Part shown: positions 1-64,000 of the stretch, one piece after another | How the letters are laid out: each line of letters begins with the position of its first letter | Position numbering within the stretch: position 1 is the first letter of the stretch | NCBI GenBank assembly: GCA_903944345.1 | Contig: CAJARJ010000002.1 | Coordinates: 1,969-65,968 of the forward strand | Length of the DNA: 64,000 bases | DNA from: Candidatus Omnitrophota bacterium | GTDB taxonomy: Bacteria > Omnitrophota > Gorgyraeia > Zapsychrales > Fredricksoniimonadaceae | Reading direction: 5' to 3' | The notes under the pieces: generated by a model | Databases searched by the model: none | Seen by the model: only the letters and a program-made list of their open reading frames with translations | What the model was told of the DNA's origin: nothing | Translations under genes and position numbers: made by a program

Positions 1-486
1 CTGTGCCCAAAAAGCTTTCCCCGCCTGATCCTCAGGATACATAAGAGAAGAAGTAAACTGCTTGAGCAAATAATCCTGCGCCAAAAGATCGCGCCCCATC
101 TGGGTTCCGGCAAAATTATCCGGAATAATCCTAGTGCTCTCATATGGAGACAAGTTAACCCACATATCATTGTTGGGAGTCGTCAGCGAAGCCAGAAAAT
201 ACTTGATCAGCTTGCTATACTCATTTTCCTTTATATCCGCGTCAAGGGCCTGCTCGCCCTTGTTCATAACAAAATAAAAATTGAACGGATTTTTGAGATC
301 CATCCGCATTCCCACCATGCGGGCAGGAGCAAACGCCACAGTCACCGGCGCCATTTCGCCCGGGGCTGGCATTGGAGCCACTACCTGTGCAAAGCCGCTT
401 TGCGCGGGAATCATCGCCAGCAACGACCCGATAATAGTCACGGCCAGGCTCTTGAAAAGACTCCATCGAATAAACTGTTGAAACAT
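1..486 (-). CDS. Partial CDS (N-terminal ~162 aa; C-terminus lies beyond window start) of paralogous large secreted protein family (copy P0); start codon at 484-486
   Basis: Reverse-complement translation from 486 gives MFQQFIRWSLFKSLAVTIIGSLLAMIPAQSGFAQV... (signal peptide). It then follows the N-terminus of the 683..4222 protein almost residue for residue. Nucleotides 1..486 align to 3786..4222 at roughly 80% identity. Confidence 0.6.
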   Translation of the reverse strand, partial: MFQQFIRWSLFKSLAVTIIGSLLAMIPAQSGFAQVVAPMPAPGEMAPVTVAFAPARMVGMRMDLKNPFNFYFVMNKGEQALDADIKENEYSKLIKYFLASLTTPNNDMWVNLSPYESTRIIPDNFAGTQMGRDLLAQDYLLKQFTSSLMYPEDQAGKAFWAQ

Positions 487-620
487 ATACTTCCTCCGTT
501 GATTATAAATAACCGGAATCTGCCTTTAACCCTGACTTTATTGAATAAAGAAATCGAGGTTACTCCGGCCGCCATGTTACCTTTTGTAGATTTGTGTAAG
601 TATATAGCATAGAATGACAA

Positions 621-648
621 AAAACAAGGCCGGAGCAAAACTCCGGCC
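621..648 (-). terminator. Rho-independent terminator downstream of 683..4222 CDS
   Basis: Inverted repeat GGCCGGAG-caaaa-CTCCGGCC at 628-648, preceded on the + strand by AAAAAACAA (621-627), which is a U-rich tract on the minus-strand transcript immediately after the stop at 683. Confidence 0.5.
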
Positions 649-682
649 TCATATAGCACAAATAACTACTATTGTTGGGAAC

Positions 683-3600
683 TTACCTTACAGCCATCCG
701 CATCAAATCATTCAAAACCGGCAAATTCTGTGGCGTGACCGGACCGATCTCGCGAATGATCGGCGACAGCCCTTCAATATTCACCATGGCCGGATCCTGC
801 ATGGAAGCCGGTAAAGGCATCCCCGCTCCGTCCACCTTGATATTGATCTTCAAATACTTGTCGCTCATCGTGATACCACCAACGTCGTCCTGATCTGCGT
901 TTGCCCGGATACCCGCCTGGGCCCTGGTTGACAAACGATCCCTGACCGCTTGCGCTGTCTCTTGCGCTGCCCGCATAACATTCTCTGACTCCTGAAGCAA
1001 CCGTTCCTGGGCCATATAATTACTCACAATATTCGGCGCAACCTGAATTTCTGCAAGCTGCTTGTCCAGGCGACCAATCGACAGATTCAAACGATTCATA
1101 TCCCGGCCGATACGAGCCAAACTCTTGCCACGGTTCAACCCGGTGCGTTCAGCATCATATCGCGCCTGAAACCCGGCCAAAGCCTGCTCCAACACTCCTC
1201 GACTAGCCACAATCCCTTGCGCCTGCCCTAAACCTGCGGCACTCATTTGCTCAAAACGCGCAGCCAGACCTTCAATTGAACTTCTTTGTCCTTCCAGCTG
1301 GCGCGTTTTGTTCAGGCTCTCCCGCATCTGTCCCACCGAAGAAAGAACTTCCTTCAACTGTGTGCGCTGCGCATCAAAGACCTGCCCGAGAGCGCCAACT
1401 TCCAGCTTCTCTCCAGTCTGCTCCTGCCCCCACGCCACCGCCTCACGAAACTGATCCAACTGGCGCGTCACCACATCCAGGGCCTTGACTCGCTCGGCAG
1501 AAAGGCTCTGGATCTGCTTGAGATTATCTGCAATCTGCTGTTTAAGTTCGGCCGACTGATTCTCCAAAACCTCCACATCAGCATCCGGATCTGCCGCCAA
1601 TGCCGAAGACATGTTTTGCTCCACAAGCCGCTGACGTTGTTCGAGAGCACTGTTCTGAGTCCTGATGGCTTGCTCTCTGGTATTCCAGACGGCAGATTCA
1701 TCTCCTACGGCCTTCTCCAGAGCCGCTTGCGTGATATTTGCATCCCGATCAGTCAGAATCCGCAAATTATTTTCCATCGCATCAATACGTGCAATCCGCT
1801 CATTAACAGCCTCGACCTGCGCCTGCAAATCGTTTCTGGCCGCGGAAGCCGCAGCCAGCACCTCCGGTACTCTTCTAACCTGACCGCCAAGACTCTCCGA
1901 CATCCGGTCAATTCGCGGAACTTCGACCGCTACCGGACGGGCAATTTCAGGCAAACGGAATTCAGTCTGCTGAAGAATCGGCTTTTGCGGAGCTTGCGGA
2001 GCTACAGGTGTCTCGGGAGCTTCCGGCGCCGCAACCGCTGGACGAGCCGCACCGGCTGCAGAACGAACCCCGCGCAATAAGTCTCTTAATTCCTGCGGGG
2101 TCACTATTTGATCTTCTGCAATCCGGCTAAAACTGTCCGCCAGATCTTTATCATCTTGAGCACGTGCACTTAAAGCCTTCGCCTCACTGTCTGCCGCCTG
2201 GGCTGCCGCCTGGGCCGCCGCCAATTTATTAGCTTCTTTATTACTCTTGAGCTGCCGGGCTTTACGACGAACCCAGGCCGCACCCCAACCCATAAAACCG
2301 CCACCCAAAGCCCCCAAAGCATAAGCCATCAAGCCGTCATTATTCTGGCGAGCCAACTGAATAACTGCTTTTACCTGATCCCCAGCCGAAGAATCTCCCC
2401 GCTCCAGCGCTGTAGACGCTCCCAAAATCTGCTCGGCATAGGACACGGAAGCACCCCATTCACTGCTCTTGGCTTGCCAATCAGTTGCCACCGCCTCCAG
2501 ATCTGCTGATCTGTCCTCAAGCTCTCGGGCTGAATCACGAAGTCGCCCAGCAGAAACATCACCTGACTGTGTCGCCGCACCTGCAATCGTCGAAGCAGCA
2601 GTATCTCTAACCCTATCGGAAGCGCGTACCGCTGCCTGGGCCTTGCCTTGAACTTCCTTCGTTGAAGCAGCGATGGCTGTTGTATATGTTTTTCCGTTGC
2701 GCTGCCAGAGAAACGTATCAACTCCTGCTCTGCGCGCGGCAGCAAACGCCTGGGAGAAATTACCATCAAATGTCCGCAAGACTCCTCCCGGCGCTGTTTT
2801 TCCAGCACCAGCTCTGGCCTCCCGCTGCTGCACGCGCTCGACCAGCATCTCCTCTGCCAACCGCTGATCCGGCTCCGACAACTGAGAATACTTCCCTCCC
2901 CCGGCAAGATGCGAACGCAAAGCCTCGCGCACCTGTTGGGGATTAGACACCAGCTCTCGCTGGTCTGTATCCTGAAGCGCCGATGCCGTGGCTGCAACTA
3001 CCGGAGAAGCCGATGTGGCACTCAAGATCAAAGCCAGTGCTCCGGCGGCAACTGTCGCCAAGGTGACCTGTGCGGCATCCAGACGTGAATCCGCCGCCGC
3101 AGCCTGCAGAACCGGCGCGGCCCGCTGAGGGCCGACCGCACGGGCAGTCCTATCGAAGTCAATCGGCAAAGCTCCCCCGGAGAAATACTTGCGCGGCAGC
3201 ATTTCCTGTGTCAAGGGATCCATGTCTTCCTTGATATAGTTGAAGACACCAATCTTGTAAGCCTCAAGGTACTGCTGATAAATCTTTTCGCGAGCCTGTG
3301 GATCATTAACCTCAACTCCGGCCACCTTGCTCTTGTCCGCATACACCTGTCCCAGCAAGCTTTCTTTAAGTGTCTTTTTAAACCATGCCGCAAGAATCAT
3401 CGAATTATAAATCTGGCGTACCTGGGCAAAATTGGAGCCTTCATTAACTTCTTTTTCAATAATCGGAATAATCACCTCACGCACCACATCCGAAGCAATC
3501 TTGCGCGCGGCATCTGTTTCCCCCGACTGATCCTCGATCACATTACCGAACATCTCCTTGTTCTCCTCGATCGCCATGAAATCCTGCTCCATCATGACCT

Positions 3601-4222
3601 TCAAATGGCTGTCCACCAAAAACACGGTGTCATCTTTCTGATAAATATCCGCACGGTCTGGAACAATCCACACCTTGTTAAAGGTATCCACCGGAATATC
3701 GGTCGTGCCAAATTCTTCCTGCGCCCGGGAATAAACCCGCTCCCAGAAAAGTTTCCCGGTCTCGTCCTCGGGATACATGAGTGACGAGGCAAACTGCTTG
3801 AGCAGATAATCCTGCGCCAGCAAATCCCGGCCCATCTCGGTCCCGGCAAAGTTATCCGGGATAATCCTGGTGCTTTCATAAGGAGACAAGTTGACCCACA
3901 TGTCATTATTGGGAGTCGTCAGCGAGGCCAGGAAATACTTGATCAGTTTGTTATACTCGTTCTTCTTTATATCCGCTTCCAGAAACTGTTCGCCCTTGTT
4001 CATGACAAAATAAAAGTTGAACGGATTTTTGAGATCCATCCGCATCCCCACCATACAGGCCGGAGAGAATGAACCGGAAACAGCGGTCATTTCTCCTGGA
4101 GGTGGCATGGGCGCAATCACTTGGGCATAACCCGATTCAGCAGGGATCATGGCAATAAAAGCCGCAAGCACCACAAAGGTGACCCCTTTAAACCAACGCC
4201 AATGTAAAAGGTTCTGGAACAT
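683..4222 (-). CDS. Large secreted protein (copy P1, ~1179 aa from MFQNLL start at 4222): signal peptide, conserved family N-domain, ~700 aa Ala/Gln/Glu/Arg-rich coiled-coil centre with Pro-rich linker and Gly-rich hydrophobic segments, conserved C-terminal DPAM...GLSPII motif
   Basis: Single long ORF (track 683..4327). Internal Met at 4222 gives a signal peptide ending AESGYAQ. The N-domain contains KYFLASLT, DMWVNLSPYE, TDIPVDTFNKVWIVPD and PRKYFSGG, which recur in 18134..20812 and 20916..25085. The low-complexity heptad-like centre reads as coiled coil. Confidence 0.7.
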   Translation of the reverse strand: MFQNLLHWRWFKGVTFVVLAAFIAMIPAESGYAQVIAPMPPPGEMTAVSGSFSPACMVGMRMDLKNPFNFYFVMNKGEQFLEADIKKNEYNKLIKYFLASLTTPNNDMWVNLSPYESTRIIPDNFAGTEMGRDLLAQDYLLKQFASSLMYPEDETGKLFWERVYSRAQEEFGTTDIPVDTFNKVWIVPDRADIYQKDDTVFLVDSHLKVMMEQDFMAIEENKEMFGNVIEDQSGETDAARKIASDVVREVIIPIIEKEVNEGSNFAQVRQIYNSMILAAWFKKTLKESLLGQVYADKSKVAGVEVNDPQAREKIYQQYLEAYKIGVFNYIKEDMDPLTQEMLPRKYFSGGALPIDFDRTARAVGPQRAAPVLQAAAADSRLDAAQVTLATVAAGALALILSATSASPVVAATASALQDTDQRELVSNPQQVREALRSHLAGGGKYSQLSEPDQRLAEEMLVERVQQREARAGAGKTAPGGVLRTFDGNFSQAFAAARRAGVDTFLWQRNGKTYTTAIAASTKEVQGKAQAAVRASDRVRDTAASTIAGAATQSGDVSAGRLRDSARELEDRSADLEAVATDWQAKSSEWGASVSYAEQILGASTALERGDSSAGDQVKAVIQLARQNNDGLMAYALGALGGGFMGWGAAWVRRKARQLKSNKEANKLAAAQAAAQAADSEAKALSARAQDDKDLADSFSRIAEDQIVTPQELRDLLRGVRSAAGAARPAVAAPEAPETPVAPQAPQKPILQQTEFRLPEIARPVAVEVPRIDRMSESLGGQVRRVPEVLAAASAARNDLQAQVEAVNERIARIDAMENNLRILTDRDANITQAALEKAVGDESAVWNTREQAIRTQNSALEQRQRLVEQNMSSALAADPDADVEVLENQSAELKQQIADNLKQIQSLSAERVKALDVVTRQLDQFREAVAWGQEQTGEKLEVGALGQVFDAQRTQLKEVLSSVGQMRESLNKTRQLEGQRSSIEGLAARFEQMSAAGLGQAQGIVASRGVLEQALAGFQARYDAERTGLNRGKSLARIGRDMNRLNLSIGRLDKQLAEIQVAPNIVSNYMAQERLLQESENVMRAAQETAQAVRDRLSTRAQAGIRANADQDDVGGITMSDKYLKINIKVDGAGMPLPASMQDPAMVNIEGLSPIIREIGPVTPQNLPVLNDLMRMAVR

Positions 4223-4380
4223 AACGCCTCCGTTTATAAAGCCCGCAAAAAACACTTTCTTTATCTTAGAACGACGCAGCCACAAGAAAGTATGTCTGAT
4301 AATTGACAAGAAAACAAGCAGGATCAACGAAGAAAAACAGGACTCACGACCAGAATGAAGGCGGATGTCATAATATGTAA

Positions 4381-5214
4381 TTATATGCAGTCAGCAGAAG
4401 AAGAAACTATGACAATTCCGGCACGATCGGCCAGAGAAACGGTGCGTTCCCGGTCAATAACAAGAGTACGTTCAGCCTCAATGCACAAACAGCCGCAGCG
4501 AGCACGGCGCATATGCTCAATGGTACGCGGGCCAATAACCGGAACATCAAAACGACTGTCCTGCTTGGGCTTGGACATCTTGACCACCACCGCCCCCTCA
4601 CGCGCGATCAGTCCTCCACGCGTTATGCAGCGGTCAGTTCCCTCCATAGCTTCAATAGCAACAATAGCCTTGCCCTTGACCACCACAGTCTGACCAACAT
4701 CCAATCCCCCCATCTGCCGGGCCAAATCAATACCAAAAGAGATATCGGCCAATTGTTCTTCAGTCGGGGCTTTACGGGTCAGAGTCCCTCGAGGCGCCAG
4801 AAACTCCCTGAGCAGCAGGGTAGAATCCAGAAGTTCCATTCCTTCTGCCTTCAGGCGATCGGCTACCGCGCCAAAGATCGTATCGCAGCGGCGATCCGCC
4901 AACGCTGCAAACAAAGCCCGGTAATCCTCGTCCACCGGGCGGCGATTGTTAAACAATGTATCCGGATTGATCTGCCCGGCCATAATGACGTGCCGCAGGC
5001 CTCGCTCCCGAAAAAAAGCAAAAAAACGACGCATCTCACCTGGAGTAAACCAGCGGACTTCATCACTGCAGAAATGAATTAAAAAAGACGCGTCCCCTCT
5101 GGCGGCGGCGGTAATGACTTTAATCCCCTGACGGCGGGCTGCCTGGGCAAACAAAAGAGGGAAACGTCCGTTACCGGCAATAAGGCCAATCTGGGAAGGC
5201 AAAGAAGAAGGCAT
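4381..5214 (-). CDS. lpxI: UDP-2,3-diacylglucosamine pyrophosphatase LpxI (DUF1009 family)
   Basis: N-terminus IGLIAGNGRFPLLFA is typical of LpxI. Sits immediately downstream of lpxA with start/stop overlap at 5214. Confidence 0.7.
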   Translation of the reverse strand: MPSSLPSQIGLIAGNGRFPLLFAQAARRQGIKVITAAARGDASFLIHFCSDEVRWFTPGEMRRFFAFFRERGLRHVIMAGQINPDTLFNNRRPVDEDYRALFAALADRRCDTIFGAVADRLKAEGMELLDSTLLLREFLAPRGTLTRKAPTEEQLADISFGIDLARQMGGLDVGQTVVVKGKAIVAIEAMEGTDRCITRGGLIAREGAVVVKMSKPKQDSRFDVPVIGPRTIEHMRRARCGCLCIEAERTLVIDRERTVSLADRAGIVIVSSSADCI

Positions 5215-6020
5215 CAGTCTCCGTCGCCGACTGTCGAACCACTTAATATGCCCCGCTCGGACGATTTGATAAACTGCACCAGATGCCTGAGCTCGGCCGT
5301 CTGCTCAATCTCCTGCTCGATACGTTCAACGGCTGTAGAACGAGCCAGGCCGGAATTAAAAACCAGCCGGAAGGCTTCCTTGAGATTCTTGACCGCGGAA
5401 AGCGGCATTTTGGCCCGCTTGAGCCCCACACTGTTAATCCCATAAACCGCGGCCGGCATACCGACTGACAAGGAAAACGGAGGAACGTCCTGAGTAACAC
5501 GCGAACAGCCGCCAATCATGGAAAACTTGCCCACACGGGTAAACTGATGGATCCCCACCAGTCCGCCTACGATAACATTGTCTTCCACCAGCACATGCCC
5601 CGCCAGTGTGGCCGCATTGGCCATAACACAATCACTGCCGATCTGACAGTCATGCGCCGCATGCGCATAGGCCATAAACAAATTATTATTGCCAATACAT
5701 GTTACTCCGCCACCGTCAAGGGTCCCGCGGTGAATGGTCACAAACTCCCGGAAAATATTATTGTCCCCGATCTCAAGCCGGGTCTGATCCCCGCGCCGAT
5801 GCTTTTTGTCCTGGGGATCCTGGCCAATTGAAGCGCTGGAAAAAATCCGGTTCAGCCGGCCGATCACCGTTGTTCCACTGATCATGCAATGCGCCCCGAT
5901 TTCGGTTCCATCACCAATGGTCACGTCACCTTCTATAATCGTGTATGGGCCGATCACAATATTATCTCCGAGTTTGACCTCTGGAGCAATAATGGCTGTA
6001 GAATGAATGCTATTTGACAT
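5214..6020 (-). CDS. lpxA: Acyl-ACP--UDP-N-acetylglucosamine O-acyltransferase
   Basis: Hexapeptide-repeat protein starting MSNSIHSTAIIAPEVKLGDNIVIGPYTIIEGDVTIGDGTEIG, in lpx cluster context. Confidence 0.9.
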   Translation of the reverse strand: MSNSIHSTAIIAPEVKLGDNIVIGPYTIIEGDVTIGDGTEIGAHCMISGTTVIGRLNRIFSSASIGQDPQDKKHRRGDQTRLEIGDNNIFREFVTIHRGTLDGGGVTCIGNNNLFMAYAHAAHDCQIGSDCVMANAATLAGHVLVEDNVIVGGLVGIHQFTRVGKFSMIGGCSRVTQDVPPFSLSVGMPAAVYGINSVGLKRAKMPLSAVKNLKEAFRLVFNSGLARSTAVERIEQEIEQTAELRHLVQFIKSSERGILSGSTVGDGD

Positions 6021-6029
6021 ATCTCTCTC

Positions 6030-7337
6030 TTATCCGCCGAAAGCAAAACCCATTTCAGCTTCACAAACAACTTCGCCGTCCACCTTGCAGACCCCTTTGG
6101 CCTGTGCTACCCGGGAACGTGCCTTGATCACTTCAACTTCCATCACAACCTGATCTCCAGGCTCAATCACCTTTCGAAACTTGACATTATTAACTGACAT
6201 AAAGAACGCCAGCTTACCTTTAAGTTCCGGATTTGAAAGCATAACCACACCCGTCACCTGGGCCATGGCCTCGACCATCAGAACGCCAGGCATGACCGGA
6301 CGCGCCGGAAAATGTCCCTGGAAAAACGCTTCGTTCATGGTCACATTCTTGATCGCCACCGCCCTTTTACCCACCTCAATCGAGATAATACGATCAACCA
6401 GCAGGAAAGGATAACGATGCGGAATAATATCCATAATACCCCGGACATCAATCCGGCCATCAGAAGATTCGTTAATCCTCCTCTGAACACGCGTTGACTC
6501 GTAACGCTGTTTCTGTTCAAAGATCTTCTTGAGCAGGGCACGATTGAGCGCATGCCCGCTTTTGAACGCAAACACATGCCCCTTAAGGGCAATCCCAAGC
6601 AAATAAAGATCCCCGACACAATCCATCATTTTATGCCGAGCCGGCTCGTCTACAAAGCGCAAGGTGTTATGCAATACGCCCTGGGGGCCGAACACCAGCG
6701 TGTTTTCGTAACTGGCTCCCTGCCCCAGTCCCTTGGCCCGGATCGCATCGGCCTCATCCGCCAGGCAAAACGTGCGGCAGGCGGCCAACTCTTTCTGAAA
6801 GATTTCCGGATTGATCGCAAATGTGCAGGACTGCTTGAGCAAAGGATGCGGATAATCCAGAGAATAAGAAACCCGAAAATCTTCTGCCGGAACGATGGTG
6901 ACACAGGCACCTTTATCGGACACCGTAATAGGTTCACGAATAGCGAAAACATTCTTTTCGGTCTCAAGCTCACTGACCCCCGCCGACAACAAGGCTTGCA
7001 AAAAAATATCCGCGCTGCCGTCTCCGCCGGGAGGCTCGTCATTGTCCATCTCGATACGGATATTATCGACACCCATTCCTGAAAGAGCACTCATCAGATG
7101 CTCGACAGTATAAATAACCGCTTCTCCCCGTTTAATCGCCGAATAGCGGCCGCCTTCCATGCCATGAATCACGTCGAAAGACCCCAGAGTAATCGGCCCC
7201 TCCGCAAGCTTATCAGTACGAACAAAAATAATTCCGGTCCCTGCTGGCGCCGGCTTCATGGTAAATGACACCGGATGCCCGGTATGCAGTCCCTTGCCTT
7301 GCAAGGAAATTTCTTTGGCAATAGTCCTCTGCTTCAC
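6030..7337 (-). CDS. lpxC/fabZ: Bifunctional UDP-3-O-acyl-GlcNAc deacetylase / 3-hydroxyacyl-ACP dehydratase (LpxC-FabZ fusion)
   Basis: N-terminal LpxC (KQRTIAKEISLQGKGLHTGHPV...). C-terminal FabZ hot-dog (IPHRYPFLLVDRI...FFQGHFPARPVMPGVLMVEAMAQ). Confidence 0.9.
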   Translation of the reverse strand: MKQRTIAKEISLQGKGLHTGHPVSFTMKPAPAGTGIIFVRTDKLAEGPITLGSFDVIHGMEGGRYSAIKRGEAVIYTVEHLMSALSGMGVDNIRIEMDNDEPPGGDGSADIFLQALLSAGVSELETEKNVFAIREPITVSDKGACVTIVPAEDFRVSYSLDYPHPLLKQSCTFAINPEIFQKELAACRTFCLADEADAIRAKGLGQGASYENTLVFGPQGVLHNTLRFVDEPARHKMMDCVGDLYLLGIALKGHVFAFKSGHALNRALLKKIFEQKQRYESTRVQRRINESSDGRIDVRGIMDIIPHRYPFLLVDRIISIEVGKRAVAIKNVTMNEAFFQGHFPARPVMPGVLMVEAMAQVTGVVMLSNPELKGKLAFFMSVNNVKFRKVIEPGDQVVMEVEVIKARSRVAQAKGVCKVDGEVVCEAEMGFAFGG

Positions 7338-8374
7338 AATCGATCTCCCACTTTCTTCTCCAGCGCCGCGACCTGTGCTTTCAACAATTTAATTTCTTCG
7401 GCATACCGAGGAAGTCGTTTGGTATGCGCCATAATCCGGGTAGCCACAGCATATTCTTCTGCCGGAGTTCCAAACATTTTGGCGCCCGGATCAACATCCT
7501 TGGTAATCCCCGACTGAGCCGCCACAACCGCCCGCTCCCCGACTTTTGTATGCCCGGCCACGCCCACCTGACCGGCAATAATAGCATTGCGCCCTATATG
7601 CGCACTCCCGGCAATACCTGCCAGGGCTATAATCAAGGCATTCTCCTCAATCTGGACATTATGCGCTATCTGCACCAGATTATCAATTTTGCTGCCGCGA
7701 CCAATACGTGTCTGGTCGAAACGGGCGCGGTCAATCGTCACACAAGCCCCGATCTCAACATCGTCCCCGATTTCGACTCCGCCTATCTGGGGAATCTTGA
7801 CATGACGATCATCAACCTGGACATAACCGAAACCATCGGACCCCACCACTGTTCCGCTGTGGATAATCACATTATTCCCAAGAGTAACACCTTCGCGCAA
7901 GGTCACATTGGGATAAATCAGGCAGTCCTGCCCAACCACCGTCCGGTGACCGACATAAACACCGGCACCAATCTGTGAACCGCGACCGATCTGGGCTCCG
8001 GACTCAATCACCGCGCAAGGCCCCACCGCCGCTTCAGGATGCACAAGCGCGTCGCCTGCCACGACTGCAGAAGAATGAATTCCGCTAAGACGCGCAATGG
8101 CATCTTCCTTGAACAGTCCCATAACCCGGGAGAAAGCAAGAGAAGGATTATCGGTCTGGATAAGATTCTTACCCTCAACAAAAACACCGTGCTCGACCAG
8201 AATGGCACACGCACGGGTTCCTGCAGCCAACGGAATATATTTCTTGTTAGCCAGAAAAGTCAAATCAGTAGAAGATGCTTCCTTGATGCCGGCGACACCG
8301 GAAACGATCAACTGATCGTCTCCAACGACGCGGCCGCCGATTTCTCGAGCGACATCGGCGAGCGTTCTTTGCAT
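7334..8374 (-). CDS. lpxD: UDP-3-O-acylglucosamine N-acyltransferase
   Basis: Left-handed beta-helix hexapeptide repeats with the LpxD N-terminal domain (TLADVAREIGG...). Operon position between skp and lpxC. Confidence 0.9.
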   Translation of the reverse strand: MQRTLADVAREIGGRVVGDDQLIVSGVAGIKEASSTDLTFLANKKYIPLAAGTRACAILVEHGVFVEGKNLIQTDNPSLAFSRVMGLFKEDAIARLSGIHSSAVVAGDALVHPEAAVGPCAVIESGAQIGRGSQIGAGVYVGHRTVVGQDCLIYPNVTLREGVTLGNNVIIHSGTVVGSDGFGYVQVDDRHVKIPQIGGVEIGDDVEIGACVTIDRARFDQTRIGRGSKIDNLVQIAHNVQIEENALIIALAGIAGSAHIGRNAIIAGQVGVAGHTKVGERAVVAAQSGITKDVDPGAKMFGTPAEEYAVATRIMAHTKRLPRYAEEIKLLKAQVAALEKKVGDRL

Positions 8375-8386
8375 GACAAACAGCCT

Positions 8387-8929
8387 TTATTTTTTAGGTG
8401 CCTTGTAGGCATCATTAAGCTTTTTAAGTATGGGATCCGTTATATCCGCGGTGTCCTGTCCATAAACCAGAATGCGATTATTTAGGACAAAGCTGATCCC
8501 TTCCTTCTTAGCGTGTTCACTGACCGTTTTCTCGATTTCCAGAAGAATCTCTCTGACTTTCTCATCGCGCACCTTGGTCAGGTCTGTCCGCTGGGCACGA
8601 TCGAACTCAAGCACTTCATTCTTCTGTTTTTCAAGATCGGCCTCTGCCTTCTTTTTTTCTTCGTCTTTAAGAAGAGCGGCCTTGCCCTGTAATTCCTTGA
8701 TCTTGTCAACCTTGGCATTGCGCTCTTCCTGGAACTTGGTGCTGCTAGCTTCCAGGGTTTTGTCGTAAGCCTTAGTTTTCTCATAATTGTCAAAAATCTT
8801 GGCCAGATCAACATACGCAATCTTGAGATCGGCAGCTCCCGCGCGGCACACAAACAGCATAAGCGCAAAAAAAGCTGACATTAAAACCGTCTTTCCCAAA
8901 CCCTTCATAACTGCCTCCTTTATTAACAT
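8387..8929 (-). CDS. skp: Periplasmic chaperone Skp/OmpH
   Basis: Signal peptide plus Lys/Glu-rich coiled-coil. KIAYVDLAKIFDNYEKTKA is the OmpH signature. Lies between bamA and lpxD. The true start may be the internal Met (MKGLGKT). Confidence 0.8.
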   Translation of the reverse strand: MLIKEAVMKGLGKTVLMSAFFALMLFVCRAGAADLKIAYVDLAKIFDNYEKTKAYDKTLEASSTKFQEERNAKVDKIKELQGKAALLKDEEKKKAEADLEKQKNEVLEFDRAQRTDLTKVRDEKVREILLEIEKTVSEHAKKEGISFVLNNRILVYGQDTADITDPILKKLNDAYKAPKK

Positions 8930-8963
8930 AAGCCCGACCAGGAGTCTCTCCGGCCGGAAATCG

Positions 8964-11402
8964 TTAGAAACCTCGGCTCACGCTGAAATAAAACTTTCCG
9001 GTCTTGCTCTTTTCATCCTCGTCCGGCTGACGATCCAATGGAATACCGTAATCAAGATTCATTGGTCCGATCGGGGTCTTGATTCGCAAGCCTATCCCGT
9101 ATCCGGCATAAAGGCGGTTGGAAGCAAAATCACTGTACTTTGACCAGACATTCCCGATATCAAAGAAAGTAGCAAACTTGATTACGTCAATCAGCGGAAT
9201 AGTATATTCAACACTGCCCACCAGAATTGATTCGCCACCTATCGGATCCTTGGTGTTGGCATCGAGCGGCCCGATGGAACGCTCATCATAGCCACGGATT
9301 GAACGGGCACCACCGGAGAAATAGCGTTCAAAAATCGGAACCTTGCTGGTATCGCCATAGGCGCGAACCATGCCCATGCGCCCGCTGATCTCCAGCACCG
9401 AAGCAAAGTTGAAAGGAACATAGTACGCCCCGTTGGTTTCCAGACGATAGAAATCCTTGTCGCCCGCCATCGCCCCTCCGGCCAGATCAGAAGACACGCT
9501 GGCCAGCCAGCCTTTGCTCGGCGCAAGGCGATTATCCCTGTGATCCTCGGTCAGCGAACCACCGATTGAACTGACCACATTCTTCCCCTCTTCGGCCTTC
9601 AGGTCCGCTGAAACATCAGACTCCATATCACTGATCTCGATATTTTCCAGGCGGTAGTATCCGGCCGCAGAAAGATATTCGGAGATCTCCTTGCCAAGGC
9701 GAAGCTTTCCTCCTGTACGAACCTGATTATAGGCATACCCCGTATCCGCCTCGCGCTCGTGCTGCATACGATAAATATCAAACCCGGCAGAAACCGGATA
9801 ATCAAACAGCCAGGGCTCGGTGAACGACAGGATCATATTGTTTCTGGTTGATCCAAACTCCGCGCGAGCAGAAACAGTCTGTCCTCCACCAGTAAAAGAA
9901 GGCCAGTTCGAAAAATCGAAATTTTTCTGCTCAACCTCTACAAAGCCGATCAACTGATCAACGGTCGAATACCCGCCGCCAAAGCTGAAAGCCCCGGTCT
10001 TGGCTTCCTTGACATCGACCACGAGATCTTTCTGATCCGGCACATCCGTGTCTTCGATATCAAAAGCAACATCCTCGAAATAACCGAGGCTGTTAAGCCT
10101 TTCCTTGCTGCGGCGCAGCTTGACCCCGTCAAACTGTTCTCCAGGATACATACGCAATTCCCGACGAATAACAATATCGCGAGTCTGGGTGTTGCCCTGG
10201 ATAAGAACCTTGTTGATATAGGCAATATTGCCTTCGACAATCTCCAGTCGCAAGTCAACTTTTCCAGTATTCGTGTCAAGAGATGTTGACTCGTTAACCC
10301 GGGCAAAAATATAACCCCGATCAAAATAAAGAGTTTTTACGTTAGCCAAATCATCCGCCAGGCGGATCTTGGAAAAGATACGGCCAGGCTTCATGTCTTT
10401 CATGACGGCATTAATCTCATCAACTGAAAGAACAAGATTTCCTGTCAAGGCAATATCCCCGATAAAATAACGCTGCCCCTCGTCCACCTGAACATTTAGA
10501 TTCATCAAGCCGCCGCGCACCTGCTCGATCTCGTAAGTGACCTTGGCATCAATGTAACCTTCTTTTTCGTAAAACGCCTGAACCCGCTCCATGTCTTCAT
10601 TGACTACATCATCCTTAAGGAATCCCGAATTAAGAAGCCAGGCATTGCGGGACTTCATGGCTTTGATGATACGCCCATCCTTAAAAGCCGTGTTACCAAA
10701 AATATTGATCCGGCGAATTCTGACCCGGAAGCCTTCGTCCACAACAAAATGCAGCGTGGCCTTGTTGGTTTCATCATCAACAAAGGTTTCCACGTCAATC
10801 TCGGCCTGGGTCAACCCCTTTTTGTGGTACATTTCCCTGATTGTGTTCAAATCATCATGCAGAACCTTGCGATCCAGAAATTTTCCCGTCTGGGTCTTGA
10901 GCTTGGACAAAAGCACTTTTTTCCCGAAATAGCGAATCTTGGAAAAAGTAATCTCGTCGATAATCGGCTTTTCGTCGACTGCGATAATGACCCGAACGCC
11001 ACCGTCTTCATCCTTGCGATCAAGACGCACATCCGAGAAATAGCCGGTGTTATAAAGTCTTTTAAGGTCGTCGGAAATAACATTCTGACGGTATTCCTGT
11101 CCAACACGAGTCCTGATCTTGCTTAAAATTGTCGCCAGGCCAATGCTGCGATTGCCCTGGACGTCCAGAGCCTTGACAAACCGGCCTGTTGCGTCTTCTG
11201 GCAACTGGCTTTCGGATGCATCCGGCTCCTGAGCATCAACCTCAACGTCAGCCTCGACTTCTTGCCCGACAACAGCACTCTGGGCTTCGTCCAGCGCCCG
11301 CTGAACCGGATCATCTGCCGGATCAGCCGCACGCGACAAGGAAGCCGTCAAAAGAAACGAAAGACACACAACAATGGTAGTCAGGGGGGTAGTTTTTTTC
11401 AT
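8964..11402 (-). CDS. bamA: Outer membrane protein assembly factor BamA
   Basis: Signal peptide MKKTTPLTTIVVCLSFLLTASLSRA (start codon at 11400-11402), POTRA-like repeats, and a C-terminal beta-barrel ending in an aromatic-rich ...YFSVSRGF. The ORF-track upstream extension to 11789 is unlikely to be translated. Confidence 0.85.
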   Translation of the reverse strand: MKKTTPLTTIVVCLSFLLTASLSRAADPADDPVQRALDEAQSAVVGQEVEADVEVDAQEPDASESQLPEDATGRFVKALDVQGNRSIGLATILSKIRTRVGQEYRQNVISDDLKRLYNTGYFSDVRLDRKDEDGGVRVIIAVDEKPIIDEITFSKIRYFGKKVLLSKLKTQTGKFLDRKVLHDDLNTIREMYHKKGLTQAEIDVETFVDDETNKATLHFVVDEGFRVRIRRINIFGNTAFKDGRIIKAMKSRNAWLLNSGFLKDDVVNEDMERVQAFYEKEGYIDAKVTYEIEQVRGGLMNLNVQVDEGQRYFIGDIALTGNLVLSVDEINAVMKDMKPGRIFSKIRLADDLANVKTLYFDRGYIFARVNESTSLDTNTGKVDLRLEIVEGNIAYINKVLIQGNTQTRDIVIRRELRMYPGEQFDGVKLRRSKERLNSLGYFEDVAFDIEDTDVPDQKDLVVDVKEAKTGAFSFGGGYSTVDQLIGFVEVEQKNFDFSNWPSFTGGGQTVSARAEFGSTRNNMILSFTEPWLFDYPVSAGFDIYRMQHEREADTGYAYNQVRTGGKLRLGKEISEYLSAAGYYRLENIEISDMESDVSADLKAEEGKNVVSSIGGSLTEDHRDNRLAPSKGWLASVSSDLAGGAMAGDKDFYRLETNGAYYVPFNFASVLEISGRMGMVRAYGDTSKVPIFERYFSGGARSIRGYDERSIGPLDANTKDPIGGESILVGSVEYTIPLIDVIKFATFFDIGNVWSKYSDFASNRLYAGYGIGLRIKTPIGPMNLDYGIPLDRQPDEDEKSKTGKFYFSVSRGF

Positions 11403-11505
11403 GGGCGTAATTATACTTTCCCGCGAAAGCCGTGTCAAAAGGATAAAAACAAATATTAGGAATGTAGCCGGGGGCACCCAAAACACTTGGCCTGAAGAAA
11501 ACGGT

Positions 11506-12843
11506 TCATTCCGCGTGAACGGCGTCCAGATTATCGAAGCGCACAAACTCCTTGGAAAATCTGAGCTTAACGGTGCCAACCGGCCCGTTACGCTGCTTGG
11601 CAATGATAACCTCGGCCAAGCCAAGATTTTCCGGTTTGGGATCATAATAATCCTCACGCATGAGAAGAACCACCACGTCGGCATCCTGTTCAATCGCGCC
11701 CGATTCGCGCAAATCCGACAACTGCGGTCGGTGATCCTGGCGACTTTCAACAGCCCGTGACAACTGGCTGATGGCAATAACCGGAACACTCAGTTCACGA
11801 GCCAAAGCCTTGAGGGAGCGGGATATTTCAGAAATTTCCTGCTGCCGGTTCTCGGACTTCGTAGAAGCCCGCATCAGTTGCAAATAGTCGACAATGACCA
11901 GTCCGATCTTATGCGCAGACTTGAGTCGCCTTGCCTTGGCCCGCAACTCCAGGGGAGAAATAGCCGGCGTGTCGTCAATAAAGAAAGGGATCTGGGACAA
12001 CTTGCCCGCCGCTTTCGTTAAAAGCGGCCATTCCGAGGGAACAAGCATTCCGGTACGAACTTTGGAGGCATCCACTCTCGCCTGGCTGCAAAGCATACGC
12101 ATGACAATCTGCTCTTTGGCCATTTCCAGACTGAAAAACGCAACCGGTATACCATGATTAATCGACGCATTCTCCGCCATTGAAGCTGCCAGGGCGCTTT
12201 TGCCCATGGAAGGACGCGCCGCCACAATAACCAAGTCGGAAGGCTGCAAACCTGACGTCATACGGTCAAAATCATAAAAACCGGTAGGCACTCCGGTAAT
12301 CGAGGCCTTGTTATGATAAAGCTTATCGATGGTGGCAATGGTATTCTTGACAATATCCTTGACCGAAACCGCCTGCTGCTTCTGGCGTGCTTGCGCGATC
12401 TCGAAAATAAGCTTTTCGGAGGTATCCACCAGCTCATCCACCTGCGCATCCGGATCGTAACTGCGGGTGACTATCTCGGTCGCGCTGCGGATCAACTTGC
12501 GCTTGATGCCCTTGTCCTTGACAATCGCGGCATAATGCAGAACATTGGCCGCTGTAGGAACCAGATCCACCAGTTCGGTAAGGTAGCTGACACCTCCGAC
12601 AGACTCAAGCACACCGTCGGCAGTCAGCTGGTCGGAAAGAGTGATCGTATCAACGTTCCGGCGAGAAGAATAGAGTTTGACAATAGCGTCAAAAATACGC
12701 TGGTTGGCAATTTCATAAAAAAAAGAGCTGTCAAGGACCTCAATGACGTCCCCGACAGCATCTTCACTGATCAGCATGGCCCCCAGAACCGCCTTCTCGG
12801 CGTCCGGATTCTGCGGGGGAACTCTTATTTCTTGGTGACCCAT
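11506..12843 (-). CDS. dnaB: Replicative DNA helicase DnaB
   Basis: N-terminal DnaB domain (NPDAEKAVLGAMLIS) and C-terminal RecA-like domain with Walker A GARPSMGKSALA. Confidence 0.9.
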   Translation of the reverse strand: MGHQEIRVPPQNPDAEKAVLGAMLISEDAVGDVIEVLDSSFFYEIANQRIFDAIVKLYSSRRNVDTITLSDQLTADGVLESVGGVSYLTELVDLVPTAANVLHYAAIVKDKGIKRKLIRSATEIVTRSYDPDAQVDELVDTSEKLIFEIAQARQKQQAVSVKDIVKNTIATIDKLYHNKASITGVPTGFYDFDRMTSGLQPSDLVIVAARPSMGKSALAASMAENASINHGIPVAFFSLEMAKEQIVMRMLCSQARVDASKVRTGMLVPSEWPLLTKAAGKLSQIPFFIDDTPAISPLELRAKARRLKSAHKIGLVIVDYLQLMRASTKSENRQQEISEISRSLKALARELSVPVIAISQLSRAVESRQDHRPQLSDLRESGAIEQDADVVVLLMREDYYDPKPENLGLAEVIIAKQRNGPVGTVKLRFSKEFVRFDNLDAVHAE

Positions 12844-13268
12844 AACCGGAATTTTCCTGTAACTTCCGGATGCAAGCGAACCCCGATTTCAAAAATCCCG
12901 AGCTCGTCGACCGTTTTTTCGATCACAAGATCCTTGCGCTCGTACTTGAAGCCTTCGGTCTCAAGGGCTCTCAAAATATCGTTCTCGGTCACCGAACCGT
13001 ACAACTTGTCCTGCTCGTTAACCTCGACTAGCACCGTACAGGAGACCTTGGCCAATTTCTCGGCGATGCCGGCAGCTTCAGAACGACGGGCATCATCAGC
13101 GGCCTGCTCCTTGGCTTTACGGGCTGCGATCTTCTTGAGATTGTCCTTGGTTGCAGCAACGGCCAACTGACGGGGAATAAGATAATTCCTCGCGTAACCC
13201 GCTTTAACCTTCACCACGTCCCCGGTCTTGCCCAGGGTTGCAATATCCTGACAAACAATAACTTCCAT
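12825..13268 (-). CDS. rplI: 50S ribosomal protein L9
   Basis: MEVIVCQDIATLGKTGDVVKVKAGYARNYLIPRQLA is a canonical L9 sequence. Confidence 0.9.
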   Translation of the reverse strand: MEVIVCQDIATLGKTGDVVKVKAGYARNYLIPRQLAVAATKDNLKKIAARKAKEQAADDARRSEAAGIAEKLAKVSCTVLVEVNEQDKLYGSVTENDILRALETEGFKYERKDLVIEKTVDELGIFEIGVRLHPEVTGKFRLWVTKK

Positions 13269-13275
13269 CTTTCAC

Positions 13276-13530
13276 TCACTTCCTTTTAGAAGAGCCCACC
13301 GGTAACAGAGCAAGATTTCTCGCCCGCTTGACTGCCTCTGCCAGAAAACGCTGCTGAATGGCATTGGCCCCCGTGAAGTGACGGGACAACAACTTCCCGC
13401 GTTCACTCAGAAATTTCCGCAAAGTCGGGAAATCCTTGTAATCAATAACCTCGGGCAGCGGCACCTGAACCTTGAAAGGCCGGACTGTGCGGCGAGGCTT
13501 CATGTTTTTCTTGTTATTCTTCTTTTCCAA
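13276..13530 (-). CDS. rpsR: 30S ribosomal protein S18
   Basis: [16 protein letters not shown]...[18 protein letters not shown] matches S18. Confidence 0.9.
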
Positions 13531-13572
13531 TTGATCCTCCTTATGAAACTTTTCCAGATTATCTTCCGATTA

Positions 13573-14004
13573 TTATTCTTCCCAAGTAATATCATCCGGC
13601 CGCACTGGCTCATCATTGCCGGCAGCCTGATCGGAAACCGCTCCTTCAGCCTGCATACCGCCCTCGCCAGGACGCCCCCCGGGAAGAAACTGTATCCGTT
13701 CCGCCCGCACATCCATGGTGCTGCGTTTCTGCCCTTCCGGAGTTTCCCAGGAACGGGACTGCAGGATGCCTTCAACAAAAATAGCCCGTCCTTTTTGCAA
13801 ATACTGACTGCACGTCTCGGCCTGTTTGTCCCAGACCGTAATTGTAACGAAGCAGGTGTCTTCTTTCAGTTCTCCGGTACGATCCTTGAACTTCCGGTTA
13901 ACCGCAATCCGCAAATTTGCAACCGCAGTTCCGTTAGGCGTATAGCGCAATTCCGGATCTTTTGTCAAATTCCCGATCAACAGGACTTTGTTAAGACTGG
14001 CCAT
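13573..14004 (-). CDS. ssb: Single-stranded DNA-binding protein
   Basis: OB-fold N-terminus MASLNKVLLIGNLTKDPELRYTPNGTAVANLRIAVNR, Gly-rich linker and an acidic C-terminal tail (DDITWEE). Confidence 0.85.
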   Translation of the reverse strand: MASLNKVLLIGNLTKDPELRYTPNGTAVANLRIAVNRKFKDRTGELKEDTCFVTITVWDKQAETCSQYLQKGRAIFVEGILQSRSWETPEGQKRSTMDVRAERIQFLPGGRPGEGGMQAEGAVSDQAAGNDEPVRPDDITWEE

Positions 14005-14018
14005 GATTCTTCCTTCTG

Positions 14019-14366
14019 CTACAGCTTCTCGACCGGAGCCTTGACCACTTTGGCTTTAGCCGGTTTGACTTTCCTGGGCGCCGGAATGCCTAAAATCTGA
14101 AAACGCAAGACCCGCTCGTTGATATGCAGATCCCGACGCAGCGAAGCTACGCCAGTTCCGGGCATTTCCAGATGGGCAAGATAATAAGCGCCGTCCCAGA
14201 CTTTGCGCATCGGAAAAGTCATCCTCTGCTTTTCCATCCAGACATTAACATCCAGAACTTTTCCGCCGTATTTAATAACACCGTCGGCAATCTGTTTGGA
14301 TATCTCGTTCTTCTCCCCGTCCGTGAGGCGAGCATCCAGAATATAAACCATTTCGTACTTAATCAT
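14019..14366 (-). CDS. rpsF: 30S ribosomal protein S6
   Basis: MIKYEMVYILDARLTD... matches S6. Sits in the rpsF-ssb-rpsR-rplI order. Confidence 0.9.
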   Translation of the reverse strand: MIKYEMVYILDARLTDGEKNEISKQIADGVIKYGGKVLDVNVWMEKQRMTFPMRKVWDGAYYLAHLEMPGTGVASLRRDLHINERVLRFQILGIPAPRKVKPAKAKVVKAPVEKL

Positions 14367-14970
14367 CGACCTTCCTTTTGTTGAACTTTGTCATCGCTTC
14401 GGCCGCCTGTCCGGCGATCCAGAGCCTGAGGCAACCTGCCGCATCATCTATAAATGCCCCCATGCGGGCAATCTCTTCCTTTGTGAAATCCGAAAGAACG
14501 TAATCAACTTGCCGATCCGGTGAAGGCGGCTGTCCGATTCCCATCTTCAGCCTTGCCACCTCCGCTGTCCCCATCTGCTCAATAACCGAACGCATCCCGT
14601 TATGCCCGCCGTGGGAACCGCCGGTCTTAAGCCGCACAGCCCCAAAAGCAAGATGAATATCATCGGTCACAACCAGAATGTCCGGCAACCCGATCCGCTC
14701 GTAATCCGTGATTCCCCTGAGGGCATGCCCTGACAGGTTCATATACGTCAACGGCAGAGCAAACAAAACATTCTGCCCTTCAACTTCTGTCTCGGCCACC
14801 AGAGCCTGCGCATGCCGATACCTGGTAAAACCAGTCGTGTGCAGGCCGACAACATGCTCCACAAGCATAAACCCGAGATTATGACGGGTGTTCTGATACT
14901 CCCGCCCCGGATTTCCCAGACCGACCACCAGCTTCTTGCCTGCCACCCGGCCTCCTGTCCAACAATACAA
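14359..14970 (-). CDS. pth: Peptidyl-tRNA hydrolase
   Basis: The VVGLGNPGREYQNTRHNLGF motif. The true start is likely downstream of the ORF-track Met. Confidence 0.85.
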   Translation of the reverse strand: MYCWTGGRVAGKKLVVGLGNPGREYQNTRHNLGFMLVEHVVGLHTTGFTRYRHAQALVAETEVEGQNVLFALPLTYMNLSGHALRGITDYERIGLPDILVVTDDIHLAFGAVRLKTGGSHGGHNGMRSVIEQMGTAEVARLKMGIGQPPSPDRQVDYVLSDFTKEEIARMGAFIDDAAGCLRLWIAGQAAEAMTKFNKRKVDD

Positions 14971-14976
14971 AAAGCT

Positions 14977-15720
14977 TTACTTCTTGGCTTCCGGTTTGGC
15001 TGCAGGCTTGGCTGCTCCTGCTGCAGGCTTCGCTGCTCCCGCTGCAGGCTTGGCTGCTCCCGCTGCTGCCTTGTCATCCTTCGGCTTTTCTTTAATAACT
15101 TCCAGTTCCGGTGTTGCCGCGCCTTCCGCAGTCGTCGCCTCTGCTTCACGAGTCGAGAAGACCACTGCCGCAACGGCCGCGCCCGGGTCCATCTTGGTCC
15201 GCACGCCTGAAGGCAGCTTGAGGTCACTGACGTGAACCGAAGCGTGAATATCCAGGCCAGACACATCAACGTCGATATGCTGCGGAACATCTTTGGGCAA
15301 ACAGAAAATCTCGATCTCACGCAACAACTGTTCGAGTGTAGCACCCGGCTTCTTGATTCCAATGGCCTCGCCCTTAAGAATCAGCGGAACACGCAAGGAA
15401 ATTTCCTTGTCCATGAAAATACGCAAAAAATCCAGATGGACGATCAAATCCGAAACCGGATCAAACTGTGTGGCGCGCATAAGCGCAGGAAAATCCGCCA
15501 GTTTTTTCTCGCCCTCGGAGAGCTGCAAATGGAAAATAAAACTTTCTCCACTGTGCTGACGCATGATCCGCTCGTACTGACCGCGGGTAACCTGAACGCT
15601 CATCGGCTGCTGATCTCCGCCGTAAACGACCGCCGGAATCATACCGGACTTGCGCAGATCTTTCATCCGCTGACTGCCTTTTAAATTTCTTACCTGGACA
15701 TCCAATGTTACCTGTTCCAT
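14977..15720 (-). CDS. rplY: 50S ribosomal protein L25 / general stress protein Ctc with Ala/Lys/Pro repeat tail
   Basis: Start MEQVTLDVQVRNLKGSQRMKDLRKSGMIPAVVYG (start codon at 15718-15720). C-terminal tail AAGAAKPAAGAAKPAAGAAKPAAKPEAKK. Confidence 0.8.
   Translation of the reverse strand: MEQVTLDVQVRNLKGSQRMKDLRKSGMIPAVVYGGDQQPMSVQVTRGQYERIMRQHSGESFIFHLQLSEGEKKLADFPALMRATQFDPVSDLIVHLDFLRIFMDKEISLRVPLILKGEAIGIKKPGATLEQLLREIEIFCLPKDVPQHIDVDVSGLDIHASVHVSDLKLPSGVRTKMDPGAAVAAVVFSTREAEATTAEGAATPELEVIKEKPKDDKAAAGAAKPAAGAAKPAAGAAKPAAKPEAKK
14999..15070. repeat. Three tandem copies of a 21-nt unit (GCTGCAGGCTTGGCTGCTCCY) inside rplY 3' end
   Basis: Direct reading: gctgcaggcttggctgctcct / gctgcaggcttcgctgctccc / gctgcaggcttggctgctccc. 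Encodes (AAGAAKP)n. Confidence 0.8.
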
Positions 15721-15751
15721 ATCATCCTTCCTGCCTCTTCTTCTTGAATAC

Positions 15752-16702
15752 TTATCTATTAACCTCGAACAAACAGCTGATGGACTGCTCGTTGTGAATC
15801 CGCTTGATCGCTTCCGCCAGCAAAGGGGCAACCGTAAGCTGATGAATCTTGCTCACCTTCCTGCCTTTTGCGCTTAAAGGAATGCTATCGGTGATCACCA
15901 GTTCTTCCAGGGCCTTACACTCGGCCATACGGTCGATAGCCGGGCCGGAAAGAACCCCATGGCTAACCGCAGCAAAAACCTTGTCGACTCCCGCCTCTTT
16001 CAGTGCCTCAATCGCTTCGGTCAAAGACCCGCCAGTGGCCACAATGTCGTCAACCAGAACGGCATTGCGTCCCTTGACCTTACCGAGAATATTCATAACC
16101 TCGGTCTCCTCGGGTGACATGCGGCGCTTGTCAATAATAGCCAGGCCAGCCCCCAGGCGCTTGGCATAGGCACGCGCCATACGAATACCGCCCACATCCG
16201 GAGAAACCACCACGATATTCTTCATGCTCATCTTTTCGAAATGCTCACACAAAACGTTGATCGCATACAAATGATCAACCGGGATATCAAAGAACCCCTG
16301 AATCTGACTGGCATGCAAATCCATGCACAAAACCCGGTCAGCGCCAGCCGAAGTAATCAGATTGGCCACCAGCTTGGCCGTGATCGGAACCCGCGGCTGA
16401 TCCTTGCGATCCTGACGGGCATATCCATAAAACGGAATGACCGCCGTAACCCGCTTGGCTGAAGCACGCCGGGCGGCATCGATCAGAATCAGAAGCTCCA
16501 TCAAATTGTCGTTTGTCGGAGAGCAGGTGGACTGAACAATAAAAACGTCCTTGCCGCGCACATTGGACAAAATCTGCACGCGAATTTCTCCCTCGCTGAA
16601 ACGCCCGCACAGGACATCCGCCAGCGGGATATCCAAAAACGAACAAATCTTTTCTGCCAGTTCCTTGTTGGCATTACCGGAAAGAACACAAACCTCACTC
16701 AT
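15752..16702 (-). CDS. prs: Ribose-phosphate pyrophosphokinase
   Basis: PRPP synthetase motifs (DLHASQIQGFFDIPVDHL, VLVDDIVATGGSL). Start MSEVCVLSG at 16702. Confidence 0.9.
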   Translation of the reverse strand: MSEVCVLSGNANKELAEKICSFLDIPLADVLCGRFSEGEIRVQILSNVRGKDVFIVQSTCSPTNDNLMELLILIDAARRASAKRVTAVIPFYGYARQDRKDQPRVPITAKLVANLITSAGADRVLCMDLHASQIQGFFDIPVDHLYAINVLCEHFEKMSMKNIVVVSPDVGGIRMARAYAKRLGAGLAIIDKRRMSPEETEVMNILGKVKGRNAVLVDDIVATGGSLTEAIEALKEAGVDKVFAAVSHGVLSGPAIDRMAECKALEELVITDSIPLSAKGRKVSKIHQLTVAPLLAEAIKRIHNEQSISCLFEVNR

Positions 16703-17963
16703 GACGTTCCACCTTTTTAATAACACGTGCCGGAATACCCACCGCCACCCGATTGGCAGGAACCTTGCGTCCGGGCGTTACCACACTGCCCGCCCCGACT
16801 ACTGCTCCCGCCCCGACTTCCGTAGGGGCCACCAGCACCGCATCGCAACCGATAAAAGCCCCTCGACCGATATTCGTCTTGTTTTTATTCTTGCCGTCGT
16901 AATTTGCTGTTACCGCGCCACAGCCGATATTGGCTCCGCTACCGACATCCGCATCACCCAAAAAACTGAAATGCTTCATGTTCACATCTGCTCCCAAACG
17001 TGAACGGGAAATTTCCGCAAAATTCCCGACCGAAACCCGGTCAGCCAGCACAGTTCCGGGACGCAACCGGGCAAAAGGACCGACCGAACAATTTTCACCG
17101 ACACGCACACCATGATGAATATAGGTACACGGATAAATAACCGAATCCCGTCCGATACGCACATCCGACTCAACATATGTAGTCGCAGGGTCAACAACAG
17201 TGACTCCACTGCTCATCAAATCTTTTAAAATACGCTCCCGCATGATCGAGCCCGCCAGCGCCAGGTCCGCCCGGGTATTGATCCCCAGATTGGCTGTCCA
17301 GTCATCTGTAACCAGCGTATCCACCTTACACCCGCGCGACAAGAAAAGCTCAATTATGTCGGTCAGATAAAATTCTTTTTTCTTTGGGTTTATCGCAATA
17401 TCCGCAATCGAACCAAACAATTCCTTGCCGGCAAAACAATACACCCCGACATTAATTTCTCGAATAGCCCGCTCGGAAGTGTCAGCATCTTTATGCTCGC
17501 GAATGGCCCGAACCCTGCCGCTTTCATCCCGTAAGATCCGTCCATACCCTTCAGGATTAGCCAGCTCCGCAGTCAAAAACGTACATACAGCTCCCGAACG
17601 TCGGTGCCGGGAAACAAGTTTTCGAACGATCACCGGATCAAGCAGCGGAGTGTCTCCGCACATCACCAGAACTTCGCCGGAATAAGCTTTAAATTCGTCA
17701 GCCGCACAGCGTACCGCATGTGCTGTCCCCAACTGTTCTTCCTGAAGAACGATATCGGCGCGCCCCTCGACCGCTCGGCGAACCAATTCGGCCTCATGAC
17801 CCACCACGACATATGTTTTCAAAGAACCTGCGGCTTTGGCCGTGTCAATCACATAATCCAGAACCGGTTTTCCGCAAACCTCATGCAAAACTTTCGGCAC
17901 CCGGGAATTAAAACGCGTCCCTTTGCCGGCTGCAAGAATGATTGTTTTCAATTGTCGTTCCAT
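16695..17963 (-). CDS. glmU: Bifunctional UDP-GlcNAc pyrophosphorylase / GlcN-1-P N-acetyltransferase
   Basis: N-terminal nucleotidyltransferase (LAAGKGTRFNSRVPKVLH) and C-terminal left-handed beta-helix acetyltransferase. Confidence 0.85.
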   Translation of the reverse strand: MERQLKTIILAAGKGTRFNSRVPKVLHEVCGKPVLDYVIDTAKAAGSLKTYVVVGHEAELVRRAVEGRADIVLQEEQLGTAHAVRCAADEFKAYSGEVLVMCGDTPLLDPVIVRKLVSRHRRSGAVCTFLTAELANPEGYGRILRDESGRVRAIREHKDADTSERAIREINVGVYCFAGKELFGSIADIAINPKKKEFYLTDIIELFLSRGCKVDTLVTDDWTANLGINTRADLALAGSIMRERILKDLMSSGVTVVDPATTYVESDVRIGRDSVIYPCTYIHHGVRVGENCSVGPFARLRPGTVLADRVSVGNFAEISRSRLGADVNMKHFSFLGDADVGSGANIGCGAVTANYDGKNKNKTNIGRGAFIGCDAVLVAPTEVGAGAVVGAGSVVTPGRKVPANRVAVGIPARVIKKVERHE

Positions 17964-18133
17964 AGCGCAACATTTCTACGGCGGCTCTTTGCACGCTTCC
18001 CTATATAAAGAAGAAACGGGCACACTCTTGAATTCAGCAATATATAAAACCGCCAAAGAGCGCTAGTATAGCCGACACTTTTTCTTTCGTCAAGAATTAA
18101 ACCCGAAGGGCTCGCCCGACAACTCTTTCACTC

Positions 18134-20812
18134 TCAAATCCCGAGGAGATCTGCCGGATTCGCAACAGGAACGATCCTCAGAATCTCGCCCTCCAGTCCG
18201 ACAAAATCTTCCCGTTGAAACGCTGCAAGCATGGCTGGATCAAAGCTCATCGTGACCGCATCCGCAGAACGCTCACGTTCCATAGCCATCGCGTACGGAT
18301 CAAGACTAATACCGCCCGGAGCCTCTTTTTTCTTGGGGACATCATCTTCATAATCTGAATATAGCCGCACGCCCAGTCCAAGCCCCAGCAGAGACTGAAA
18401 CAGGTTTTCTGCAGCTCCCTTGCCCGGATCGCGCGCGCTGTCTCCATACAAAAGCAGCCGCCTCCAGACACCATCCCACTGGCGCCCACTCAAGGCAGCA
18501 GGACGATAAGTCACCCCGTCATTCAGATAAAGAACCGACTTTTCAATTCTCAGATCGCCGGAAAGTCTGTCCAGATTCAAGCCCGGATTAATACGCTTAA
18601 ACTCCCTGGCATTTACCGCTCCGGACGGATAACCAGCCATAATAACCGCCGCTTCCCGGGCACTCACTCTTTTGGTCAGCAAAGAAACAAAATTATCTCC
18701 CTCTCTCCGGGAGATATCCAGAGACACCTCCCTTTGGTCCCAGGACGAAAGACGCACCCGGTATTCGATCCCCAGAAAAACAACTCGGGCCTCATCCCTG
18801 CGCTCATTAATCTGCAAATCACTGACATGCACATAGCCATCTTTAAGAGTATCACGCAGTTTTGCGATATAGCCCGTACGATTTTCGTCGGCGGGCAGAG
18901 GGTCGTCAAGGCGGGTCTGCCATCTTTTTTTCACCACCGGTTGCTGATCCACCCCGGAAACAATGTCTTCCGTCGTCGGCCTGGACTCACGATCCTGACG
19001 CATTTGCAGAACATGTCGCCGGTTCCTGAAATAACGGCCGATGGCCTCGGCATACTGCCCCGAAAGAAAAACACGCAGCTCCCCCCGGTTGATCGACATG
19101 GCATTGGCTATAACCGCAGACGATTCGAACAAACGCTCTGCATCAACCGCAATAGAAAAAATATACCCGGGCACTCCCTGACGTAAGGAAGCCTCCTGGT
19201 CTTTTCTGAAAAGAATTTTGTAAACTTTCCCGGAGGCCGCAGGCGGAGTCTGAAAATAGACCTGGTCTTCTTCCCGGATCTTCACTGCCTGCTGAGAAAA
19301 GGCTCCGGCGACAGGCTGCATATCCTTGATAACCGATAAAAACTCGTCGAGCCAGGGATACTCGTCCGCTTTAACGTCAAGGATCTGCGCGCTGTCGATC
19401 ACATCCGGCTGGCGAATCATTGTAAACACCGCCCCCCGGCGGGCAATACTGTAAAAACCTTGAGCAACTCCCTGTTCTTCAAAGAATGCCGCGATATCGT
19501 TTACCCCGGTCTGATGAAACGGAATACTGAAATCCCGCTCTGCTCTTTCTACACCGTCCGGGAACAATTGAACCATGGCCGAAGCATTCCATTGCCCGCC
19601 CCAAGCTGCAATTTCATCAGCAATAAAATGCATCACCTCCGGCAAATCACCAACAAGAACGTCCTCCGCCATTGCAGCATCTCCGGCAAAAACCTGCCGG
19701 CCCATAACCGAAACCAAAGCCAGCTTGCCGGAAGCAAGCTGGGCGCGATCCGCCTCGGTAAAAAACCTGTCACGTTCCAGCACCCGGGATAACTGTACAC
19801 CGTCAACTCCGCCGGAGAAATACTTTCTTGGAACCGACTGGCCCTGCGGCCCCGATTCTTCCCGGATATAATCAAAGACACCCTGACGAAACGATTGCAG
19901 ATACTGTTCATAAATCTTCTGCGCCGACTGCGGATCCCGGGCCAGCACCCCGCCCGTCTTGCCGCGATCACTGTAAACCTGGTTCAGCAGAGCGTCTTTG
20001 AGCGCTTCTTTATACCAGGCCGCCAGAATCATGGCGTGAAACATCTGCCGAAGCGCGGTGAAATGCCGCCCCTGATTGACTTCCCGCTCTATCTCCGGAA
20101 CAATAACCTCACGAACAACACTTTTCGTCCATTCCTGCGAAGGCGCTTTCTTCTCGCCGCGGGCTGCCTGATAATCCGATTCCAGCATCACCTTAAGATG
20201 TGCCTGCGCAACAAACACCGAGTTCCCCCGCTCAACCACCCGCGCCCGGTCGGCGACAATCCATACCTTGTGAAAGGTATCCACCGGAATATCCGTCGAG
20301 CCAAACTGCTCCCTTGCCCGCGCATAAACCCTCTGCCAGAACGCCTGTCCCAACGCCTGTTCGGGATACAAGAGGGATGCCGTCAGCTGTTTGAGCACAT
20401 AATCCTGTGCGAGCATATCCTCTCCCAAACGGGTACGCGCCAAGTCCGGTTCTGCCATCCGCTCGCGTTCGACAGGAGACAAATTAACCCAGAGATCGCT
20501 CTCCTTGACCGTCAGGGCGGCAAGAAAATATTTAACCAGTTTTTGCGCTTCTGCCCTGAAATCTCCTCCACCAATGGCAAACCCTGACTGTCCCGGATCA
20601 ATCATAAAGTCAAACCGGAGCGGCTGCTGCGGATAAACTCTCAAGCCTTTAAGCGAAACCGGAATATACGGCTGACTTTGCGCCAACATGGAGCCAGGGG
20701 CCGGCAAACCCGCAATCTGGGCCTGCGCTGGAGCAGGAAAAGAACTTCCGGAAAGAAAAATCAAAGCCAGCGCCAACCGTGCGGCGCAATGAAAAAGAGA
20801 ATCATAATTCAT
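18134..20812 (-). CDS. Large secreted protein (copy P2, ~892 aa): signal peptide, conserved family N-domain, unique central region, conserved C-terminal DPAML motif
   Basis: Signal peptide MNYDSLFHCAARLALALIFLSGSSFPAPAQA. N-domain contains LRFDFMIDPG, KYFLAALT, DLWVNLSPVE, TDIPVDTFHKVWIV and PRKYFSGG. C-terminus reads GGISLDPYAM...SFDPAMLAAF. Confidence 0.65.
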   Translation of the reverse strand: MNYDSLFHCAARLALALIFLSGSSFPAPAQAQIAGLPAPGSMLAQSQPYIPVSLKGLRVYPQQPLRFDFMIDPGQSGFAIGGGDFRAEAQKLVKYFLAALTVKESDLWVNLSPVERERMAEPDLARTRLGEDMLAQDYVLKQLTASLLYPEQALGQAFWQRVYARAREQFGSTDIPVDTFHKVWIVADRARVVERGNSVFVAQAHLKVMLESDYQAARGEKKAPSQEWTKSVVREVIVPEIEREVNQGRHFTALRQMFHAMILAAWYKEALKDALLNQVYSDRGKTGGVLARDPQSAQKIYEQYLQSFRQGVFDYIREESGPQGQSVPRKYFSGGVDGVQLSRVLERDRFFTEADRAQLASGKLALVSVMGRQVFAGDAAMAEDVLVGDLPEVMHFIADEIAAWGGQWNASAMVQLFPDGVERAERDFSIPFHQTGVNDIAAFFEEQGVAQGFYSIARRGAVFTMIRQPDVIDSAQILDVKADEYPWLDEFLSVIKDMQPVAGAFSQQAVKIREEDQVYFQTPPAASGKVYKILFRKDQEASLRQGVPGYIFSIAVDAERLFESSAVIANAMSINRGELRVFLSGQYAEAIGRYFRNRRHVLQMRQDRESRPTTEDIVSGVDQQPVVKKRWQTRLDDPLPADENRTGYIAKLRDTLKDGYVHVSDLQINERRDEARVVFLGIEYRVRLSSWDQREVSLDISRREGDNFVSLLTKRVSAREAAVIMAGYPSGAVNAREFKRINPGLNLDRLSGDLRIEKSVLYLNDGVTYRPAALSGRQWDGVWRRLLLYGDSARDPGKGAAENLFQSLLGLGLGVRLYSDYEDDVPKKKEAPGGISLDPYAMAMERERSADAVTMSFDPAMLAAFQREDFVGLEGEILRIVPVANPADLLGI

Positions 20813-20915
20813 AGCAATCACTCCATATTGCATATTTTATGCGCGATTATGGCACATACTGTCAGAATATGCAAGCAAACGCAACATGCCTTGTCGCCCT
20901 TTTATGCCACACACC

Positions 20916-23900
20916 TTACCGCAAAGCAGTCGTAACTGCGGGAATAGAAGCAACGGAAGACCGGCCAAAAAACTGATCAAAATCAACGGCCTCTCGAATA
21001 GAAAGAATAACCGGGCTCAGGCCATGCGCATTACGAAAACTCTCCAGCATAGCCGGATCAATGTCAAACTCAATCTCGCCATCAGCAGAAATTCTAAACG
21101 CAAGGGACTGCGGATTAAGATCAATACCGCCCTTGTCGGCAGGGTAATCTGACAAAAACGATACGCTCTCAGACTCTTTTGTCATCCCTGGCCGGGATAA
21201 TATTCTGAAAGAAATCTCCCGCTTTAACATCTCTTTCACATCATGACTGATCAATGGATAAACAAAAATTCCTCGGTCCTGACCGCCGGCCTCATGCACA
21301 AGCGCATGTTTTTTGACAACCTGACGAAAAATGGCCACCATCGGAGCAAGTCGCACGATATCGTGCTGTTGGCGACCAAACAAGGCATCTGTCGATGCGA
21401 GAGAAACATCGTATCTCCGGGAGAATTCACTCTCAAAATATGCGGCAACGCGCTCGTCTATACTTCGCAGAGTGTCCCGTGTGTCGTGCATCTCATACAA
21501 TCCCCAACCGAGCTCATCCTCACGGGACAACCTTCCCTCCTCAAAAGGTTTATGATCAAAGAATCCCGGTTTCCTGGTATCCTGACAAAAACCGAAGTCT
21601 ATCAGCACAAGATGCCCGTCCGATGCGAAGCCAACGTTCTCTATCGCAAAATCCCGGTCGAAGACCCCCCTTTGCCAAACCGCTTCCATCAATTCGAAAA
21701 ACATATCCACGAAAGAATTTCCCAAACGCCGGATATCTGCTTCGCTTACTTCCCGCACGCGAAGTGTCGCCGCCATGTCATCACGAATGCCCTGCCCGTT
21801 GGGCTGAATGAATCCTCGTTTGATGATCAGGAACGGAGGCACGAGTCCTCCCAATCGCGAATACGCCAGTTCAAATGATTCCCACGTCTTTGTCCAGCTA
21901 ATACCGTACATTTCTAACATACTGTATGGATGATGATGTGGAACTTTTATCCCGTAATCCCGTTCCGGATCAATATAGAAATACGACTGCTTGCCTTCTT
22001 TTCTGACCGCAGATACGCCAAAAGATAAAAGTTGACCCGAAATCATTCCGGTTGCCGAATCTCCGATCCACGACTGGAAATCCTGTTCTGCCGCGAATCC
22101 CAATCTTGACAAAATATCCTGACTTAAGGGGTGCCCTCTTTCCATGTCATCCACCAACTTTCCGGCAAGGAACTCTGAATGACTCCGGGAACCGCCCCCC
22201 ACAGCATCGATCCGTTCTATCGCGTTGTCAGAAAGAATATTTGTTGCCCCTATAAGTACGGGGGCTACTGCGGAATCAATGATTACACCTGGCGAATTAT
22301 CCTGATCAATGATCCTGCGGACTCTCTCCTCTGCCGATAATCTTTCGAGAACTTCTGGTGCAGGCACCTTAAACGCAATATTACCCCCCTGGTCCCATCC
22401 TTCCGACTTGAACCATCGATCCTCTGACCTGACAAGCAAATCAACACGTGACACACCCTCGGCAGGTAAAGGAAACCAGGCATAATAGTCACCTTGCCCA
22501 TCTGCGGCCAGTATCGTATCAATCGTCCCGTTGCCGTTAACGGTCGAGGGATACACATCATCCAACATCACCAAAGGGGGCTTCCGCCATTCATTAATAC
22601 CCCAATGCAGGGTTAACTGTTCGTCCGGTGCCCCCTGAAACCTGACGCCAAACTTCAACCCCCTTTCATCAGGCTCCAATACCAGACTCAACTCATCTCC
22701 CCGCGAAGTTCTTATCGTTTTAGACCTCCAGGGGGGGGCGCCTTGCGTCGGATGATCAGCTGCTGGCAGCGCTGATCCGGAGATATTCGTATCCGGCTTT
22801 CGAAGAACATACAGTTGCGGACTGGTCCTGCTTATGAAATACTTGCCCGGAATAGAATAATTTAGTGATTGCAATCCTTCAAAATCCGCCGCCTGCAATA
22901 ACAAATGCGTAAGTCCACCAAGCACAGAGTACCCGCCCGGTTTCAAGGCATTCCGGAGATGCCCGACCAATTCCTTAGCCTGAGACCTTGTTGCGACCTG
23001 ATGATTAAAGCCCCCTCCTGTTGAAGTGATGATATCCATGCCTCGAACAAGCTCCTCCAAAGGGTCACGCATCAAATCCGCCTGAACGATATGGAGTGCA
23101 CTTTCCAGACGAGCCGACATTGATTCCAAACGGGAGATATTGGCTCCGTTTTTCTCAACCAGCCAATATTCAATCTCCGGCACCGGCCTGGACAAAAACG
23201 CATAATGCCTGCGAATGGCCTTATCCATCTCCAGCACAAGACCTCCGTCTCCTCCAAAAATATCCGCAATCCTGATGGCTTGTCCGGGACGAATCCGGGA
23301 CAACTCGTCAACAAGCCCAACGACCGCCTGCACAACATAAGGATATACTTCCTGCGCATAAAGCAGTCTTACCGCCAGAAGAGAACTCCCCCATCCATTC
23401 CAGTAAGTGTCGGGCAACAACTCGGATTCTGCAATATGGGTGGAATTAAATTCAAACTCATCTCCCATAAGTAAAGAAAAAAGAGCCCTGAGCTGCAGAT
23501 TCCTGCTGTCTGTTTTTTCCAGCTTTATTTCGGCGTACTGTCGTGTGGCCGGAAGATACCAGAATATTGTCCGGCGCCCTCGATTAAATTTTCCGTCTGC
23601 CCAATAAAGCACCAGATGCCGGTTAGTCAGACGGAATGATTCTCCGGGATAAAACGACAACACCTCAGAAAGATCCAGTGGCATCGCGGGAGATGCCCCC
23701 TTGGGAAGATCCCCTATGGAAACTACATCTCCCCAAAGACCATCCAGAGTCTTGATCGTTTCAAGGATACGTTCCGCCCGTACCTGCCGGGACATCTCCC
23801 AGGGGCCAAAAACACCTTGCCGGAACGTCACCCGGGTATCCGCATTAGCTTGTGCGCTGTCTTCCCCGTCGAGAAGATATTTTGATGTCGAAACATTATC

Positions 23901-25085
23901 CAAAGAACCCGAAGATAAATCCGTACTGAAATTGACCTGTGAACTCACCATCAGATAATCATTTGACCAGGACAATTGAGACGCATCAGGCTCAAGCGTG
24001 TTTACAAGAAGCACCGCCATATCCATTCCCACGCCCCCCGAAAAATACTTTCTTGGAACAGCACCATCCGGGTAAACATTTTCTTCTTCCCGCACCAGGC
24101 TGAAAGCTCCCTGCCGAAAAGACTCGACATACCTCTGCCAAATCTTCTCTGCTTCCCCGGGGTCTTCAATTTTAACTCCGGCGATCTTGTTCTGATCCAC
24201 ATACACCGCCGTGAGCAGGGACTTTCTGATTTTCTTCTTGTACCACGTGGCGAGGATCAGGGATTGATAGACCTGTCGCAAAGGCGCGAAATTGGCCCCT
24301 TCGTTGACTTCCTGCTCCAGTACCGGAACAACCACTTCGCGCAGGACGGTTCGGGCGATTTCCTGGGCACCGTTGTCAGATGAACCGTCGGGCTGAAGCA
24401 AGACAAGGCTGTCATCAGTGCCAGATACAGTCCCGGCCTCTCGCGCAGAAGCAACATAGTCAGCATCCAGCATGACCTTGAGCCGGGAATCGGTAATGTA
24501 CACCGCTCCCGCCTTGACATTCTCATAGACTTCCGCTTTTTCCGGAACAATCCACACCTTGTTAAACGTATCCACCGGAATGTCGGTAGTACCATATTTC
24601 TCCTGCGCCAGAGCGTAGACTTTCTGCCAGAACCTTTTGCCTGTTTCCCCTTGCGGATACAACAACGTGGCGGTGATCTGCTTGAGAATATAATCCTGCT
24701 CCAGAAGATCCCGGCCCATTTCGGTCTGGCCAAACGCTTCAGGAATAATGCGGTCTTTCTCATACGGGCTTAAGTTCACCCACAGGTCTTTCTCGGGAAT
24801 GGTCAGGCTGGCGAGAAAATATTTGATGAGTTTCCCGGATTCCTGCCGGGCCGACACAAGGTCGGCCTCTGCGCCTGATCGGGTTCCCGGATCAAGAATG
24901 AAATCGAAGCGAAGCGGCTCTTTTGGGTACACCTTAAGCCCTTTAAGAACAGCAGGATGAGACGCTGAAAAAGGATTGAACACCCCCCCAGGTGCAGGCA
25001 GAACGCTCTGGGCATAACCCGGTTGCAGGCTATTGGCCGCAAAAGCCAGAAGAAGAATAAAACAGAAACCTTTTCTCAGAAACAT
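20916..25085 (-). CDS. Large secreted multidomain protein (copy P3, ~1389 aa): signal peptide, conserved family N-domain, Rossmann/SAM-MTase-like motif, CBM25/CBM53-like module, protein-kinase-like (Brenner motif) domain, conserved C-terminal motif
   Basis: Signal peptide MFLRKGFCFILLLAFAANSLQPGYAQ. N-domain motifs as in P1 and P2. IRIADIFGGDGGLVLEM resembles methyltransferase motif I. TLHWGINEW...WDQGGNIAFKV resembles a starch-binding CBM25. FDRDFAIENVGF...HLVLIDFGF resembles a HxDxxxxN...DFG kinase core. C-terminus reads GGIDLNPQ...DPAMLESFRNAHGLSPVILSI. Confidence 0.65.
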   Translation of the reverse strand: MFLRKGFCFILLLAFAANSLQPGYAQSVLPAPGGVFNPFSASHPAVLKGLKVYPKEPLRFDFILDPGTRSGAEADLVSARQESGKLIKYFLASLTIPEKDLWVNLSPYEKDRIIPEAFGQTEMGRDLLEQDYILKQITATLLYPQGETGKRFWQKVYALAQEKYGTTDIPVDTFNKVWIVPEKAEVYENVKAGAVYITDSRLKVMLDADYVASAREAGTVSGTDDSLVLLQPDGSSDNGAQEIARTVLREVVVPVLEQEVNEGANFAPLRQVYQSLILATWYKKKIRKSLLTAVYVDQNKIAGVKIEDPGEAEKIWQRYVESFRQGAFSLVREEENVYPDGAVPRKYFSGGVGMDMAVLLVNTLEPDASQLSWSNDYLMVSSQVNFSTDLSSGSLDNVSTSKYLLDGEDSAQANADTRVTFRQGVFGPWEMSRQVRAERILETIKTLDGLWGDVVSIGDLPKGASPAMPLDLSEVLSFYPGESFRLTNRHLVLYWADGKFNRGRRTIFWYLPATRQYAEIKLEKTDSRNLQLRALFSLLMGDEFEFNSTHIAESELLPDTYWNGWGSSLLAVRLLYAQEVYPYVVQAVVGLVDELSRIRPGQAIRIADIFGGDGGLVLEMDKAIRRHYAFLSRPVPEIEYWLVEKNGANISRLESMSARLESALHIVQADLMRDPLEELVRGMDIITSTGGGFNHQVATRSQAKELVGHLRNALKPGGYSVLGGLTHLLLQAADFEGLQSLNYSIPGKYFISRTSPQLYVLRKPDTNISGSALPAADHPTQGAPPWRSKTIRTSRGDELSLVLEPDERGLKFGVRFQGAPDEQLTLHWGINEWRKPPLVMLDDVYPSTVNGNGTIDTILAADGQGDYYAWFPLPAEGVSRVDLLVRSEDRWFKSEGWDQGGNIAFKVPAPEVLERLSAEERVRRIIDQDNSPGVIIDSAVAPVLIGATNILSDNAIERIDAVGGGSRSHSEFLAGKLVDDMERGHPLSQDILSRLGFAAEQDFQSWIGDSATGMISGQLLSFGVSAVRKEGKQSYFYIDPERDYGIKVPHHHPYSMLEMYGISWTKTWESFELAYSRLGGLVPPFLIIKRGFIQPNGQGIRDDMAATLRVREVSEADIRRLGNSFVDMFFELMEAVWQRGVFDRDFAIENVGFASDGHLVLIDFGFCQDTRKPGFFDHKPFEEGRLSREDELGWGLYEMHDTRDTLRSIDERVAAYFESEFSRRYDVSLASTDALFGRQQHDIVRLAPMVAIFRQVVKKHALVHEAGGQDRGIFVYPLISHDVKEMLKREISFRILSRPGMTKESESVSFLSDYPADKGGIDLNPQSLAFRISADGEIEFDIDPAMLESFRNAHGLSPVILSIREAVDFDQFFGRSSVASIPAVTTALR

Positions 25086-25151
25086 GCGCAAAGTATGCCC
25101 GACAGATTCCAAGTTTTCAAGTGAAGGAATCTTCTGAACCTCAAAAAGGGC

Positions 25152-27656
25152 TTACCACCCTCCTCCGCCACCACCTCCGCCACCGCCGCCGCTGGAACCG
25201 CCACCACCAGTGCCAGAGCTGGAAGAAGGCGCGGATGAAGCTGAGCTGATCGAACTGCTCAACGAACTGCCCAGACCTGAAGCAAAAGCAACACCGCCTG
25301 CCGTTGTTAACAATGAACCGGAGTACCAGTGCGGGCGATAAGCACCCTCCCCCGCAGAGGCTCGCGCCAAAACCTCGGAAAAACCTTCCGCCCAGACCTG
25401 CTCGACGCCAAGGGCAAGCGCATACGGTAAATACTGCTCGAACAACTCAACACTTTCTTGTGGACGCCCCAACATCCGCAACCGATCCTTTTCGGCCACC
25501 GAAAGATACATCCGAAAACCTTCCACCTGGTCCATAATCCTGCGCCCCTGAAAAGTCGGCGCTCTGAGCAAATAATAAAAAAGCACATCCAGCCCGACTG
25601 CCATCAAAAGAACCAGCAGTACAATTGGCGAGGAGAACGCCACAAGTGTCAAGATTCCAAAAATTTCCCCCCCAAAAAACGGCAAAGAAAAAACCGAAAG
25701 CAACAAAGCTCCCGGCAGATGAACAGGATTACGCGCAACAGACTTCCATGCCTGGAACAACGCCGCTCCAAGCGCTGCAACACCCAAAGTCCAGATCGAA
25801 AGCCACAAACACATAAACAACACGACCGGTGGGCTTTTGGCATCAGTCAATACAGTTACGGCAATAACCGCAAAACAGAGACCCAGCCCAACACCAAAAA
25901 CACCCCGGTTGGTCACAAAATAATTCTTCTCCTGGGAGCGCGCGAGGGCACCCTGCAGACGGGAAATTCCTGAAGCAATAACGGCATGATTCCTCTGCAG
26001 AAGCTCAAGCCTGCCACGTCCTCTGAAAAACTCCGCAGCCAGAACTTTTTCCTCGGAAGAAAGGACATCCTCTGCCTTTCCGGTTCTGGCAAGAACAGAC
26101 GTCCCGTCAGCTTCCTCGCTGATCGTCAGATACCCCTTGACCGCCATACTGATCAAGGCACAGGCCGCGACCTGATTATCATATCCCATATTCATCAAAT
26201 ATCGCAAACCCGCCGGAGACAGGTCTTTGGGAGGATAGAACAGCGGAATAATAACCCCTTTTTCCGGATCTCGCCCGACACGATTCCAGGAAACAAGATA
26301 AAACAGAAGAAGGATAACAAGACCCATTCCGCCTGCCAGAAAACCCCGCCAGTCCCGCAAAAAATACATCAAACGCTGTTGCGGCGTAGGCCCCAGCACA
26401 ATTCCTTTGGGCCAACTGACCGCAATCGTCAAACCTTCATGCGCGAGCAGCGCACGGGTTGTCCTGAAAGTAATTCTGTTCTGCGCATCCATGCCTGTTT
26501 CGGCATCTTTGCCCCTCGCGCCTTCCAACCCCGTATAAACCGCCGTCTTCAAAACACGCTGCTGCGCCCTGGAAGGAAGCACAACCACCGCGGAAACCTG
26601 ATTCATGGCAAAATCCCAGCCATTACCGGTCACATTCCAGTACAATTCGTCATAATCTTCATAAAAACCGGTCTGGCGGTCCGTCCCGTAGGTAATAACA
26701 TATTCATGCTCCCCGACAGAGACGATCTCTTCTTTGGATCCCAGATAAGTCCTGAGGCCATTGGCCTGTTTTTTTTGATGATATTCTTCAGGCTGACCGT
26801 CGCGCATGACCTTGAGCACTTTAAAATCCACCAGCATCCGGCGCCCAGAAGCTGTTTTATACGACGTCGGGAAATCCCGGTAAATACCATGCCTGATCTG
26901 CTTGCCTTCGGCCAGCACGCGAATAGTCTCGGTCACCAGCATAGAACCATCAACACGAACAACAATATCGCTGTGAAATGCCAAGATACGTTCCTCGGCC
27001 AGCGAAGATCCAATCCCTAAAAACACAAACAGAGCGGCAATCCCACAAGCTGCCACACCCCCTCCCAAGCCCTGATTACCTGAAAGCCGAATCTCGGGAG
27101 CCGCACGCTCAAGGGCGCTCTCAATCTCAAAAAACTTTTCTGGCCTGAACCCGGCCACGGCAGCGACAAGATTCCCCGGAAAAGAACAAACTGCTGTATT
27201 AAATTCACGAACACTCCCGTTGTAATAACGCCGGGCCATCTGCAGCTCATCCTCGATTTTGATCAGCGATTCCTGTAAAGAAAGATAATGACTGTCAGCC
27301 TTCAGATCCGGGTAAGCTTCCGCCAGGGCAAGCAGTCCACGCAATCCCAGAGACAGACTGCTTTCCGCGACCACACGCCCCAGTGGCCCGGTTGTTGTTG
27401 CCTGTGCACGCAGTGCCGTCACGTCTTCAAGAAGATCGCGTTCATAAGCGGCATAATGTTTGACCACATTGACCAGATTGGGAACAAGATCATGCCGTCG
27501 TTTGAGCTGAACATCAATACCGCTGAGGGCTTCCTGCAGGCTACTGCGCAGTTTCACAAAACGGTTAAACAACATGACGGCATAACTGGCAACCAACGCA
27601 ATCACAAGAATAATGGCCATAAATATATTGAACCCTCCGGATAAAGATTTGTCCAA
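25152..27656 (-). CDS. LemA-family domain fused to DUF2207-type multi-pass membrane protein with Gly-rich C-terminal tail
   Basis: N-terminus matches the LemA family (TM helix + LRSSLQEALSGIDVQLKRRHDLVPNLVNVVKHYAAYE). A DUF2207-like extracellular domain follows (HGIYRDFPT...YEDYDELYWNVTG), then several TM helices, and a tail SSSSGTGGGGSSGGGGGGGGGGGW. Confidence 0.7.
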   Translation of the reverse strand: MDKSLSGGFNIFMAIILVIALVASYAVMLFNRFVKLRSSLQEALSGIDVQLKRRHDLVPNLVNVVKHYAAYERDLLEDVTALRAQATTTGPLGRVVAESSLSLGLRGLLALAEAYPDLKADSHYLSLQESLIKIEDELQMARRYYNGSVREFNTAVCSFPGNLVAAVAGFRPEKFFEIESALERAAPEIRLSGNQGLGGGVAACGIAALFVFLGIGSSLAEERILAFHSDIVVRVDGSMLVTETIRVLAEGKQIRHGIYRDFPTSYKTASGRRMLVDFKVLKVMRDGQPEEYHQKKQANGLRTYLGSKEEIVSVGEHEYVITYGTDRQTGFYEDYDELYWNVTGNGWDFAMNQVSAVVVLPSRAQQRVLKTAVYTGLEGARGKDAETGMDAQNRITFRTTRALLAHEGLTIAVSWPKGIVLGPTPQQRLMYFLRDWRGFLAGGMGLVILLLFYLVSWNRVGRDPEKGVIIPLFYPPKDLSPAGLRYLMNMGYDNQVAACALISMAVKGYLTISEEADGTSVLARTGKAEDVLSSEEKVLAAEFFRGRGRLELLQRNHAVIASGISRLQGALARSQEKNYFVTNRGVFGVGLGLCFAVIAVTVLTDAKSPPVVLFMCLWLSIWTLGVAALGAALFQAWKSVARNPVHLPGALLLSVFSLPFFGGEIFGILTLVAFSSPIVLLVLLMAVGLDVLFYYLLRAPTFQGRRIMDQVEGFRMYLSVAEKDRLRMLGRPQESVELFEQYLPYALALGVEQVWAEGFSEVLARASAGEGAYRPHWYSGSLLTTAGGVAFASGLGSSLSSSISSASSAPSSSSGTGGGGSSGGGGGGGGGGGW

Positions 27657-27683
27657 CTTACAAAGCTCAGGCCTGTCAATATG

Positions 27684-27724
27684 ATAAAAAACCGGTGGGC
27701 GGTTTTAATCGCGCCACCGGTCTT
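27684..27724 (-). terminator. Putative rho-independent terminator ending the fmt-dsbD-redoxin-Cys-rich operon
   Basis: Imperfect inverted repeat CCGGTGGGCG-gttttaat-CGCGCCACCGG. On the minus-strand transcript it is followed by UUUUUUAU, just past the stop at 27745. Confidence 0.45.
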
Positions 27725-27744
27725 TGCCATTCAATCAACTCATG

Positions 27745-27951
27745 CTATTGTTCTTTCTTCCCGGCACAGTCGCAAGCCTTCTGCTGACAGGAACACTTTG
27801 CGTCCTTCATGCAATCGCATTTGCTCTCCTGGCTGCACCCGCACGCACAAGGCATTCCGTTCTTAAGACAACAGGATTTGTCCTTGGCAAAGGCCACTCC
27901 CGAGGCAAGAACAAGCATCGCACACAGCACCGCCACAACTGATCTTTTCAT
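27745..27951 (-). CDS. Small secreted Cys-rich protein (68 aa; 22-aa signal peptide + 46-aa mature peptide with 12 Cys), metallothionein-like
   Basis: MKRSVVAVLCAMLVLASGVAFA | KDKSCCLKNGMPCACGCSQESKCDCMKDAKCSCQQKACDCAGKKEQ. AAGGAG RBS 7 nt upstream of the ATG. Confidence 0.6.
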   Translation of the reverse strand: MKRSVVAVLCAMLVLASGVAFAKDKSCCLKNGMPCACGCSQESKCDCMKDAKCSCQQKACDCAGKKEQ

Positions 27952-27992
27952 AACGAACTCCTTAATGTTATTAAATTATTCCGGAGTATTTT

Positions 27993-28283
27993 TTATGCGA
28001 TCTGCGGCGGCGGGCGAAAGATATCCTTCAAGGCCTCCCGGAAATAAAACGAATCGGCGACAATAAAACATTCTTTTGATAAAACAAGCCCCAACGCCGG
28101 ATTTTCTCCGGGAATATCGGCCAGAATTGGCGGGCAGGGCATCAGGGCCGCCTGACAGCCGCAATCAGAACCATCATGACAGCAACTGCAGGCGCAAGGA
28201 AGATTCTTCCTGTCGCCTTCAAAGCCAGAAACAGGACGTGGAAGAACTATCAATAAAACAAGCAAGAAAACCAGCCAACGCAT
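27993..28283 (-). CDS. Small secreted Cys-rich protein (96 aa) sharing a PCAC(S/G)C motif with 27745..27951
   Basis: Signal peptide MRWLVFLLVLLIVLPRPVSG followed by ...NLPCACSCCHDGSDCGCQAALMPCPP.... AGGA/GGTG upstream of the ATG. Confidence 0.5.
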   Translation of the reverse strand: MRWLVFLLVLLIVLPRPVSGFEGDRKNLPCACSCCHDGSDCGCQAALMPCPPILADIPGENPALGLVLSKECFIVADSFYFREALKDIFRPPPQIA

Positions 28284-28379
28284 TTTTCCTGAACACCTTT
28301 CTTCGTAACGAGAATATCATCCCGCCCGACAATAGCCAAGAAAAAAGCCGGATCAGGCCCTCATCCCTGATGAAACGGA

Positions 28380-28982
28380 TCAATATTTGACCGAACAACC
28401 ATAAGACTTGCCGGATTCGACTGTGACCGGATTCCCCGCCAGCAACTGATCAAGCACGGCCGCCGCGTAGTTACGCGCCAGTTTTAAATCCTCCGTCGAA
28501 GTACTCGGTCTGTCGTCAATGGCACCCTGGTAAACGAGCTTGCCGGCGGCATCAATGATAAAGATGTGCGGCGTGGTCTGAGCTCCATACAGACGGCCAA
28601 CCGCGCCATCGGCGTCCATCAGGGCTGCTGTACCAGCAAACCCTTCACTGGCCAGACGAACGGCCAAACCCGCGGGAGAATAATGTCCCTGCTTCCCGGG
28701 AGCCGAAGAATTAACCGACAACCAGACAACTCCTTTAGCCGTATAATCGGCCTGCCATTTCTGCATGGCTTTGGCATCATAAAATTTTCTAACAAAAGGA
28801 CATTCCGGATTGGTCCACTCAAGCAAAACAATCTTGCCTTTAAAAGAACCCAGAGGATAGGCTTCACCCTTGACATCGGTAAGAGTAAAATCCGGAGCCA
28901 TGTCTCCGGTAACAACCTGCGCCCAAGACGCCCCGACACATAAAACAAGCGCAACCCAAAAAAGAAAAAACGTTCTTAACAT
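28380..28982 (-). CDS. Periplasmic thioredoxin-fold redoxin (TlpA/AhpC-TSA-like) with atypical active site
   Basis: Signal peptide MLRTFFLFWVALVLCVGASWAQ. GKIVLLEWTNPECPFV sits at the usual WCxxC position but has a single Cys. A second Cys lies near the C-terminus (SYGCSVKY). Confidence 0.6.
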   Translation of the reverse strand: MLRTFFLFWVALVLCVGASWAQVVTGDMAPDFTLTDVKGEAYPLGSFKGKIVLLEWTNPECPFVRKFYDAKAMQKWQADYTAKGVVWLSVNSSAPGKQGHYSPAGLAVRLASEGFAGTAALMDADGAVGRLYGAQTTPHIFIIDAAGKLVYQGAIDDRPSTSTEDLKLARNYAAAVLDQLLAGNPVTVESGKSYGCSVKY

Positions 28983-29096
28983 GTTGTCCCCCTTAATTTT
29001 GTCTTTCTGCAGAAAAAATAAGTCGAATTTGTATCGAATCAAAAGCCAACAAAGTTTAGTCTTGGAAAACTTCTGATCCTTACCAAAAGAACGAAA

Positions 29097-31124
29097 CTAT
29101 TTCTGCAAAACATCCCGCAAAAAGGGCCGGGTCAGCAGTTCCGGCAAAAGCTGAGCCGAGTCACTGCCAGCGGCATAAAACACATACAAAGGAACCCCTG
29201 CCCGCCCGAAAGACTCCAGGGCCTGCGTAATGCGTTCATCACGGCTAGTCCAGTCGGCAATAAAAAGTGCCACATTCTCTTGTTTAAACAATGCCAATAT
29301 TGCCGGAGTTTTTAATACTGTCAGCTTGTTCACCTGGCAGGTCAGACACCAACTGGCAGTAAAATCGATAAAAACCGGACGACCCTCCAAACGGGCAGCC
29401 GCGACCGCCTCCGGATCATACGACTGCCAGACAATATCTTTCCCGCTCGAATCTCCCGGCAAAACAGCCAAACCGTACACCAGCGCCGCCGCAAATACCG
29501 CCAGGGCCAGCCACCGGCGGCCACGCCCAAAAAACCAGCAGGCCAAAGCCGCCGCAAGCAAAATCCCCAAAGCACTCACCAAAACCGACATGCCCGACTG
29601 CTCACCGAGGACAGATAACAGCCAGATCACGCAGCCCATAAGGACAAAACCCAACAGCTGTTTTAACGTCAGCATCCAGTTACCGGGACGGGGAACAAAA
29701 CGTAAACAAGCAGGAAAAACCGTCACCAAAGCCATCGGCAACGCCAGTCCAAGTCCAAGAAAAGTAAAAATGAGCAAACCCGCCATCGGCGGCTGAGTAA
29801 GGGCAAAGCCCAGGGCACTACCCATAAAAGGAGCCGTACAGGGCGTAGCCACGACTGTCATCAGTACGCCCGAAAGAAATGCCGAACCCTGAACCGGGAC
29901 AGAGGCTCCGACAACAAACTCGAAAACTCCGAACAAATTTAAAGCCAACACAAACAATAAAAGACTGATCAGCAGGACAAAAACCGGCGACTGGAACTGA
30001 AACCCCCACCCCAGGGAATGACCCGCGGCCTTGAGTAAAAACAACAATACCGCAAGAGCCCAGAAAGAAACCATAATGCCCAGCACATAAAAACCTGCCT
30101 GCACCAAAGCCCGGCGCTGATCGCTCTCTTTTCTGACCAACTGCAGAACCTTGAGAGAAAGAACCGGCAGAACACAAGGCATACCATTGAGAATGATCCC
30201 GCCAATAAAAGCCAAGAAACAGGCCAGCCACAAACCCGAAATGAATGCCGGAGTCGCGGATGCCACCGATGCGCTCACGGGGGCCTTGATCCTGACCGCC
30301 CTGGCTATCCCCCGGCTGTCCCAACCCCGCTCATGCACCAATATCCCTTCAATAAAATCCGGAGCTGATGTCTCCAACCCTGAACGCTCGACCAACAGTC
30401 GCGCCCGGTTTTGCGAACGGGTAAAAACCTGACCCGCTGCATGGCGAACCAGCCGATCCGAAAAAGGAAAGAACTCCACCCGGCCTTCCTGCCAGAACGG
30501 CAAACCAAGGTCAAGCCTCCATTTATCCGCTGAAACAGTTGCCCGCACATCAAGTTCAGGCAATTCAAACGGCCAGAGCAGACGCGTCTGCTCGAAAAGC
30601 GGTGCCTGCCCGGAAGGCCGGGGCGATTCCTGCGCAAGAGTCGGCGGCAAAACCAGGGACAATTCCGCTTCGCCCGGTAAACAATCCACCTGACAAGCAA
30701 GCCAGGAGACTTGAGCGCTGATCTGTACCGGAGCCGGATTCTGCGTTGCAGGGACAGTTACCGGCACAGCCAGCAATACTTCCCGCTCATAACCATAGGA
30801 CGCCAACGGTCCGGAAACAATGCGCTCTGGATACGGCCAGCGAACTTCTCCCGCCTGCCAGCCTTCGGGCAGCCGGAGCTCAATCGATGGCGCCAGCCCC
30901 GAGTCCCCGGGGTTGCGCCAATAAACATGCCAGCCATCGTCCATAACCATGCGCAGGCCCAGCCAGAGGGTTCCTCCGGCCGGCCAGGATTCATGTTCGG
31001 CCACCAGACTGACGCTCGTATGCGCAGAATAAACTTCAGCCCGAACAAAAGAAGCGGCCCCCAAAACCACTACTCCGGCCCAGAATATCCGACAGAAAAA
31101 CTGTTGAATGGAATACGCAAACAT
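29097..31124 (-). CDS. dsbD: Thiol:disulfide interchange protein DsbD (N-terminal periplasmic domain, CcdA-like TM core, C-terminal thioredoxin domain)
   Basis: DsbD-alpha-like N-domain. TM core with conserved Cys (MPCVLPVLSLK). C-terminal thioredoxin fold with WCLTC. Confidence 0.8.
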   Translation of the reverse strand: MFAYSIQQFFCRIFWAGVVVLGAASFVRAEVYSAHTSVSLVAEHESWPAGGTLWLGLRMVMDDGWHVYWRNPGDSGLAPSIELRLPEGWQAGEVRWPYPERIVSGPLASYGYEREVLLAVPVTVPATQNPAPVQISAQVSWLACQVDCLPGEAELSLVLPPTLAQESPRPSGQAPLFEQTRLLWPFELPELDVRATVSADKWRLDLGLPFWQEGRVEFFPFSDRLVRHAAGQVFTRSQNRARLLVERSGLETSAPDFIEGILVHERGWDSRGIARAVRIKAPVSASVASATPAFISGLWLACFLAFIGGIILNGMPCVLPVLSLKVLQLVRKESDQRRALVQAGFYVLGIMVSFWALAVLLFLLKAAGHSLGWGFQFQSPVFVLLISLLLFVLALNLFGVFEFVVGASVPVQGSAFLSGVLMTVVATPCTAPFMGSALGFALTQPPMAGLLIFTFLGLGLALPMALVTVFPACLRFVPRPGNWMLTLKQLLGFVLMGCVIWLLSVLGEQSGMSVLVSALGILLAAALACWFFGRGRRWLALAVFAAALVYGLAVLPGDSSGKDIVWQSYDPEAVAAARLEGRPVFIDFTASWCLTCQVNKLTVLKTPAILALFKQENVALFIADWTSRDERITQALESFGRAGVPLYVFYAAGSDSAQLLPELLTRPFLRDVLQK

Positions 31125-31165
31125 TGGTCTCCCTTCGAAGCGGCGAGCACCGCCTCAACACTACT

Positions 31166-32101
31166 TCAGGATTTCTCCAGCATATCGCCGACGACCAGTT
31201 TGTGCCCCGCCAGAAAAGCACGCGCGTCCATGGGCCTGGAACCGGCCGGATGAACCCGCCGGATCAGGACAGCCTGGTCGGCAGCACGGACGCAAAAACC
31301 TTCCTTGTGAAGGGCCACAATCTCGCCGGGGCGACCGGCTGCGGCCAGCGGCACCGGGGAGGCTTCCAAAACCTTGACCATATGTCCCCGCCAGAAAATA
31401 AACGCGCCCGGCCAGGGCTGCAGGCCGCGCACCAGATCATGAACGGCTCTGGCCGTGCTGTTCCAGTTAATACGCCCCAACTCTTTGTGCAACTTGGCCG
31501 CGTAGGTCGCCTGACTATGGTCCTGCGGGACGGGAACAATTTCTCCCGCCTTGATGCGGGGCAAAGTGCGCGATAAAAGTCCGGCTCCCATTTCGGCCAG
31601 CCGTACGCGCAGTTCCGCCGAAGTCATCTCAAGCGAAACAGCACAGGTTTCTAAAGCCAGTATGTCTCCCTCGTCCATTCCGGGCGACATCTGCATGATG
31701 GTCACTCCACTTTGGGTCTCTCCGTTAATAACCGCCCAATTGACCGGAGCCGCCCCTCGATACCTAGGCAAAAGGGACGCATGCACATTGATACACCGAT
31801 AGGACGGCAGATTAAGAATATCCACCGGAAGAATCTTGCCGTAAGCCACAACCACAAAAATATCCGCCCGGAAAGCCGCCAGGCGCTCAAGGACTGCCGG
31901 CTCCTTGAGAGTCAAGGGCTGAAAAACATCCACTCCGTGAGCGCCGGCCACCTGTTTGGTCGCCGAAAAAACCATATGCAAACCTCGCCCCTTGGGGCGA
32001 TCCGGCTGGGTCACCAGCCCGACCACCTTGTGCCCGTCATCGAGCAGACGCCCGAGACTGACTGCGGCAAAATCATCACAACCAAAAAAAAGAATTCTCA
32101 T
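31166..32101 (-). CDS. fmt: Methionyl-tRNA formyltransferase
   Basis: MRILFFGCDDFAAVSL...VVGLVTQPDRPKGRG. Formyltransferase N- and C-domains present. Confidence 0.9.
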   Translation of the reverse strand: MRILFFGCDDFAAVSLGRLLDDGHKVVGLVTQPDRPKGRGLHMVFSATKQVAGAHGVDVFQPLTLKEPAVLERLAAFRADIFVVVAYGKILPVDILNLPSYRCINVHASLLPRYRGAAPVNWAVINGETQSGVTIMQMSPGMDEGDILALETCAVSLEMTSAELRVRLAEMGAGLLSRTLPRIKAGEIVPVPQDHSQATYAAKLHKELGRINWNSTARAVHDLVRGLQPWPGAFIFWRGHMVKVLEASPVPLAAAGRPGEIVALHKEGFCVRAADQAVLIRRVHPAGSRPMDARAFLAGHKLVVGDMLEKS

Positions 32102-33768
32102 GGATCAACATTCACGGTCACAACCGTGTCCTTTTTTCCGCGAAATGTCCGCAGAACCAGCCGAACATGCCCCATCAAAACCTTGAGCGCTCCCCCCTGG
32201 ATGACCACGCACCAGCGATATTTACCACGAAGAACCGCGCTGCGATCCGGCTGAGGCTCCATAAGCACAAGCCCCGCGGGACAATCCTTCAGTAACATAT
32301 CATACAACCTTTTGGCTTCATCGCAAGCCAGCTGTGCGTCAGCGGAACGCGCGACCAGAGCCACAATATGACGAAACGGAGGAAACCCCATCTCCCGGCG
32401 CTGTTCCAGCTCTCCGGCGTAAAAAGGCAAAGGATCGTCAGCCGCTGCCAGCTGCAGGGTCGGATCGGCGGCATTGCGGGTCTGCACAAGCACTTCGGTT
32501 CTGGTCATGGCCCGCAAATATCTTATCAGGGAAAAGGCCGCGTGCGCCGCGCGATGATCCAGGCGATGGAATTCCCGGTCAATATCCAACACACAGGAAA
32601 AGTCAAAAACCAGACTGCTGCGAAAGCGAAACAAAGACTGGGTGGCGACCACAATATCGGCCGACCCCGGCCATTGAGCCGAGGATGAATCATATCCGGC
32701 CACACGCGCGTAAATAAACGCCTCTTTGATCTCCTGCATCACCGACGCAGTCCCGCGAGCGGCCTGGATATACAAAACCGCGCGCCCTTTGGCCTGCAGA
32801 ATCTTTTCGAGGGTTATCCTCAAAGGCAAAGACAATACGCTGCCCCGACGCATTTTGAAATTTCCAAGATCCATGAGACGCGCCGGTGCCAGTGAATCCG
32901 TAAAACGGATCATCCGCCCGTTCGGTAAAGAAGCCTCATGCCAGGCTTCGGCGGAAGGGGCCAAAGACACCATAGCCACGGTACAGCCTTCCAGCCGCGA
33001 ACGCAAAAAAACCGCTTCCCGGGCATGATAAAAAGGCGACTGGTCATGTTTGTAGGACTGACTTTCCTCATCGACAATTACAATCAGTCCCAGATCCGGG
33101 ACCGGAGTCAGCGCCGCAGAAATAAAACCTGCAGCCAGTCGCCGGCGTCCCCGGCAAAGGTCATCCCAGCGTCCGGCTTCCTGCTTCTGCGTTCCCCCCG
33201 CCATAACCAGAGGATCAAGACCATACCCGCGCAGGCGACCGAGAGTATCGTCAAGGTATCCGGCGTCGGGAACGAGCACCAGAACTCTTTGTCCGGACTT
33301 CAGTGTCTGTCCGATCTTCTCCAGCAATACCGGCCAGCACTTGCGCAAACGATCATCAAAATACAACTCCACCGCCCCGCGTACGTTCCGGGATGCCTGG
33401 ATCCGCAAAGCCGGTAACGCGCCGGCAGGAGCCAGACGTTTACGCGGAAGGCGCCAGTAACCGGGAAGAAAAAGCTCCAAAGCCTCGCCCAGAGAACACC
33501 CAAAACGCAGGGCAAACACTTCCGCCAGACGCAAGGCGTGCGGCGGAAGGGACGGATCCTCATCAAGAACAGCCAAAAGAGGCTTCAACTCCGGAAAGTC
33601 GCTGCTCCCGGCCAGGGAGACAACAATCCCCACTTTTTTACGGCCGGCAAAAGAAACCAGCACCCGGACTCCGGGAGATACGCAAGACCTGTAACTGTCG
33701 GGAACAGAATAGTCAAACGGGGTCTCAACAGGGATACCGAAAGCAACTCGGGCAATACAGCTGGACAT
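32098..33768 (-). CDS. PriA-like primosomal protein N' homolog with degenerate helicase motifs (putative pseudo-helicase)
   Basis: Collinear with PriA: an N-terminal 3'-DNA-binding domain (VAFGIPVETPFDYSVP), LVLVPDAGYL, LIVIVDEESQSYKHDQSPFYHAREA, and a C-terminal LRGKYRWCVVIQ. It lacks GSGKT (Walker A), has DEES instead of DEEH, lacks the Cys4 zinc-binding insert, and has no QxxGRxGR. Confidence 0.6.
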   Translation of the reverse strand: MSSCIARVAFGIPVETPFDYSVPDSYRSCVSPGVRVLVSFAGRKKVGIVVSLAGSSDFPELKPLLAVLDEDPSLPPHALRLAEVFALRFGCSLGEALELFLPGYWRLPRKRLAPAGALPALRIQASRNVRGAVELYFDDRLRKCWPVLLEKIGQTLKSGQRVLVLVPDAGYLDDTLGRLRGYGLDPLVMAGGTQKQEAGRWDDLCRGRRRLAAGFISAALTPVPDLGLIVIVDEESQSYKHDQSPFYHAREAVFLRSRLEGCTVAMVSLAPSAEAWHEASLPNGRMIRFTDSLAPARLMDLGNFKMRRGSVLSLPLRITLEKILQAKGRAVLYIQAARGTASVMQEIKEAFIYARVAGYDSSSAQWPGSADIVVATQSLFRFRSSLVFDFSCVLDIDREFHRLDHRAAHAAFSLIRYLRAMTRTEVLVQTRNAADPTLQLAAADDPLPFYAGELEQRREMGFPPFRHIVALVARSADAQLACDEAKRLYDMLLKDCPAGLVLMEPQPDRSAVLRGKYRWCVVIQGGALKVLMGHVRLVLRTFRGKKDTVVTVNVDP

Positions 33769-33774
33769 AGACTC

Positions 33775-34905
33775 TCAGGAGAGGTTACGGATAATATCTT
33801 CGACAGAACGCGGCCGGGCGAGCGCGGCACAGGCGGAACGGGCAGCGGCAAGCCGTTCCGGCGAGGAGGCCAGAGCATGAATTTCTGCCGCAATATCCGA
33901 CAAAGACTGCCCGCTCGAACCTATCTTGTAACGTTCCAACACAGCAACATTACCGGCTTCCTGACCGGGAATTGCGCTGAAGAATATCATCGGGAGGCTC
34001 GCGGACAATGCTTCGGTGATCGAAAGACCGCCGGGCTTGGTCACCATGACATCGGTCGCCGCCAGCATCTCTTCCATATTGCTGACAAAACCGCACACCT
34101 TGTGTAAAGGGTTTTTTCGCGCGGCAATCTTTTCGGCCAAAGCCTTGTTGTTGCCACAAATAAGTATGAGCTGAACATCCTTGAGCAGTTCTGCCAATTC
34201 ATCGATAGGGCCAAAGCCGAAGGAACTGGTGGAAACAAGCGCGGTAAAAGCCTCCGGACGCAGGCCGAGCTTGCGCCGGATGTCCTGTTTGTCACGCGGA
34301 ACCAGAAACTTTTCATCCACCGGAATACCGGTCACCCGCACACGCTGCGGATCAACCCCCAGCGCGACCAGCCGTTCACGGGTATATTCACAAGCTACCA
34401 GATAAAGATCCACGCCAGCTGAAAGCCAGATACGGTGCACATCGTAATCCGTAACAATCGTCACCAGCCGGGAACGCAATTTTCCGGTCTGGCGCAAATG
34501 TCCGCAGACTTCCGTGGCAAAAAAATGCGTGGAAACAATAACGTCAAATTCCCCTTCTGTCACCAAGCGCACCAAAGGCCCGGCATTCAGCGCATTATAA
34601 ACACGCCTCACCGAACAAAAAACCGGGCTAAACCACGCCTGGTCGGAAAGCTCGAAGAACTTCTCCCATAAACCGGGCAATTTGCCGACCATATAAGCAT
34701 AGAAGGAAGCATACGTGGCCCGAAACAGGCAAGAAGAATGATCCAAAGCATCTTCCAGCCTGGCCGTGCCAACAACAGACCCGCGCGCCTGGAAACCATG
34801 ATATACCGCCTCAGCGGCTTTGCGGTGACCGGCGCCCGCGCTTGCGTGCAGGATGAGGATCTTCGGCGAGGATAAGGTCGACTGCGTCATAGAGGTCCTC
34901 CACAA
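33775..34905 (-). CDS. GT28-family glycosyltransferase (MGDG synthase / UgtP / MurG-like)
   Basis: ILILHASAGAGHRKAAEAV N-terminus and a GT-B C-terminal half are typical of the monogalactosyldiacylglycerol synthase family. The start may lie downstream; the ORF overlaps gmhB by about 80-95 nt. Confidence 0.65.
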   Translation of the reverse strand: MWRTSMTQSTLSSPKILILHASAGAGHRKAAEAVYHGFQARGSVVGTARLEDALDHSSCLFRATYASFYAYMVGKLPGLWEKFFELSDQAWFSPVFCSVRRVYNALNAGPLVRLVTEGEFDVIVSTHFFATEVCGHLRQTGKLRSRLVTIVTDYDVHRIWLSAGVDLYLVACEYTRERLVALGVDPQRVRVTGIPVDEKFLVPRDKQDIRRKLGLRPEAFTALVSTSSFGFGPIDELAELLKDVQLILICGNNKALAEKIAARKNPLHKVCGFVSNMEEMLAATDVMVTKPGGLSITEALSASLPMIFFSAIPGQEAGNVAVLERYKIGSSGQSLSDIAAEIHALASSPERLAAARSACAALARPRSVEDIIRNLS

Positions 34906-35410
34906 TAAAATCCGGACGAATATCCCAGCGTTTCATGTACTGCTGGTCTTCCCGACCGGAAAGCACAAAAACCGTTTTACAGCCGGCATTCTTTCCGGCC
35001 TTGATATCCCCTTGGGTATCTCCGACAAAATAAGTATGGCCGGCATCGTCAATGCTGTGGTCGATCGATTCCAGAGCCTTGATAACATTGCCGATCCGGG
35101 GTTTACGGCAATTGCAGGCATCGTTCGACTTGCAAGTGCAATACAACACCTCTTCAATACGGCCGCCGGCTTCGCCGACATTCCGAAGCATATACGCCGT
35201 AATCTGCTCCAGTTTCTCCCGGGAGTAAACCCCCTTGCCCACACCGGCCTGATTGGAAACCACAAAGATATGATAGCCGGCATCCGTCAAACGACGCAAG
35301 GCCTCCAGCGACCGGGGAATAAAATGAAAATCCCTGATCTTGGTCACATAAAGCCCGTTTCCGGGAAATTCGTTGATAACCCCGTCTCTGTCGAGAAAAA
35401 CAACTTTCAT
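34811..35410 (-). CDS. gmhB: D-glycero-D-manno-heptose 1,7-bisphosphate phosphatase (HAD family, histidinol-phosphatase-like)
   Basis: MKVVFLDRDGVIN...VVSNQ...CxCRKP motif string. Start codon at 35408-35410. Confidence 0.75.
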   Translation of the reverse strand: MKVVFLDRDGVINEFPGNGLYVTKIRDFHFIPRSLEALRRLTDAGYHIFVVSNQAGVGKGVYSREKLEQITAYMLRNVGEAGGRIEEVLYCTCKSNDACNCRKPRIGNVIKALESIDHSIDDAGHTYFVGDTQGDIKAGKNAGCKTVFVLSGREDQQYMKRWDIRPDFIVEDLYDAVDLILAEDPHPARKRGRRSPQSR

Positions 35411-35417
35411 ACCAGCC

Positions 35418-36239
35418 TTACCAGCTGCGCGAACCGGGTGTACCGGGCTCGTCGCCTTTGTGTGTGCCAGCCGCATGCGCTGCCGGGTTTTGTACAAGCT
35501 CGTAATATTTCGCATAACTGACAATCTGATACAGCCCGGAAAACACCGCCAGCATAAAACCGGGAAACCCGTCTTTGTAACCGCGCTTGCCGATATAATA
35601 TCGGAAGAAACGATCGATAGTACGCCATAGGGCCGTTCCCAAGGTCATTTTGCGTCCGGTCTCCACCCACTTGCGGGCCTCCATCGAGGTTTGTCCGTTC
35701 ATTTTCGAAATAAAATGCGAGAAATCGCGATAGCTATAATGAAGGATATCGCCCTTGAGGGTACGGGTCTTCCCCTCCATAAAAACGCGCGGGTGAACCC
35801 CCACTTCCTCGTATTTGAAACGATCCTTGCGAAAAAGCCGCAACTGGGCCGAAGGATACTGCCCTCCGTGTCGAAGCCAGATCGTTCCAATAAAATTCCG
35901 GCGCGGCAAATTGTATCCGGCCATGTCGGTCTCTGTCCCGAGTGTCCGGTCGATTTCCTTGCGCAGCTCGGGCGTCATTCTCTCGTCGGCATCCAGGCTG
36001 AGCACCCAGTTGTGCGTGGCACGGGCATAGGCCCAGTTGCGATGCCGGCCCTCATTATCCATCCGACGTTCAAAAACGCGGCTGGTAAAACCGCGTGCGA
36101 TCTCCACGGTACGATCGCTCGAACCATCGTCAACCACCACGACCTCGTCCGCCCAGGCGCGCACGCTGGACAGGCACGGTTCAATATTTTTCTCTTCGTT
36201 GCGGGTGATCACAACAACTGTCAGCGGAGGCCTGGGCAT
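35418..36239 (-). CDS. GT2-family glycosyltransferase (LPS core WaaE/KdtX-like)
   Basis: VVVITRNEEKNIEPCL...VVVDDGSSDRT...SLDADE matches the GT2 DXD architecture. Confidence 0.75.
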   Translation of the reverse strand: MPRPPLTVVVITRNEEKNIEPCLSSVRAWADEVVVVDDGSSDRTVEIARGFTSRVFERRMDNEGRHRNWAYARATHNWVLSLDADERMTPELRKEIDRTLGTETDMAGYNLPRRNFIGTIWLRHGGQYPSAQLRLFRKDRFKYEEVGVHPRVFMEGKTRTLKGDILHYSYRDFSHFISKMNGQTSMEARKWVETGRKMTLGTALWRTIDRFFRYYIGKRGYKDGFPGFMLAVFSGLYQIVSYAKYYELVQNPAAHAAGTHKGDEPGTPGSRSW

Positions 36240-37336
36240 CAGACAAGCTCCTTGAGCGCCCCGGTAACTTCCAGCACCTGGGCTTCCGTCATATGAGGAA
36301 ATAACGGCAGGGAAAGAATATCCGCAGCCACCGCCTCAGCCACCGGGAAAGCACCGGCGGCGCAGCCGGCATCCCGATAGGCTTCCTGCAAATGAATCGG
36401 GATCGGATAATGAATAAGTGAAGCGATACCACGGGTTTTGAGTCCTTCCATAACCCGCTCCCGCTCCTTGAGGCGGATCGCAAAGGTCTGATAAACATGA
36501 TCGCGGTCCGCCGCCTGCTGCGGCAACGCCACCGCGGCGCCCCGCAGTTCGCGGGCATAAATCGCAGCCACGTCACGGCGCATGGCGTTCCATTCGTCAA
36601 GATGCCTGAGCTTGGCGGAAAGCACTACCGCCTGCAAAGTGTCCAGCCGGGAATTAAACCCCTTCACGCGATGAGAATACCGGTCAGTGCGCCCGTAATC
36701 GCGCAACATGCTGACCGTCTGGTAAACCTTATCATCATTGGTGACCAGCATGCCGCCGTCTCCCCAACCACCCAGACCTTTGGTGGGATAAAAACTGAAA
36801 CATCCCGCACGCCCCATAGAACCGCTGCGCTGGGCCTTGTAACGGGCTCCATGCGCCTGGCAGGCGTCCTCGACAACAGCCACCCCGTGCTTGCCGGCGA
36901 TCTGACAAATCTGTTGCATATGGGCCATCTGCCCGTACAAATGCACCGGAATAACCGCCCGTGTTCTGGGGGTGATCGCCCGGGCAAACTTGTCGGGATC
37001 AATATTATAAGTTTCCTGCTCGATATCCACAAAACGCACCGTGGCCCCGGTATCGGAAACACACAAAGCAGTAGCAATAAACGTATGTGTCGGCAGAATC
37101 ACCTCGTCGCCGGGACCAATCCCCAGCGCTGCCAGGGCAAAATAAAGCGCGTCCGTCCCCGAATTAACACCTGCGGCATATTTGACTCCGCAAAAAGCGG
37201 CAAATTCGTCTTCAAATTTTTTGACATCCGGACCCATAATAAAAGCGGACTTCTCGATCACACGTTTAAAACCGGCGTCAACCTCGGCCTGTATAGCCTG
37301 GTTCTGCCGGGAAAAATCAATAAACGGCACGCTCAT
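36239..37336 (-). CDS. DegT/DnrJ/EryC1/StrS-family PLP-dependent sugar aminotransferase
   Basis: N-terminus FIDFSRQNQAIQAEVDAGFKRVIEKSAFIMGPDVKKFEDEFAAFCG, plus the fold-type I Lys region. Confidence 0.85.
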   Translation of the reverse strand: MSVPFIDFSRQNQAIQAEVDAGFKRVIEKSAFIMGPDVKKFEDEFAAFCGVKYAAGVNSGTDALYFALAALGIGPGDEVILPTHTFIATALCVSDTGATVRFVDIEQETYNIDPDKFARAITPRTRAVIPVHLYGQMAHMQQICQIAGKHGVAVVEDACQAHGARYKAQRSGSMGRAGCFSFYPTKGLGGWGDGGMLVTNDDKVYQTVSMLRDYGRTDRYSHRVKGFNSRLDTLQAVVLSAKLRHLDEWNAMRRDVAAIYARELRGAAVALPQQAADRDHVYQTFAIRLKERERVMEGLKTRGIASLIHYPIPIHLQEAYRDAGCAAGAFPVAEAVAADILSLPLFPHMTEAQVLEVTGALKELV

Positions 37337-38415
37337 AACAACTCCTTCAGCTGATTAAATAACTCGTCAACTTCAAGCAGACGAAGACAACTCAAATGCC
37401 GGCAGTCAGACATTCTGAAACGCCGGTAACAGGGCTGACAAGGCATTTTTTTCTGCACCACCGTATGTCCTGCGGCAGGAAATGGCCCGTAGACAACCGG
37501 ATCTACCGGACCAAACACGGAAACCGTTCGCGCCCCGCAAGCAACCGCAACGTGTAACGGGCCGCCGTCATTGGCCAGAACAAAACGAGAGTGACGCATG
37601 ACTGCGGCGGACTGAAGAACCGAAGTCAGGCCTGCCGCGTTGACAGCCGGAAATTTCATTGCTCCGGCCACCGCGGCACAAAGCTCTTTTTCGCCACAAT
37701 CACCCATCAGTATAATGGCCAGAGAGCTTTTTTCAACGACTTTGTCCGCCAGTTTGGCATATTCCCGGGCAGGCCAGCGTTTCTGAAAAGCACCCTGTCC
37801 CCAGCTGGCTCCTCCGCCCGGATAAACCGCAATAAACCTTCCGGGCTGCAAATGATGTTCCCGCATGAGGCCCCGGGCAAATTCCTCATCTTCTGTCGAC
37901 GGAAAAACCCGCATGGGCCAAGCTTCCTGCTCCGGCACCGTGCGCAAAAAACCCGCATGCTGCAACAAGTCCAGAGCATACTCCGCCACATGCCTCCCCT
38001 CGTAACCTTTAAAGGGAATCCTGTCAGTCAGCCAGCGCCCCCGGCCTTTATAATCGTAACCGATCCGCCGGGGGATACCGGCCAGAAACAAGGCCAGCGA
38101 CACCGGAGAACCCAGGGAACAGTCAAACGCCAGCTCAAATTTCCTGGCGCGGATTTCCTCAAGCAGCGCCTGCCAGCGCCGTAGAAACTGCCAGGGCGAG
38201 CGTCGATAAAGCGCCACAAACTCGTCGCGCTCGTAACGGAAAACACAGCTGATCCGCGGATCTGCGCGTAACAGCGGCTCGGTACGCGCATTGCCAAGAT
38301 AGCCGATGGACATGTCGGGACCATGCGCTTTTAACGCCGCGATCAGCGGTGTGGTAAAAAGCATATCCCCGATACCAAAAGGATTAACGATCAGAACGCG
38401 CGACAAGGTCGGCAT
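37333..38415 (-). CDS. ADP-heptose:LPS heptosyltransferase (GT9)
   Basis: VLIVNPFGIGDMLFTTPLIAAL and C-terminal LANDGGPLHVAVACGARTVSVFGP are GT9 hallmarks. Start MPTLSRV at 38415. Confidence 0.8.
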   Translation of the reverse strand: MPTLSRVLIVNPFGIGDMLFTTPLIAALKAHGPDMSIGYLGNARTEPLLRADPRISCVFRYERDEFVALYRRSPWQFLRRWQALLEEIRARKFELAFDCSLGSPVSLALFLAGIPRRIGYDYKGRGRWLTDRIPFKGYEGRHVAEYALDLLQHAGFLRTVPEQEAWPMRVFPSTEDEEFARGLMREHHLQPGRFIAVYPGGGASWGQGAFQKRWPAREYAKLADKVVEKSSLAIILMGDCGEKELCAAVAGAMKFPAVNAAGLTSVLQSAAVMRHSRFVLANDGGPLHVAVACGARTVSVFGPVDPVVYGPFPAAGHTVVQKKMPCQPCYRRFRMSDCRHLSCLRLLEVDELFNQLKELL

Positions 38416-39544
38416 AAATCCCCAGAGTTTCTTTGGCCATTGTTTCCCAGGAAAAATCACGGGCACGCAACAGGCCTTTTTCGATATAGGTGTCCCGTTC
38501 GGGAGAATTTCCCAGAAACAGGCCAACCGCCCGGGCAATCCCTTCCACATCATAGGGGTCAACCAGCACCGCCCCTTCTGCTGCATATTCCGGGATAGCT
38601 CCCCGGTCACTGGCCACCACCGGAACACCGTTGACAAACGCGTCCAGAATCGCCATCGGCACACCCGAATAAAACGGGGTCACCACTGACGCCGCTGCAT
38701 TGGCCTGGATCACCTGAAACACCCGGTCGGACACAAAGCCGGCGGCAATCACCTTGTCGCGAATTCCCAGCATGGACATTTTACGCAAAAGCCGGTCGTA
38801 ATGCCCTTCGGAACGAAACGTATTTCCGGTAAAAACAAAATACACATCCTGCTCCAGCTGACGATGCACCCGGGCAAACGCCTCCAGAAGCAGATCCGGA
38901 TTACGACGGCTGTGATCAAGCCCGGAAACCGCCAGGACATAACGACGCCCCTCCAGATGATATTTGGCCAGAATCTGCTGCTCTTCCCGCGGAGACATGG
39001 CCGTCTTAAGGTCGTTGTCGCAACCGACAGGCGTCACAGCTATTCTTCCTCCCGGCAACCGCCACTCCCGGGCCGCCTGGGCGCGAACGGAATCCGAAAG
39101 CGCGATGATCTTTGCCTCAGAACGGGACCAGAGCCATTGATCTGTCCGTCCACGCAATTCCTTCCAAAGGCTCTGCGGCGTCCTGCGTCCGCGGAAAAAA
39201 GGCAACTCAAAGATAGTAAGCACCGCCGGGCAAGGTGAACGAAAAAACGGCAGGAAGGACCGGATCGGGGCATGAAAGATATCGATCCCGTGCCGTGAAA
39301 GCAGCCGCGGCAAAACGCGTGCCGGCCAGGCATTGCGACGCGCTTTGCCAGGTCGCTCCACTACCCTGGTCACACGGGGTGAATTAATATAGGGTTCATA
39401 ATCTACACAAACCTTGTCCGGAGAAAACAAAAACACTTCCAGAGAGGCATCCTCAAGCAAAAGATGCTCCACCAGCCGGGACAAATAATGGGATTCAGCC
39501 GTCTTGCCTTCAGTCAACACCTGGGCGTCAAAACCTATACGCAT
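38384..39544 (-). CDS. GT4-family (GT-B, RfaG-like) glycosyltransferase
   Basis: MRIGFDAQVL start. C-terminal GT1 domain with an E..E-like motif (VVTPFYSGVPMAILDAFVNGVPVVASD). Paralogous to 41500..42663. Confidence 0.75.
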   Translation of the reverse strand: MRIGFDAQVLTEGKTAESHYLSRLVEHLLLEDASLEVFLFSPDKVCVDYEPYINSPRVTRVVERPGKARRNAWPARVLPRLLSRHGIDIFHAPIRSFLPFFRSPCPAVLTIFELPFFRGRRTPQSLWKELRGRTDQWLWSRSEAKIIALSDSVRAQAAREWRLPGGRIAVTPVGCDNDLKTAMSPREEQQILAKYHLEGRRYVLAVSGLDHSRRNPDLLLEAFARVHRQLEQDVYFVFTGNTFRSEGHYDRLLRKMSMLGIRDKVIAAGFVSDRVFQVIQANAAASVVTPFYSGVPMAILDAFVNGVPVVASDRGAIPEYAAEGAVLVDPYDVEGIARAVGLFLGNSPERDTYIEKGLLRARDFSWETMAKETLGIYADLVARSDR

Positions 39545-39716
39545 ATGATCTCCATGAATCCGGGTTAAAAACGATGCCCCTTGAGATGAAACCACCAATA
39601 AATGCCAAACAGGCGGATAATAAACCACGGCTCATATTTCGAACGATAAAACCAGAGCGGTGCTGCCAAAGAAAACCGGGATTCCAGTCCCCGCGTGATA
39701 TGCCAGATCTGAAGGG

Positions 39717-40592
39717 TCATTTATGCCCTCCTGCAATACGTAATAGCGTTTCCATCCGATGACGGTAGGTGTGCCTTGCATTGACCAGTTCCCAGCCCGC
39801 CCGCGCAAGGCTCTCGCTTTCCAGCGAAGCTACCAGCGCCCGGTCAATAACAGACTTGAGCTCTTTAGTCGTAATATCGTCAAACACCAGGCAATCTTTG
39901 CCCGGAGTAAAAAGCTCTTCAAATCCGTTATTTCTGATCCGGCTGGTCACAACCAGAGCGCCCGCCCCCATGGCCTCGAACGTCCTCATATTGATATCAT
40001 TGTTAATCGAATAATTAACAGTCAAACGTGACTGTGCGTAAATCCCGGGTAACTCTTCGCGTGGCGCGGTTCCCACAAAAGAATCGGGATACTCCGAGCG
40101 AATAAGCTCCAGCGCCACCTTGCGCAGACTGAATTTCCCGGTCGTTCCGACAAAAGCAATATCCCGACGGCGCTGCGCGAAAGGAACAAACAACGGCAAA
40201 GGAACGCTATAATCCGCCGCAGCCGGCAGCCAGTGCACCGGACGATTGAGCAGCCGCGATAGCCTTTCGCTCCCGTCTTTCTGGAAACAAAACAGATAAT
40301 CTGTCGCGCGGGCATTTGTCACAATATTGTTGAACGAATGTTTCAGGTGCGTATCGGCCACCCACCAGGCAAAAGGATGCAAATGTTCCAGCCCGCCCAG
40401 AGCATAATCACCGTCGTCCAGTCGCAGGTAAAGATCAAACCCGCCGCGCAAAGACGCGGCCGCACGCACATCAAAACATTCAAAAGTGATCCCGGGAAAT
40501 CCCGCAAGAACGCGAGCGCAACGTTCCCCGATCCCCACACGACAACCGGGATTAAAAATAAGCGCCAGCTTCATGCCAACCGGGCCTTCCAC
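39717..40592 (-). CDS. Putative glycosyltransferase (GT-B C-terminal domain, CgeB/DUF3880-like)
   Basis: C-terminal half (NMRTFEAMGAGALVVTS...LVFDD) resembles a GT1 C-domain. N-terminal half is unassigned. Confidence 0.45.
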   Translation of the reverse strand: MEGPVGMKLALIFNPGCRVGIGERCARVLAGFPGITFECFDVRAAASLRGGFDLYLRLDDGDYALGGLEHLHPFAWWVADTHLKHSFNNIVTNARATDYLFCFQKDGSERLSRLLNRPVHWLPAAADYSVPLPLFVPFAQRRRDIAFVGTTGKFSLRKVALELIRSEYPDSFVGTAPREELPGIYAQSRLTVNYSINNDINMRTFEAMGAGALVVTSRIRNNGFEELFTPGKDCLVFDDITTKELKSVIDRALVASLESESLARAGWELVNARHTYRHRMETLLRIAGGHK

Positions 40593-41503
40593 CAGGCAAT
40601 CAGATCAGCCAGCGACTGGTCCAATTCGTAGTCGAGCGAGAAACCCAGCGCCTTGAGCCTGGCGGGATTGCCGATAATGACCGGATTGTCAATCGGACGC
40701 ACCAAAGCCGGATCAGTACGCCAGCTGGCAGGAATCCCAACCATCCGGCAAATCCGCACAAGCAGATCCTGAAGGCTGATGCCTTCCCCCCGGCAGACGT
40801 TATAAATTTCACCGCTGACCCCTTTTTCGAGCACAAGATCATAGGCCGCGACCACGTCCCGGACATCGACCAGGTCGCGAACAATATCCAGATTGCCGCA
40901 AATCAGCATGTCCCTGCGGCCAAGGGCAATCTCGACGGCCTGCCGGACAAAAGAACTAACCACAAAGCGCTCGGTTTGCCCCGGCCCCAGATGATTAAAA
41001 GAGCGCGTGCAAACAATATCCAGTCCGTAACCGCGCGCATAAACCCGCGACAAATGCTCCTGGGCCACCCGGGCCACGGCATAGGGACTCATGGGATCAA
41101 GCGGATGCGTTTCTGCCAGCGGGATGTCCGCGGGACTGACCGGGCCATACTCTTCGGAAGACCCTACCGAAAGAATCCGGCAGGAGAGACCCGCGGCGCG
41201 CACAGCCTCAACCAGATTCAGGAATATATTGGTATTGTTGACAAAACAGTCCACCGGTTTCTGCCAACTAAGCCCGACGGAACTGGCAGACGCCAGATGC
41301 ACCAGCCGATCGGGCCGAAGCCTGGCGACAAGCTCCCCCAACGCCCCGGTATCCATAAGCGACATTATGTGTACACTAACCTCGGGCGGCAAACTTTGGG
41401 CCGCGGCCATATCGACTCCATAAACACTGTGTCCCTGCGCCAGCAGCCGGTCGCAAAGATGCCGGCCCACAAAGCCGGAAATACCGGTCACCAGATACTT
41501 CAT
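40571..41503 (-). CDS. NAD(P)-dependent sugar epimerase/reductase (extended SDR; GDP-4-keto-6-deoxy-sugar reductase-like)
   Basis: MKYLVTGISGFVGRHL (GxxGxxG), catalytic YxxxK (PYAVAR). SDR extended-family length. Confidence 0.7.
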   Translation of the reverse strand: MKYLVTGISGFVGRHLCDRLLAQGHSVYGVDMAAAQSLPPEVSVHIMSLMDTGALGELVARLRPDRLVHLASASSVGLSWQKPVDCFVNNTNIFLNLVEAVRAAGLSCRILSVGSSEEYGPVSPADIPLAETHPLDPMSPYAVARVAQEHLSRVYARGYGLDIVCTRSFNHLGPGQTERFVVSSFVRQAVEIALGRRDMLICGNLDIVRDLVDVRDVVAAYDLVLEKGVSGEIYNVCRGEGISLQDLLVRICRMVGIPASWRTDPALVRPIDNPVIIGNPARLKALGFSLDYELDQSLADLIAWWKARLA

Positions 41504-42663
41504 AAACGCCCCCTGGATTGTGCGGCCCGACAATAAACCGCATAGGTTTCCTGTGCCGTGCGGTTCCAGTCAAAAAAACGGACACGCTCCACGCCTCTGC
41601 GCCTGAGCTCTTCCCGTCGTTCAGAAGACGCACACAATTCTTGCAAGCTCTGTGCCAGCAGATCCGGGCGAGCCGGATCAACCAGCAACGCTGCCTCTCC
41701 CGCTATCTCGGGCACTGAGCCGCGATCATTGGCAATCGCAGGCACACCGCAGGCAAAGGATTCGGTCAAAGGAAGACAAAACCCCTCGTACAACGATGTC
41801 ACGACCGATACCTCGGCCCGGCTGAGCACGGCCTTCAAATCCCGGTCAGAAAGAAACCCCGTCACAATGACGCGATCCTCTATTCCCGCGGCCGCAATAG
41901 CCCCGCGCACCCGTTCAAAGAAGCCGTCCTGCCTGAGAATGCTGCCGGTAACCACAAGCCAGATATCCTGCGGATATTGCCGGCGAAATTGCGCAAAACC
42001 CGAAATGATAAAATCAGGATTGCGCCTCTGCTGGTTAAACCCACCCATGTTAACAATATAACGTTTGCCCGCAAGATCAAAACGTGAAAGAACTTCGTCT
42101 TCCTCTGCCGCCGACAACCGTACATCCGTGATGGCATCCGCGCCCAGATGCGTGGTGACCACATGCCTTGCCGGCACCCGGCACAAACGCACAATATCCC
42201 GCTTGCTCGCCTCGGAAATAGTCAACACCCGGGCAGAGGCATGCGCCCAAAGCATATTGCGCAGCTTGTAACGCAAAGCTTTGAAAGGCTTGCGAAAAGA
42301 ACCGGGAATGACCCAAGGAATAAGATCAAGGATGGAGACCACCACCGGACACGGCGCCCGAAAGAAAGGCCCGTCGGCGTTGAAGGGCTGATGATAGACA
42401 TCAATCCGGTGTTCTTTGAGCAGTGCCGGCATATGTGCGGCGGGCCAACGGCTAAGGTCTTTGGCTCCGTCGGGAACCGTAACCTTCGTGATCTGCTTTT
42501 GCGCCAGACAGCCAGCGTACTGCTCCAGCGGCTCGCCAGGCAGAAACAAGACCAGCTCGATCTTTTCATCCACCGAGGGCAGATGGCGCAAAAGGCGTGT
42601 AAAATACGCTACCCCGCCACATTTGGGAACAGTCAGAATACGGGCATCAAAACCGACTCTCAT
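41500..42663 (-). CDS. GT4-family glycosyltransferase
   Basis: MRVGFDARILT start, GT1 C-domain (VVTSLYEGFCLPLTESFACGVPAIAND). Paralog of 38384..39544. Confidence 0.75.
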   Translation of the reverse strand: MRVGFDARILTVPKCGGVAYFTRLLRHLPSVDEKIELVLFLPGEPLEQYAGCLAQKQITKVTVPDGAKDLSRWPAAHMPALLKEHRIDVYHQPFNADGPFFRAPCPVVVSILDLIPWVIPGSFRKPFKALRYKLRNMLWAHASARVLTISEASKRDIVRLCRVPARHVVTTHLGADAITDVRLSAAEEDEVLSRFDLAGKRYIVNMGGFNQQRRNPDFIISGFAQFRRQYPQDIWLVVTGSILRQDGFFERVRGAIAAAGIEDRVIVTGFLSDRDLKAVLSRAEVSVVTSLYEGFCLPLTESFACGVPAIANDRGSVPEIAGEAALLVDPARPDLLAQSLQELCASSERREELRRRGVERVRFFDWNRTAQETYAVYCRAAQSRGRL

Positions 42664-43454
42664 ATCGACGCTCCGGAAACCAGCTTGCCTTCACTGCGGG
42701 CTTTTTCCCAGATTTTTATCCAGCGAATCTGCGAGCCGATGACCATGCACAGACACCAGACAAGTCCGTGCAACCCGTCTTTATATCCGCGCTTTTTGAT
42801 ATACATCTTCCAAAAACTTTTGAGCGCTTTCCAGACCAGCTGGTCATGAATTTCCCGCGCGCTGACCGCCGAGCGTCCAGCCAAAAAAAGCGCGGACTCC
42901 TTTTCTCCGTAAAACAGTGCCCGCTCGATCATCTGCGATCCGGTCGAAAAAGGAAAATGATGAATCTCTGCCGCAAGCAACCGTGCGCCCCCCTGCAGCT
43001 CCAGATGATCATGCACATCAGGCTCGCGATAACGCGCCTTATCCCGGCGATACAAGCGCAGCAGCGACTGATACGCTCCGGCGTGCCTGACCGGACATCC
43101 GGCCAAATGATTAAGACGCATAAAAGAGAACGCAACAATATCTCCGGCTTCCTCCAACGCCTGGTGAATGGCGGCAACCGTTGCCGGTGGGAATATCTCG
43201 TCGGCATCCATCTGCAGAATCCAGTCATACGCGGCCTGATCCGCTCCGAAATTCCGCTGGCCGGCCAGATTGCGCTCCGACCGGTGGACAAACGTCCGCG
43301 CTCCAAATTCTTTTTGCGCAATCAAACAGGTATCATCGTCAGAAAAGTCATCAACCACAATGATTTCATCCGCCAAAGCGCACACAGATGCCAAAGCCTG
43401 GCGAAGGCGGGCCGATTCGTTTCTGGTGATAATTACAACCGATATCTTTTTCAT
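42660..43454 (-). CDS. GT2-family glycosyltransferase (WaaE/KdtX-like)
   Basis: MKKISVVIITRNESARL...IIVVDDFSDDDT...QMDADE. Paralog of 35418..36239. Confidence 0.75.
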   Translation of the reverse strand: MKKISVVIITRNESARLRQALASVCALADEIIVVDDFSDDDTCLIAQKEFGARTFVHRSERNLAGQRNFGADQAAYDWILQMDADEIFPPATVAAIHQALEEAGDIVAFSFMRLNHLAGCPVRHAGAYQSLLRLYRRDKARYREPDVHDHLELQGGARLLAAEIHHFPFSTGSQMIERALFYGEKESALFLAGRSAVSAREIHDQLVWKALKSFWKMYIKKRGYKDGLHGLVWCLCMVIGSQIRWIKIWEKARSEGKLVSGASI

Positions 43455-44092
43455 GGCCGTTGCAATACAATCAATCCGTTAGCTGCTTTGGTATACGGGA
43501 CATCCCTGAGCTCATCAATTGAAACCTGATGCCAGGCATTGTCTCTGGCGCCCGCGCTGCGGCGAAGACATCCAACCGAAACCCCCTCGAAAGCCTTCCA
43601 GTTGTCAGCTATGAACCGATCCAGGTTTCTGTTATATCCTGTCGGGATTGTGACCAAAAAAGACTGTGCCTCAAGCAACAACTTCCTGACTGCAAGAGCC
43701 GAAGCGTCAGGCTTGCTCTCAAGACTATATTCTCCTGTGCCAATATGCTCAAACGTTGAAATCGAAAGGATCTTTTTCCCGTAAAAAGAAATGTCAAACA
43801 TTGATTTCCTGATACTGACCCCGGAATGTTGATCTGTCGGATCAACAACATCAGCAATCCGCGCAGGCCAGTAATACGGAGTGACCGCCCCAATCTCCAT
43901 TACATCCCTGTCGCTTTCATGTCGGGACAGCCATGCATCCGCAAGAGCCATCTCCACCGACCTTTCGGTCATACGATAGGGCGGCCAGCCACAGTTAGTC
44001 TGATGAACAAAATGAAGATATTCTTTACCGTCAAAAGTAAACTTTAAACGATTTTCCCACCACTGAACTTGTTTGGGGCTGAGGAATAACAT
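43451..44092 (-). CDS. Hypothetical protein, possibly Rossmann/methyltransferase-like; start taken at internal Met 44092 to avoid overlap with next gene
   Basis: ORF with weak MTase-like strings (VMEIGAVTPYYWP, ILSISTFEHIG). No firm family assignment. Confidence 0.35.
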   Translation of the reverse strand: MLFLSPKQVQWWENRLKFTFDGKEYLHFVHQTNCGWPPYRMTERSVEMALADAWLSRHESDRDVMEIGAVTPYYWPARIADVVDPTDQHSGVSIRKSMFDISFYGKKILSISTFEHIGTGEYSLESKPDASALAVRKLLLEAQSFLVTIPTGYNRNLDRFIADNWKAFEGVSVGCLRRSAGARDNAWHQVSIDELRDVPYTKAANGLIVLQRP

Positions 44093-44139
44093 TGCAAAAA
44101 CCCGCTTGCGGTTGAAAACAACAAAACCGTCCCTTAAAC

Positions 44140-44298
44140 TCAGAACAACGTATAAATAAACGGTGCCACCGCCGAACTCTGGGCAAAAACCACCAAAAGG
44201 CTGAGTGCAACCAGAATAAAAAGTATCGGCGCCAGCCAGAAACGCTTGCGCTGCCTGAGAAAGCTCCACAACTCCCTGATGATCGCTATTTTGGCCAT
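44140..44298 (-). CDS. Small single-TM protein, DUF5989/SxtK-like (carbamoyltransferase-associated)
   Basis: MAKIAIIRELWSFLRQRKRFWLAPILFILVALSLLVVFAQSSAVAPFIYTLF is the recurrent small partner protein of NodU/CmcH-type carbamoyltransferases. Confidence 0.55.
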   Translation of the reverse strand: MAKIAIIRELWSFLRQRKRFWLAPILFILVALSLLVVFAQSSAVAPFIYTLF

Positions 44299-44370
44299 AT
44301 CAATTCTCCATTTAAGCGCCGACCCAAGGCCGGCCCTGTACACGCCTCGTTATTTGGAACATCGGCTCAG

Positions 44371-44769
44371 TTAAAACTGCCGCAAATAATCTTCCGCCGG
44401 TCGCTCGCCCTGTGGACGCGTATGCCAGTATGTGGACGCCGACGGATCAAAGCGACGCTCCAGATGATCTTTACGGATCAGCCGCAAGAAAAGAGCCACC
44501 GGCGTAAAAACCAGATAAAAGACCAGCGTCAGAATAATTGTGGTCACAACCGCCCCAATCCCGTGCGCCACCCGCATCCAGCCGCGGTAGCCCGGCCCCA
44601 AAGCCCGCGGACAAAAAATCGTAACCGGGAAAAAAACCGCCGCACAGGCCAGCAGCACCACCTGCGGCCAGCCCGGTCCGTGTTTGATAATCCCGCCCGC
44701 GGCAAAGACCAGGGCAATGACTCCCAGACCATACCCGAACACCAGAAGATCCCGCTGTCGCTTATTCAT
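44371..44769 (-). CDS. SxtJ-like membrane protein (carbamoyltransferase-associated)
   Basis: Start MNKRQRDLLVFGYGLGVIALVF. Two or three TM segments. Conserved position between the carbamoyltransferase and the SxtK-like gene, as in sxtI-J-K-type arrangements. Confidence 0.5.
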   Translation of the reverse strand: MNKRQRDLLVFGYGLGVIALVFAAGGIIKHGPGWPQVVLLACAAVFFPVTIFCPRALGPGYRGWMRVAHGIGAVVTTIILTLVFYLVFTPVALFLRLIRKDHLERRFDPSASTYWHTRPQGERPAEDYLRQF

Positions 44770-44773
44770 ACGC

Positions 44774-46603
44774 CTAGTCCAGTTCCCGCACAATATCTTC
44801 TTTGCTATATTTATCCCGCTCGGGCTGCTCGCGTTTATCGAGGATACAATGGCCAAGCACCAGAAAATCCATATCCGTGCACATAAAACAGCGATAAGCA
44901 TCCTCAATGGTGCAGACAATCGGCTCGCCGCGAATATTAAATGACGTGTTGATTATCACCGGACAACCGGTCTTGCGCTCGAAAGCCTTGATGACATCAT
45001 AATATTCCCCGTTACGCTCACGAGTCACGGTCTGCACCCGTGCGGAATAATTCACGTGCGTAACGGCGGGAATCGTGGAACGGCAAACCTTGAGGCTGGA
45101 GAGACCACGCGGGCCGCTAAGACGGGAATGCGGATCAACCTGGGACTCCTGCACCGGACCGACCAGAAGCATATAGGGACTCGCACAGGGCAAAGACACA
45201 TATTCTGAGGCTCTCTCTTGCAGGATACTGGGAGCAAACGGGCGAAACGACTCGCGAAACTTGATGCGCACATTCATGAGTTCCTGCATTCTTTTCGAAC
45301 GCGCGTCGCCGATAATACTGCGCGCCCCCAAAGCGCGCGGACCAAACTCCATTCGGCCCTGCACAAACCCCACCACATTTTCCCGGGCCACCAGCTCAGC
45401 GACCTGGTCATAAAAATCCGTTCCCGCGAGTCTGCGATACGGCGCATGCCGAGACTGCAGAAAAGCCTCGACCTGGTCATCTTCGATACCCGGCCCCAGA
45501 TACGAGCCCAGCTGCGTATCATTAACTCCGTCGGCCTGACGCGGCTGTCCCATATAATGATGCCAGGCAACAAGCGCCGCCCCCAGCGACCCCCCGGCAT
45601 CTCCGGCTGCCGGCTGTATCCAGACCTGGTCAAAAATCTTCTCGCGCACAATCCGGCCGTTACCCACACAATTAAGCGCCACGCCTCCGGCCAGGCACAA
45701 ATTCTTCTCGCCGGTTACCTCCCGCACATGCCGCGCGGTCCTGAGCATAATCTCTTCGGTCACTTCCTGGACAGAGCGGGCCATATCCATATAAAACTGC
45801 TCAAGCGGAGCCTCGGGCCGGCGCACGGGACGGCCAAACAAACGGTTAAACCGCGGGCCGGTCATGGTCAGCCCGGCGCAATAATCAAAATAGCGCATAT
45901 TAAGACGAAATGATCCGTCCGCCTTGATATCCACCAGTTCCCGCCGGATAAGATCGGCATAACGCGGCTCACCGTAAGGGGCCAGCCCCATCAGTTTGTA
46001 CTCGCCGGAATTAACCCGAAAGCCGCAATAATAAGTAAAAGCAGAATAAAGCAATCCCAAGGAATGGGGAAAACGCAATTCGCTCTCGAGGCGAAAGCGG
46101 CCACCGTTGCCGCGGCCAAAACTGGTTGTGGCCCACTCCCCGACACCATCCATGGTCAGAATGGCAGCTGAAGCAAAGGGCGAAGGAAAAAACGCGGAAG
46201 CCGCATGCGCCTCGTGATGCTCGCAGAAAAGAATTTCACCGCCAAAACCTGCCAGCTCTGCGGACAAGACATCCTTGAGGAACATCTTTTCCTTGAGCCA
46301 GACCGGCATGGCTTTAAGAAAGGAACCCAGCCCGGCGGGCGCGTAATTCAGATACGTCAGAAGCAGACGTTCCAGTTTCAAAAACGGCTTTTCGTAAAAA
46401 GCGGCGAGCGCCACGTCCTTAAGAGTGATGCCTGCCTCACGCAGGCAGAAAGCCACTGATTCTGCCGGAAAGCGGGCATCGTGTTTGCGACGGGTAAAAC
46501 GCTCTTCCTGGGCGGCCGCGACCAGCTGGCCATCCTTAAGAAGGGCGGCGGCACTGTCATGATAATAGGCCGAAAGACCGAGAATATACACCGGTTTGTT
46601 CAT
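44774..46603 (-). CDS. Carbamoyltransferase, NodU/CmcH family
   Basis: MNKPVYILGLSAYYHDSAAALLKDGQLVAAAQEERFTRRKHDARFP plus the C-terminal carbamoyltransferase domain. Start at 46603. Confidence 0.85.
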   Translation of the reverse strand: MNKPVYILGLSAYYHDSAAALLKDGQLVAAAQEERFTRRKHDARFPAESVAFCLREAGITLKDVALAAFYEKPFLKLERLLLTYLNYAPAGLGSFLKAMPVWLKEKMFLKDVLSAELAGFGGEILFCEHHEAHAASAFFPSPFASAAILTMDGVGEWATTSFGRGNGGRFRLESELRFPHSLGLLYSAFTYYCGFRVNSGEYKLMGLAPYGEPRYADLIRRELVDIKADGSFRLNMRYFDYCAGLTMTGPRFNRLFGRPVRRPEAPLEQFYMDMARSVQEVTEEIMLRTARHVREVTGEKNLCLAGGVALNCVGNGRIVREKIFDQVWIQPAAGDAGGSLGAALVAWHHYMGQPRQADGVNDTQLGSYLGPGIEDDQVEAFLQSRHAPYRRLAGTDFYDQVAELVARENVVGFVQGRMEFGPRALGARSIIGDARSKRMQELMNVRIKFRESFRPFAPSILQERASEYVSLPCASPYMLLVGPVQESQVDPHSRLSGPRGLSSLKVCRSTIPAVTHVNYSARVQTVTRERNGEYYDVIKAFERKTGCPVIINTSFNIRGEPIVCTIEDAYRCFMCTDMDFLVLGHCILDKREQPERDKYSKEDIVRELD

Positions 46604-46635
46604 GATGCCCCGTAATCCCGTTTTGCAAAGAAAGG

Positions 46636-48414
46636 TCACTGGTTAAAATGAAAACTCGCCAGCTTCGCGTACAACGGCGAAGAATTCAGCAGCTGGTCAT
46701 GGGTGCCTTTCTGCACAATGGCCCCTTTGTCCATAACCAGAATACAGTCCGAATGCCGGATCGTTGAAAGGCGATGCGCGATCACAATGACCGTGCGGTT
46801 ACGCATCAGGTTATCCAGAGCCTGTTGCACCAGATGCTCCGACTCGGCATCCAGCGCGGAGGTCGCTTCGTCCAGCAGAAGAATGCGAGGATCACGTAAA
46901 ATGGCACGCGCAATGCACAGCCGCTGTTTTTGCCCGCCGGAAAGCTTGAAGCCGCGATCGCCGACAACCGTATCGAGTCCCTGCGGCATCTTGTCAATAA
47001 ACTCCAGCGCCAGCGCCTGCCGCGCTGCTTCCCGGATTTCCTCGTCGGTGGCGTCTAGCTTGCCGTACAACAGATTGCCGCGAATCGTATCATTAAACAG
47101 AATCATGTCCTGCGTAACCAGCGCCACATGCGCCCGCAGCGAAGCCAGAGTAACTTTCCTGATATCCTGGCTGTCAAAAGAAACCAAACCCGAGTCCGGG
47201 TCATAAAAACGCAGGATCATGTTCATAAGTGTTGTCTTGCCGCAGCCGGTCGGCCCAACCAGCGCCGTGGTCTGCCCGACCATAAAATCATGGGAGACCC
47301 CGTTAATGGTCCAGGCTGACTCGCCCTTGTTGTAACGAAAACGAACATTGGCAAAACTGATCTGTTTTACCGGCGCCAGACATGCAGCAGCGGCGGCGTC
47401 TTCGGTGATCGCGGACTTCCAGTCAAGAATATCGTACAATCTTTTGGATGAAGCCAGCGCCTGCTGGTTGGTCCCGTAAACTTCCGCCAGTTTCTTGATC
47501 GGACGCTGAATGCTGATGACCGATGAAAGAAACAGGGCAAAAACTCCGAAGGACATCTGCCCTTCCATAACATAACGCCCGCCCATCCAGAACACCGCCA
47601 CAACAGCCAGCGCCGCGAGCAGTTCGGTCACCGGGGATAAAACAAGATTGCGGCGGATCCCCTTGATCGTGGCGCGATACAGTTTACGGTTGGCCTGTTC
47701 AAAGCGGCCGATCTCGTGTTCTTCCCGGCCGAATGCCTTGACAATGGCTACTCCCTGGTTGCTCTCGGCAATCACCGAATTAAGGTCCGCCATGGATTCC
47801 TGCGACTGCAAAGACTGCTTCTTGATCGTTTTGCCAATCACATGAATAAGCAAACCGTTAATCGGAAAAATCACTGCGATCACCAGCACCATCTTCCAGC
47901 TGATCGTCAGGGCGATCCCGGCAAAAAGAATCGCCAGCAGAAACTGGTAAACCAGATCGGTCATCCCGTAGGAGATCGCATGCCCGACAAAACTGGTATC
48001 ATGGGTGATACGGCTCATCAGTTCGCCCTGACGCTTTTCGCTATAAAAGTCCAGCGACAATTCCTGGTACTTGCGAAACAGATCGCCGCGCACATCCATC
48101 ACCGTACGCTGCGCCAGCGTATTCATAAACAATCCGCGCAGGTAAACCGCCCCGCCTTTCAAGACATAAAACAGGGGAATAAAAAAGATTATTCCGTAAA
48201 ACAGCGTATAACGGTCAAGCTGGTTGAACTTCTCTGCCAGCTGAACCAGCGCAACGGGCAAACCCTGGGGCAAAATAACCGGCTTGTTGGTAAAAATCCG
48301 GTCTGCAAGCGGAACAATGGCACCAAACTGCAGGCCTTCAAAAAGCGCACAGGCAAACATGGAAAAAATCCCGCCGGCCAGATAATGCACGTTCCGGCGG
48401 GCCAAATGGATCAT
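46636..48414 (-). CDS. msbA: ABC transporter permease/ATPase, MsbA-like lipid A/LPS flippase
   Basis: Six-TM ABC exporter core + NBD with Walker A GPTGCGKTT, signature LSGGQKQRLCIARA, Walker B ILLLDEATSALD. Start MIHLARRNVHY at 48414. Confidence 0.8.
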   Translation of the reverse strand: MIHLARRNVHYLAGGIFSMFACALFEGLQFGAIVPLADRIFTNKPVILPQGLPVALVQLAEKFNQLDRYTLFYGIIFFIPLFYVLKGGAVYLRGLFMNTLAQRTVMDVRGDLFRKYQELSLDFYSEKRQGELMSRITHDTSFVGHAISYGMTDLVYQFLLAILFAGIALTISWKMVLVIAVIFPINGLLIHVIGKTIKKQSLQSQESMADLNSVIAESNQGVAIVKAFGREEHEIGRFEQANRKLYRATIKGIRRNLVLSPVTELLAALAVVAVFWMGGRYVMEGQMSFGVFALFLSSVISIQRPIKKLAEVYGTNQQALASSKRLYDILDWKSAITEDAAAAACLAPVKQISFANVRFRYNKGESAWTINGVSHDFMVGQTTALVGPTGCGKTTLMNMILRFYDPDSGLVSFDSQDIRKVTLASLRAHVALVTQDMILFNDTIRGNLLYGKLDATDEEIREAARQALALEFIDKMPQGLDTVVGDRGFKLSGGQKQRLCIARAILRDPRILLLDEATSALDAESEHLVQQALDNLMRNRTVIVIAHRLSTIRHSDCILVMDKGAIVQKGTHDQLLNSSPLYAKLASFHFNQ

Positions 48415-48428
48415 CCGCAAATATTCTT

Positions 48429-49598
48429 TCAAACCGTCAGTCCTTTCCGACGCAAATATGCCTCGACAACCTCCGCCGCATAATCCAGCTGGCTGATTTC
48501 TATGTCCTGATGAATGCCGATATGCGTGCCCTGGTCGCTGCAGTATTCGGCCTGAGGAAAATCCCCGATACGATGCCCCAAAAAAGCATAGCTCGGGCAC
48601 TGGGTAGGCATGGAATAAAACAGATTGCGTGAATCGACCCCCTGGCTTTCAATATAAGACACAAACTCGTCTTTCCCGAAAGGCAGCCCTTCCCGCAGGA
48701 TAATGGAAAAAGCATGGGGCCCGAGTTTTTCGTGCGCCTCTTCTTTGAGGGTAATAAAATACCGGTCAAGGCGGCGAAAACGGTCAATCAGATACAACAT
48801 GTTACGCCGGCGCGTCTCAAGGATCTGCCCGAATATATCCAGATTCCCCAGACCAACCGCCGCTTCAAGTTCGTTCATCTTGGAAGAAAACCCGATCCGG
48901 GAAAACGTAAACTTTCCGGTCATACCGTGATTGCGCAAAGAGCGCAGCGCCTCGGCTGTCTGCCCGCAATTAGTCAGGATCATTCCGCCTTCAATGGTCG
49001 TCACGATGTGCGCGGCATACAGGCTGAAACAGGACATGTCCCCGATCGCCCCGATCTTGCGCCCCTTGTACTCGGCCCCGTGCGCTTCGGCGGCATCCTC
49101 GATGATCCTGAGGTTGTGCCGACGGGCAATGGCACAGATCTCGTCCATAGCCGCCGGCTTGCCCATAAGATGCACCGGCATGATCGCCCGGGTGCGCGGC
49201 GTGATCTTCTCCTCGATAAGGGCGGGATCAATATTGAGCGAGTCTCTCTGGACATCCACAAAAACCGGGGTCAGTCCGGCCTGGAAGACCGCATTCCCCG
49301 TGGCCACAAAAGACAAGGCCGGCACAATGACTTCATCTCCACGACGGGCACCAAAATCATACAAGGCAGCACAGGCCAGGGCGTCCGCATCCGTTCCGCT
49401 GGAAACCGCCACACCATGCTTCATGCCGAACAGAGCGGCAAAACGCTCCTCAAATTCGTGCACATACTTGCCCTTGGTCACCCATTTGCTGTCCAGCGCT
49501 TCATTAATCAGCTGACGGGCTCGGGGGGTAATTGACACCGTCCCGAAAGGAACCTTGTATCCGGCTTTTTTTGACTCTTGCCCCGCGGCGAACTTCAT
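48429..49598 (-). CDS. DegT/DnrJ/EryC1-family PLP-dependent aminotransferase (second copy)
   Basis: ARQLINEALDSKWVTKGKYVHEFEERFAALFGMKHGVAVSSGTDA. Start MKFAAGQ at 49598. Confidence 0.8.
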   Translation of the reverse strand: MKFAAGQESKKAGYKVPFGTVSITPRARQLINEALDSKWVTKGKYVHEFEERFAALFGMKHGVAVSSGTDADALACAALYDFGARRGDEVIVPALSFVATGNAVFQAGLTPVFVDVQRDSLNIDPALIEEKITPRTRAIMPVHLMGKPAAMDEICAIARRHNLRIIEDAAEAHGAEYKGRKIGAIGDMSCFSLYAAHIVTTIEGGMILTNCGQTAEALRSLRNHGMTGKFTFSRIGFSSKMNELEAAVGLGNLDIFGQILETRRRNMLYLIDRFRRLDRYFITLKEEAHEKLGPHAFSIILREGLPFGKDEFVSYIESQGVDSRNLFYSMPTQCPSYAFLGHRIGDFPQAEYCSDQGTHIGIHQDIEISQLDYAAEVVEAYLRRKGLTV

Positions 49599-49629
49599 GC
49601 AAATTCTCCTTGTCTGCCAACCAACAGCC

Positions 49630-50355
49630 TCAAGCGGCTGGCTCAAGCATCTCGTTTAAATGTTTCTTCGCCCATTCAAAGCGTTCGGGCGTGCCAATAT
49701 CAATAAAGGGCGCATCGGTCTTGTAAGCAAAGAAACCCTGGCCGATCAGTTTCGGAAACACATCATATTCAATCGAAAATTTTCCGGCCGCAGGCATCTG
49801 ATCAAACAGGTTCCTGTGAAAGCAGTAAATGCCCGCACTGATATACTGTGTTTCCCGTGTCTCGAACTTTTCACGAAACGCGGTAATTTCCTCTTTATCA
49901 TTGATTTGCAGCGTTCCGAAATCCTTGTTGCCCTCGACACGCACCCCCACCAGGGACGCCTGGGCCTTGCGGCTGCGATGAAAGTCCAGCAGCGCCCTGT
50001 ATTGCAATGGTGTAAAACAGTCGCCGTTAAGCCCGAAACATATTTCGTTACGGACAAGCGCCCGGGCATTCTTGAATGCCCCGCCGGTTCCAAGCGGTTC
50101 GGTTTCAATTGAGAAATCCAGCTCGACTGACGGAAACTTGTTCTTGTAATGGCTGATCAGCGTTTCTGCCTTGTACCCGGCGCACAAAATAATCCGGCGC
50201 GCGCCCTGACGCGCCAGATAACGGATCAGGAAATCAAGAAACGGCTCGCCCTGAATCTCGGCCATGACTTTGGGCGTTTCGCCTGTCACGGCACGCAGCC
50301 TGGTACCAAGCCCTCCGCAAAGAATCAGAAAATCCGCAGCAATCGCTTCATTCAT
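49630..50355 (-). CDS. Sugar-phosphate nucleotidyltransferase (HddC / heptose-1-phosphate guanylyltransferase-like)
   Basis: FLILCGGLGTRLRAVTGETPKVMAEI nucleotidyltransferase motif, ~240 aa. Adjacent to a GHMP kinase. Confidence 0.7.
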   Translation of the reverse strand: MNEAIAADFLILCGGLGTRLRAVTGETPKVMAEIQGEPFLDFLIRYLARQGARRIILCAGYKAETLISHYKNKFPSVELDFSIETEPLGTGGAFKNARALVRNEICFGLNGDCFTPLQYRALLDFHRSRKAQASLVGVRVEGNKDFGTLQINDKEEITAFREKFETRETQYISAGIYCFHRNLFDQMPAAGKFSIEYDVFPKLIGQGFFAYKTDAPFIDIGTPERFEWAKKHLNEMLEPAA

Positions 50356-50368
50356 AACGTCTCACCTT

Positions 50369-51370
50369 TCACGCCACAACCCCGCTGTTGGGCTGATAGA
50401 AAATAATCTGACTCCCCAGGTTCTCGAACTTGAAAGGAATCTCGAGCAGCCCGGACAACGCCTGGCGCACCCATGGCTTGACTCCGGGTTCCGCGTAAAT
50501 CAGGATAAACCCGCCACCCCCGGCGCCCAGAATCTTTCCGCCCGCCGCCCCTGCCTTGCGTGCCCGCTCGTAGATTGTGTCGATCTCGGGTGTCGTAATC
50601 TTTTCGGACAGCGAACGCTTCAGCTCCCAGCTTTCGTGCAGAAGCCGTCCGAACAAAGGATAGTCCGCGGCACTGACTGCCTTGAGCGCTTCCTGCACCA
50701 GGCCGTACATCGTCGTCAACTCGGAGGTCCTGTTAGGAATATTGCGAATCTGGTGCACCGCGACTTCCGAAGCCATCCGCGAGAACCCGGTGAAAAAAAG
50801 CATCAGATGTTCCTGCAACCCGTCGGTAACCGTTTTGGGCGCGGTCACCTGACGCACCGCCGGCGTACCGTCATGGGAAAACTCAATATAATTCAGACCA
50901 CCGAAAGCCGCCAGCACCTGATCCTGACAGCCGACATTTTCCCTGATCATGCTCTGCTCGATATGAATGGCTTCCCGGGCGAGCTGCTCCTTGGTGGCCA
51001 TCGACCCGCGCAAGGCATAAAGCACGTTAAGCAAGCCTACAGTAAAAGAAGAGCTGGATCCCAGTCCGGCCCTGGCCGGGAGATCTCCGTCATGGTGGAT
51101 CTCCACGCCCTCCTGGATCTTGAGAAAACGCAAGGTCTCGCGTACGGACGGATGCTCAATCTCGTCAATCGACTGACGGACATGCTCCATCCGGGAATAA
51201 ATGATCCGCGAACGATGCTCGAAAAACGGCGGAAGATACCGGGCGGTGATATAACAGTATTTGTCAATTGTCGTGCCCAGAACTGCACCGGGGTGCTCCC
51301 TGAGCCAGGCAGGGTAATCGGTTCCTCCACCAAAAAAAGACACACGAAAAGGCGTCCGGCTGATAATCAT
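50369..51370 (-). CDS. GHMP-family sugar kinase (D-glycero-D-manno-heptose 7-phosphate kinase HddA-like)
   Basis: MIISRTPFRVSFFGGGTDYPAWL N-terminus and GHMP motif LPARAGLGSSSSFTVGLL. Confidence 0.75.
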   Translation of the reverse strand: MIISRTPFRVSFFGGGTDYPAWLREHPGAVLGTTIDKYCYITARYLPPFFEHRSRIIYSRMEHVRQSIDEIEHPSVRETLRFLKIQEGVEIHHDGDLPARAGLGSSSSFTVGLLNVLYALRGSMATKEQLAREAIHIEQSMIRENVGCQDQVLAAFGGLNYIEFSHDGTPAVRQVTAPKTVTDGLQEHLMLFFTGFSRMASEVAVHQIRNIPNRTSELTTMYGLVQEALKAVSAADYPLFGRLLHESWELKRSLSEKITTPEIDTIYERARKAGAAGGKILGAGGGGFILIYAEPGVKPWVRQALSGLLEIPFKFENLGSQIIFYQPNSGVVA

Positions 51371-51418
51371 GCAATTCTCTCTTTAACCCGGGCGCAGGAA
51401 CATTTTAGCCCGGCAAGG

Positions 51419-52351
51419 TTACACGTTGGAATACTGATTGCGCCGCAGGACCTGGTAAGCCTTGACCAGTTCCGCAATACCGTCGGACAAAGAAACATCC
51501 GGCTTGAACCCGGTTCGCTCAATCTTCTCGTTGGAAACGATATAATCACGCTTGTCGGGATCTTCCCCGACAGCCGCCTCAACAAAATAAAAATCCGGGA
51601 CATGCTTTTTAATGGCCTCACACAACTCCAGCTTGCTGATATTCGCGTCGCTCAGCCCGACATTATAGGCTTCACCTTTCATCGCAGAAAAATTCTCCAT
51701 TGCATGCATAAACGCCTTGGCCACGTCACGCACATGGATAAAATTGCGCTTGAAGTGCGCCTCAAACAACACGACAAAACGATCCTGAACCGCGCGATAC
51801 ACAAAATCATTCACCAGAAGATCAAGCCGCATGCGCGGACTGGCTCCAAAAGCCGTAGCCAGACGAAGGGTCACGCCATGCCCGCTGTCGAGCACAATTT
51901 TCTCGGCTTCACACTTGAGCCGGCCATAAACGGAGATCGGCCGCAGCGGCGTTTCTTCCGTACAAAACTTGCCCTGTTCCCCGATACCATAACCACTGTT
52001 GGTCGTGGGAAAAACTATTGGCTGCTGGCGGGACGACAACTCCGCAACAAGCCTGACCGCGTCAACCAGAATTGTCTGCGCCGAAAAAGGATCTTTGGCA
52101 CATAAAGGCGCTCCGGTCAGGCAGGCCAGCGGGAATATCGCATCAACCGCGGGAACCAGTCTGGACAAAACCGCGCGGTCACGGACATCGCCGCGAATCA
52201 GGGTCAAACGAGCATCATGGCAAATATCCAGTAACGGTGTCTGGCTGTACATAAAATTATCCAGCACCGTAACACTATGCCCTTCCTGCAAAAGCCGCGG
52301 CACCATGACCGCTCCAAGATATCCGGCTCCTCCGGTCACCAAAATTTTCAT
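51419..52351 (-). CDS. NAD-dependent nucleotide-sugar epimerase/dehydratase (extended SDR)
   Basis: MKILVTGGAGYLG and YxxxK (VYGRLKCEAE). Start at 52351. Confidence 0.75.
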   Translation of the reverse strand: MKILVTGGAGYLGAVMVPRLLQEGHSVTVLDNFMYSQTPLLDICHDARLTLIRGDVRDRAVLSRLVPAVDAIFPLACLTGAPLCAKDPFSAQTILVDAVRLVAELSSRQQPIVFPTTNSGYGIGEQGKFCTEETPLRPISVYGRLKCEAEKIVLDSGHGVTLRLATAFGASPRMRLDLLVNDFVYRAVQDRFVVLFEAHFKRNFIHVRDVAKAFMHAMENFSAMKGEAYNVGLSDANISKLELCEAIKKHVPDFYFVEAAVGEDPDKRDYIVSNEKIERTGFKPDVSLSDGIAELVKAYQVLRRNQYSNV

Positions 52352-52446
52352 ATTTCCTCCAGGCTTCATCCATGAGCCGAGACAAGATCGGCCCCTACAC
52401 CCACATCACACCTAACCATCCCGCAAACCATCCGACCGAAAAAAAA

Positions 52447-53361
52447 TTATTCCGGATCCTGCGCAAACAATGCTGCAACTCCCTGCGCCAGCGAAATGCC
52501 CGGCCGCCAGCCAAGGGCATTGAGGCGAGAACTATCCAGCAGTTTTCGCGGCGCACCATCCGGCCTGGACGTGTCCCAGCAAATCCGTCCATTATAACCG
52601 GCACTGCCTGCCACCAAGCCGGCCAGTTCACGAATCGAAATATCTTCGCCCGCTCCGATATTAACCGGAGCGTCATCATCATAGCGTTCAAGCAGGAAAG
52701 CACAAGCGCTGGCAAGGTCGTCTGCGTGCATAAACTCACGCCGGGGACTCCCGCTGCCCCAAAGCGTAATTTCCGGCAAACCCTCCCGGACGGCCTGGCG
52801 CACCCGGCTGACCAGAGCCTCCAGCACATGGGACTCTTGCTGCCCCTCCCCTCCGGGACCGTAAACCGTGGCCGGAATCCCGACAATCGCATGAAACCCG
52901 TACTGCCGGCGGTAAGCCTGGCATAACACCATGCCGGCCGCCTTGGCCAAAGAATACGGCTCGGAGGTCTTTTCCATCGGACCGGAAAAAAGGTCATCTT
53001 CCTTCATCGGCTGGGAGCAATCTCTGGGATAAACGCAGGAGGCCGCAAGATAAAGCAACTTTTTAACTCCGTGCCGGAAAGAAGCATCAATAATATTGTT
53101 CTGCACCTGGAGATTTTCATACATGAATTCGGCCGGATACGCCTGGTTGGCCCCGATACCCCCCGAACGAACAGATGTCAGAATAACCCGTTCCACCGGA
53201 CAAGAACAAAAAAACGCCTCCACCGCTCCCCGATCCTGCACATTGAGCCCCACCCTCGCCGAGGAAATAACCCTCACCCCGGTCAATGAAAAATGAGCAA
53301 AAAGCTCCGCCTCCGTACAATCCCGATGCCCGACAATCAAAAGAACCGGATCATTTTTCAT
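52447..53361 (-). CDS. GDP-L-fucose synthase-like 3,5-epimerase/4-reductase (Fcl family)
   Basis: ASSCVYPRD, YSLAKAAG (YxxxK) and the overall Fcl/GER length. N-terminal Rossmann motif is atypical (LLIVGHRDCTE). Confidence 0.65.
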   Translation of the reverse strand: MKNDPVLLIVGHRDCTEAELFAHFSLTGVRVISSARVGLNVQDRGAVEAFFCSCPVERVILTSVRSGGIGANQAYPAEFMYENLQVQNNIIDASFRHGVKKLLYLAASCVYPRDCSQPMKEDDLFSGPMEKTSEPYSLAKAAGMVLCQAYRRQYGFHAIVGIPATVYGPGGEGQQESHVLEALVSRVRQAVREGLPEITLWGSGSPRREFMHADDLASACAFLLERYDDDAPVNIGAGEDISIRELAGLVAGSAGYNGRICWDTSRPDGAPRKLLDSSRLNALGWRPGISLAQGVAALFAQDPE

Positions 53362-53887
53362 TGTAAAAATTTCCCTCTTCGATGATCAGCGTCGAACGCC
53401 CGTCGCCGCGCAAATACGCACGCTCGTAAGCAGGAAAAATTTCTTGCGGTTCGTTAACCTCGACCACCTCGATCCAGTCAAACATCCGGCGAAACGCCTG
53501 GACAAAGTTGCCGACATGCTGGTGTCCGGGATGCACCGGTTTGAAAGGACCGGTAGCCACACGGATTATAATCTTGGCGGAAGCCTCGCCGCCGCTCATC
53601 GCCGAAAGCTTATCCACCATATTGGACATGTCCCCCAGGGCCAACAGCAAAAAGTTCTGCCTTGGATAAACTGACACCGGAACATATCCTTCCAGTGCCA
53701 GGCCCAGGGAAAACTGCATCTGGAAACTTTCATTAACCGGGAATTCCAAAGCACGGTCTTTGGGCACATCACGCAAAGTCTGATACATGAACGTTCCGGG
53801 CACCGCCGCTGTCTGCCCGATAAAAAGAGTATCCGGCTGCTCTGCCAGCCATTCCATGGTGCGTTTTAGTTCGTCAAAATATTTCAT
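53351..53887 (-). CDS. Small TPP-enzyme subunit, E1-beta/transketolase Pyr-domain-like (178 aa)
   Basis: N-terminus LKRTMEWLAEQPDTLFIGQ resembles the start of dehydrogenase E1 beta / transketolase Pyr domain. Truncated compared with canonical E1 beta. Confidence 0.5.
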   Translation of the reverse strand: MKYFDELKRTMEWLAEQPDTLFIGQTAAVPGTFMYQTLRDVPKDRALEFPVNESFQMQFSLGLALEGYVPVSVYPRQNFLLLALGDMSNMVDKLSAMSGGEASAKIIIRVATGPFKPVHPGHQHVGNFVQAFRRMFDWIEVVEVNEPQEIFPAYERAYLRGDGRSTLIIEEGNFYNEK

Positions 53888-53888
53888 G

Positions 53889-54527
53889 TCAGAATTTGAT
53901 CAGTTTGCCCAGACCCGAGTGCGGCCAGGCATTGGTATAACGAAAATATTCGATCTTGCTTTCAAAACGGGTCCCCTTGAACCACGGATCGGCAGATCCC
54001 CAGGCCGCACGCGTGTCGGTCATGACACTCAGGCCATTGTCCGAAACCACAAAAACCGCCGGAAGATCGAAGTTACAAATATACTTGACCGCTTCATGAA
54101 AAATCCCGGTCTCGGCGGACATATCCCCGCAGAAAAGAAAAACCCGCCCGGCCTTACCCCTGCGCTTGAGGGCCCAGGCCGCACCGGCTGCGGTCCCCAT
54201 CAGGCTGCCGACAATCCCGGAACAGTAAACCTTGTACTGCGGAAAGATCAGGGCAATGCTATGCCCGTCAACAATCGACTGCTTGACCTGTTCGCGGGGA
54301 ACTCCCTTGAGCAGGCACAATTCATGCGAATCCCAAAAACCGAAAACATAATCGTCAGGGCCAATATCATATTTACGAAAAATCCGGATAAGCTCGTGTT
54401 CCCGCCCGGCCCGCAGATGCACCGGCGCGGCAATAAGCCCCTGGGCAAAAATTCCGGCTATTTCATTTTCAAAAGCCGTCAGGTCTTCCGGTTGATATTC
54501 CGTCATTTTTTCTTTTTCCCGGCGCAA
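53889..54527 (-). CDS. Small TPP-binding subunit, E1-alpha/transketolase PP-domain-like (212 aa)
   Basis: TPP-binding GDG...N pattern in [59 protein letters not shown]. Confidence 0.5.
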
Positions 54528-55468
54528 GCCAGCTCCGAACGAAACCAGGCTATTGTCCTGGTCAAGCCTTGCTCCAGATCAATCTTAGGCTCCCAGCCCA
54601 GCCGGGTCCGGGCAACCGTAATATCCGGCCGGCGCTGTTTGGGATCGTCTTCGGGCAACGGCTCGTGCACAATCCGGCTTTTGCTTCCGGTCAACTTCAG
54701 CACCTGACGGGCAAACTCGAGCATGGTAAACTCCCCGGGATTCCCGATATTCACCGGCCCCGGCTCGGACGAAAACAAAAGCCGCAAAATCCCGTCAGCT
54801 TCGTCCTCGACATAACAAAACGAACGCGTCTGGCGGCCATCACCGTAAACCGTTAACGGCTCTCCCTTGATGGCTTGACAAATAAAATTAGGAACAACCC
54901 GTCCGTCATTCATATTCATCCTGGGCCCATAGGTATTAAAAATCCGGACAACACGGGTGTCCACCTTGAACGTACGCCGGTAAGCAAACACCGCTGCCTC
55001 GGCATACCGCTTGGCTTCATCGTAAACACTGCGCGAACCAATCGGATTGACATGTCCCCAGTAAGTTTCTTTCTGGGGGTGCTCCTTGGGGTCACCATAA
55101 ACTTCCGAGGTTGAGGTCAAAAGGTAAACCGCTTTCTTGGTACGGGCCAGCTCCAGTGTCTGGTGGGTTCCCTGGGAACCGACGAGCAATGTTTCTATTG
55201 GATAATTCAGATAATCCACCGGACTAGCCGGAGAGGCGCAATGCATGACATAGTCCACCCGTCCGGCAATCTTGAAGGGGCGTGACACATCCTGCTTGAT
55301 AAAAACAAAATCCTTGTTCCCGAGCAAATGGGCAATATTAGCCTTTTTGCCGGTAATAAAATTGTCCAGACAGATCACGCGGTGCCCGCGCTCGATCAAC
55401 TGGTCGCACATATGGCTGGCCAGAAACCCTGCCCCGCCGGTCACGACTGTAACTTTCTTTGCTGGCAT
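54503..55468 (-). CDS. UDP-glucuronate decarboxylase (UDP-xylose synthase family SDR)
   Basis: [27 protein letters not shown], and YDEAKR are UXS/ArnA-decarboxylase family signatures. Confidence 0.8.
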
Positions 55469-55486
55469 ACATTCCTTTCAGGTGTG

Positions 55487-56788
55487 TCAAAGCCGGGTAA
55501 TTTTGTCCGACCGTATCCCCTGGTAAATATTTTTTACATCAAAAACCGCCTGTGCGTGTTTGAGCACCTTCTTGTAATCAATTCCGCTGTGATCCACAGC
55601 CGCCACCACACAATCCTGCTGCGCGATCAATCCGGGCGTAAGCGCAACACCTTCCATCTTGAGTCCGTCAATATGCAGATACGGAATAAGCGGATCATGA
55701 AACTGCACCTGAACCCCGGCCTTGCCCAGCACATCAATAAAATGCACGGCCGGCGACTTGCGCAAATCCCTGACGTCTTTTTTGTACGTCACGCCCAAAA
55801 CCAGCACCCTGGCGCCCTTCAAGTCCCGGCCACTAACGGCCAGCAGTTCCTGTACCCGGGAGAGCGCGTACCGGGGCATTGCCGTATTAATGTCCGCAGA
55901 CAATTTAATAAACTTGGACGAGAAACCCCTTTGCCTGGCTTTCCAGTAAAGATAAATAGGGTCTTCGGGGATACAATGCCCGCCCACTCCGAGCCCGGGA
56001 TAAAAAGGCATAAACCCGAAAGGCTTGGTTTTGGCTGCATCAATGGCCTCCCAGATATCAATATGCATGGCCCGGCACATCATCGCCGCCTCATTGACCC
56101 AGCTGATATTGATCAGGCGAAACGTGTTCTCCAGAAGCTTGGCCATTTCGGCCGCCCGCGGCGAGGACACTGTATGAATATGGGGAATAACTGTTTTGTA
56201 CAAAGTCGCGGCAGTTTCATTGCACGCAGCCGTCACTCCGCCAAGAACCTTGGGGATGGCAGAAAGCTTGTGCGTGGTATTTCCGGGATCAATCCGTTCC
56301 GGTGAAAAAGCCAAAAAAATATCACGGCCGACTTTCAGCCCGCTTTTCTCGAGTTCGGGCATGATCAGTTCCTCGGTGGTGCCGGGATAGGTGGTGCTTT
56401 CCAGAACAACCAGCGTCCCCTTGCTCAAATGGGCCGCAACCGAACGCACCGCCGACAAAATAAATGAAATATCAGGAGTGTACCGGCGCTTGATCGGAGT
56501 CGGAACGCAGATGATAACCGCCCGGCAATCGTGCACAAGCGCAAAATCCGAGGAAGGGACAAAAGTTTTCTTCTTCAACTGACGGGAAATGTCTTGGTCG
56601 GCAACATCGGTTATATAGCTGCAGCCTTCCGCCAGACGGCGAATCTTGTCCGCACTGGTGTCGATTCCGTAGGTCACAAACCCCTTCGCCGCAAACGTCA
56701 GCGCGAGGGGCAAGCCCACATACCCCTGGCCGATAACCGCAATACGCAGTTTCCGTTCGGCGATGCTTTTAAGCAGGGCTTTACGCAT
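55487..56788 (-). CDS. Nucleotide-sugar dehydrogenase (UDP-GlcNAc/ManNAc 6-dehydrogenase WbpA/WecC-like)
   Basis: IAVIGQGYVGLPLA Rossmann motif, catalytic Cys region GGHCIPEDP. UDPG/MGDP-dehydrogenase family, distinct from the adjacent Ugd. Confidence 0.8.
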   Translation of the reverse strand: MRKALLKSIAERKLRIAVIGQGYVGLPLALTFAAKGFVTYGIDTSADKIRRLAEGCSYITDVADQDISRQLKKKTFVPSSDFALVHDCRAVIICVPTPIKRRYTPDISFILSAVRSVAAHLSKGTLVVLESTTYPGTTEELIMPELEKSGLKVGRDIFLAFSPERIDPGNTTHKLSAIPKVLGGVTAACNETAATLYKTVIPHIHTVSSPRAAEMAKLLENTFRLINISWVNEAAMMCRAMHIDIWEAIDAAKTKPFGFMPFYPGLGVGGHCIPEDPIYLYWKARQRGFSSKFIKLSADINTAMPRYALSRVQELLAVSGRDLKGARVLVLGVTYKKDVRDLRKSPAVHFIDVLGKAGVQVQFHDPLIPYLHIDGLKMEGVALTPGLIAQQDCVVAAVDHSGIDYKKVLKHAQAVFDVKNIYQGIRSDKITRL

Positions 56789-58106
56789 TGCGCCTGCCCC
56801 CTATGCCGTAATACTCAAACCCGAGATCGCCGACAGACTTCTCGTCGAGGAAGTTCCTCCCGTCGAAAATGACTGCCTGACGCATAAGCTCCCGAACCTT
56901 GGCCATATCAAGCCCCGAAAATTCCGTCCACTCGGTTAACAGGAGCAGGCAGTCCGCGCCCCGTGCCGCGGCATAAGGATCGGGGCAAAACTTTACATTG
57001 CGCAGCATTTTGGCAGCATTATCCATGGCCTGCGGATCATAGGCCTGGATCAGCGCCCCTTCCGCCTGCAGCGCCTCAATCACGTCCAGAGAGGCCGCAC
57101 GCCGCATATCGTCGGTGTCCGGCTTGAAAGCCAGACCCCAGACCGCCACAGTCTTGTCTTTGAGAATCCAAAGTTTGTCTTCGATCAGCCGGATAAAGCT
57201 CTGCTTCTGTTCTTCATTGACCTGGCGAACACTTTTAAGAATACTGAAATCGTAGCCGTTCTTCTCGGCCAGCCGGATAAAAGCATCAACATCCTTCGGG
57301 AAACAGCTGCCGCCATACCCGATCCCGGCATTAAGGAAGGATCGTCCGATCCGGCGGTCATAGCCCATCCCTTCGGCAACCTTGCCGACATCCGCCCCGA
57401 CCCGTTCACAGATCTGGGCAACGGAATTGATAAAAGAAATCTTGGTAGCCAGAAAAGAGTTGGAGGCATGCTTGATCATTTCCGCTGTAGCAACGTTCGT
57501 GACCACAATCTTGGTCTTGATCGGCTTGTATATCTCGCGTAAAAGACGTTCCGCCCGTTTGGACTCGACCCCGATCACGATCCGGTCAGGCTGCATGAAG
57601 TCGCTGATAGCCGAACCTTCCCGCAGAAATTCGGGATTGGACGCCACGTCAAACTCGACAGCGCCCTTTTTGTCTTTCCCCGACGAGGAAGGAAGATTCA
57701 AACGCACGGTCCGGGCAATACGGTCACCTGTCTGGGCAGGGACAGTCGACTTTTCCACCAGCAACTTGTAGGAATCCATGTTACGGGCCACTTCGCGCGC
57801 CACATTTTCAATATAAACCAGGTCGGCCTCACCGTTTTTCTTGGACGGAGTTCCAACCGCAATAAAAATGACCGAAGCCTTTTTAGCCGCCTCGGCAATC
57901 GAGGTACTGAAGGTCAGCCGGCTATTTTTCCGGTATTTCTCCAGCAGCTCTTCCAGTCCGGGTTCATAAATCGGCACATGCCCGGCCTTGAGCTGACGGA
58001 TTTTTTCCGCATTATTATCCACACAAACAACCGTGTGCCCGATGTGCGCAAGACACGCTCCGGTTACTAGCCCGACATATCCCGACCCGACAATAGCTAT
58101 ATCCAT
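56781..58106 (-). CDS. ugd: UDP-glucose 6-dehydrogenase
   Basis: MDIAIVGSGYVGLVTGACLA, GGSCFPKD catalytic Cys, ~440 aa. Confidence 0.85.
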   Translation of the reverse strand: MDIAIVGSGYVGLVTGACLAHIGHTVVCVDNNAEKIRQLKAGHVPIYEPGLEELLEKYRKNSRLTFSTSIAEAAKKASVIFIAVGTPSKKNGEADLVYIENVAREVARNMDSYKLLVEKSTVPAQTGDRIARTVRLNLPSSSGKDKKGAVEFDVASNPEFLREGSAISDFMQPDRIVIGVESKRAERLLREIYKPIKTKIVVTNVATAEMIKHASNSFLATKISFINSVAQICERVGADVGKVAEGMGYDRRIGRSFLNAGIGYGGSCFPKDVDAFIRLAEKNGYDFSILKSVRQVNEEQKQSFIRLIEDKLWILKDKTVAVWGLAFKPDTDDMRRAASLDVIEALQAEGALIQAYDPQAMDNAAKMLRNVKFCPDPYAAARGADCLLLLTEWTEFSGLDMAKVRELMRQAVIFDGRNFLDEKSVGDLGFEYYGIGGRRNA

Positions 58107-58121
58107 ATATTCCGTTCCTGT

Positions 58122-60257
58122 CTAGAATGCTGCGTTCTGATCAACCTTGCGCTTGTTATAACTCGTGCCGCCGTCAAACATAACCGACGGGAACGCCTTG
58201 AGTCGAAAAATAACCCATATCTCGGTAGAGTTGTCCGTATACCCCTGCTTGTCCTTGTAGGCCAACTCGACTTCCCAGGAATGCAGATCACGCACCAGCG
58301 AATACTGCTGATCCTGCCAGCTGCCGGAGTCAATATTCCAGCGGTCATAAATCACCGCCCGCCACTTGGGATTGAAAGTATATGCCAGCTGGGTCGTCAA
58401 AAGATCGTCATCGTCACGGGTAAAACGCCGGCCAATGTCCAGTTCCCAATTCTTGAGATTCCGGAAATAGGCATCAATGTTCATGGTTTCCATCGCGCGG
58501 CTTTCATCATCAAACGTCATGTCCTGATGCAGGGTCACATACGGACTGGGATAAACTTCATTCTGCCATTTCACCGGGCCAAATCCACCCCGGGAGGTTT
58601 CTCTCTCATGATTGTGCAGGCGAAAATCGCTGGTTAACAGCGAACGGGCAAGGTCGACGCTGCGTCCCTTGCGTTTGGTCTGCAAGGTATTGTCCAAGCC
58701 AAGGGAAATATCGTTGATCTGCGCCCGGCTATCTACCTCGTCAAAAGAAAAAAGCTTGGCTGACTCCAGGGTAGGATGCCGCTGGTACAAATACGATACC
58801 GTCGGAGTCACCACATGCCTGAGCTTGTTAACTTCAACCCCGAACCGGTCGAAATCGGCATCGAAGACCCGATAAAACTTCGTACTGACATCCATTCCCG
58901 TCCGGAAAATACCACGGACAGAATCATTATCGGCCTTGTCGATTGTCCGCGTAAAATAAGTCTGCTCGGTTCCGGCAAAGGGACGCATTTCCAGAAAAGA
59001 AAGCTTGAACGGCCGGGACAGCTCGGTATCGGAATCCATACGGACGGTTCGCTGGGAGACATCACTGGCCGAAGGATATTTTCTGATCAGACGGGAAGCC
59101 GTGTTCAGGCTTTTGAAATAAAACCCGGTATCGGCAATCGGCTGATTGCTCCAGCTAAGACTGCCCTCCGGAAGCCGTTCCACACCTTCCTCAAAACGGT
59201 TGGTGCGCACATCCGTACGCAATGCCGCCGTGACACGGTCGGCGTTGTGCGTCAATACCGCAAAACTGGCCGGAGACTTGTCTTCGCGGTATTCCCGTTC
59301 AAAATAAGTCTTGAGCACATCATTATCGGACATCTTGTAAAACTGCATGATCAGACCTGTCCTCGGATCAATGTCCAGCTTGTGCCGCCATTCCAGACGG
59401 TAACGCTCCCGTTCCACTGTCGCGAAATCCCTGGGCAGCCAGACGTGCTTGTCGTGAATCAGCCGTTCGTTCATATAATACGTCCTGACCAGGCCCTGGC
59501 CAAACCACATCGGATCATATTTGAGATCCACGCCCCAGGCAACATCGCGGCGTTCCCTGTAATCAAAATGATAGGTAGTCTCGGTACGACTGGTGGGACG
59601 CACACGGTAACGGGTCAACAAATAAGCACCAAAGTCCTTGGAATAACCGGGGATAACACTAAAATGCGGGCGATTGTCTCTCAAATCCTGGGTGTACCTG
59701 GGCAGATAAAGAACCGGCAGCGCTCCCAGATACATGGTCGAGGAGGTGGCCACCGCCTTATCACCCGGCCAGACCTCAATCCGGCGCGACTTGATCCGAT
59801 ACTCGGGATCATCATAATCGCTGGTTGACAGCCAGCCGTCCGAAAGCAGATAGTAGTTTTCCCCCACACGGGTGATGGAGGCCGCCTGACCGAAAACCGG
59901 ATAAGAAAAAATCCTGGCATTCGTGAATTCGCCACGTTTGGTGCCAAAATTATAAAAGGCTTTTTCTGCCCAGACACTACCCTTGTCGGATTCCAGCATC
60001 ACATCGCCATAAGCGTGCGCCTCCTTACGGTCACGATAAAATTCGACCCGATCACAAAAAAGCACCGCGCCGTCCTGATGCAGGACAACATTTCCGCTGG
60101 CCACAAACTTGCCTTCATCTGCCTGGAACTCGACCGAGTCACCGGTTAACTCAACCGGATTCGCGGGTTCGGCCAGAACCATCCCGCCGGAGGTAAGTGC
60201 GAACAAAAAAACAAGAACCAAACACAATCTTCCCGGCATCTTTGCGTTATTTGTCAT
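58122..60257 (-). CDS. lptD: LPS-assembly protein LptD (OstA/Imp)
   Basis: Signal peptide, N-terminal OstA-like beta-jellyroll (LTGDSVEFQADEGKFVASGNVVL...), large C-terminal beta-barrel. The start is either MTNNAK at 60257 or MPGRLC at 60239. Confidence 0.85.
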   Translation of the reverse strand: MTNNAKMPGRLCLVLVFLFALTSGGMVLAEPANPVELTGDSVEFQADEGKFVASGNVVLHQDGAVLFCDRVEFYRDRKEAHAYGDVMLESDKGSVWAEKAFYNFGTKRGEFTNARIFSYPVFGQAASITRVGENYYLLSDGWLSTSDYDDPEYRIKSRRIEVWPGDKAVATSSTMYLGALPVLYLPRYTQDLRDNRPHFSVIPGYSKDFGAYLLTRYRVRPTSRTETTYHFDYRERRDVAWGVDLKYDPMWFGQGLVRTYYMNERLIHDKHVWLPRDFATVERERYRLEWRHKLDIDPRTGLIMQFYKMSDNDVLKTYFEREYREDKSPASFAVLTHNADRVTAALRTDVRTNRFEEGVERLPEGSLSWSNQPIADTGFYFKSLNTASRLIRKYPSASDVSQRTVRMDSDTELSRPFKLSFLEMRPFAGTEQTYFTRTIDKADNDSVRGIFRTGMDVSTKFYRVFDADFDRFGVEVNKLRHVVTPTVSYLYQRHPTLESAKLFSFDEVDSRAQINDISLGLDNTLQTKRKGRSVDLARSLLTSDFRLHNHERETSRGGFGPVKWQNEVYPSPYVTLHQDMTFDDESRAMETMNIDAYFRNLKNWELDIGRRFTRDDDDLLTTQLAYTFNPKWRAVIYDRWNIDSGSWQDQQYSLVRDLHSWEVELAYKDKQGYTDNSTEIWVIFRLKAFPSVMFDGGTSYNKRKVDQNAAF

Positions 60258-61170
60258 GACAGACCAGAACCTTTGCGCCCACAAGACCGGCATCTGTCCC
60301 CAGACGCGCCCGGACAACTTTCACCATGCCGGCCTGGATCTTCATGCAGCGACGTTTGATGGTTTCTTCTATGGCCGGACGGATAAAATCAAAACTTCCG
60401 GCAACGCCCCCGCCAATAACGATCCTTGACGGATTAAGTATATTGATCGTCCCGACCAGACCTGTACCAACGCGGCCGCCGACCACGGCCCAGAAACCCA
60501 GGGCCTTTTTATTACCCTCGACCGCCAGCCGGTAGACGTCTTCCAGAGAAATATCTTTGCGCCCAAACGCGGCTGCCGCATTCTTCTGCAAACAACGATT
60601 GCCGACATACTGCTCGAAACAGCCCCAGCCACCACAACCGCAGGCCGGCCCCTCCTCATTGAGAGGCGCATGACCAATTTCGCCCGCCGCAAAACCCGGG
60701 CCACGATAAATTGCATTATTCAGAATTAATCCACCGCCGACGCCTGTTCCAAGAGTAATACAAACCAGATCATGCACACCGCGTCCGGCGCCGAATTTCC
60801 ATTCACCCAGCGTTATCATGTTGACATCGTTCTCCAGAACGACCTCCATGCGCAATTTACGCTGCAGGATTCTTCTGAGCGGAACATCCAGCCAGCCAGG
60901 AATATTCGGCAGTATCCGCACAATTCCCTTGTCTGCATCCACCAGCCCCGGCAATCCGACACCCACCCCGGCTACAGCGCTGCGATCAATGCCACGAGCC
61001 GCCATAAGCGCCTGCACAGCCTGAACCAACGCATCAATCAAAACTGCCGGCTGGCTGACATGAGCCCCGGTGGAAAAAGACGAGCGGGCGATAACCTTGC
61101 CTTTGACATTGACCACACCCAGCTTGACATTGGTTCCGCCGACATCAATACCGATGACATATTGAGACAT
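60247..61170 (-). CDS. ROK-family sugar kinase (glucokinase/N-acetylglucosamine kinase-like)
   Basis: VIGIDVGGTNVKLGVV and the ROK Zn motif HAPLNEEGPACGCGGWGCFE. Confidence 0.8.
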   Translation of the reverse strand: MSQYVIGIDVGGTNVKLGVVNVKGKVIARSSFSTGAHVSQPAVLIDALVQAVQALMAARGIDRSAVAGVGVGLPGLVDADKGIVRILPNIPGWLDVPLRRILQRKLRMEVVLENDVNMITLGEWKFGAGRGVHDLVCITLGTGVGGGLILNNAIYRGPGFAAGEIGHAPLNEEGPACGCGGWGCFEQYVGNRCLQKNAAAAFGRKDISLEDVYRLAVEGNKKALGFWAVVGGRVGTGLVGTINILNPSRIVIGGGVAGSFDFIRPAIEETIKRRCMKIQAGMVKVVRARLGTDAGLVGAKVLVCHDK

Positions 61171-61273
61171 AAATCGTTTCCGCATGAGAAGTTTGATTTC
61201 AGGATAAAATATTATTCTACACAAAAAAACCGCCGGTGCAACTGCTATCGGGCGTTAATTACAGGATCCGGGA

Positions 61274-62302
61274 TTAGGCCTCCAGTTGATAAATGCTAAA
61301 GCCCGCCACCTGATCCCGGCCTTTCTTCTTGGCTCGGTACAAAGCCCAATCAGCTTTATCCAGCAATTCATCAGGCTGACGGGCATCATCAGGAAAAGTG
61401 GCAGCCCCTATGCTGAGAGTCACCGTCAGCACAGCATCAAAAGCGCGTATCTTCGCCTCACGAACGGCCGAACGGATGCGCTCGGCTGTCAACATCGCAC
61501 CAGCCTTGTCGGTGTCCGGCAGAATGACACAAAATTCTTCTCCACCATAACGGCCGGCAATATCGATCTCTCGAATATTCTCATTAATCAAACGGGCTGT
61601 TTCTCTCAGGATAACATCTCCCGTCAGATGGCCATACCGGTCATTGACCTGCTTGAAATGATCCAGGTCAATCATGAGAAACGAAACAAACGATTGCCGC
61701 AACTGCGCACGCCCGAACTCTTCGGCAAAACGTTCCATAAAATGCCTCCGGGTATGCAGTTGAGTCAGGCCGTCAGTGATCGCCATTCTTTCCAGCTCGC
61801 TATAAAGACGAATCCGCTTGAGTGCCAGGGCAAACTGATGGGCCAGAATGACAAAGATTTCTTCATCCCCCTCGGGCAACCCCTTGTAAGCCAGTTCCCC
61901 CAAAACCTTGCGTTTGGCTTTGAGCGAAAAAAAACGGTATCCGTGGTATTTTTCCGGGGACGGCGAAGAAAGGCGCGGCACCGGCAGCATCCGGCAATCC
62001 TCAAACGAAGTCTGGCGCGCCAGATGAGCCCGGAAAGACTGGAAAGCCGCCGCCTCATCAAAGGTCCCGGTGACCTCCCGCGTAAATTCATAAAGCGTAA
62101 AAATACGGTTGGCCTCTTCTTGCAGGCGCTTTTTCTCCTGCGCCAGATCATCCTTGCGCTGAATGATGCCGAAATACGCCTCCTTGACTTTCATCACATC
62201 ATTATCCGCAGTTTCCTCCAGCTGAAGAACCACCACCTTGGCCAGATATACCACCAGAATAACAAAAGCAACAACCAGAACAAACATGAGATAGACATGC
62301 AT
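61274..62302 (-). CDS. Membrane-anchored diguanylate cyclase (GGDEF)
   Basis: N-terminal TM helix and a GGDEF domain with RYGGEEF active site. Confidence 0.8.
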   Translation of the reverse strand: MHVYLMFVLVVAFVILVVYLAKVVVLQLEETADNDVMKVKEAYFGIIQRKDDLAQEKKRLQEEANRIFTLYEFTREVTGTFDEAAAFQSFRAHLARQTSFEDCRMLPVPRLSSPSPEKYHGYRFFSLKAKRKVLGELAYKGLPEGDEEIFVILAHQFALALKRIRLYSELERMAITDGLTQLHTRRHFMERFAEEFGRAQLRQSFVSFLMIDLDHFKQVNDRYGHLTGDVILRETARLINENIREIDIAGRYGGEEFCVILPDTDKAGAMLTAERIRSAVREAKIRAFDAVLTVTLSIGAATFPDDARQPDELLDKADWALYRAKKKGRDQVAGFSIYQLEA

Positions 62303-62304
62303 GG

Positions 62305-63603
62305 CTATCCTCCCGCCGCACAAACCCGATTGCGCCCCTTGTTCTTGGCCATGTAAAGCGCGGCGTCAGCCTTGGCCACCAGATCATCCACGGCCCGGGC
62401 ATCCCCTGGAAAAGCCGCCACTCCGGCCGAGATGGTAATACGCGTCTTCTCCCGGCGCAAAGAAATGCTCTGGGATTCCACGGCCCGGACAAAAACCTGG
62501 GCCTGCGTCAAGGCTTCACGTAAAGAACATTCCGCAAGCAAAACGCAGAATTCTTCTCCTCCGTAACGGCAGATTATATTGCCTGGCTTGTCGAAATGCT
62601 TCTTGAGCAGTGCCGCCAGATGTTTAAGCAGGATATCTCCCGCCATATGGCCAAAGCGGTCGTTATACCCCTTGAAATGATCCAGATCCAGAAAAAGCAA
62701 AGACAGCATGCGATCAGTCCGCGTATGCCGCTGAACCTCTTCCTGACAACGCTCCAGAAAATATCTCTTTAGAAATAACCCCGTAAGCCCATCCCGAATC
62801 GCCAAATCTTCTACCCGGTCATAAAGCTGGGCATTCTCGAGGGCAACCGCGGCCGGATCTCCAATGGCCTTGAGAAAACGCAAATCTTCCTCATGAAAGC
62901 GATTAGGTAAAGGACTATCCACACGCAGAATCCCGACCGGAGTATTATGAACCATCAGCGGCACGCTTAAAAGCGAGCGAACCTGTCGAGTGTCCGCCTC
63001 CCTTTTGCCGGCATCAAAACGAAAATCGTTAAGAATATCTTCCAGCAGAAGCGGCTGCAGATTCTTGATCACCCAGCGATCAAAAACATCTCCGCGTTTG
63101 ACACGAATATTCAGCGGACGACCGCCGAGCTCGGCGCTGGCAATGGCCAGTTCCGCAGAATGCGGATCACACAAGTAAACAATAATCGCAGGCTCATCCG
63201 GGCCAAACAACAACGCCGTCTCCCGCGAAAGAACGTGCAGAGTATCATCCAGCGACAAGCACTCTCCCAGACGTTCGACAAAACCCTTCAAACGGGAATA
63301 GCCAAGAATTTTCTTGCGGAAAGCCTCAATCAGACCGGACTCCCGGTCCAGATCGGCCTTGAGCAGGTTGGTCTTTTCAAAAAACTCTTCCCGCTGCAGT
63401 TTGACCTGCGAATGCTTGCGCTTGAGCCTTTGGTAGAAAAAAAACAGGATAATAATGTTAACAGCGAAGGCCAGGGTCAGGAAAAGAAAAAATCGGGAAT
63501 CATACCGGGCCGCATAGACAAAGAAACTGACCAGCGGCAAAAGCAGACTGACAATAAAAGGAATATAGTTTCTAGATAATCGTTTTTTCAGTATCGGGAT
63601 CAA
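62305..63603 (-). CDS. Diguanylate cyclase with TM helices, GAF-like sensor and GGDEF domain
   Basis: Two N-terminal TM helices. GAF-like region (…LLSVPLMVHNTPVGILRVDS). GGDEF with RYGGEEF. Confidence 0.8.
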   Translation of the reverse strand: MIPILKKRLSRNYIPFIVSLLLPLVSFFVYAARYDSRFFLFLTLAFAVNIIILFFFYQRLKRKHSQVKLQREEFFEKTNLLKADLDRESGLIEAFRKKILGYSRLKGFVERLGECLSLDDTLHVLSRETALLFGPDEPAIIVYLCDPHSAELAIASAELGGRPLNIRVKRGDVFDRWVIKNLQPLLLEDILNDFRFDAGKREADTRQVRSLLSVPLMVHNTPVGILRVDSPLPNRFHEEDLRFLKAIGDPAAVALENAQLYDRVEDLAIRDGLTGLFLKRYFLERCQEEVQRHTRTDRMLSLLFLDLDHFKGYNDRFGHMAGDILLKHLAALLKKHFDKPGNIICRYGGEEFCVLLAECSLREALTQAQVFVRAVESQSISLRREKTRITISAGVAAFPGDARAVDDLVAKADAALYMAKNKGRNRVCAAGG

Positions 63604-64000
63604 AGAAGTGCACCTTGTTCATGTCGAAGACAACTTCCATGTCGCGATTGACTTCAGGCCGATTATGCGCCCCCACGCGGGCAATAAAGCCGTTCTTCCC
63701 GGAATTCAGGTACAAATAGACATCCGAACCCAACGGTTCAACAACTTCGCAGGTAACACGAATAGTGTTGTCCAAAGAGGCTTCGGAAACAAAAAGTTTG
63801 TCGTAAATATCTTCACTGCGAATACCAAAAATGACCGCACGGCCGGAATAAGGAGCAATCCGGTCAGACATCGAGTCCAGCAATCTGACCCGGAACTTGC
63901 CCTCATCAAAATAATACTTCTTGTCTTTCTTGAGGATCGTTCCGTTCATCAGATTGATCGGAGGTGTGCCGATAAAGCTGGCCACAAACTTGTTGGCAGG
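63572..64000 (-). CDS. Partial CDS: C-terminal part of MalK/UgpC/PotA-type ABC transporter ATPase (TOBE/transport-associated domain); N-terminus beyond window end
   Basis: Reading the minus-strand frame into the window edge gives ...ANKFVASFIGTPPINLMNG.... The C-terminal regulatory OB-fold is typical of importer ATPases. Confidence 0.65.
   Translation of the reverse strand, partial: PANKFVASFIGTPPINLMNGTILKKDKKYYFDEGKFRVRLLDSMSDRIAPYSGRAVIFGIRSEDIYDKLFVSEASLDNTIRVTCEVVEPLGSDVYLYLNSGKNGFIARVGAHNRPEVNRDMEVVFDMNKVHFFDPDTEKTII

Follow-up and report, generated by a model that had tools for sequence, protein, structure and literature searches.

Is a PriA protein that has lost every catalytic feature of its helicase still the PriA of its organism, and if so, what is left for it to do? 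The question is raised by a gene on the minus strand (32098..33768) of a 64-kb window, by which we mean the whole stretch of Candidatus Omnitrophota bacterium DNA that was analysed. PriA (primosomal protein N') restarts broken replication forks, and its helicase motifs are conserved in nearly every case; Deinococcus-Thermus is the only exception documented (PMC4504706). A preliminary description of the locus had reported a PriA-like protein in which the catalytic helicase features are all degenerate, and this is borne out by multiple alignment, a motif census, a model with the PriA fold and purifying selection. Of the two options that it offered, a PriA paralogue or the organism's PriA with altered function, gene-order conservation disfavours the former. 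Our preferred reading is that the gene is probably the organism's own PriA orthologue turned pseudo-helicase, serving as a passive platform for DnaB recruitment at forks.

The open reading frame has an ATG start and zero internal stops, begins 6 nt beyond the stop codon of the glycosyltransferase gene that precedes it, and ends in a stop that overlaps the fmt start as ATGA (Table 1). The gene and fmt belong to one operon. Approximately 40 homologous clusters are of equal length (546-599 aa, 38-91% identity) and align from residue 1; thus, the frameshift that might have hidden the motifs, a possibility raised in the preliminary description, is not there. The only Pfam matches are PriA_3primeBD at residues 7-102 (E 7e-21; profile PF17764 covered 1-96/96) and PriA_C at residues 464-556 (E 1.3e-7; PF18074, 32.8 bits against a cut-off of 26.9, profile covered 1-95/95), and DEAD, ResIII, Helicase_C and the PriA zinc-ribbon (PF18319) gave no Pfam match to the protein even at E<=1. 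It misses every NCBIfam PriA cut-off. The priA equivalog TIGR00595 came best relative to its cut-off (161.9 bits against 230.35), and the PRK05580 models scored 80-185 against cut-offs of 763-1249. PriA structures from E. coli and Klebsiella are matches at E ~3e-29.

Table 1. Positions in the 64-kb window of the PriA-like gene, its parts and genes referred to in the text.
Feature	Positions	Strand	Basis and remarks
PriA gene, candidate pseudo-helicase	32098..33768	-	556 aa + stop; ORF list
3'-DNA-binding domain (residues 1-105)	33454..33768	-	PF17764; dN/dS 0.108
F18-D19-Y20 pocket motif	33709..33717	-	aligned to E. coli F16-D17-Y18
Variable linker (residues 106-132)	33373..33453	-	pLDDT 67-75; dN/dS 0.53
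RecA-like lobe 1 without ATP-binding motifs (133-290)	32899..33372	-	dN/dS 0.091
Former Walker A (F137-W145)	33334..33360	-	alignment
Former Walker B (V232-S236)	33061..33075	-	alignment
Aromatic-rich loop, kept (Y239-K240...P245-F246-Y247-H248-A249-R250)	33019..33054	-	aligned to E. coli Y327-R338
RecA-like lobe 2 without motifs IV, VI and Cys-rich insert (291-460)	32389..32898	-	dN/dS 0.027
Cys-rich deletion junction, Y333-I334-Q335/A336-A337-R338-G339	32752..32772	-	alignment
Former motif VI (F412-T424)	32497..32535	-	5-residue gap
PriA C-terminal domain (461-556), including R514-G515-K516-Y517-R518-W519	32101..32388	-	PF18074; dN/dS 0.064
fmt (methionyl-tRNA formyltransferase), translationally coupled downstream	31166..32101	-	Pfam Formyl_trans_N, Formyl_trans_C; ATGA overlap
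MGDG-synthase-like glycosyltransferase, upstream neighbour	33775..34905	-	Pfam MGDG_synth E 5.5e-25
dnaB (replicative helicase)	11506..12843	-	Pfam DnaB_C E 4.7e-113; DnaB N-terminal domain E 4e-32

Measured against a 91%-identical relative, the dN/dS of the gene is 0.089 (fmt 0.045, dsbD 0.118). Purifying selection on it is similar to that on flanking housekeeping neighbours, and there is no decay. Lobe 2 is the most constrained part, and across 40 family members the RecA lobes are conserved to the same degree as the DNA-binding ends. An AF2 model has a pLDDT of 94.5 and a pTM of 0.92, with the linker as its sole low-confidence stretch. The top Foldseek matches are all PriA (fork-bound E. coli 8FAK_H, E 2.9e-41, TM 0.88; 6DCR_A, TM 0.84), the next family being Mfd at E 2e-11 and TM 0.37. 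Two RecA-like SF2 lobes are therefore present as a fold in model and structural matches, and lobe 1 aligns to E. coli PriA 234-430 with its beta/alpha pattern intact. The missing catalytic motifs, together with the 'hypothetical protein' label that PGAP gives to relatives, could be taken for the marks of a decaying pseudogene or of an assembly or frameshift artefact. We rejected this reading, to which practically no probability attaches, on the dN/dS value, the confidence of the model and the conserved family length, to which the intact 556-codon frame and the translational coupling to fmt can be added.

In order to place the losses exactly, a MAFFT alignment of 122 sequences was used, comprising the PriA-like protein, E. 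coli PriA and 120 database relatives. The Walker A residues G224-T231 of E. coli (GVTGSGKT) stand without gaps against D138-W145, where the local text reads FDDRLRKCW and Gly, Lys and Thr are all gone. Walker A is thus missing as had been claimed, but the segment proposed to lie in its place, RIQASRNVRGAVELYFDD, falls mostly just upstream of the true site. For Walker B, E. coli D320-E321-E322-H323 lie opposite V232-D233-E234-E235, again gap-free, with LGLIVI as the anchor on the upstream side and SYK on the downstream side. The DEES that had been read in place of DEEH does exist at 233-236, but its register was one residue off; in the anchored register the first, Mg-binding Asp is lost and not just the His, and its position is Ile, Leu or Val in the degenerate proteins. 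Motif III has gone from GSATP to SLAPS and motif V from TQMLAKG to TQSLFRF, while QVAGRAGR of motif VI is reduced to YL-----RAMTR with a gap of 5 residues, in agreement with the earlier reading RYLRAMTR. A clean deletion of ~61 columns relative to E. coli ~427-487 removes motif IV (NRRGF) and the whole Cys-rich region, which in canonical PriA holds four CxxC pairs and two zinc ions (PF18319); the protein has 10 Cys and zero CxxC pairs, so the absence of the insert was correctly described. No Q-motif-like segment was seen in the aligned protein, and the LTxxQ (LTxAQ) segment of the linker region is missing in the degenerate forms only; in canonical PriAs the place of the linker is taken by that segment and/or the winged-helix domain. 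The winged-helix domain is absent as well; its loss is not part of the degeneration, since canonical Omnitrophota PriAs lack it too. Alignment to PriA relatives, which had been suggested as a check, recovered no intact Walker A/B, zinc-finger or Arg-finger motif.

Within the family alignment the former P-loop positions now hold invariant F137, D138, R144 and W145, the R144 position being Cys in the gene of the window and in its closest relative. Further lineage-specific invariants are N303-F304-K305 and D395/D397/E399. From the loss of the motifs we infer that the protein lacks ATPase activity. The acidic D233-E234-E235 kept beside the former Walker B strand, and the second, weak nucleotide site proposed in E. 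coli PriA (PMC5778457), would be the points of departure for a protein that is still an NTPase through a non-canonical site. This is very improbable, as the Gly-rich loop, the Lys and the Thr/Ser of a P-loop are all missing, the motif VI arginines and the Q-motif-like segment are absent, the Walker B Asp has become Ile/Leu/Val, and in E. coli PriA the single change K230R abolishes the ATPase (PMC4504706, PMC5778457).

What is kept are elements that read the fork. [quoted passage not shown] Both tiers share with canonical PriAs the conserved K, Y, H and R of the aromatic-rich loop; in E. coli this loop is wedged into the junction of the fork (PMC10175261), to which it also crosslinks (PMC5175346). 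R514, G515, K516 and R518 of the C-terminal domain (CTD) are invariant in tier 1, and the GKYRWCVVIQ of the preliminary description is found at 515-524. The SSB-tail-contacting Arg (R697, 4NL8 numbering) aligns to L528, a position that is variable even among canonical PriAs.

The degenerate proteins form two groups. Tier 1, which includes the gene of the window, consists of ~43 Omnitrophota clusters without the motifs and without the Cys-rich region, and tier 2 of 13 sister clusters (P0044-P0056, ~615 aa) that lack the motifs but keep the Cys-rich region. Walker A, DExH, motif III and motif VI were each found in 0/43 tier-1 and 0/13 tier-2 clusters. No CxxC occurs in 42/43 tier-1 clusters, and all 13 of tier 2 have at least three. 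Each of the four motifs is present in 61-64 of the 64 canonical PriAs taken from other phyla, and at least three CxxC in 64/64; in the alignment GKT is seen in all 120 canonical Omnitrophota clusters. Tier-2 proteins resemble the protein of the window in gene neighbourhood, in having lost Walker A, DExH, motif III and motif VI, and in a conserved Trp where the Walker A Thr would stand; they differ from tier 1 in retaining the four CxxC pairs and motif IV (NRxGF), both of which are deleted there. Two apparent intermediates with motif VI (L035 and L036) were rejected, as on inspection they are ordinary PriAs with GVPASGKT and DEEQ. Single-protein peptide patterns, which are very specific, returned from the genome contigs only an unrelated Caulobacterales PriA (L008).

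Gene order is informative about descent. The order DegT, GT2, GmhB-like, MGDG glycosyltransferase, PriA-like, fmt holds across both tiers, and in essentially all related loci with sufficient flank the PriA-like gene is followed, mostly immediately, by fmt. A canonical Omnitrophota PriA (P0063) sits in the locus priA-(TPR)-def-fmt-GalT-GalT-GAPDH-PGK-TIM-SecG, the downstream order of which is that of the tier-2 loci. There is no def between the PriA-like gene and fmt, as noted previously; the six-frame translation of the window contains no EGCLS or HExDH motif, and Pfam detected no deformylase among the ~40 ORFs scanned. Between a tier-2 and a canonical locus PriA is 35% identical and GalT, GAPDH, PGK and TIM 50-68%, so that PriA is faster-evolving than its locus neighbours. 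The dnaB gene of the window is not physically linked to the PriA-like gene.

Since canonical PriAs occur in the phylum, the degenerate protein could be an extra, non-catalytic paralogue, with a canonical priA elsewhere in the genome carrying out replication restart. We consider this improbable. The degenerate gene holds the fmt-adjoining slot that canonical priA (def-fmt) occupies in other Omnitrophota, with the same genes downstream, and this shared place argues for an orthologue. The six-frame translation of the window has no second GVTGSGKT or DEEH, and no second PriA was found in the window or within +/-8-10 kb of ~30 related loci; priA is normally a single-copy gene. Canonical and degenerate PriA thus look like alternative states of one locus, and the gene looks like an orthologue of canonical priA degraded in two steps rather than a paralogue. 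We read the census as loss in two steps within Omnitrophota, with the ATP motifs going first (tier 2) and the Cys-rich region later (tier 1). In a neighbour-joining (NJ) tree tier 1 is a clade nested within tier 2 on a long stem. The degenerate clade does not fall beside the canonical Omnitrophota PriAs, which is probably a long-branch effect; as long branches make this placement unreliable, the argument for orthology rests on gene order.

The closest precedent is D. radiodurans PriA, which has neither ATPase nor helicase activity and yet binds ssDNA, forks and DnaB (Lopper, Boone & Morrow 2015; PMC4504706). A PriA pseudohelicase was defined there as a protein that clearly evolved from the ancestral PriA helicase and is missing residues for ATP hydrolysis (PMC4504706), and the protein of the window, judged on sequence and fold, fits that definition. 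Both are PriA orthologues conserved despite lost ATPase motifs. Deinococcus-Thermus PriAs, taken here from their published description, show Arg instead of the Walker A Lys and match Walker A/B poorly (PMC4504706); the Omnitrophota form is far more radical, with an unrecognisable P-loop, a deleted motif VI, degenerate motifs III-V and no LTxxQ, and in tier 1 neither Cys-rich region nor motif IV. The named relatives of the PriA-like protein carry Omnitrophica/Omnitrophota labels, except for one Elusimicrobia, and those of canonical P0063 all do. Because the relatives are Omnitrophota and the gene order is that of canonical Omnitrophota loci, we conclude, comparing with Deinococcus by description only, that the loss in Omnitrophota (PVC group) was independent. 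With canonical PriA (TIGR00595/PRK05580; PDB 4NL4, 6DGD, 8FAK) the protein shares the fold, the 3'-DNA-binding domain (3'BD), the aromatic-rich loop, the CTD and the slot beside fmt, but not Walker A/B, motifs III, IV and VI, the Cys-rich region or the winged-helix domain.

Helicase-dead alleles of E. coli indicate that a motor-less PriA can serve as an assembly platform: priA300 (K230R) retains PriA-PriB-dependent restart and near-normal growth (PMC5778457). Those alleles carry engineered point mutations, still have the Cys-rich region and depend on PriB and DnaT, whereas the Omnitrophota form is natural, long-evolved and without that region. To our knowledge, PriB and DnaT are not to be expected in the Omnitrophota lineage. 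The following is hypothesized. Predicted to be unable to bind or hydrolyse ATP, the protein would neither translocate nor unwind, and abandoned forks or D-loops would still be recognised from their structure. [quoted passage not shown] The protein would then be a passive landing platform recruiting DnaB, either directly or via the loader of the lineage, a role that matches both E. coli K230R and D. radiodurans PriA. DnaB is presumed to be the client reloaded with its help, a partnership drawn from the D. radiodurans PriA-DnaB interaction (PMC4504706). Lacking the Cys-rich region, it would form no closed ssDNA pore, unwinding wedge or PriB dock of the E. coli kind, and so would be limited to forks on which the lagging-strand template is single-stranded to begin with.

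E. coli PriA needs its Cys-rich region to dock PriB and to assemble the primosome normally (PMC5778457, PMC10175261), and no route by which a PriA lacking that region would pass the fork to DnaB has been validated by experiment, which counts against the platform model. The scaffold might have been re-purposed for structure-specific DNA binding in some task besides the reloading of DnaB, such as fork protection or the recruitment of another helicase or nuclease. Such a change would suit the loss of both modules by which E. coli PriA hands over the fork, the Cys-rich region (pore, PriB dock) and the motor (PMC10175261), as well as the new lineage-specific invariants (F137, D138, W145, N303-F304-K305, D395/D397/E399) and the lower identity of PriA than of its neighbours between a tier-2 and a canonical locus. 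We nevertheless hold it unlikely, because the elements kept are exactly those that read the replication fork and because D. radiodurans PriA, the closest precedent, retains DnaB binding (PMC4504706).

One ATPase-dead PriA had been described before, that of D. radiodurans; the candidate pseudo-helicase of Omnitrophota would add a second exception, of independent origin and much more extreme. We lean, with some reserve, towards a two-step minimisation of PriA at one Omnitrophota locus, from canonical to motor-dead with the zinc domain to motor-dead without it. Should tier-1 genomes contain no PriA but this one, the conserved core of what PriA does would be passive recognition of forks by a scaffold of 3'BD, inert RecA lobes and CTD. 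A PriA that no longer unwinds could then do without the pore, the wedge and the PriB dock of the Cys-rich region, and this would be the first bacterial clade whose PriA has no Cys-rich region. The survival of the intermediate state (tier 2) in sister lineages amounts to a natural dissection of PriA, in which the 3'-end pocket, the fork-junction loop, the RecA-lobe scaffold and the CTD are the parts under strong constraint. Loss of the ATP site first and of the Cys-rich region afterwards fits the view that this region serves mainly unwinding and PriB docking. The proteins are compact and could be used to probe DnaB recruitment by PriA without PriB, DnaT or a motor. No mention of PriA was found in the Omnitrophota/Omnitrophica literature searched, including a 2026 complete-genome preprint. 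With scores under the NCBIfam cut-offs and tier-1 relatives labelled 'hypothetical protein', genomes of this kind can appear priA-less.

PriA*, a 556-aa protein, has the PriA fold, lacks any nucleotide-binding motif and the zinc domain, is strongly constrained, and keeps the fork-reading elements of PriA. Its gene starts 6 nt past the stop codon of a glycosyltransferase gene upstream, and its stop overlaps the fmt start codon (ATGA); no def gene lies between the two, as the preliminary description had said. A Pfam search taken down to E<=1 returned two families only, PriA_3primeBD (residues 7-102, E 7e-21) and PriA_C (residues 464-556, 32.8 bits against a cut-off of 26.9); DEAD, ResIII, Helicase_C and the PriA zinc-ribbon were not detected at this threshold. 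All NCBIfam PriA equivalogs matched PriA*, each far under its own cut-off (TIGR00595, 161.9 vs. 230.35), and no curated NCBIfam model reached cut-off. Using phmmer against PDB sequences, E. coli and Klebsiella PriA were retrieved (E ~3e-29), and the match to PriA structures consisted of three collinear stretches (5-104, 148-340 and 367-534).

PriA* was aligned with E. coli PriA (from NC_000913.3) and 120 database relatives. The alignment upheld the preliminary description of a PriA-like protein with degenerate helicase features, with corrections to the position of Walker A and the register of Walker B. E. coli GVTGSGKT (224-231) lies gap-free opposite D138-W145, where PriA* reads F137-DDRLRKCW; Walker A is indeed missing, at a position slightly different from the one first proposed. 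E. coli DEEH (320-323) lies opposite V232-D233-E234-E235 with gap-free flanks (LGLIVI upstream, SYK downstream), so the 'DEES' first reported for Walker B is shifted by one residue; the motif is altered, and its Mg-coordinating Asp is also lost, replaced by a hydrophobic residue. Motif III has changed from GSATP to SLAPS and motif V from TQMLAKG to TQSLFRF. Motif VI and the Cys-rich insert are absent, as had been claimed: QVAGRAGR coincides with a 5-residue gap (YL-----RAMTR), and a clean deletion of ~61 columns removes motif IV (NRRGF) with the entire Cys-rich region, fusing ...LYIQ directly to AARGT..., the counterpart of the canonical G-x-G-T-E helix. The ten Cys residues of PriA* form no CxxC pair. 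Beside these losses, a reading of PriA* as a residual, non-canonical NTPase appears very improbable. The LTxAQ segment before Walker A is present in canonical Omnitrophota PriAs and gone from degenerate forms; the winged-helix domain is absent from PriA* and equally from canonical Omnitrophota PriAs.

A protein search with PriA* gave three tiers of relatives. Tier 1 (P0001-P0043; ~550 aa, 38-91% identity) has Pfam matches to the 3'-DNA-binding domain (3'BD) and C-terminal domain (CTD) only, and its named members are listed as 'hypothetical protein', all under Candidatus Omnitrophica/Omnitrophota MAGs apart from a single one that bears an Elusimicrobia label. Tier 2 (P0044-P0056; ~615 aa, 27-36% identity) has 3'BD and CTD, some members with zinc-ribbon or DEAD matches, and includes P0055, an Omnitrophota MAG protein annotated PriA. 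Canonical proteins (P0057 onward; 650-830 aa, lower identity, various phyla) carry the full helicase domain set. Each of Walker A, DExH, motif III and motif VI occurs in 0/43 tier-1 and 0/13 tier-2 clusters, and in 61-64 of the 64 canonical proteins from other phyla; CxxC pairs are lacking in 42/43 tier-1 clusters, with at least three in 13/13 tier-2 clusters and 64/64 canonical proteins. In a neighbor-joining tree, tier 1 is one clade with a long common stem inside a paraphyletic tier 2. The simplest history is a single loss of the ATP motifs, followed by a single deletion of the Cys-rich region. Two metagenome PriAs (loci L035 and L036) are canonical except for Walker B DEEQ and Walker A GVPASGKT; DEEQ also occurs in a few canonical Omnitrophota PriAs, and may mark a slight drift in the DExH box that is a separate matter.

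Relative to a P0001 gene at locus L006 (91% amino-acid identity), dN/dS was 0.089 for PriA*, 0.045 for flanking fmt and 0.118 for dsbD; by region it was 0.108 (3'BD), 0.53 (linker), 0.091 (lobe 1), 0.027 (lobe 2) and 0.064 (CTD). In a comparison of 40 tier-1 sequences, conservation of the two dead lobes equals that of the DNA-binding ends, and the former P-loop holds new invariant residues (F137, D138, R144 and W145), the R144 position being Cys in PriA* and its nearest relative. An AlphaFold2 model (71-sequence alignment) gave pLDDT 94.5 and pTM 0.92, with only the linker (residues 111-130) uncertain. The top nine Foldseek PDB matches were all PriA, led by fork-bound E. coli PriA (8FAK; E 2.9e-41, TM 0.88) and a winged-helix-deletion PriA (6DCR; TM 0.84); the next family was Mfd (E 2e-11, TM 0.37). 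The dN/dS, the model confidence and the tier-1 conservation refute a pseudogene or artefact, whose probability we regard as negligible.

Several DNA-contact elements are retained. F18-D19-Y20 align with E. coli F16-D17-Y18, of which D17 is linked to binding of the nascent leading-strand 3' end (PMC5175346), and the Asp at D19 is invariant across both degenerate tiers. Of the aromatic-rich loop, which spans Y327-R338 in E. coli, PriA* keeps Y239, K240, Y247, H248 and R250, and tier 1 shows no variation in the CTD motif R-G-K-Y/F-R. The SSB-tail-contacting Arg of 4NL8 lies opposite L528, a position variable even among canonical PriAs. A rival reading of PriA* as a re-purposed DNA-binding scaffold is one that we consider unlikely.

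The window's gene order (DegT, GT2, GmhB-like phosphatase, MGDG-synthase-like GT, PriA*, fmt) is repeated around tier-1 P0007 (423-kb contig), around tier-2 P0055 (GCA_030692045.1) and P0054, and in ~20 more metagenome loci among those with enough flank. Tier-2 loci continue past the PriA-like gene with fmt, GalT, GalT, GAPDH, (YggT), PGK, TIM and SecG. The closest short canonical PriA, P0063, carries every motif as well as the Cys-rich region, and its locus reads priA, (TPR), def, fmt, GalT, GalT, GAPDH, PGK, TIM, SecG; its 119 closest relatives are all canonical, each named one labelled Omnitrophica or Omnitrophota. Canonical and degenerate genes therefore share the position beside fmt, followed by matching downstream genes, in different Omnitrophota lineages. 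This gene order disfavors PriA* as a paralogue alongside a canonical PriA, a reading to which we give little credence; no second priA was found within the 64-kb window. Between one tier-2 locus and the canonical locus, identity is 68% for GAPDH, 63% and 59% for GalT, 57% for PGK and 50% for TIM, vs. 35% for PriA and 39% for fmt; the low PriA identity suggests that PriA evolved faster after the loss. A def gene between priA and fmt occurs only at the canonical locus (L009/L010) and is missing at all loci with degenerate PriA (the window, L002, L004 and L011-L031); no EGCLS or HExDH motif occurs across the 64-kb window. In these lineages def may have been relocated, or it may be gone although fmt remains. 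At the tier-1 relative P0007, a DUF1016/YhcG-type nuclease gene separates the degenerate priA from fmt, interrupting their otherwise tight coupling.

E. coli PriA K230R, which lacks ATPase, helicase and translocase activity, differs little from wild type, both in vivo and when PriA-PriB restart is assayed (PMC5778457), and D. radiodurans PriA, with neither ATPase nor helicase activity, still binds ssDNA, forks and DnaB (PMC4504706). Because of these precedents, we hypothesize that PriA* would bind abandoned forks or D-loops structure-specifically and may act as a passive platform bringing in DnaB, for which the window encodes an intact gene. The E. coli Cys-rich region provides an ssDNA pore, an unwinding wedge hairpin and the PriB dock (PMC10175261); its loss only after motor loss fits this role in unwinding and PriB binding, and with all three lost, tier-1 proteins are predicted to act only where the lagging-strand template of the fork is already single-stranded.

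A PriA pseudohelicase is already known in Deinococcus-Thermus, so PriA* is not a new kind of protein, and function of a motor-less PriA is an established idea. The Omnitrophota form is independent and more extreme, however: no SF2 motif survives, physical deletions have taken out motifs IV and VI as well as the Cys-rich region, and the intermediate state is alive in sister lineages. Our literature search found no paper mentioning a degenerate Omnitrophota PriA. Omnitrophota PriA offers a natural experiment on which PriA parts are indispensable, and PriA* a way to test how DnaB might be recruited without PriB.

Coordinates of features in the window and in related metagenome loci
Feature	Sequence	Position	Strand	Remarks
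Large ORF, 1214 aa	window	683..4327	-	no Pfam match at E<=1e-5
Lipid A cluster lpxI-lpxA-lpxC/fabZ-lpxD-bamA	window	4381..11789		contains fused lpxC/fabZ
Fused lpxC/fabZ ORF	window	6030..7337	-	LpxC (residues 3-273), FabZ/FabA-like dehydratase (305-428)
bamA-dnaB region	window	8964..12843	-	longest BamA ORF (GTG at 11789) overlaps dnaB 3' end by ~280 nt
dnaB	window	11506..12843	-	intact; DnaB_C E 4.7e-113
Large ORF, 899 aa	window	18134..20833	-	no Pfam match at E<=1e-5
Large ORF, 1398 aa	window	20916..25112	-	no Pfam match at E<=1e-5
Def-less locus	window	31166..33768		
PriA* gene	window	32098..33768	-	intact 556-codon ORF, ATG start
Sugar-nucleotide, glycosyltransferase and LPS-core genes	window	~33.8 to 58 kb		one long block
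DUF1016/YhcG-type nuclease gene	L002	11688-12767		
DUF1016/YhcG-type nuclease gene	L003	3680-4735		
PriA with DEEQ	L035	583-2445		
PriA with DEEQ	L036	4791-6653		

The real bamA start is probably further downstream than the GTG. L006 contains a homologue of the region that follows the LemA/DUF2207 gene, and it too is an unannotated ORF, of 738 aa. The minus strand carries nearly all credible genes of the window (1..64000), and every 2-kb bin has a negative GC skew (cumulative -4.5), which suggests that the entire window belongs to a single replichore, its genes co-oriented.

Follow-up and report, generated by a model that had tools for sequence, protein, structure and literature searches.

Genes of the glycan locus

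The window analyzed here, a 64,000-nucleotide stretch of DNA from an Omnitrophota bacterium, contains a surface-glycan locus in which two small adjacent genes, alpha and beta, are encoded on the minus strand and are translationally coupled. The alpha gene was called as an open reading frame of 212 aa with a TTG start (53889..54527, minus strand). Its start is probably the ATG at 54506, which gives a gene of 205 aa (53889..54506) with the N-terminus MTEYQPEDL. We favor this start because the ATG overlaps the stop of the preceding UXS-like gene as ATGA and because the alignment with orthologues of 205 aa starts at residue 1. The beta gene (53351..53887, minus strand, 178 aa) begins 1 nt past the alpha stop and shares its last 11 nt with the start of the next gene.

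An earlier note on this DNA had placed the pair between Fcl-like and UXS genes, and that arrangement is what we find. Upstream of alpha, and translationally coupled to it, is a UXS-like SDR (54503..55468, minus strand), a neighbor of the pair only in Omnitrophota. Downstream of beta is an Fcl-like SDR (52447..53361, minus strand) that falls in the GDP-L-fucose synthase family at a score below the cut-off and has a degenerate Gly-rich nucleotide-binding loop.

The genes beyond the Fcl-like SDR, all on the minus strand, resemble those of a heptose pathway. The first is another SDR (51419..52369; its start is likely the ATG at 52351), which is a full-length, close match to PDB 6VO6/6VO8 (396 bits; 7e-118 against 6VO6_A, with residues 7-315 aligned to 3-311). 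We take 6VO6 to be Cj1427, a GDP-heptose C4-dehydrogenase, and predict the same type of activity for this SDR from its sequence. It is followed by a GHMP sugar kinase (50369..51370) whose top family is HddA, a D-glycero-D-manno-heptose 7-phosphate kinase, below the curated cut-off, and by a sugar-1-phosphate nucleotidyltransferase (49630..50355) whose top families, mannose-1-P guanylyltransferase and HddC, are both below cut-off. Next is a DegT-family protein (48429..49646) with GDP-perosamine synthase as its top PDB match. In this protein His213 replaces the Schiff-base Lys; its counterpart in GDP-perosamine synthase 3BN1 is the Lys that is changed to Ala in 3DR4, and the same position is His in 78 of 80 homologues. 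The DegT protein carries the signature of a ColD/E1-type PMP-dependent sugar 3-dehydratase. Farther away in the same glycan locus, a GmhB-like HAD phosphatase (34811..35524, minus strand; match at 34976..35401) could possibly supply heptose-1-phosphate. Searches of the window for SIS (GmhA) and B12-radical SAM homologues found none, and there were no E2, E3, or lipoyl-bearing genes among all annotated genes from 28380 to 63603.

A conserved two-subunit ThDP enzyme

Alpha and beta form a minimal two-subunit ThDP enzyme of the E1 lineage (alpha-keto acid dehydrogenase 2), with the PP (diphosphate-binding) half on one chain and the Pyr half on the other. The alpha subunit has an E1-alpha-type PP domain that matches Pfam E1_dh at 1.5e-11 over profile positions 10-175 of 300, so that the C-terminal ~125 profile positions are missing. 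A profile of the alpha family in turn matches human PDH E1-alpha at 2.5e-17, covering human residues 46-211 of 365. The TPP-binding motif that had been read from the sequence alone, GDMSAETG...N, stands up to alignment: G127-D128-M129-S-A-E-T-G, together with D156-N157, corresponds to the Mg/TPP motif GDG...NN in E1-alpha, and the counterparts in chain 1W85_A are D173 and N202. The predicted structure of alpha (pLDDT 91.4) has PDH E1-alpha as its top PDB match, with a query-normalized TM of 0.70-0.79. A search of plasmids returned only distant matches of 27-30% identity, seven of the eight annotated as E1 alpha subunits, and a viral structure library gave no significant match.

Beta had been described as having a Pyr-domain-like N-terminus. 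The domain assignment holds, but the match is to a whole Pyr domain rather than an N-terminus alone, since positions 12-169 of the 174 in the Transket_pyr profile are covered (4.4e-6; 26.9 bits, just under the cut-off of 27). The chain ends with this E1-beta-type domain and has no Transketolase_C domain. Beta matches chain 1UM9_B at 1.8e-6, and in this alignment its Glu53 falls on the cofactor-activating Glu of E1-beta, which lies in the 'PLSEAA' segment of that chain. The predicted structure (pLDDT 76.9) best matches the N-terminal half of E1-beta at a TM of 0.79-0.84; as the match spans just half of E1-beta, the target-normalized value is ~0.46. Chains of the AzcB/C type were weaker structural matches.

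Comparison with other ThDP families, as the earlier note had advised, leaves E1 as the best match. In the Pfam search of alpha and beta, Transketolase_N (PF00456), TPP_enzyme_N, and TPP_enzyme_M were unmatched, and TPP_enzyme_C reached 19.1 bits on alpha, below its cut-off of 21.9. Transketolase and DXS models scored far under cut-off, the transketolase NCBIfam models reaching 15-19 bits against cut-offs of 488-575. The compact PP-then-Pyr architecture, far shorter than canonical E1 or transketolase, is borne out by Pfam, PDB, and structure matches. All of the parts that E1 uses for docking to E2, namely the C-terminal domain of beta and the C-terminal region of alpha, have been lost, and therefore the pair works alone. 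The assembly is presumably alpha2beta2, by analogy with all TPP enzymes.

These short lengths are a property of the family. Alpha has >1100 close homologues and >5200 in a wider set, nearly all of those listed being 195-225 aa; among 880 beta homologues, the 120 best span 168-195 aa, and almost all of these have 178. Alpha and beta also occur naturally fused, in chains of 401-408 aa that contain no additional domain. One alpha homologue is fused to an APH-type kinase, and an intein sits exactly before the CGDM motif in one homologue. Residues H30, H61, G127, N157, and H196 of alpha are conserved at at least 97% and D128 at at least 90%, while E53, Q123, and H124 of beta are conserved at at least 97% (129 unique beta sequences for E53). 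These include the TPP-binding residues and the catalytic Glu whose conservation the earlier note had wished to see checked. N157 is invariant, and H196, which lies past the end of all the alignments, is a candidate for the catalytic His of E1-alpha. The dN/dS ratio is 0.04-0.15. Although each ORF is about half the length of a canonical subunit, the chance that the two are pieces of a once full-length E1 or transketolase gene that has been disrupted is negligible, because thousands of homologues, from different phyla and from phages, keep these lengths, fusions consist of alpha plus beta and nothing extra, purifying selection is strong, the fold is confident for alpha and moderate for beta, and the 1-nt and overlapping junctions hold no remnants of E1 C-terminal coding sequence.

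Two homologues can be named, on contigs attributed to Pelagibacter and Nitrospira; the module also recurs on unassigned marine and freshwater metagenome contigs. In the literature on thiamine enzymes, heptose pathways, and cyanophage S-SM2, we found no characterized member of the short family.

Gene partners and a candidate pathway

The partners of alpha and beta were counted in a set of 33 unrelated metagenome loci, each 8 kb or longer; a metagenome scan with a narrower alignment (A3) gave 80 loci, which are biased to one marine/freshwater clade. Pairing of the two subunits is obligatory, with alpha and beta together in 33 of the 33 loci. Their most constant and usually adjacent partner is an HddA-like GHMP kinase (31/33), followed by a DegT-like protein (29/33), a B12-radical SAM enzyme (27/33), a Cj1427-like SDR (23/33), an HddC-like nucleotidyltransferase (16/33), and SIS (6/33). 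The Cj1427-like SDR accompanies the pair in other phyla as well. Association with the Fcl-like SDR is variable; most Omnitrophota loci have the gene, as do 10 of the 33 others. The tight association with the kinase, taken with the APH-kinase fusion, could point to a step ahead of nucleotide activation.

With heptose-type genes as the constant partners, the substrate is likely to be a GDP-heptose derivative and not a UDP-pentose. The pathway that we propose would include oxidation of GDP-heptose at C4 by the Cj1427-like SDR, followed by removal of the 3-OH by the His-containing DegT protein, as in ColD. Alpha/beta would then decarboxylate a 2-oxo acid, most likely pyruvate, to give a TPP-bound acyl-anion equivalent, and addition of this group to the C4 ketone would create a tertiary alcohol that bears an acetyl or another acyl branch, probably C2. 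Later steps would probably involve the B12-radical SAM enzyme in most relatives and the Fcl-like protein in Omnitrophota, and the product would be destined for LPS or another surface glycan. What the substrate and donor are, how the steps are ordered, and the branching reaction itself are inferences from gene context and analogy. Our confidence in this sequence of oxidation, deoxygenation, and acyl branching is evenly balanced, and branching of a keto-sugar in a surface-glycan locus, one of the functions suggested in the earlier note, stays the most plausible role for the pair.

The scheme has precedents. In vitro, Cj1427 and a C3-dehydratase yield GDP-D-glycero-3-deoxy-4-keto-heptose (PMC10680097); our proposed acceptor has thus already been made enzymatically, which makes the hypothesis directly testable. 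YerE and ErwE add a branch to a 3-deoxy-4-keto sugar (PMC9306805), and keto-sugars gain pyruvate-derived C2 branches via E1-like alpha/beta pairs (PMC12247030, PMC4802897, PMC10338323). One locus (L121) is a self-contained island in which alpha, beta, the kinase, the 3-dehydratase, and the C4-dehydrogenase make up a single operon, with NTase-HAD, glycosyltransferase, and SIS genes convergent to it. An SDR C4-reductase is absent from this operon, leaving alpha/beta as the only conserved candidate for consuming the C4 ketone. Such a reductase may be encoded elsewhere, unlinked, and a 6PGDH-type dehydrogenase lies just outside the island. The acceptor is not universal, given that cyanophages S-SM2 and P-TIM68 encode an alpha-beta fusion among heptose-pathway genes without Cj1427-like and ColD-like partners; a Zn alcohol dehydrogenase adjoins the fusion instead, and the phage loci also hold a class II aldolase.

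Alternatively, the pair could act earlier, as a transketolase- or DXS-like carboligase producing an unusual ketose phosphate (e.g., octulose or heptulose phosphate) that is then isomerized by SIS, phosphorylated by the GHMP kinase, dephosphorylated by HAD, and activated with a nucleotide. The constancy of the adjacent kinase, the single APH-kinase-alpha fusion, the SIS, HAD, and nucleotidyltransferase genes of many loci, and the aldolase of the phages would all fit. Yet both sequence and fold are of the E1 type rather than the transketolase type, a pyruvate-derived 1-deoxy-ketose could not be isomerized by a GmhA-type enzyme, and the C4 ketone left by the Cj1427-like and ColD-like enzymes would go unaccounted for in compact operons such as L121. 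We consider this role unlikely.

A link to the flanking genes was also weighed. Omnitrophota loci keep the gene order Ugd, UXS, alpha, beta, and the ATGA overlap ties alpha to the UXS-like gene. By a eurekanate-like route, for which EvdS6 with EvdU5/EvdS3 is a proposed precedent (PMC10338323), the UXS-like enzyme would release UDP-4-keto-xylose and alpha/beta would add a C2 branch to the pentose. Release of the 4-keto intermediate is, however, an assumption, and outside Omnitrophota UXS and Ugd each occur in 1 of the 33 loci while the heptose-type partners persist. The route is quite unlikely, and we rejected UXS and Ugd as functional partners of alpha/beta as a general rule. The functional tie to UXS and Fcl implied by the earlier note does not extend to the wider family, and the UXS-like SDR probably stands outside the alpha/beta pathway.

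Finally, alpha/beta might be a plain 2-oxo acid decarboxylase or a C-C cleaving enzyme of the acetoin-cleaving type that supplies an aldehyde or trims a keto-sugar or ulosonic acid. Sulfopyruvate decarboxylase and the imino-acid decarboxylase AzcB/AzcC are simple two-domain TPP decarboxylases, and AzcB/C are among the structural matches to beta. But the top matches are to E1 and not to the ComDE/PPDC lineage, the conserved partners include neither an ulosonic-acid synthase nor an obvious aldehyde-using enzyme, and we would expect cleavage beside the ring-oxygen-bearing C5 to be chemically unfavorable. Such a function is very unlikely, and the keto-sugar decarboxylation raised in the earlier note finds no apparent carboxylated sugar intermediate in the conserved module.

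Returning to C4 branching of GDP-heptose, the pair may exemplify a large, unrecognized class of minimal ThDP carboligases that belong to the E1 lineage and have no domains besides PP and Pyr. Acting alongside a Cj1427-like oxidase, a ColD-like dehydratase, and a B12-radical SAM enzyme, they would generate an undescribed C4-acyl-branched 3-deoxy-heptose of nine or more carbons as a conserved component of the Omnitrophota envelope, with related modules in the Pelagibacter- and Nitrospira-attributed contigs and as fusions in cyanophages. This broader proposal is tentative, and we hold it with somewhat less than even confidence. If correct, the conserved module of seven to eight genes predicts a branched higher sugar on the Omnitrophota surface, which is relevant to envelope structure and, considering the cyanophage fusions, perhaps to phage-host recognition. 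ThDP enzymes that branch ketones are in demand for the biocatalytic synthesis of chiral tertiary alcohols. A version of 205 + 178 aa would be the smallest E1-lineage scaffold, evidence that such an enzyme can do without the third domain.

Comparison with known systems

The best sequence and structure matches to alpha and beta are the alpha2beta2 E1 components of pyruvate and branched-chain 2-oxo acid dehydrogenases (1W85, 1NI4, 1UM9), which have the Mg/TPP motif and the activating Glu in common with them. The differences are that beta is without the C-terminal (E2-binding) domain, that alpha ends at about profile position 175 of 300 whereas E1 alpha subunits are ~320-400 aa, and that E2, E3, and lipoyl genes are absent nearby. 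Sulfopyruvate and phosphonopyruvate decarboxylases of the ComDE type are more distant, with TPP_enzyme_N/C-type domains in the order Pyr then PP, the reverse of that found here.

In gene content, the closest parallel is the capsular heptose pathway of C. jejuni (HddA, HddC, Cj1427, and the HS:5 C3-dehydratase), which has a homologous kinase, nucleotidyltransferase, C4-dehydrogenase, and His-type DegT 3-dehydratase. That pathway ends with epimerases and C4-reductases, and the word 'thiamine' is absent from the text of the paper describing it (PMC10680097).

Three classes of ThDP sugar-branching enzymes are known, of which the E1 type is so far confined to actinomycete antibiotics and only the YerE-like type is known to serve LPS (PMC12247030). 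The YerE/ErwE system resembles our proposal in its logic, in that a PMP-dependent dehydratase of the DegT family deoxygenates a 4-keto sugar nucleotide at C3 and the product then receives a ThDP-dependent acyl branch at C4 to make an LPS sugar (PMC9306805). YerE itself, however, is a single-chain, three-domain flavoprotein of the decarboxylase superfamily, acetolactate-synthase-like, that acts on a CDP-3,6-dideoxyhexose, whereas the enzyme described here has an E1-type fold in two chains and its sugar is probably a GDP-heptose that keeps the 6-OH. A link to erwiniose and caryophyllose, which have the pattern of a 3-deoxy position, a 4-C-branch, and chain extension, was considered and dropped, since YerE-like enzymes and long keto-acid donors acting on CDP-hexose explain both.

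Enzymes of the E1 type, including AviB1/AviB2, Pau11/Pau12 (Plm8/Plm9), EvdU5/EvdS3, the aldgarose enzymes, and KbDH-alpha/beta, likewise consist of separate alpha (PP) and beta (Pyr) chains of the E1 lineage and are encoded as part of nucleotide-keto-sugar pathways. Their proposed reaction, which for KbDH was shown in vitro on sugar analogues, is the transfer of a pyruvate-derived C2 unit onto a ketone to form a tertiary alcohol (PMC12247030, PMC4802897, PMC4425429, PMC10338323). The alpha and beta genes of the window are also encoded within what looks like a nucleotide-keto-sugar pathway, co-occurring with a C4-dehydrogenase homologue, a His-type DegT dehydratase, a kinase, and a nucleotidyltransferase. 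The E1-type branching enzymes known so far have full-size subunits (325 aa for Pau11 and 345 aa for Pau12; PMC4425429), compared with 205 + 178 aa here. They come from actinomycete antibiotic clusters and act on dTDP or UDP deoxyhexoses or pentoses, whereas the short pair is found in LPS or glycan loci of Omnitrophota, of marine and freshwater bacteria, and of cyanophages, and is tied to GDP-heptose genes. By this analogy, alpha/beta would be a new, minimal version of an enzyme type already known, put to use in building the bacterial surface.

A minimal two-part TPP enzyme

The earlier note described two adjacent small open reading frames lying between UXS-like and Fcl-like genes, and both are present there on the minus strand. 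Beta, the E1-beta-type subunit, occupies 53351..53887 (178 aa). Alpha, the E1-alpha-type subunit, covers 53889..54527 when read from a TTG, and has an ATG at 54506 which, in the form ATGA, overlaps the stop of the UXS-like gene lying upstream. Because of this overlap, and because 205-aa orthologues align from the ATG residue, alpha is most likely 205 aa long. Beta starts one base past the alpha stop and runs 11 bases into the beginning of the Fcl-like gene, so that the four genes are tightly coupled. The minus strand carries nearly all credible genes of the window, and GC skew is negative throughout. Long plus-strand reading frames antisense to real minus-strand genes (50264..52105, 53787..54707, and 55328..56305; up to 613 aa) are probably spurious.

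Alpha matches Pfam E1_dh (1.5e-11) over profile positions 10-175 of 300 only. Beta scores 26.9 bits against Transket_pyr, just below the 27-bit cut-off, with a match that takes in almost all of the profile (12-169 of 174). The closest solved structures are PDH E1-alpha for alpha and 2-oxo acid dehydrogenase E1-beta for beta, and the alpha family profile matches residues 46-211 of human E1-alpha at 2.5e-17. The TPP motif noticed earlier corresponds to G127-D128-M ... D156-N157 and lines up with the Mg/TPP motif of E1-alpha at its Asp and Asn, while Glu53 of beta aligns with the cofactor-activating Glu of E1-beta. The conservation of TPP-binding residues and the catalytic Glu, a check that the earlier note had proposed, was borne out: at least 97% of sequences (129-135 unique) retain H30, H61, G127, N157, and H196 of alpha and E53, Q123, and H124 of beta. 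The AlphaFold model of alpha is confident (pLDDT 91.4), with E1-alpha as its best PDB match (TM 0.70-0.79 of the query). That of beta is moderate (pLDDT 76.9) and best matches E1-beta in its N-terminal half (TM 0.79-0.84 of the query, ~0.46 of the target). On these sequence and structure matches, both domains that form a TPP site are therefore retained in the predicted enzyme. Relative to E1, the C-terminal domain of beta and the C-terminal ~40% of alpha are absent, and no E2 or E3 gene was found within the annotated 35 kb of the window.

Such short subunits could be fragments of a disrupted E1 or transketolase gene, as the earlier note had allowed, but their conserved lengths, their fusions without extra domains, and a dN/dS of 0.04-0.15 against Omnitrophota orthologues (dS saturated) make a pseudogene extremely improbable. 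Specifically, a search of 5.8 billion proteins returned 1169 alpha homologues, the best 120 having 202-226 aa and 72-91% identity, and 880 beta homologues, the best 120 having 168-195 aa and nearly all exactly 178. An exhaustive search of cluster representatives with alpha gave 278 clusters below 1e-10, most of whose listed members have 195-225 aa and 30-50% identity. A profile built from cluster members matched more than 5200 proteins, among them entries under the names Candidatus Pelagibacter, Nitrospira, and Tara Oceans. Natural alpha-beta fusions among the representatives (401-408 aa) contain E1_dh and Transket_pyr and no other domain. Furthermore, the alpha homologue P0188 (550 aa) carries an intein exactly before the C-G-D-M TPP/Mg motif, the kind of site that inteins favor. 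Another homologue, P0150 (553 aa), is extended at its N-terminus by a segment that gives a LAGLIDADG-like match. In P0232 (552 aa), an APH-type phosphotransferase (kinase) domain is fused N-terminally to alpha, reminiscent of the sugar kinase that almost always lies next to the pair.

Gene neighborhood and partners

Scanning a single genome from each species gave 57 loci with alpha identities of 69-87%; most are labeled Omnitrophota, and 23 are labeled "uncultured Planctomycetales." Mapping the window proteins onto them gave a conserved block: GGDEF, GGDEF, ROK, LptD, Ugd, [second NDP-sugar dehydrogenase], UXS, alpha, beta, [Fcl-like], SDR (51419..52369), [radical SAM], GHMP kinase, nucleotidyltransferase, DegT, and an MsbA-like ABC transporter. 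Farther downstream in the window are a carbamoyltransferase, glycosyltransferases, a GT9 heptosyltransferase, a second DegT, and a GmhB-like phosphatase. The locus is of LPS type and behaves like core genome in Omnitrophota.

The tandem nucleotide-sugar dehydrogenases lie at 55487..56788 and 56781..58106, both on the minus strand; the TuaD-like UDP-glucose 6-dehydrogenase is kept in nearly all Omnitrophota loci, and the other, more like UDP-ManNAc/GlcNAc dehydrogenases, in only about half. At 44371..46639 (minus strand) lies a 621-aa carbamoyltransferase of NodU-like type, and after it a small protein giving an SxtJ-like match, which together suggest glycan O-carbamoylation. In some Omnitrophota loci (L031, L032, L042, L047) this carbamoyltransferase stands between UXS and alpha. 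The Fcl-like SDR (52447..53361, minus strand) has a degenerate Gly-rich loop, LIVGHRDCTE, in place of AGHxGLxGSA; nucleotide binding may be lost or changed. Nearly all of the ~40 Omnitrophota orthologues listed share this loop, and the Fcl-like proteins of the non-Omnitrophota loci L078, L119, L122, and L136 keep the canonical form.

Outside Omnitrophota, contigs with distant alpha homologues (~41% identity) always have an adjoining beta of 178-188 aa. They also encode an SDR orthologue (42-47% identity), a GHMP kinase orthologue (39-41%), a nucleotidyltransferase-HAD phosphatase fusion, an isomerase of the SIS type, a DegT protein, and more SDRs. Co-occurrence was counted across 33 metagenome loci, each 8 kb or longer, from a narrow-alignment scan, in which one marine/freshwater clade is over-represented. 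Alpha plus beta occurred in all 33, GHMP kinase (usually adjacent) in 31, DegT-like in 29, B12-binding radical SAM in 27, the SDR homologue in 23, nucleotidyltransferase in 16, and Fcl-like in 10. These counts tell the genes tied to alpha/beta apart from those that only lie nearby. Of 30 long Omnitrophota loci, 28 also have the radical SAM gene (L008 11090..12334; L028 11859..13391; L121 8099..9634), usually between the SDR and the kinase. The 64-kb window has no homologue of it anywhere, and its SDR-kinase junction (51370..51419) is a gap of only 48 bp.

Cyanophages S-SM2 of Synechococcus (L144 8992..10200) and P-TIM68 of Prochlorococcus (L145 9055..10200) encode an alpha-beta fusion among a carbohydrate kinase, nucleotidyltransferases, phosphoheptose isomerase, and epimerases; the SDR and DegT partners were not found in these two phages. 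Cyanomyophage fusions are annotated "transketolase central region-containing protein" and have a Zn alcohol dehydrogenase alongside. A 735-kb uncultured phage also has a homologue. One marine locus (L062/L063 12712..13952) carries, 3 kb from alpha/beta, a second minimal split TPP pair of Transketolase_N (251 aa) and Transket_pyr (162 aa), likewise without a third domain.

Proposed reaction and alternatives

Along its full length, the SDR matches PDB 6VO6/6VO8 (7e-118, 396 bits), which we take to be C. jejuni Cj1427. The kinase (50369..51370) and nucleotidyltransferase (49630..50355) best match HddA and HddC, both below cut-off. For DegT (48429..49646, minus strand), the most similar solved protein is GDP-perosamine synthase and the best NCBIfam match is RfbH. 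Its His213 occupies the Schiff-base Lys position (the Lys replaced by Ala in mutant chain 3DR4), and among 80 homologues from all loci, 78 have His there (motif FSFYYAHH). The Lys-to-His substitution of ColD and E1 (RfbH) marks PMP-dependent 3-dehydratases. Despite its closest solved relative, DegT is thus probably a ColD/E1-type 3-dehydratase, judging from this residue.

We propose that GDP-heptose would be made by the conserved genes, then oxidized at C4 and stripped of its 3-OH; alpha/beta would decarboxylate a 2-oxo acid and add the acyl-anion equivalent to the C4 ketone. We give this model, which draws on analogy, about an even chance. In compact islands such as L121, alpha and beta share a single operon with the kinase, 3-dehydratase, and C4-dehydrogenase genes, with NTase-HAD, glycosyltransferase, and SIS convergent to it and the B12-radical SAM gene beside it. 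This operon has no SDR C4-reductase, which leaves alpha/beta as the sole conserved candidate for consuming the C4 ketone, and decarboxylation with acyl addition to a ketone is fitting chemistry for an E1-type TPP enzyme. With Cj1427 and a C3-dehydratase, GDP-D-glycero-3-deoxy-4-keto-heptose has been prepared in vitro as a novel product (PMC10680097). In yersiniose and erwiniose, 3-deoxygenation precedes ThDP branching at C4 (PMC9306805).

The opposite order would also fit: branching first, after which DegT, working on the ketone of the branch, would remove the tertiary OH. Alternatively, a transketolase/DXS-like synthase could supply precursor to the isomerase-kinase-nucleotidyltransferase chain, which we consider unlikely; the near-constant kinase speaks for it, and SIS occurs in 6 of the 33 metagenome loci. 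Slightly less probable is that the substrate is UDP-4-keto-xylose supplied by the adjacent UXS (54503..55468), whose gene, like Ugd, is present in 1 of those 33 loci. A plain decarboxylase or cleaving enzyme seems less probable again.

Comparison with known ThDP enzymes

YerE-like, transketolase, and ComDE-type identities for alpha/beta were rejected on domain and family-profile matches. A 2025 review divides sugar-branching ThDP enzymes into only three classes and assigns the E1 type to secondary metabolism (PMC12247030). E1-like alpha/beta pairs branch antibiotic sugars, apparently with pyruvate-derived C2 units only (PMC12247030, PMC4802897, PMC4425429, PMC10338323). Our literature search for work on the short alpha/beta family found no paper. 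The predicted product of the module is a C4-branched 3-deoxy-heptose derivative, which to our knowledge is undescribed. By analogy, alpha/beta would be related to the E1-type sugar-branching enzymes and work like them. Yet it differs from these, and from E1 generally, in its shorter subunits and in the absence of the third domain.
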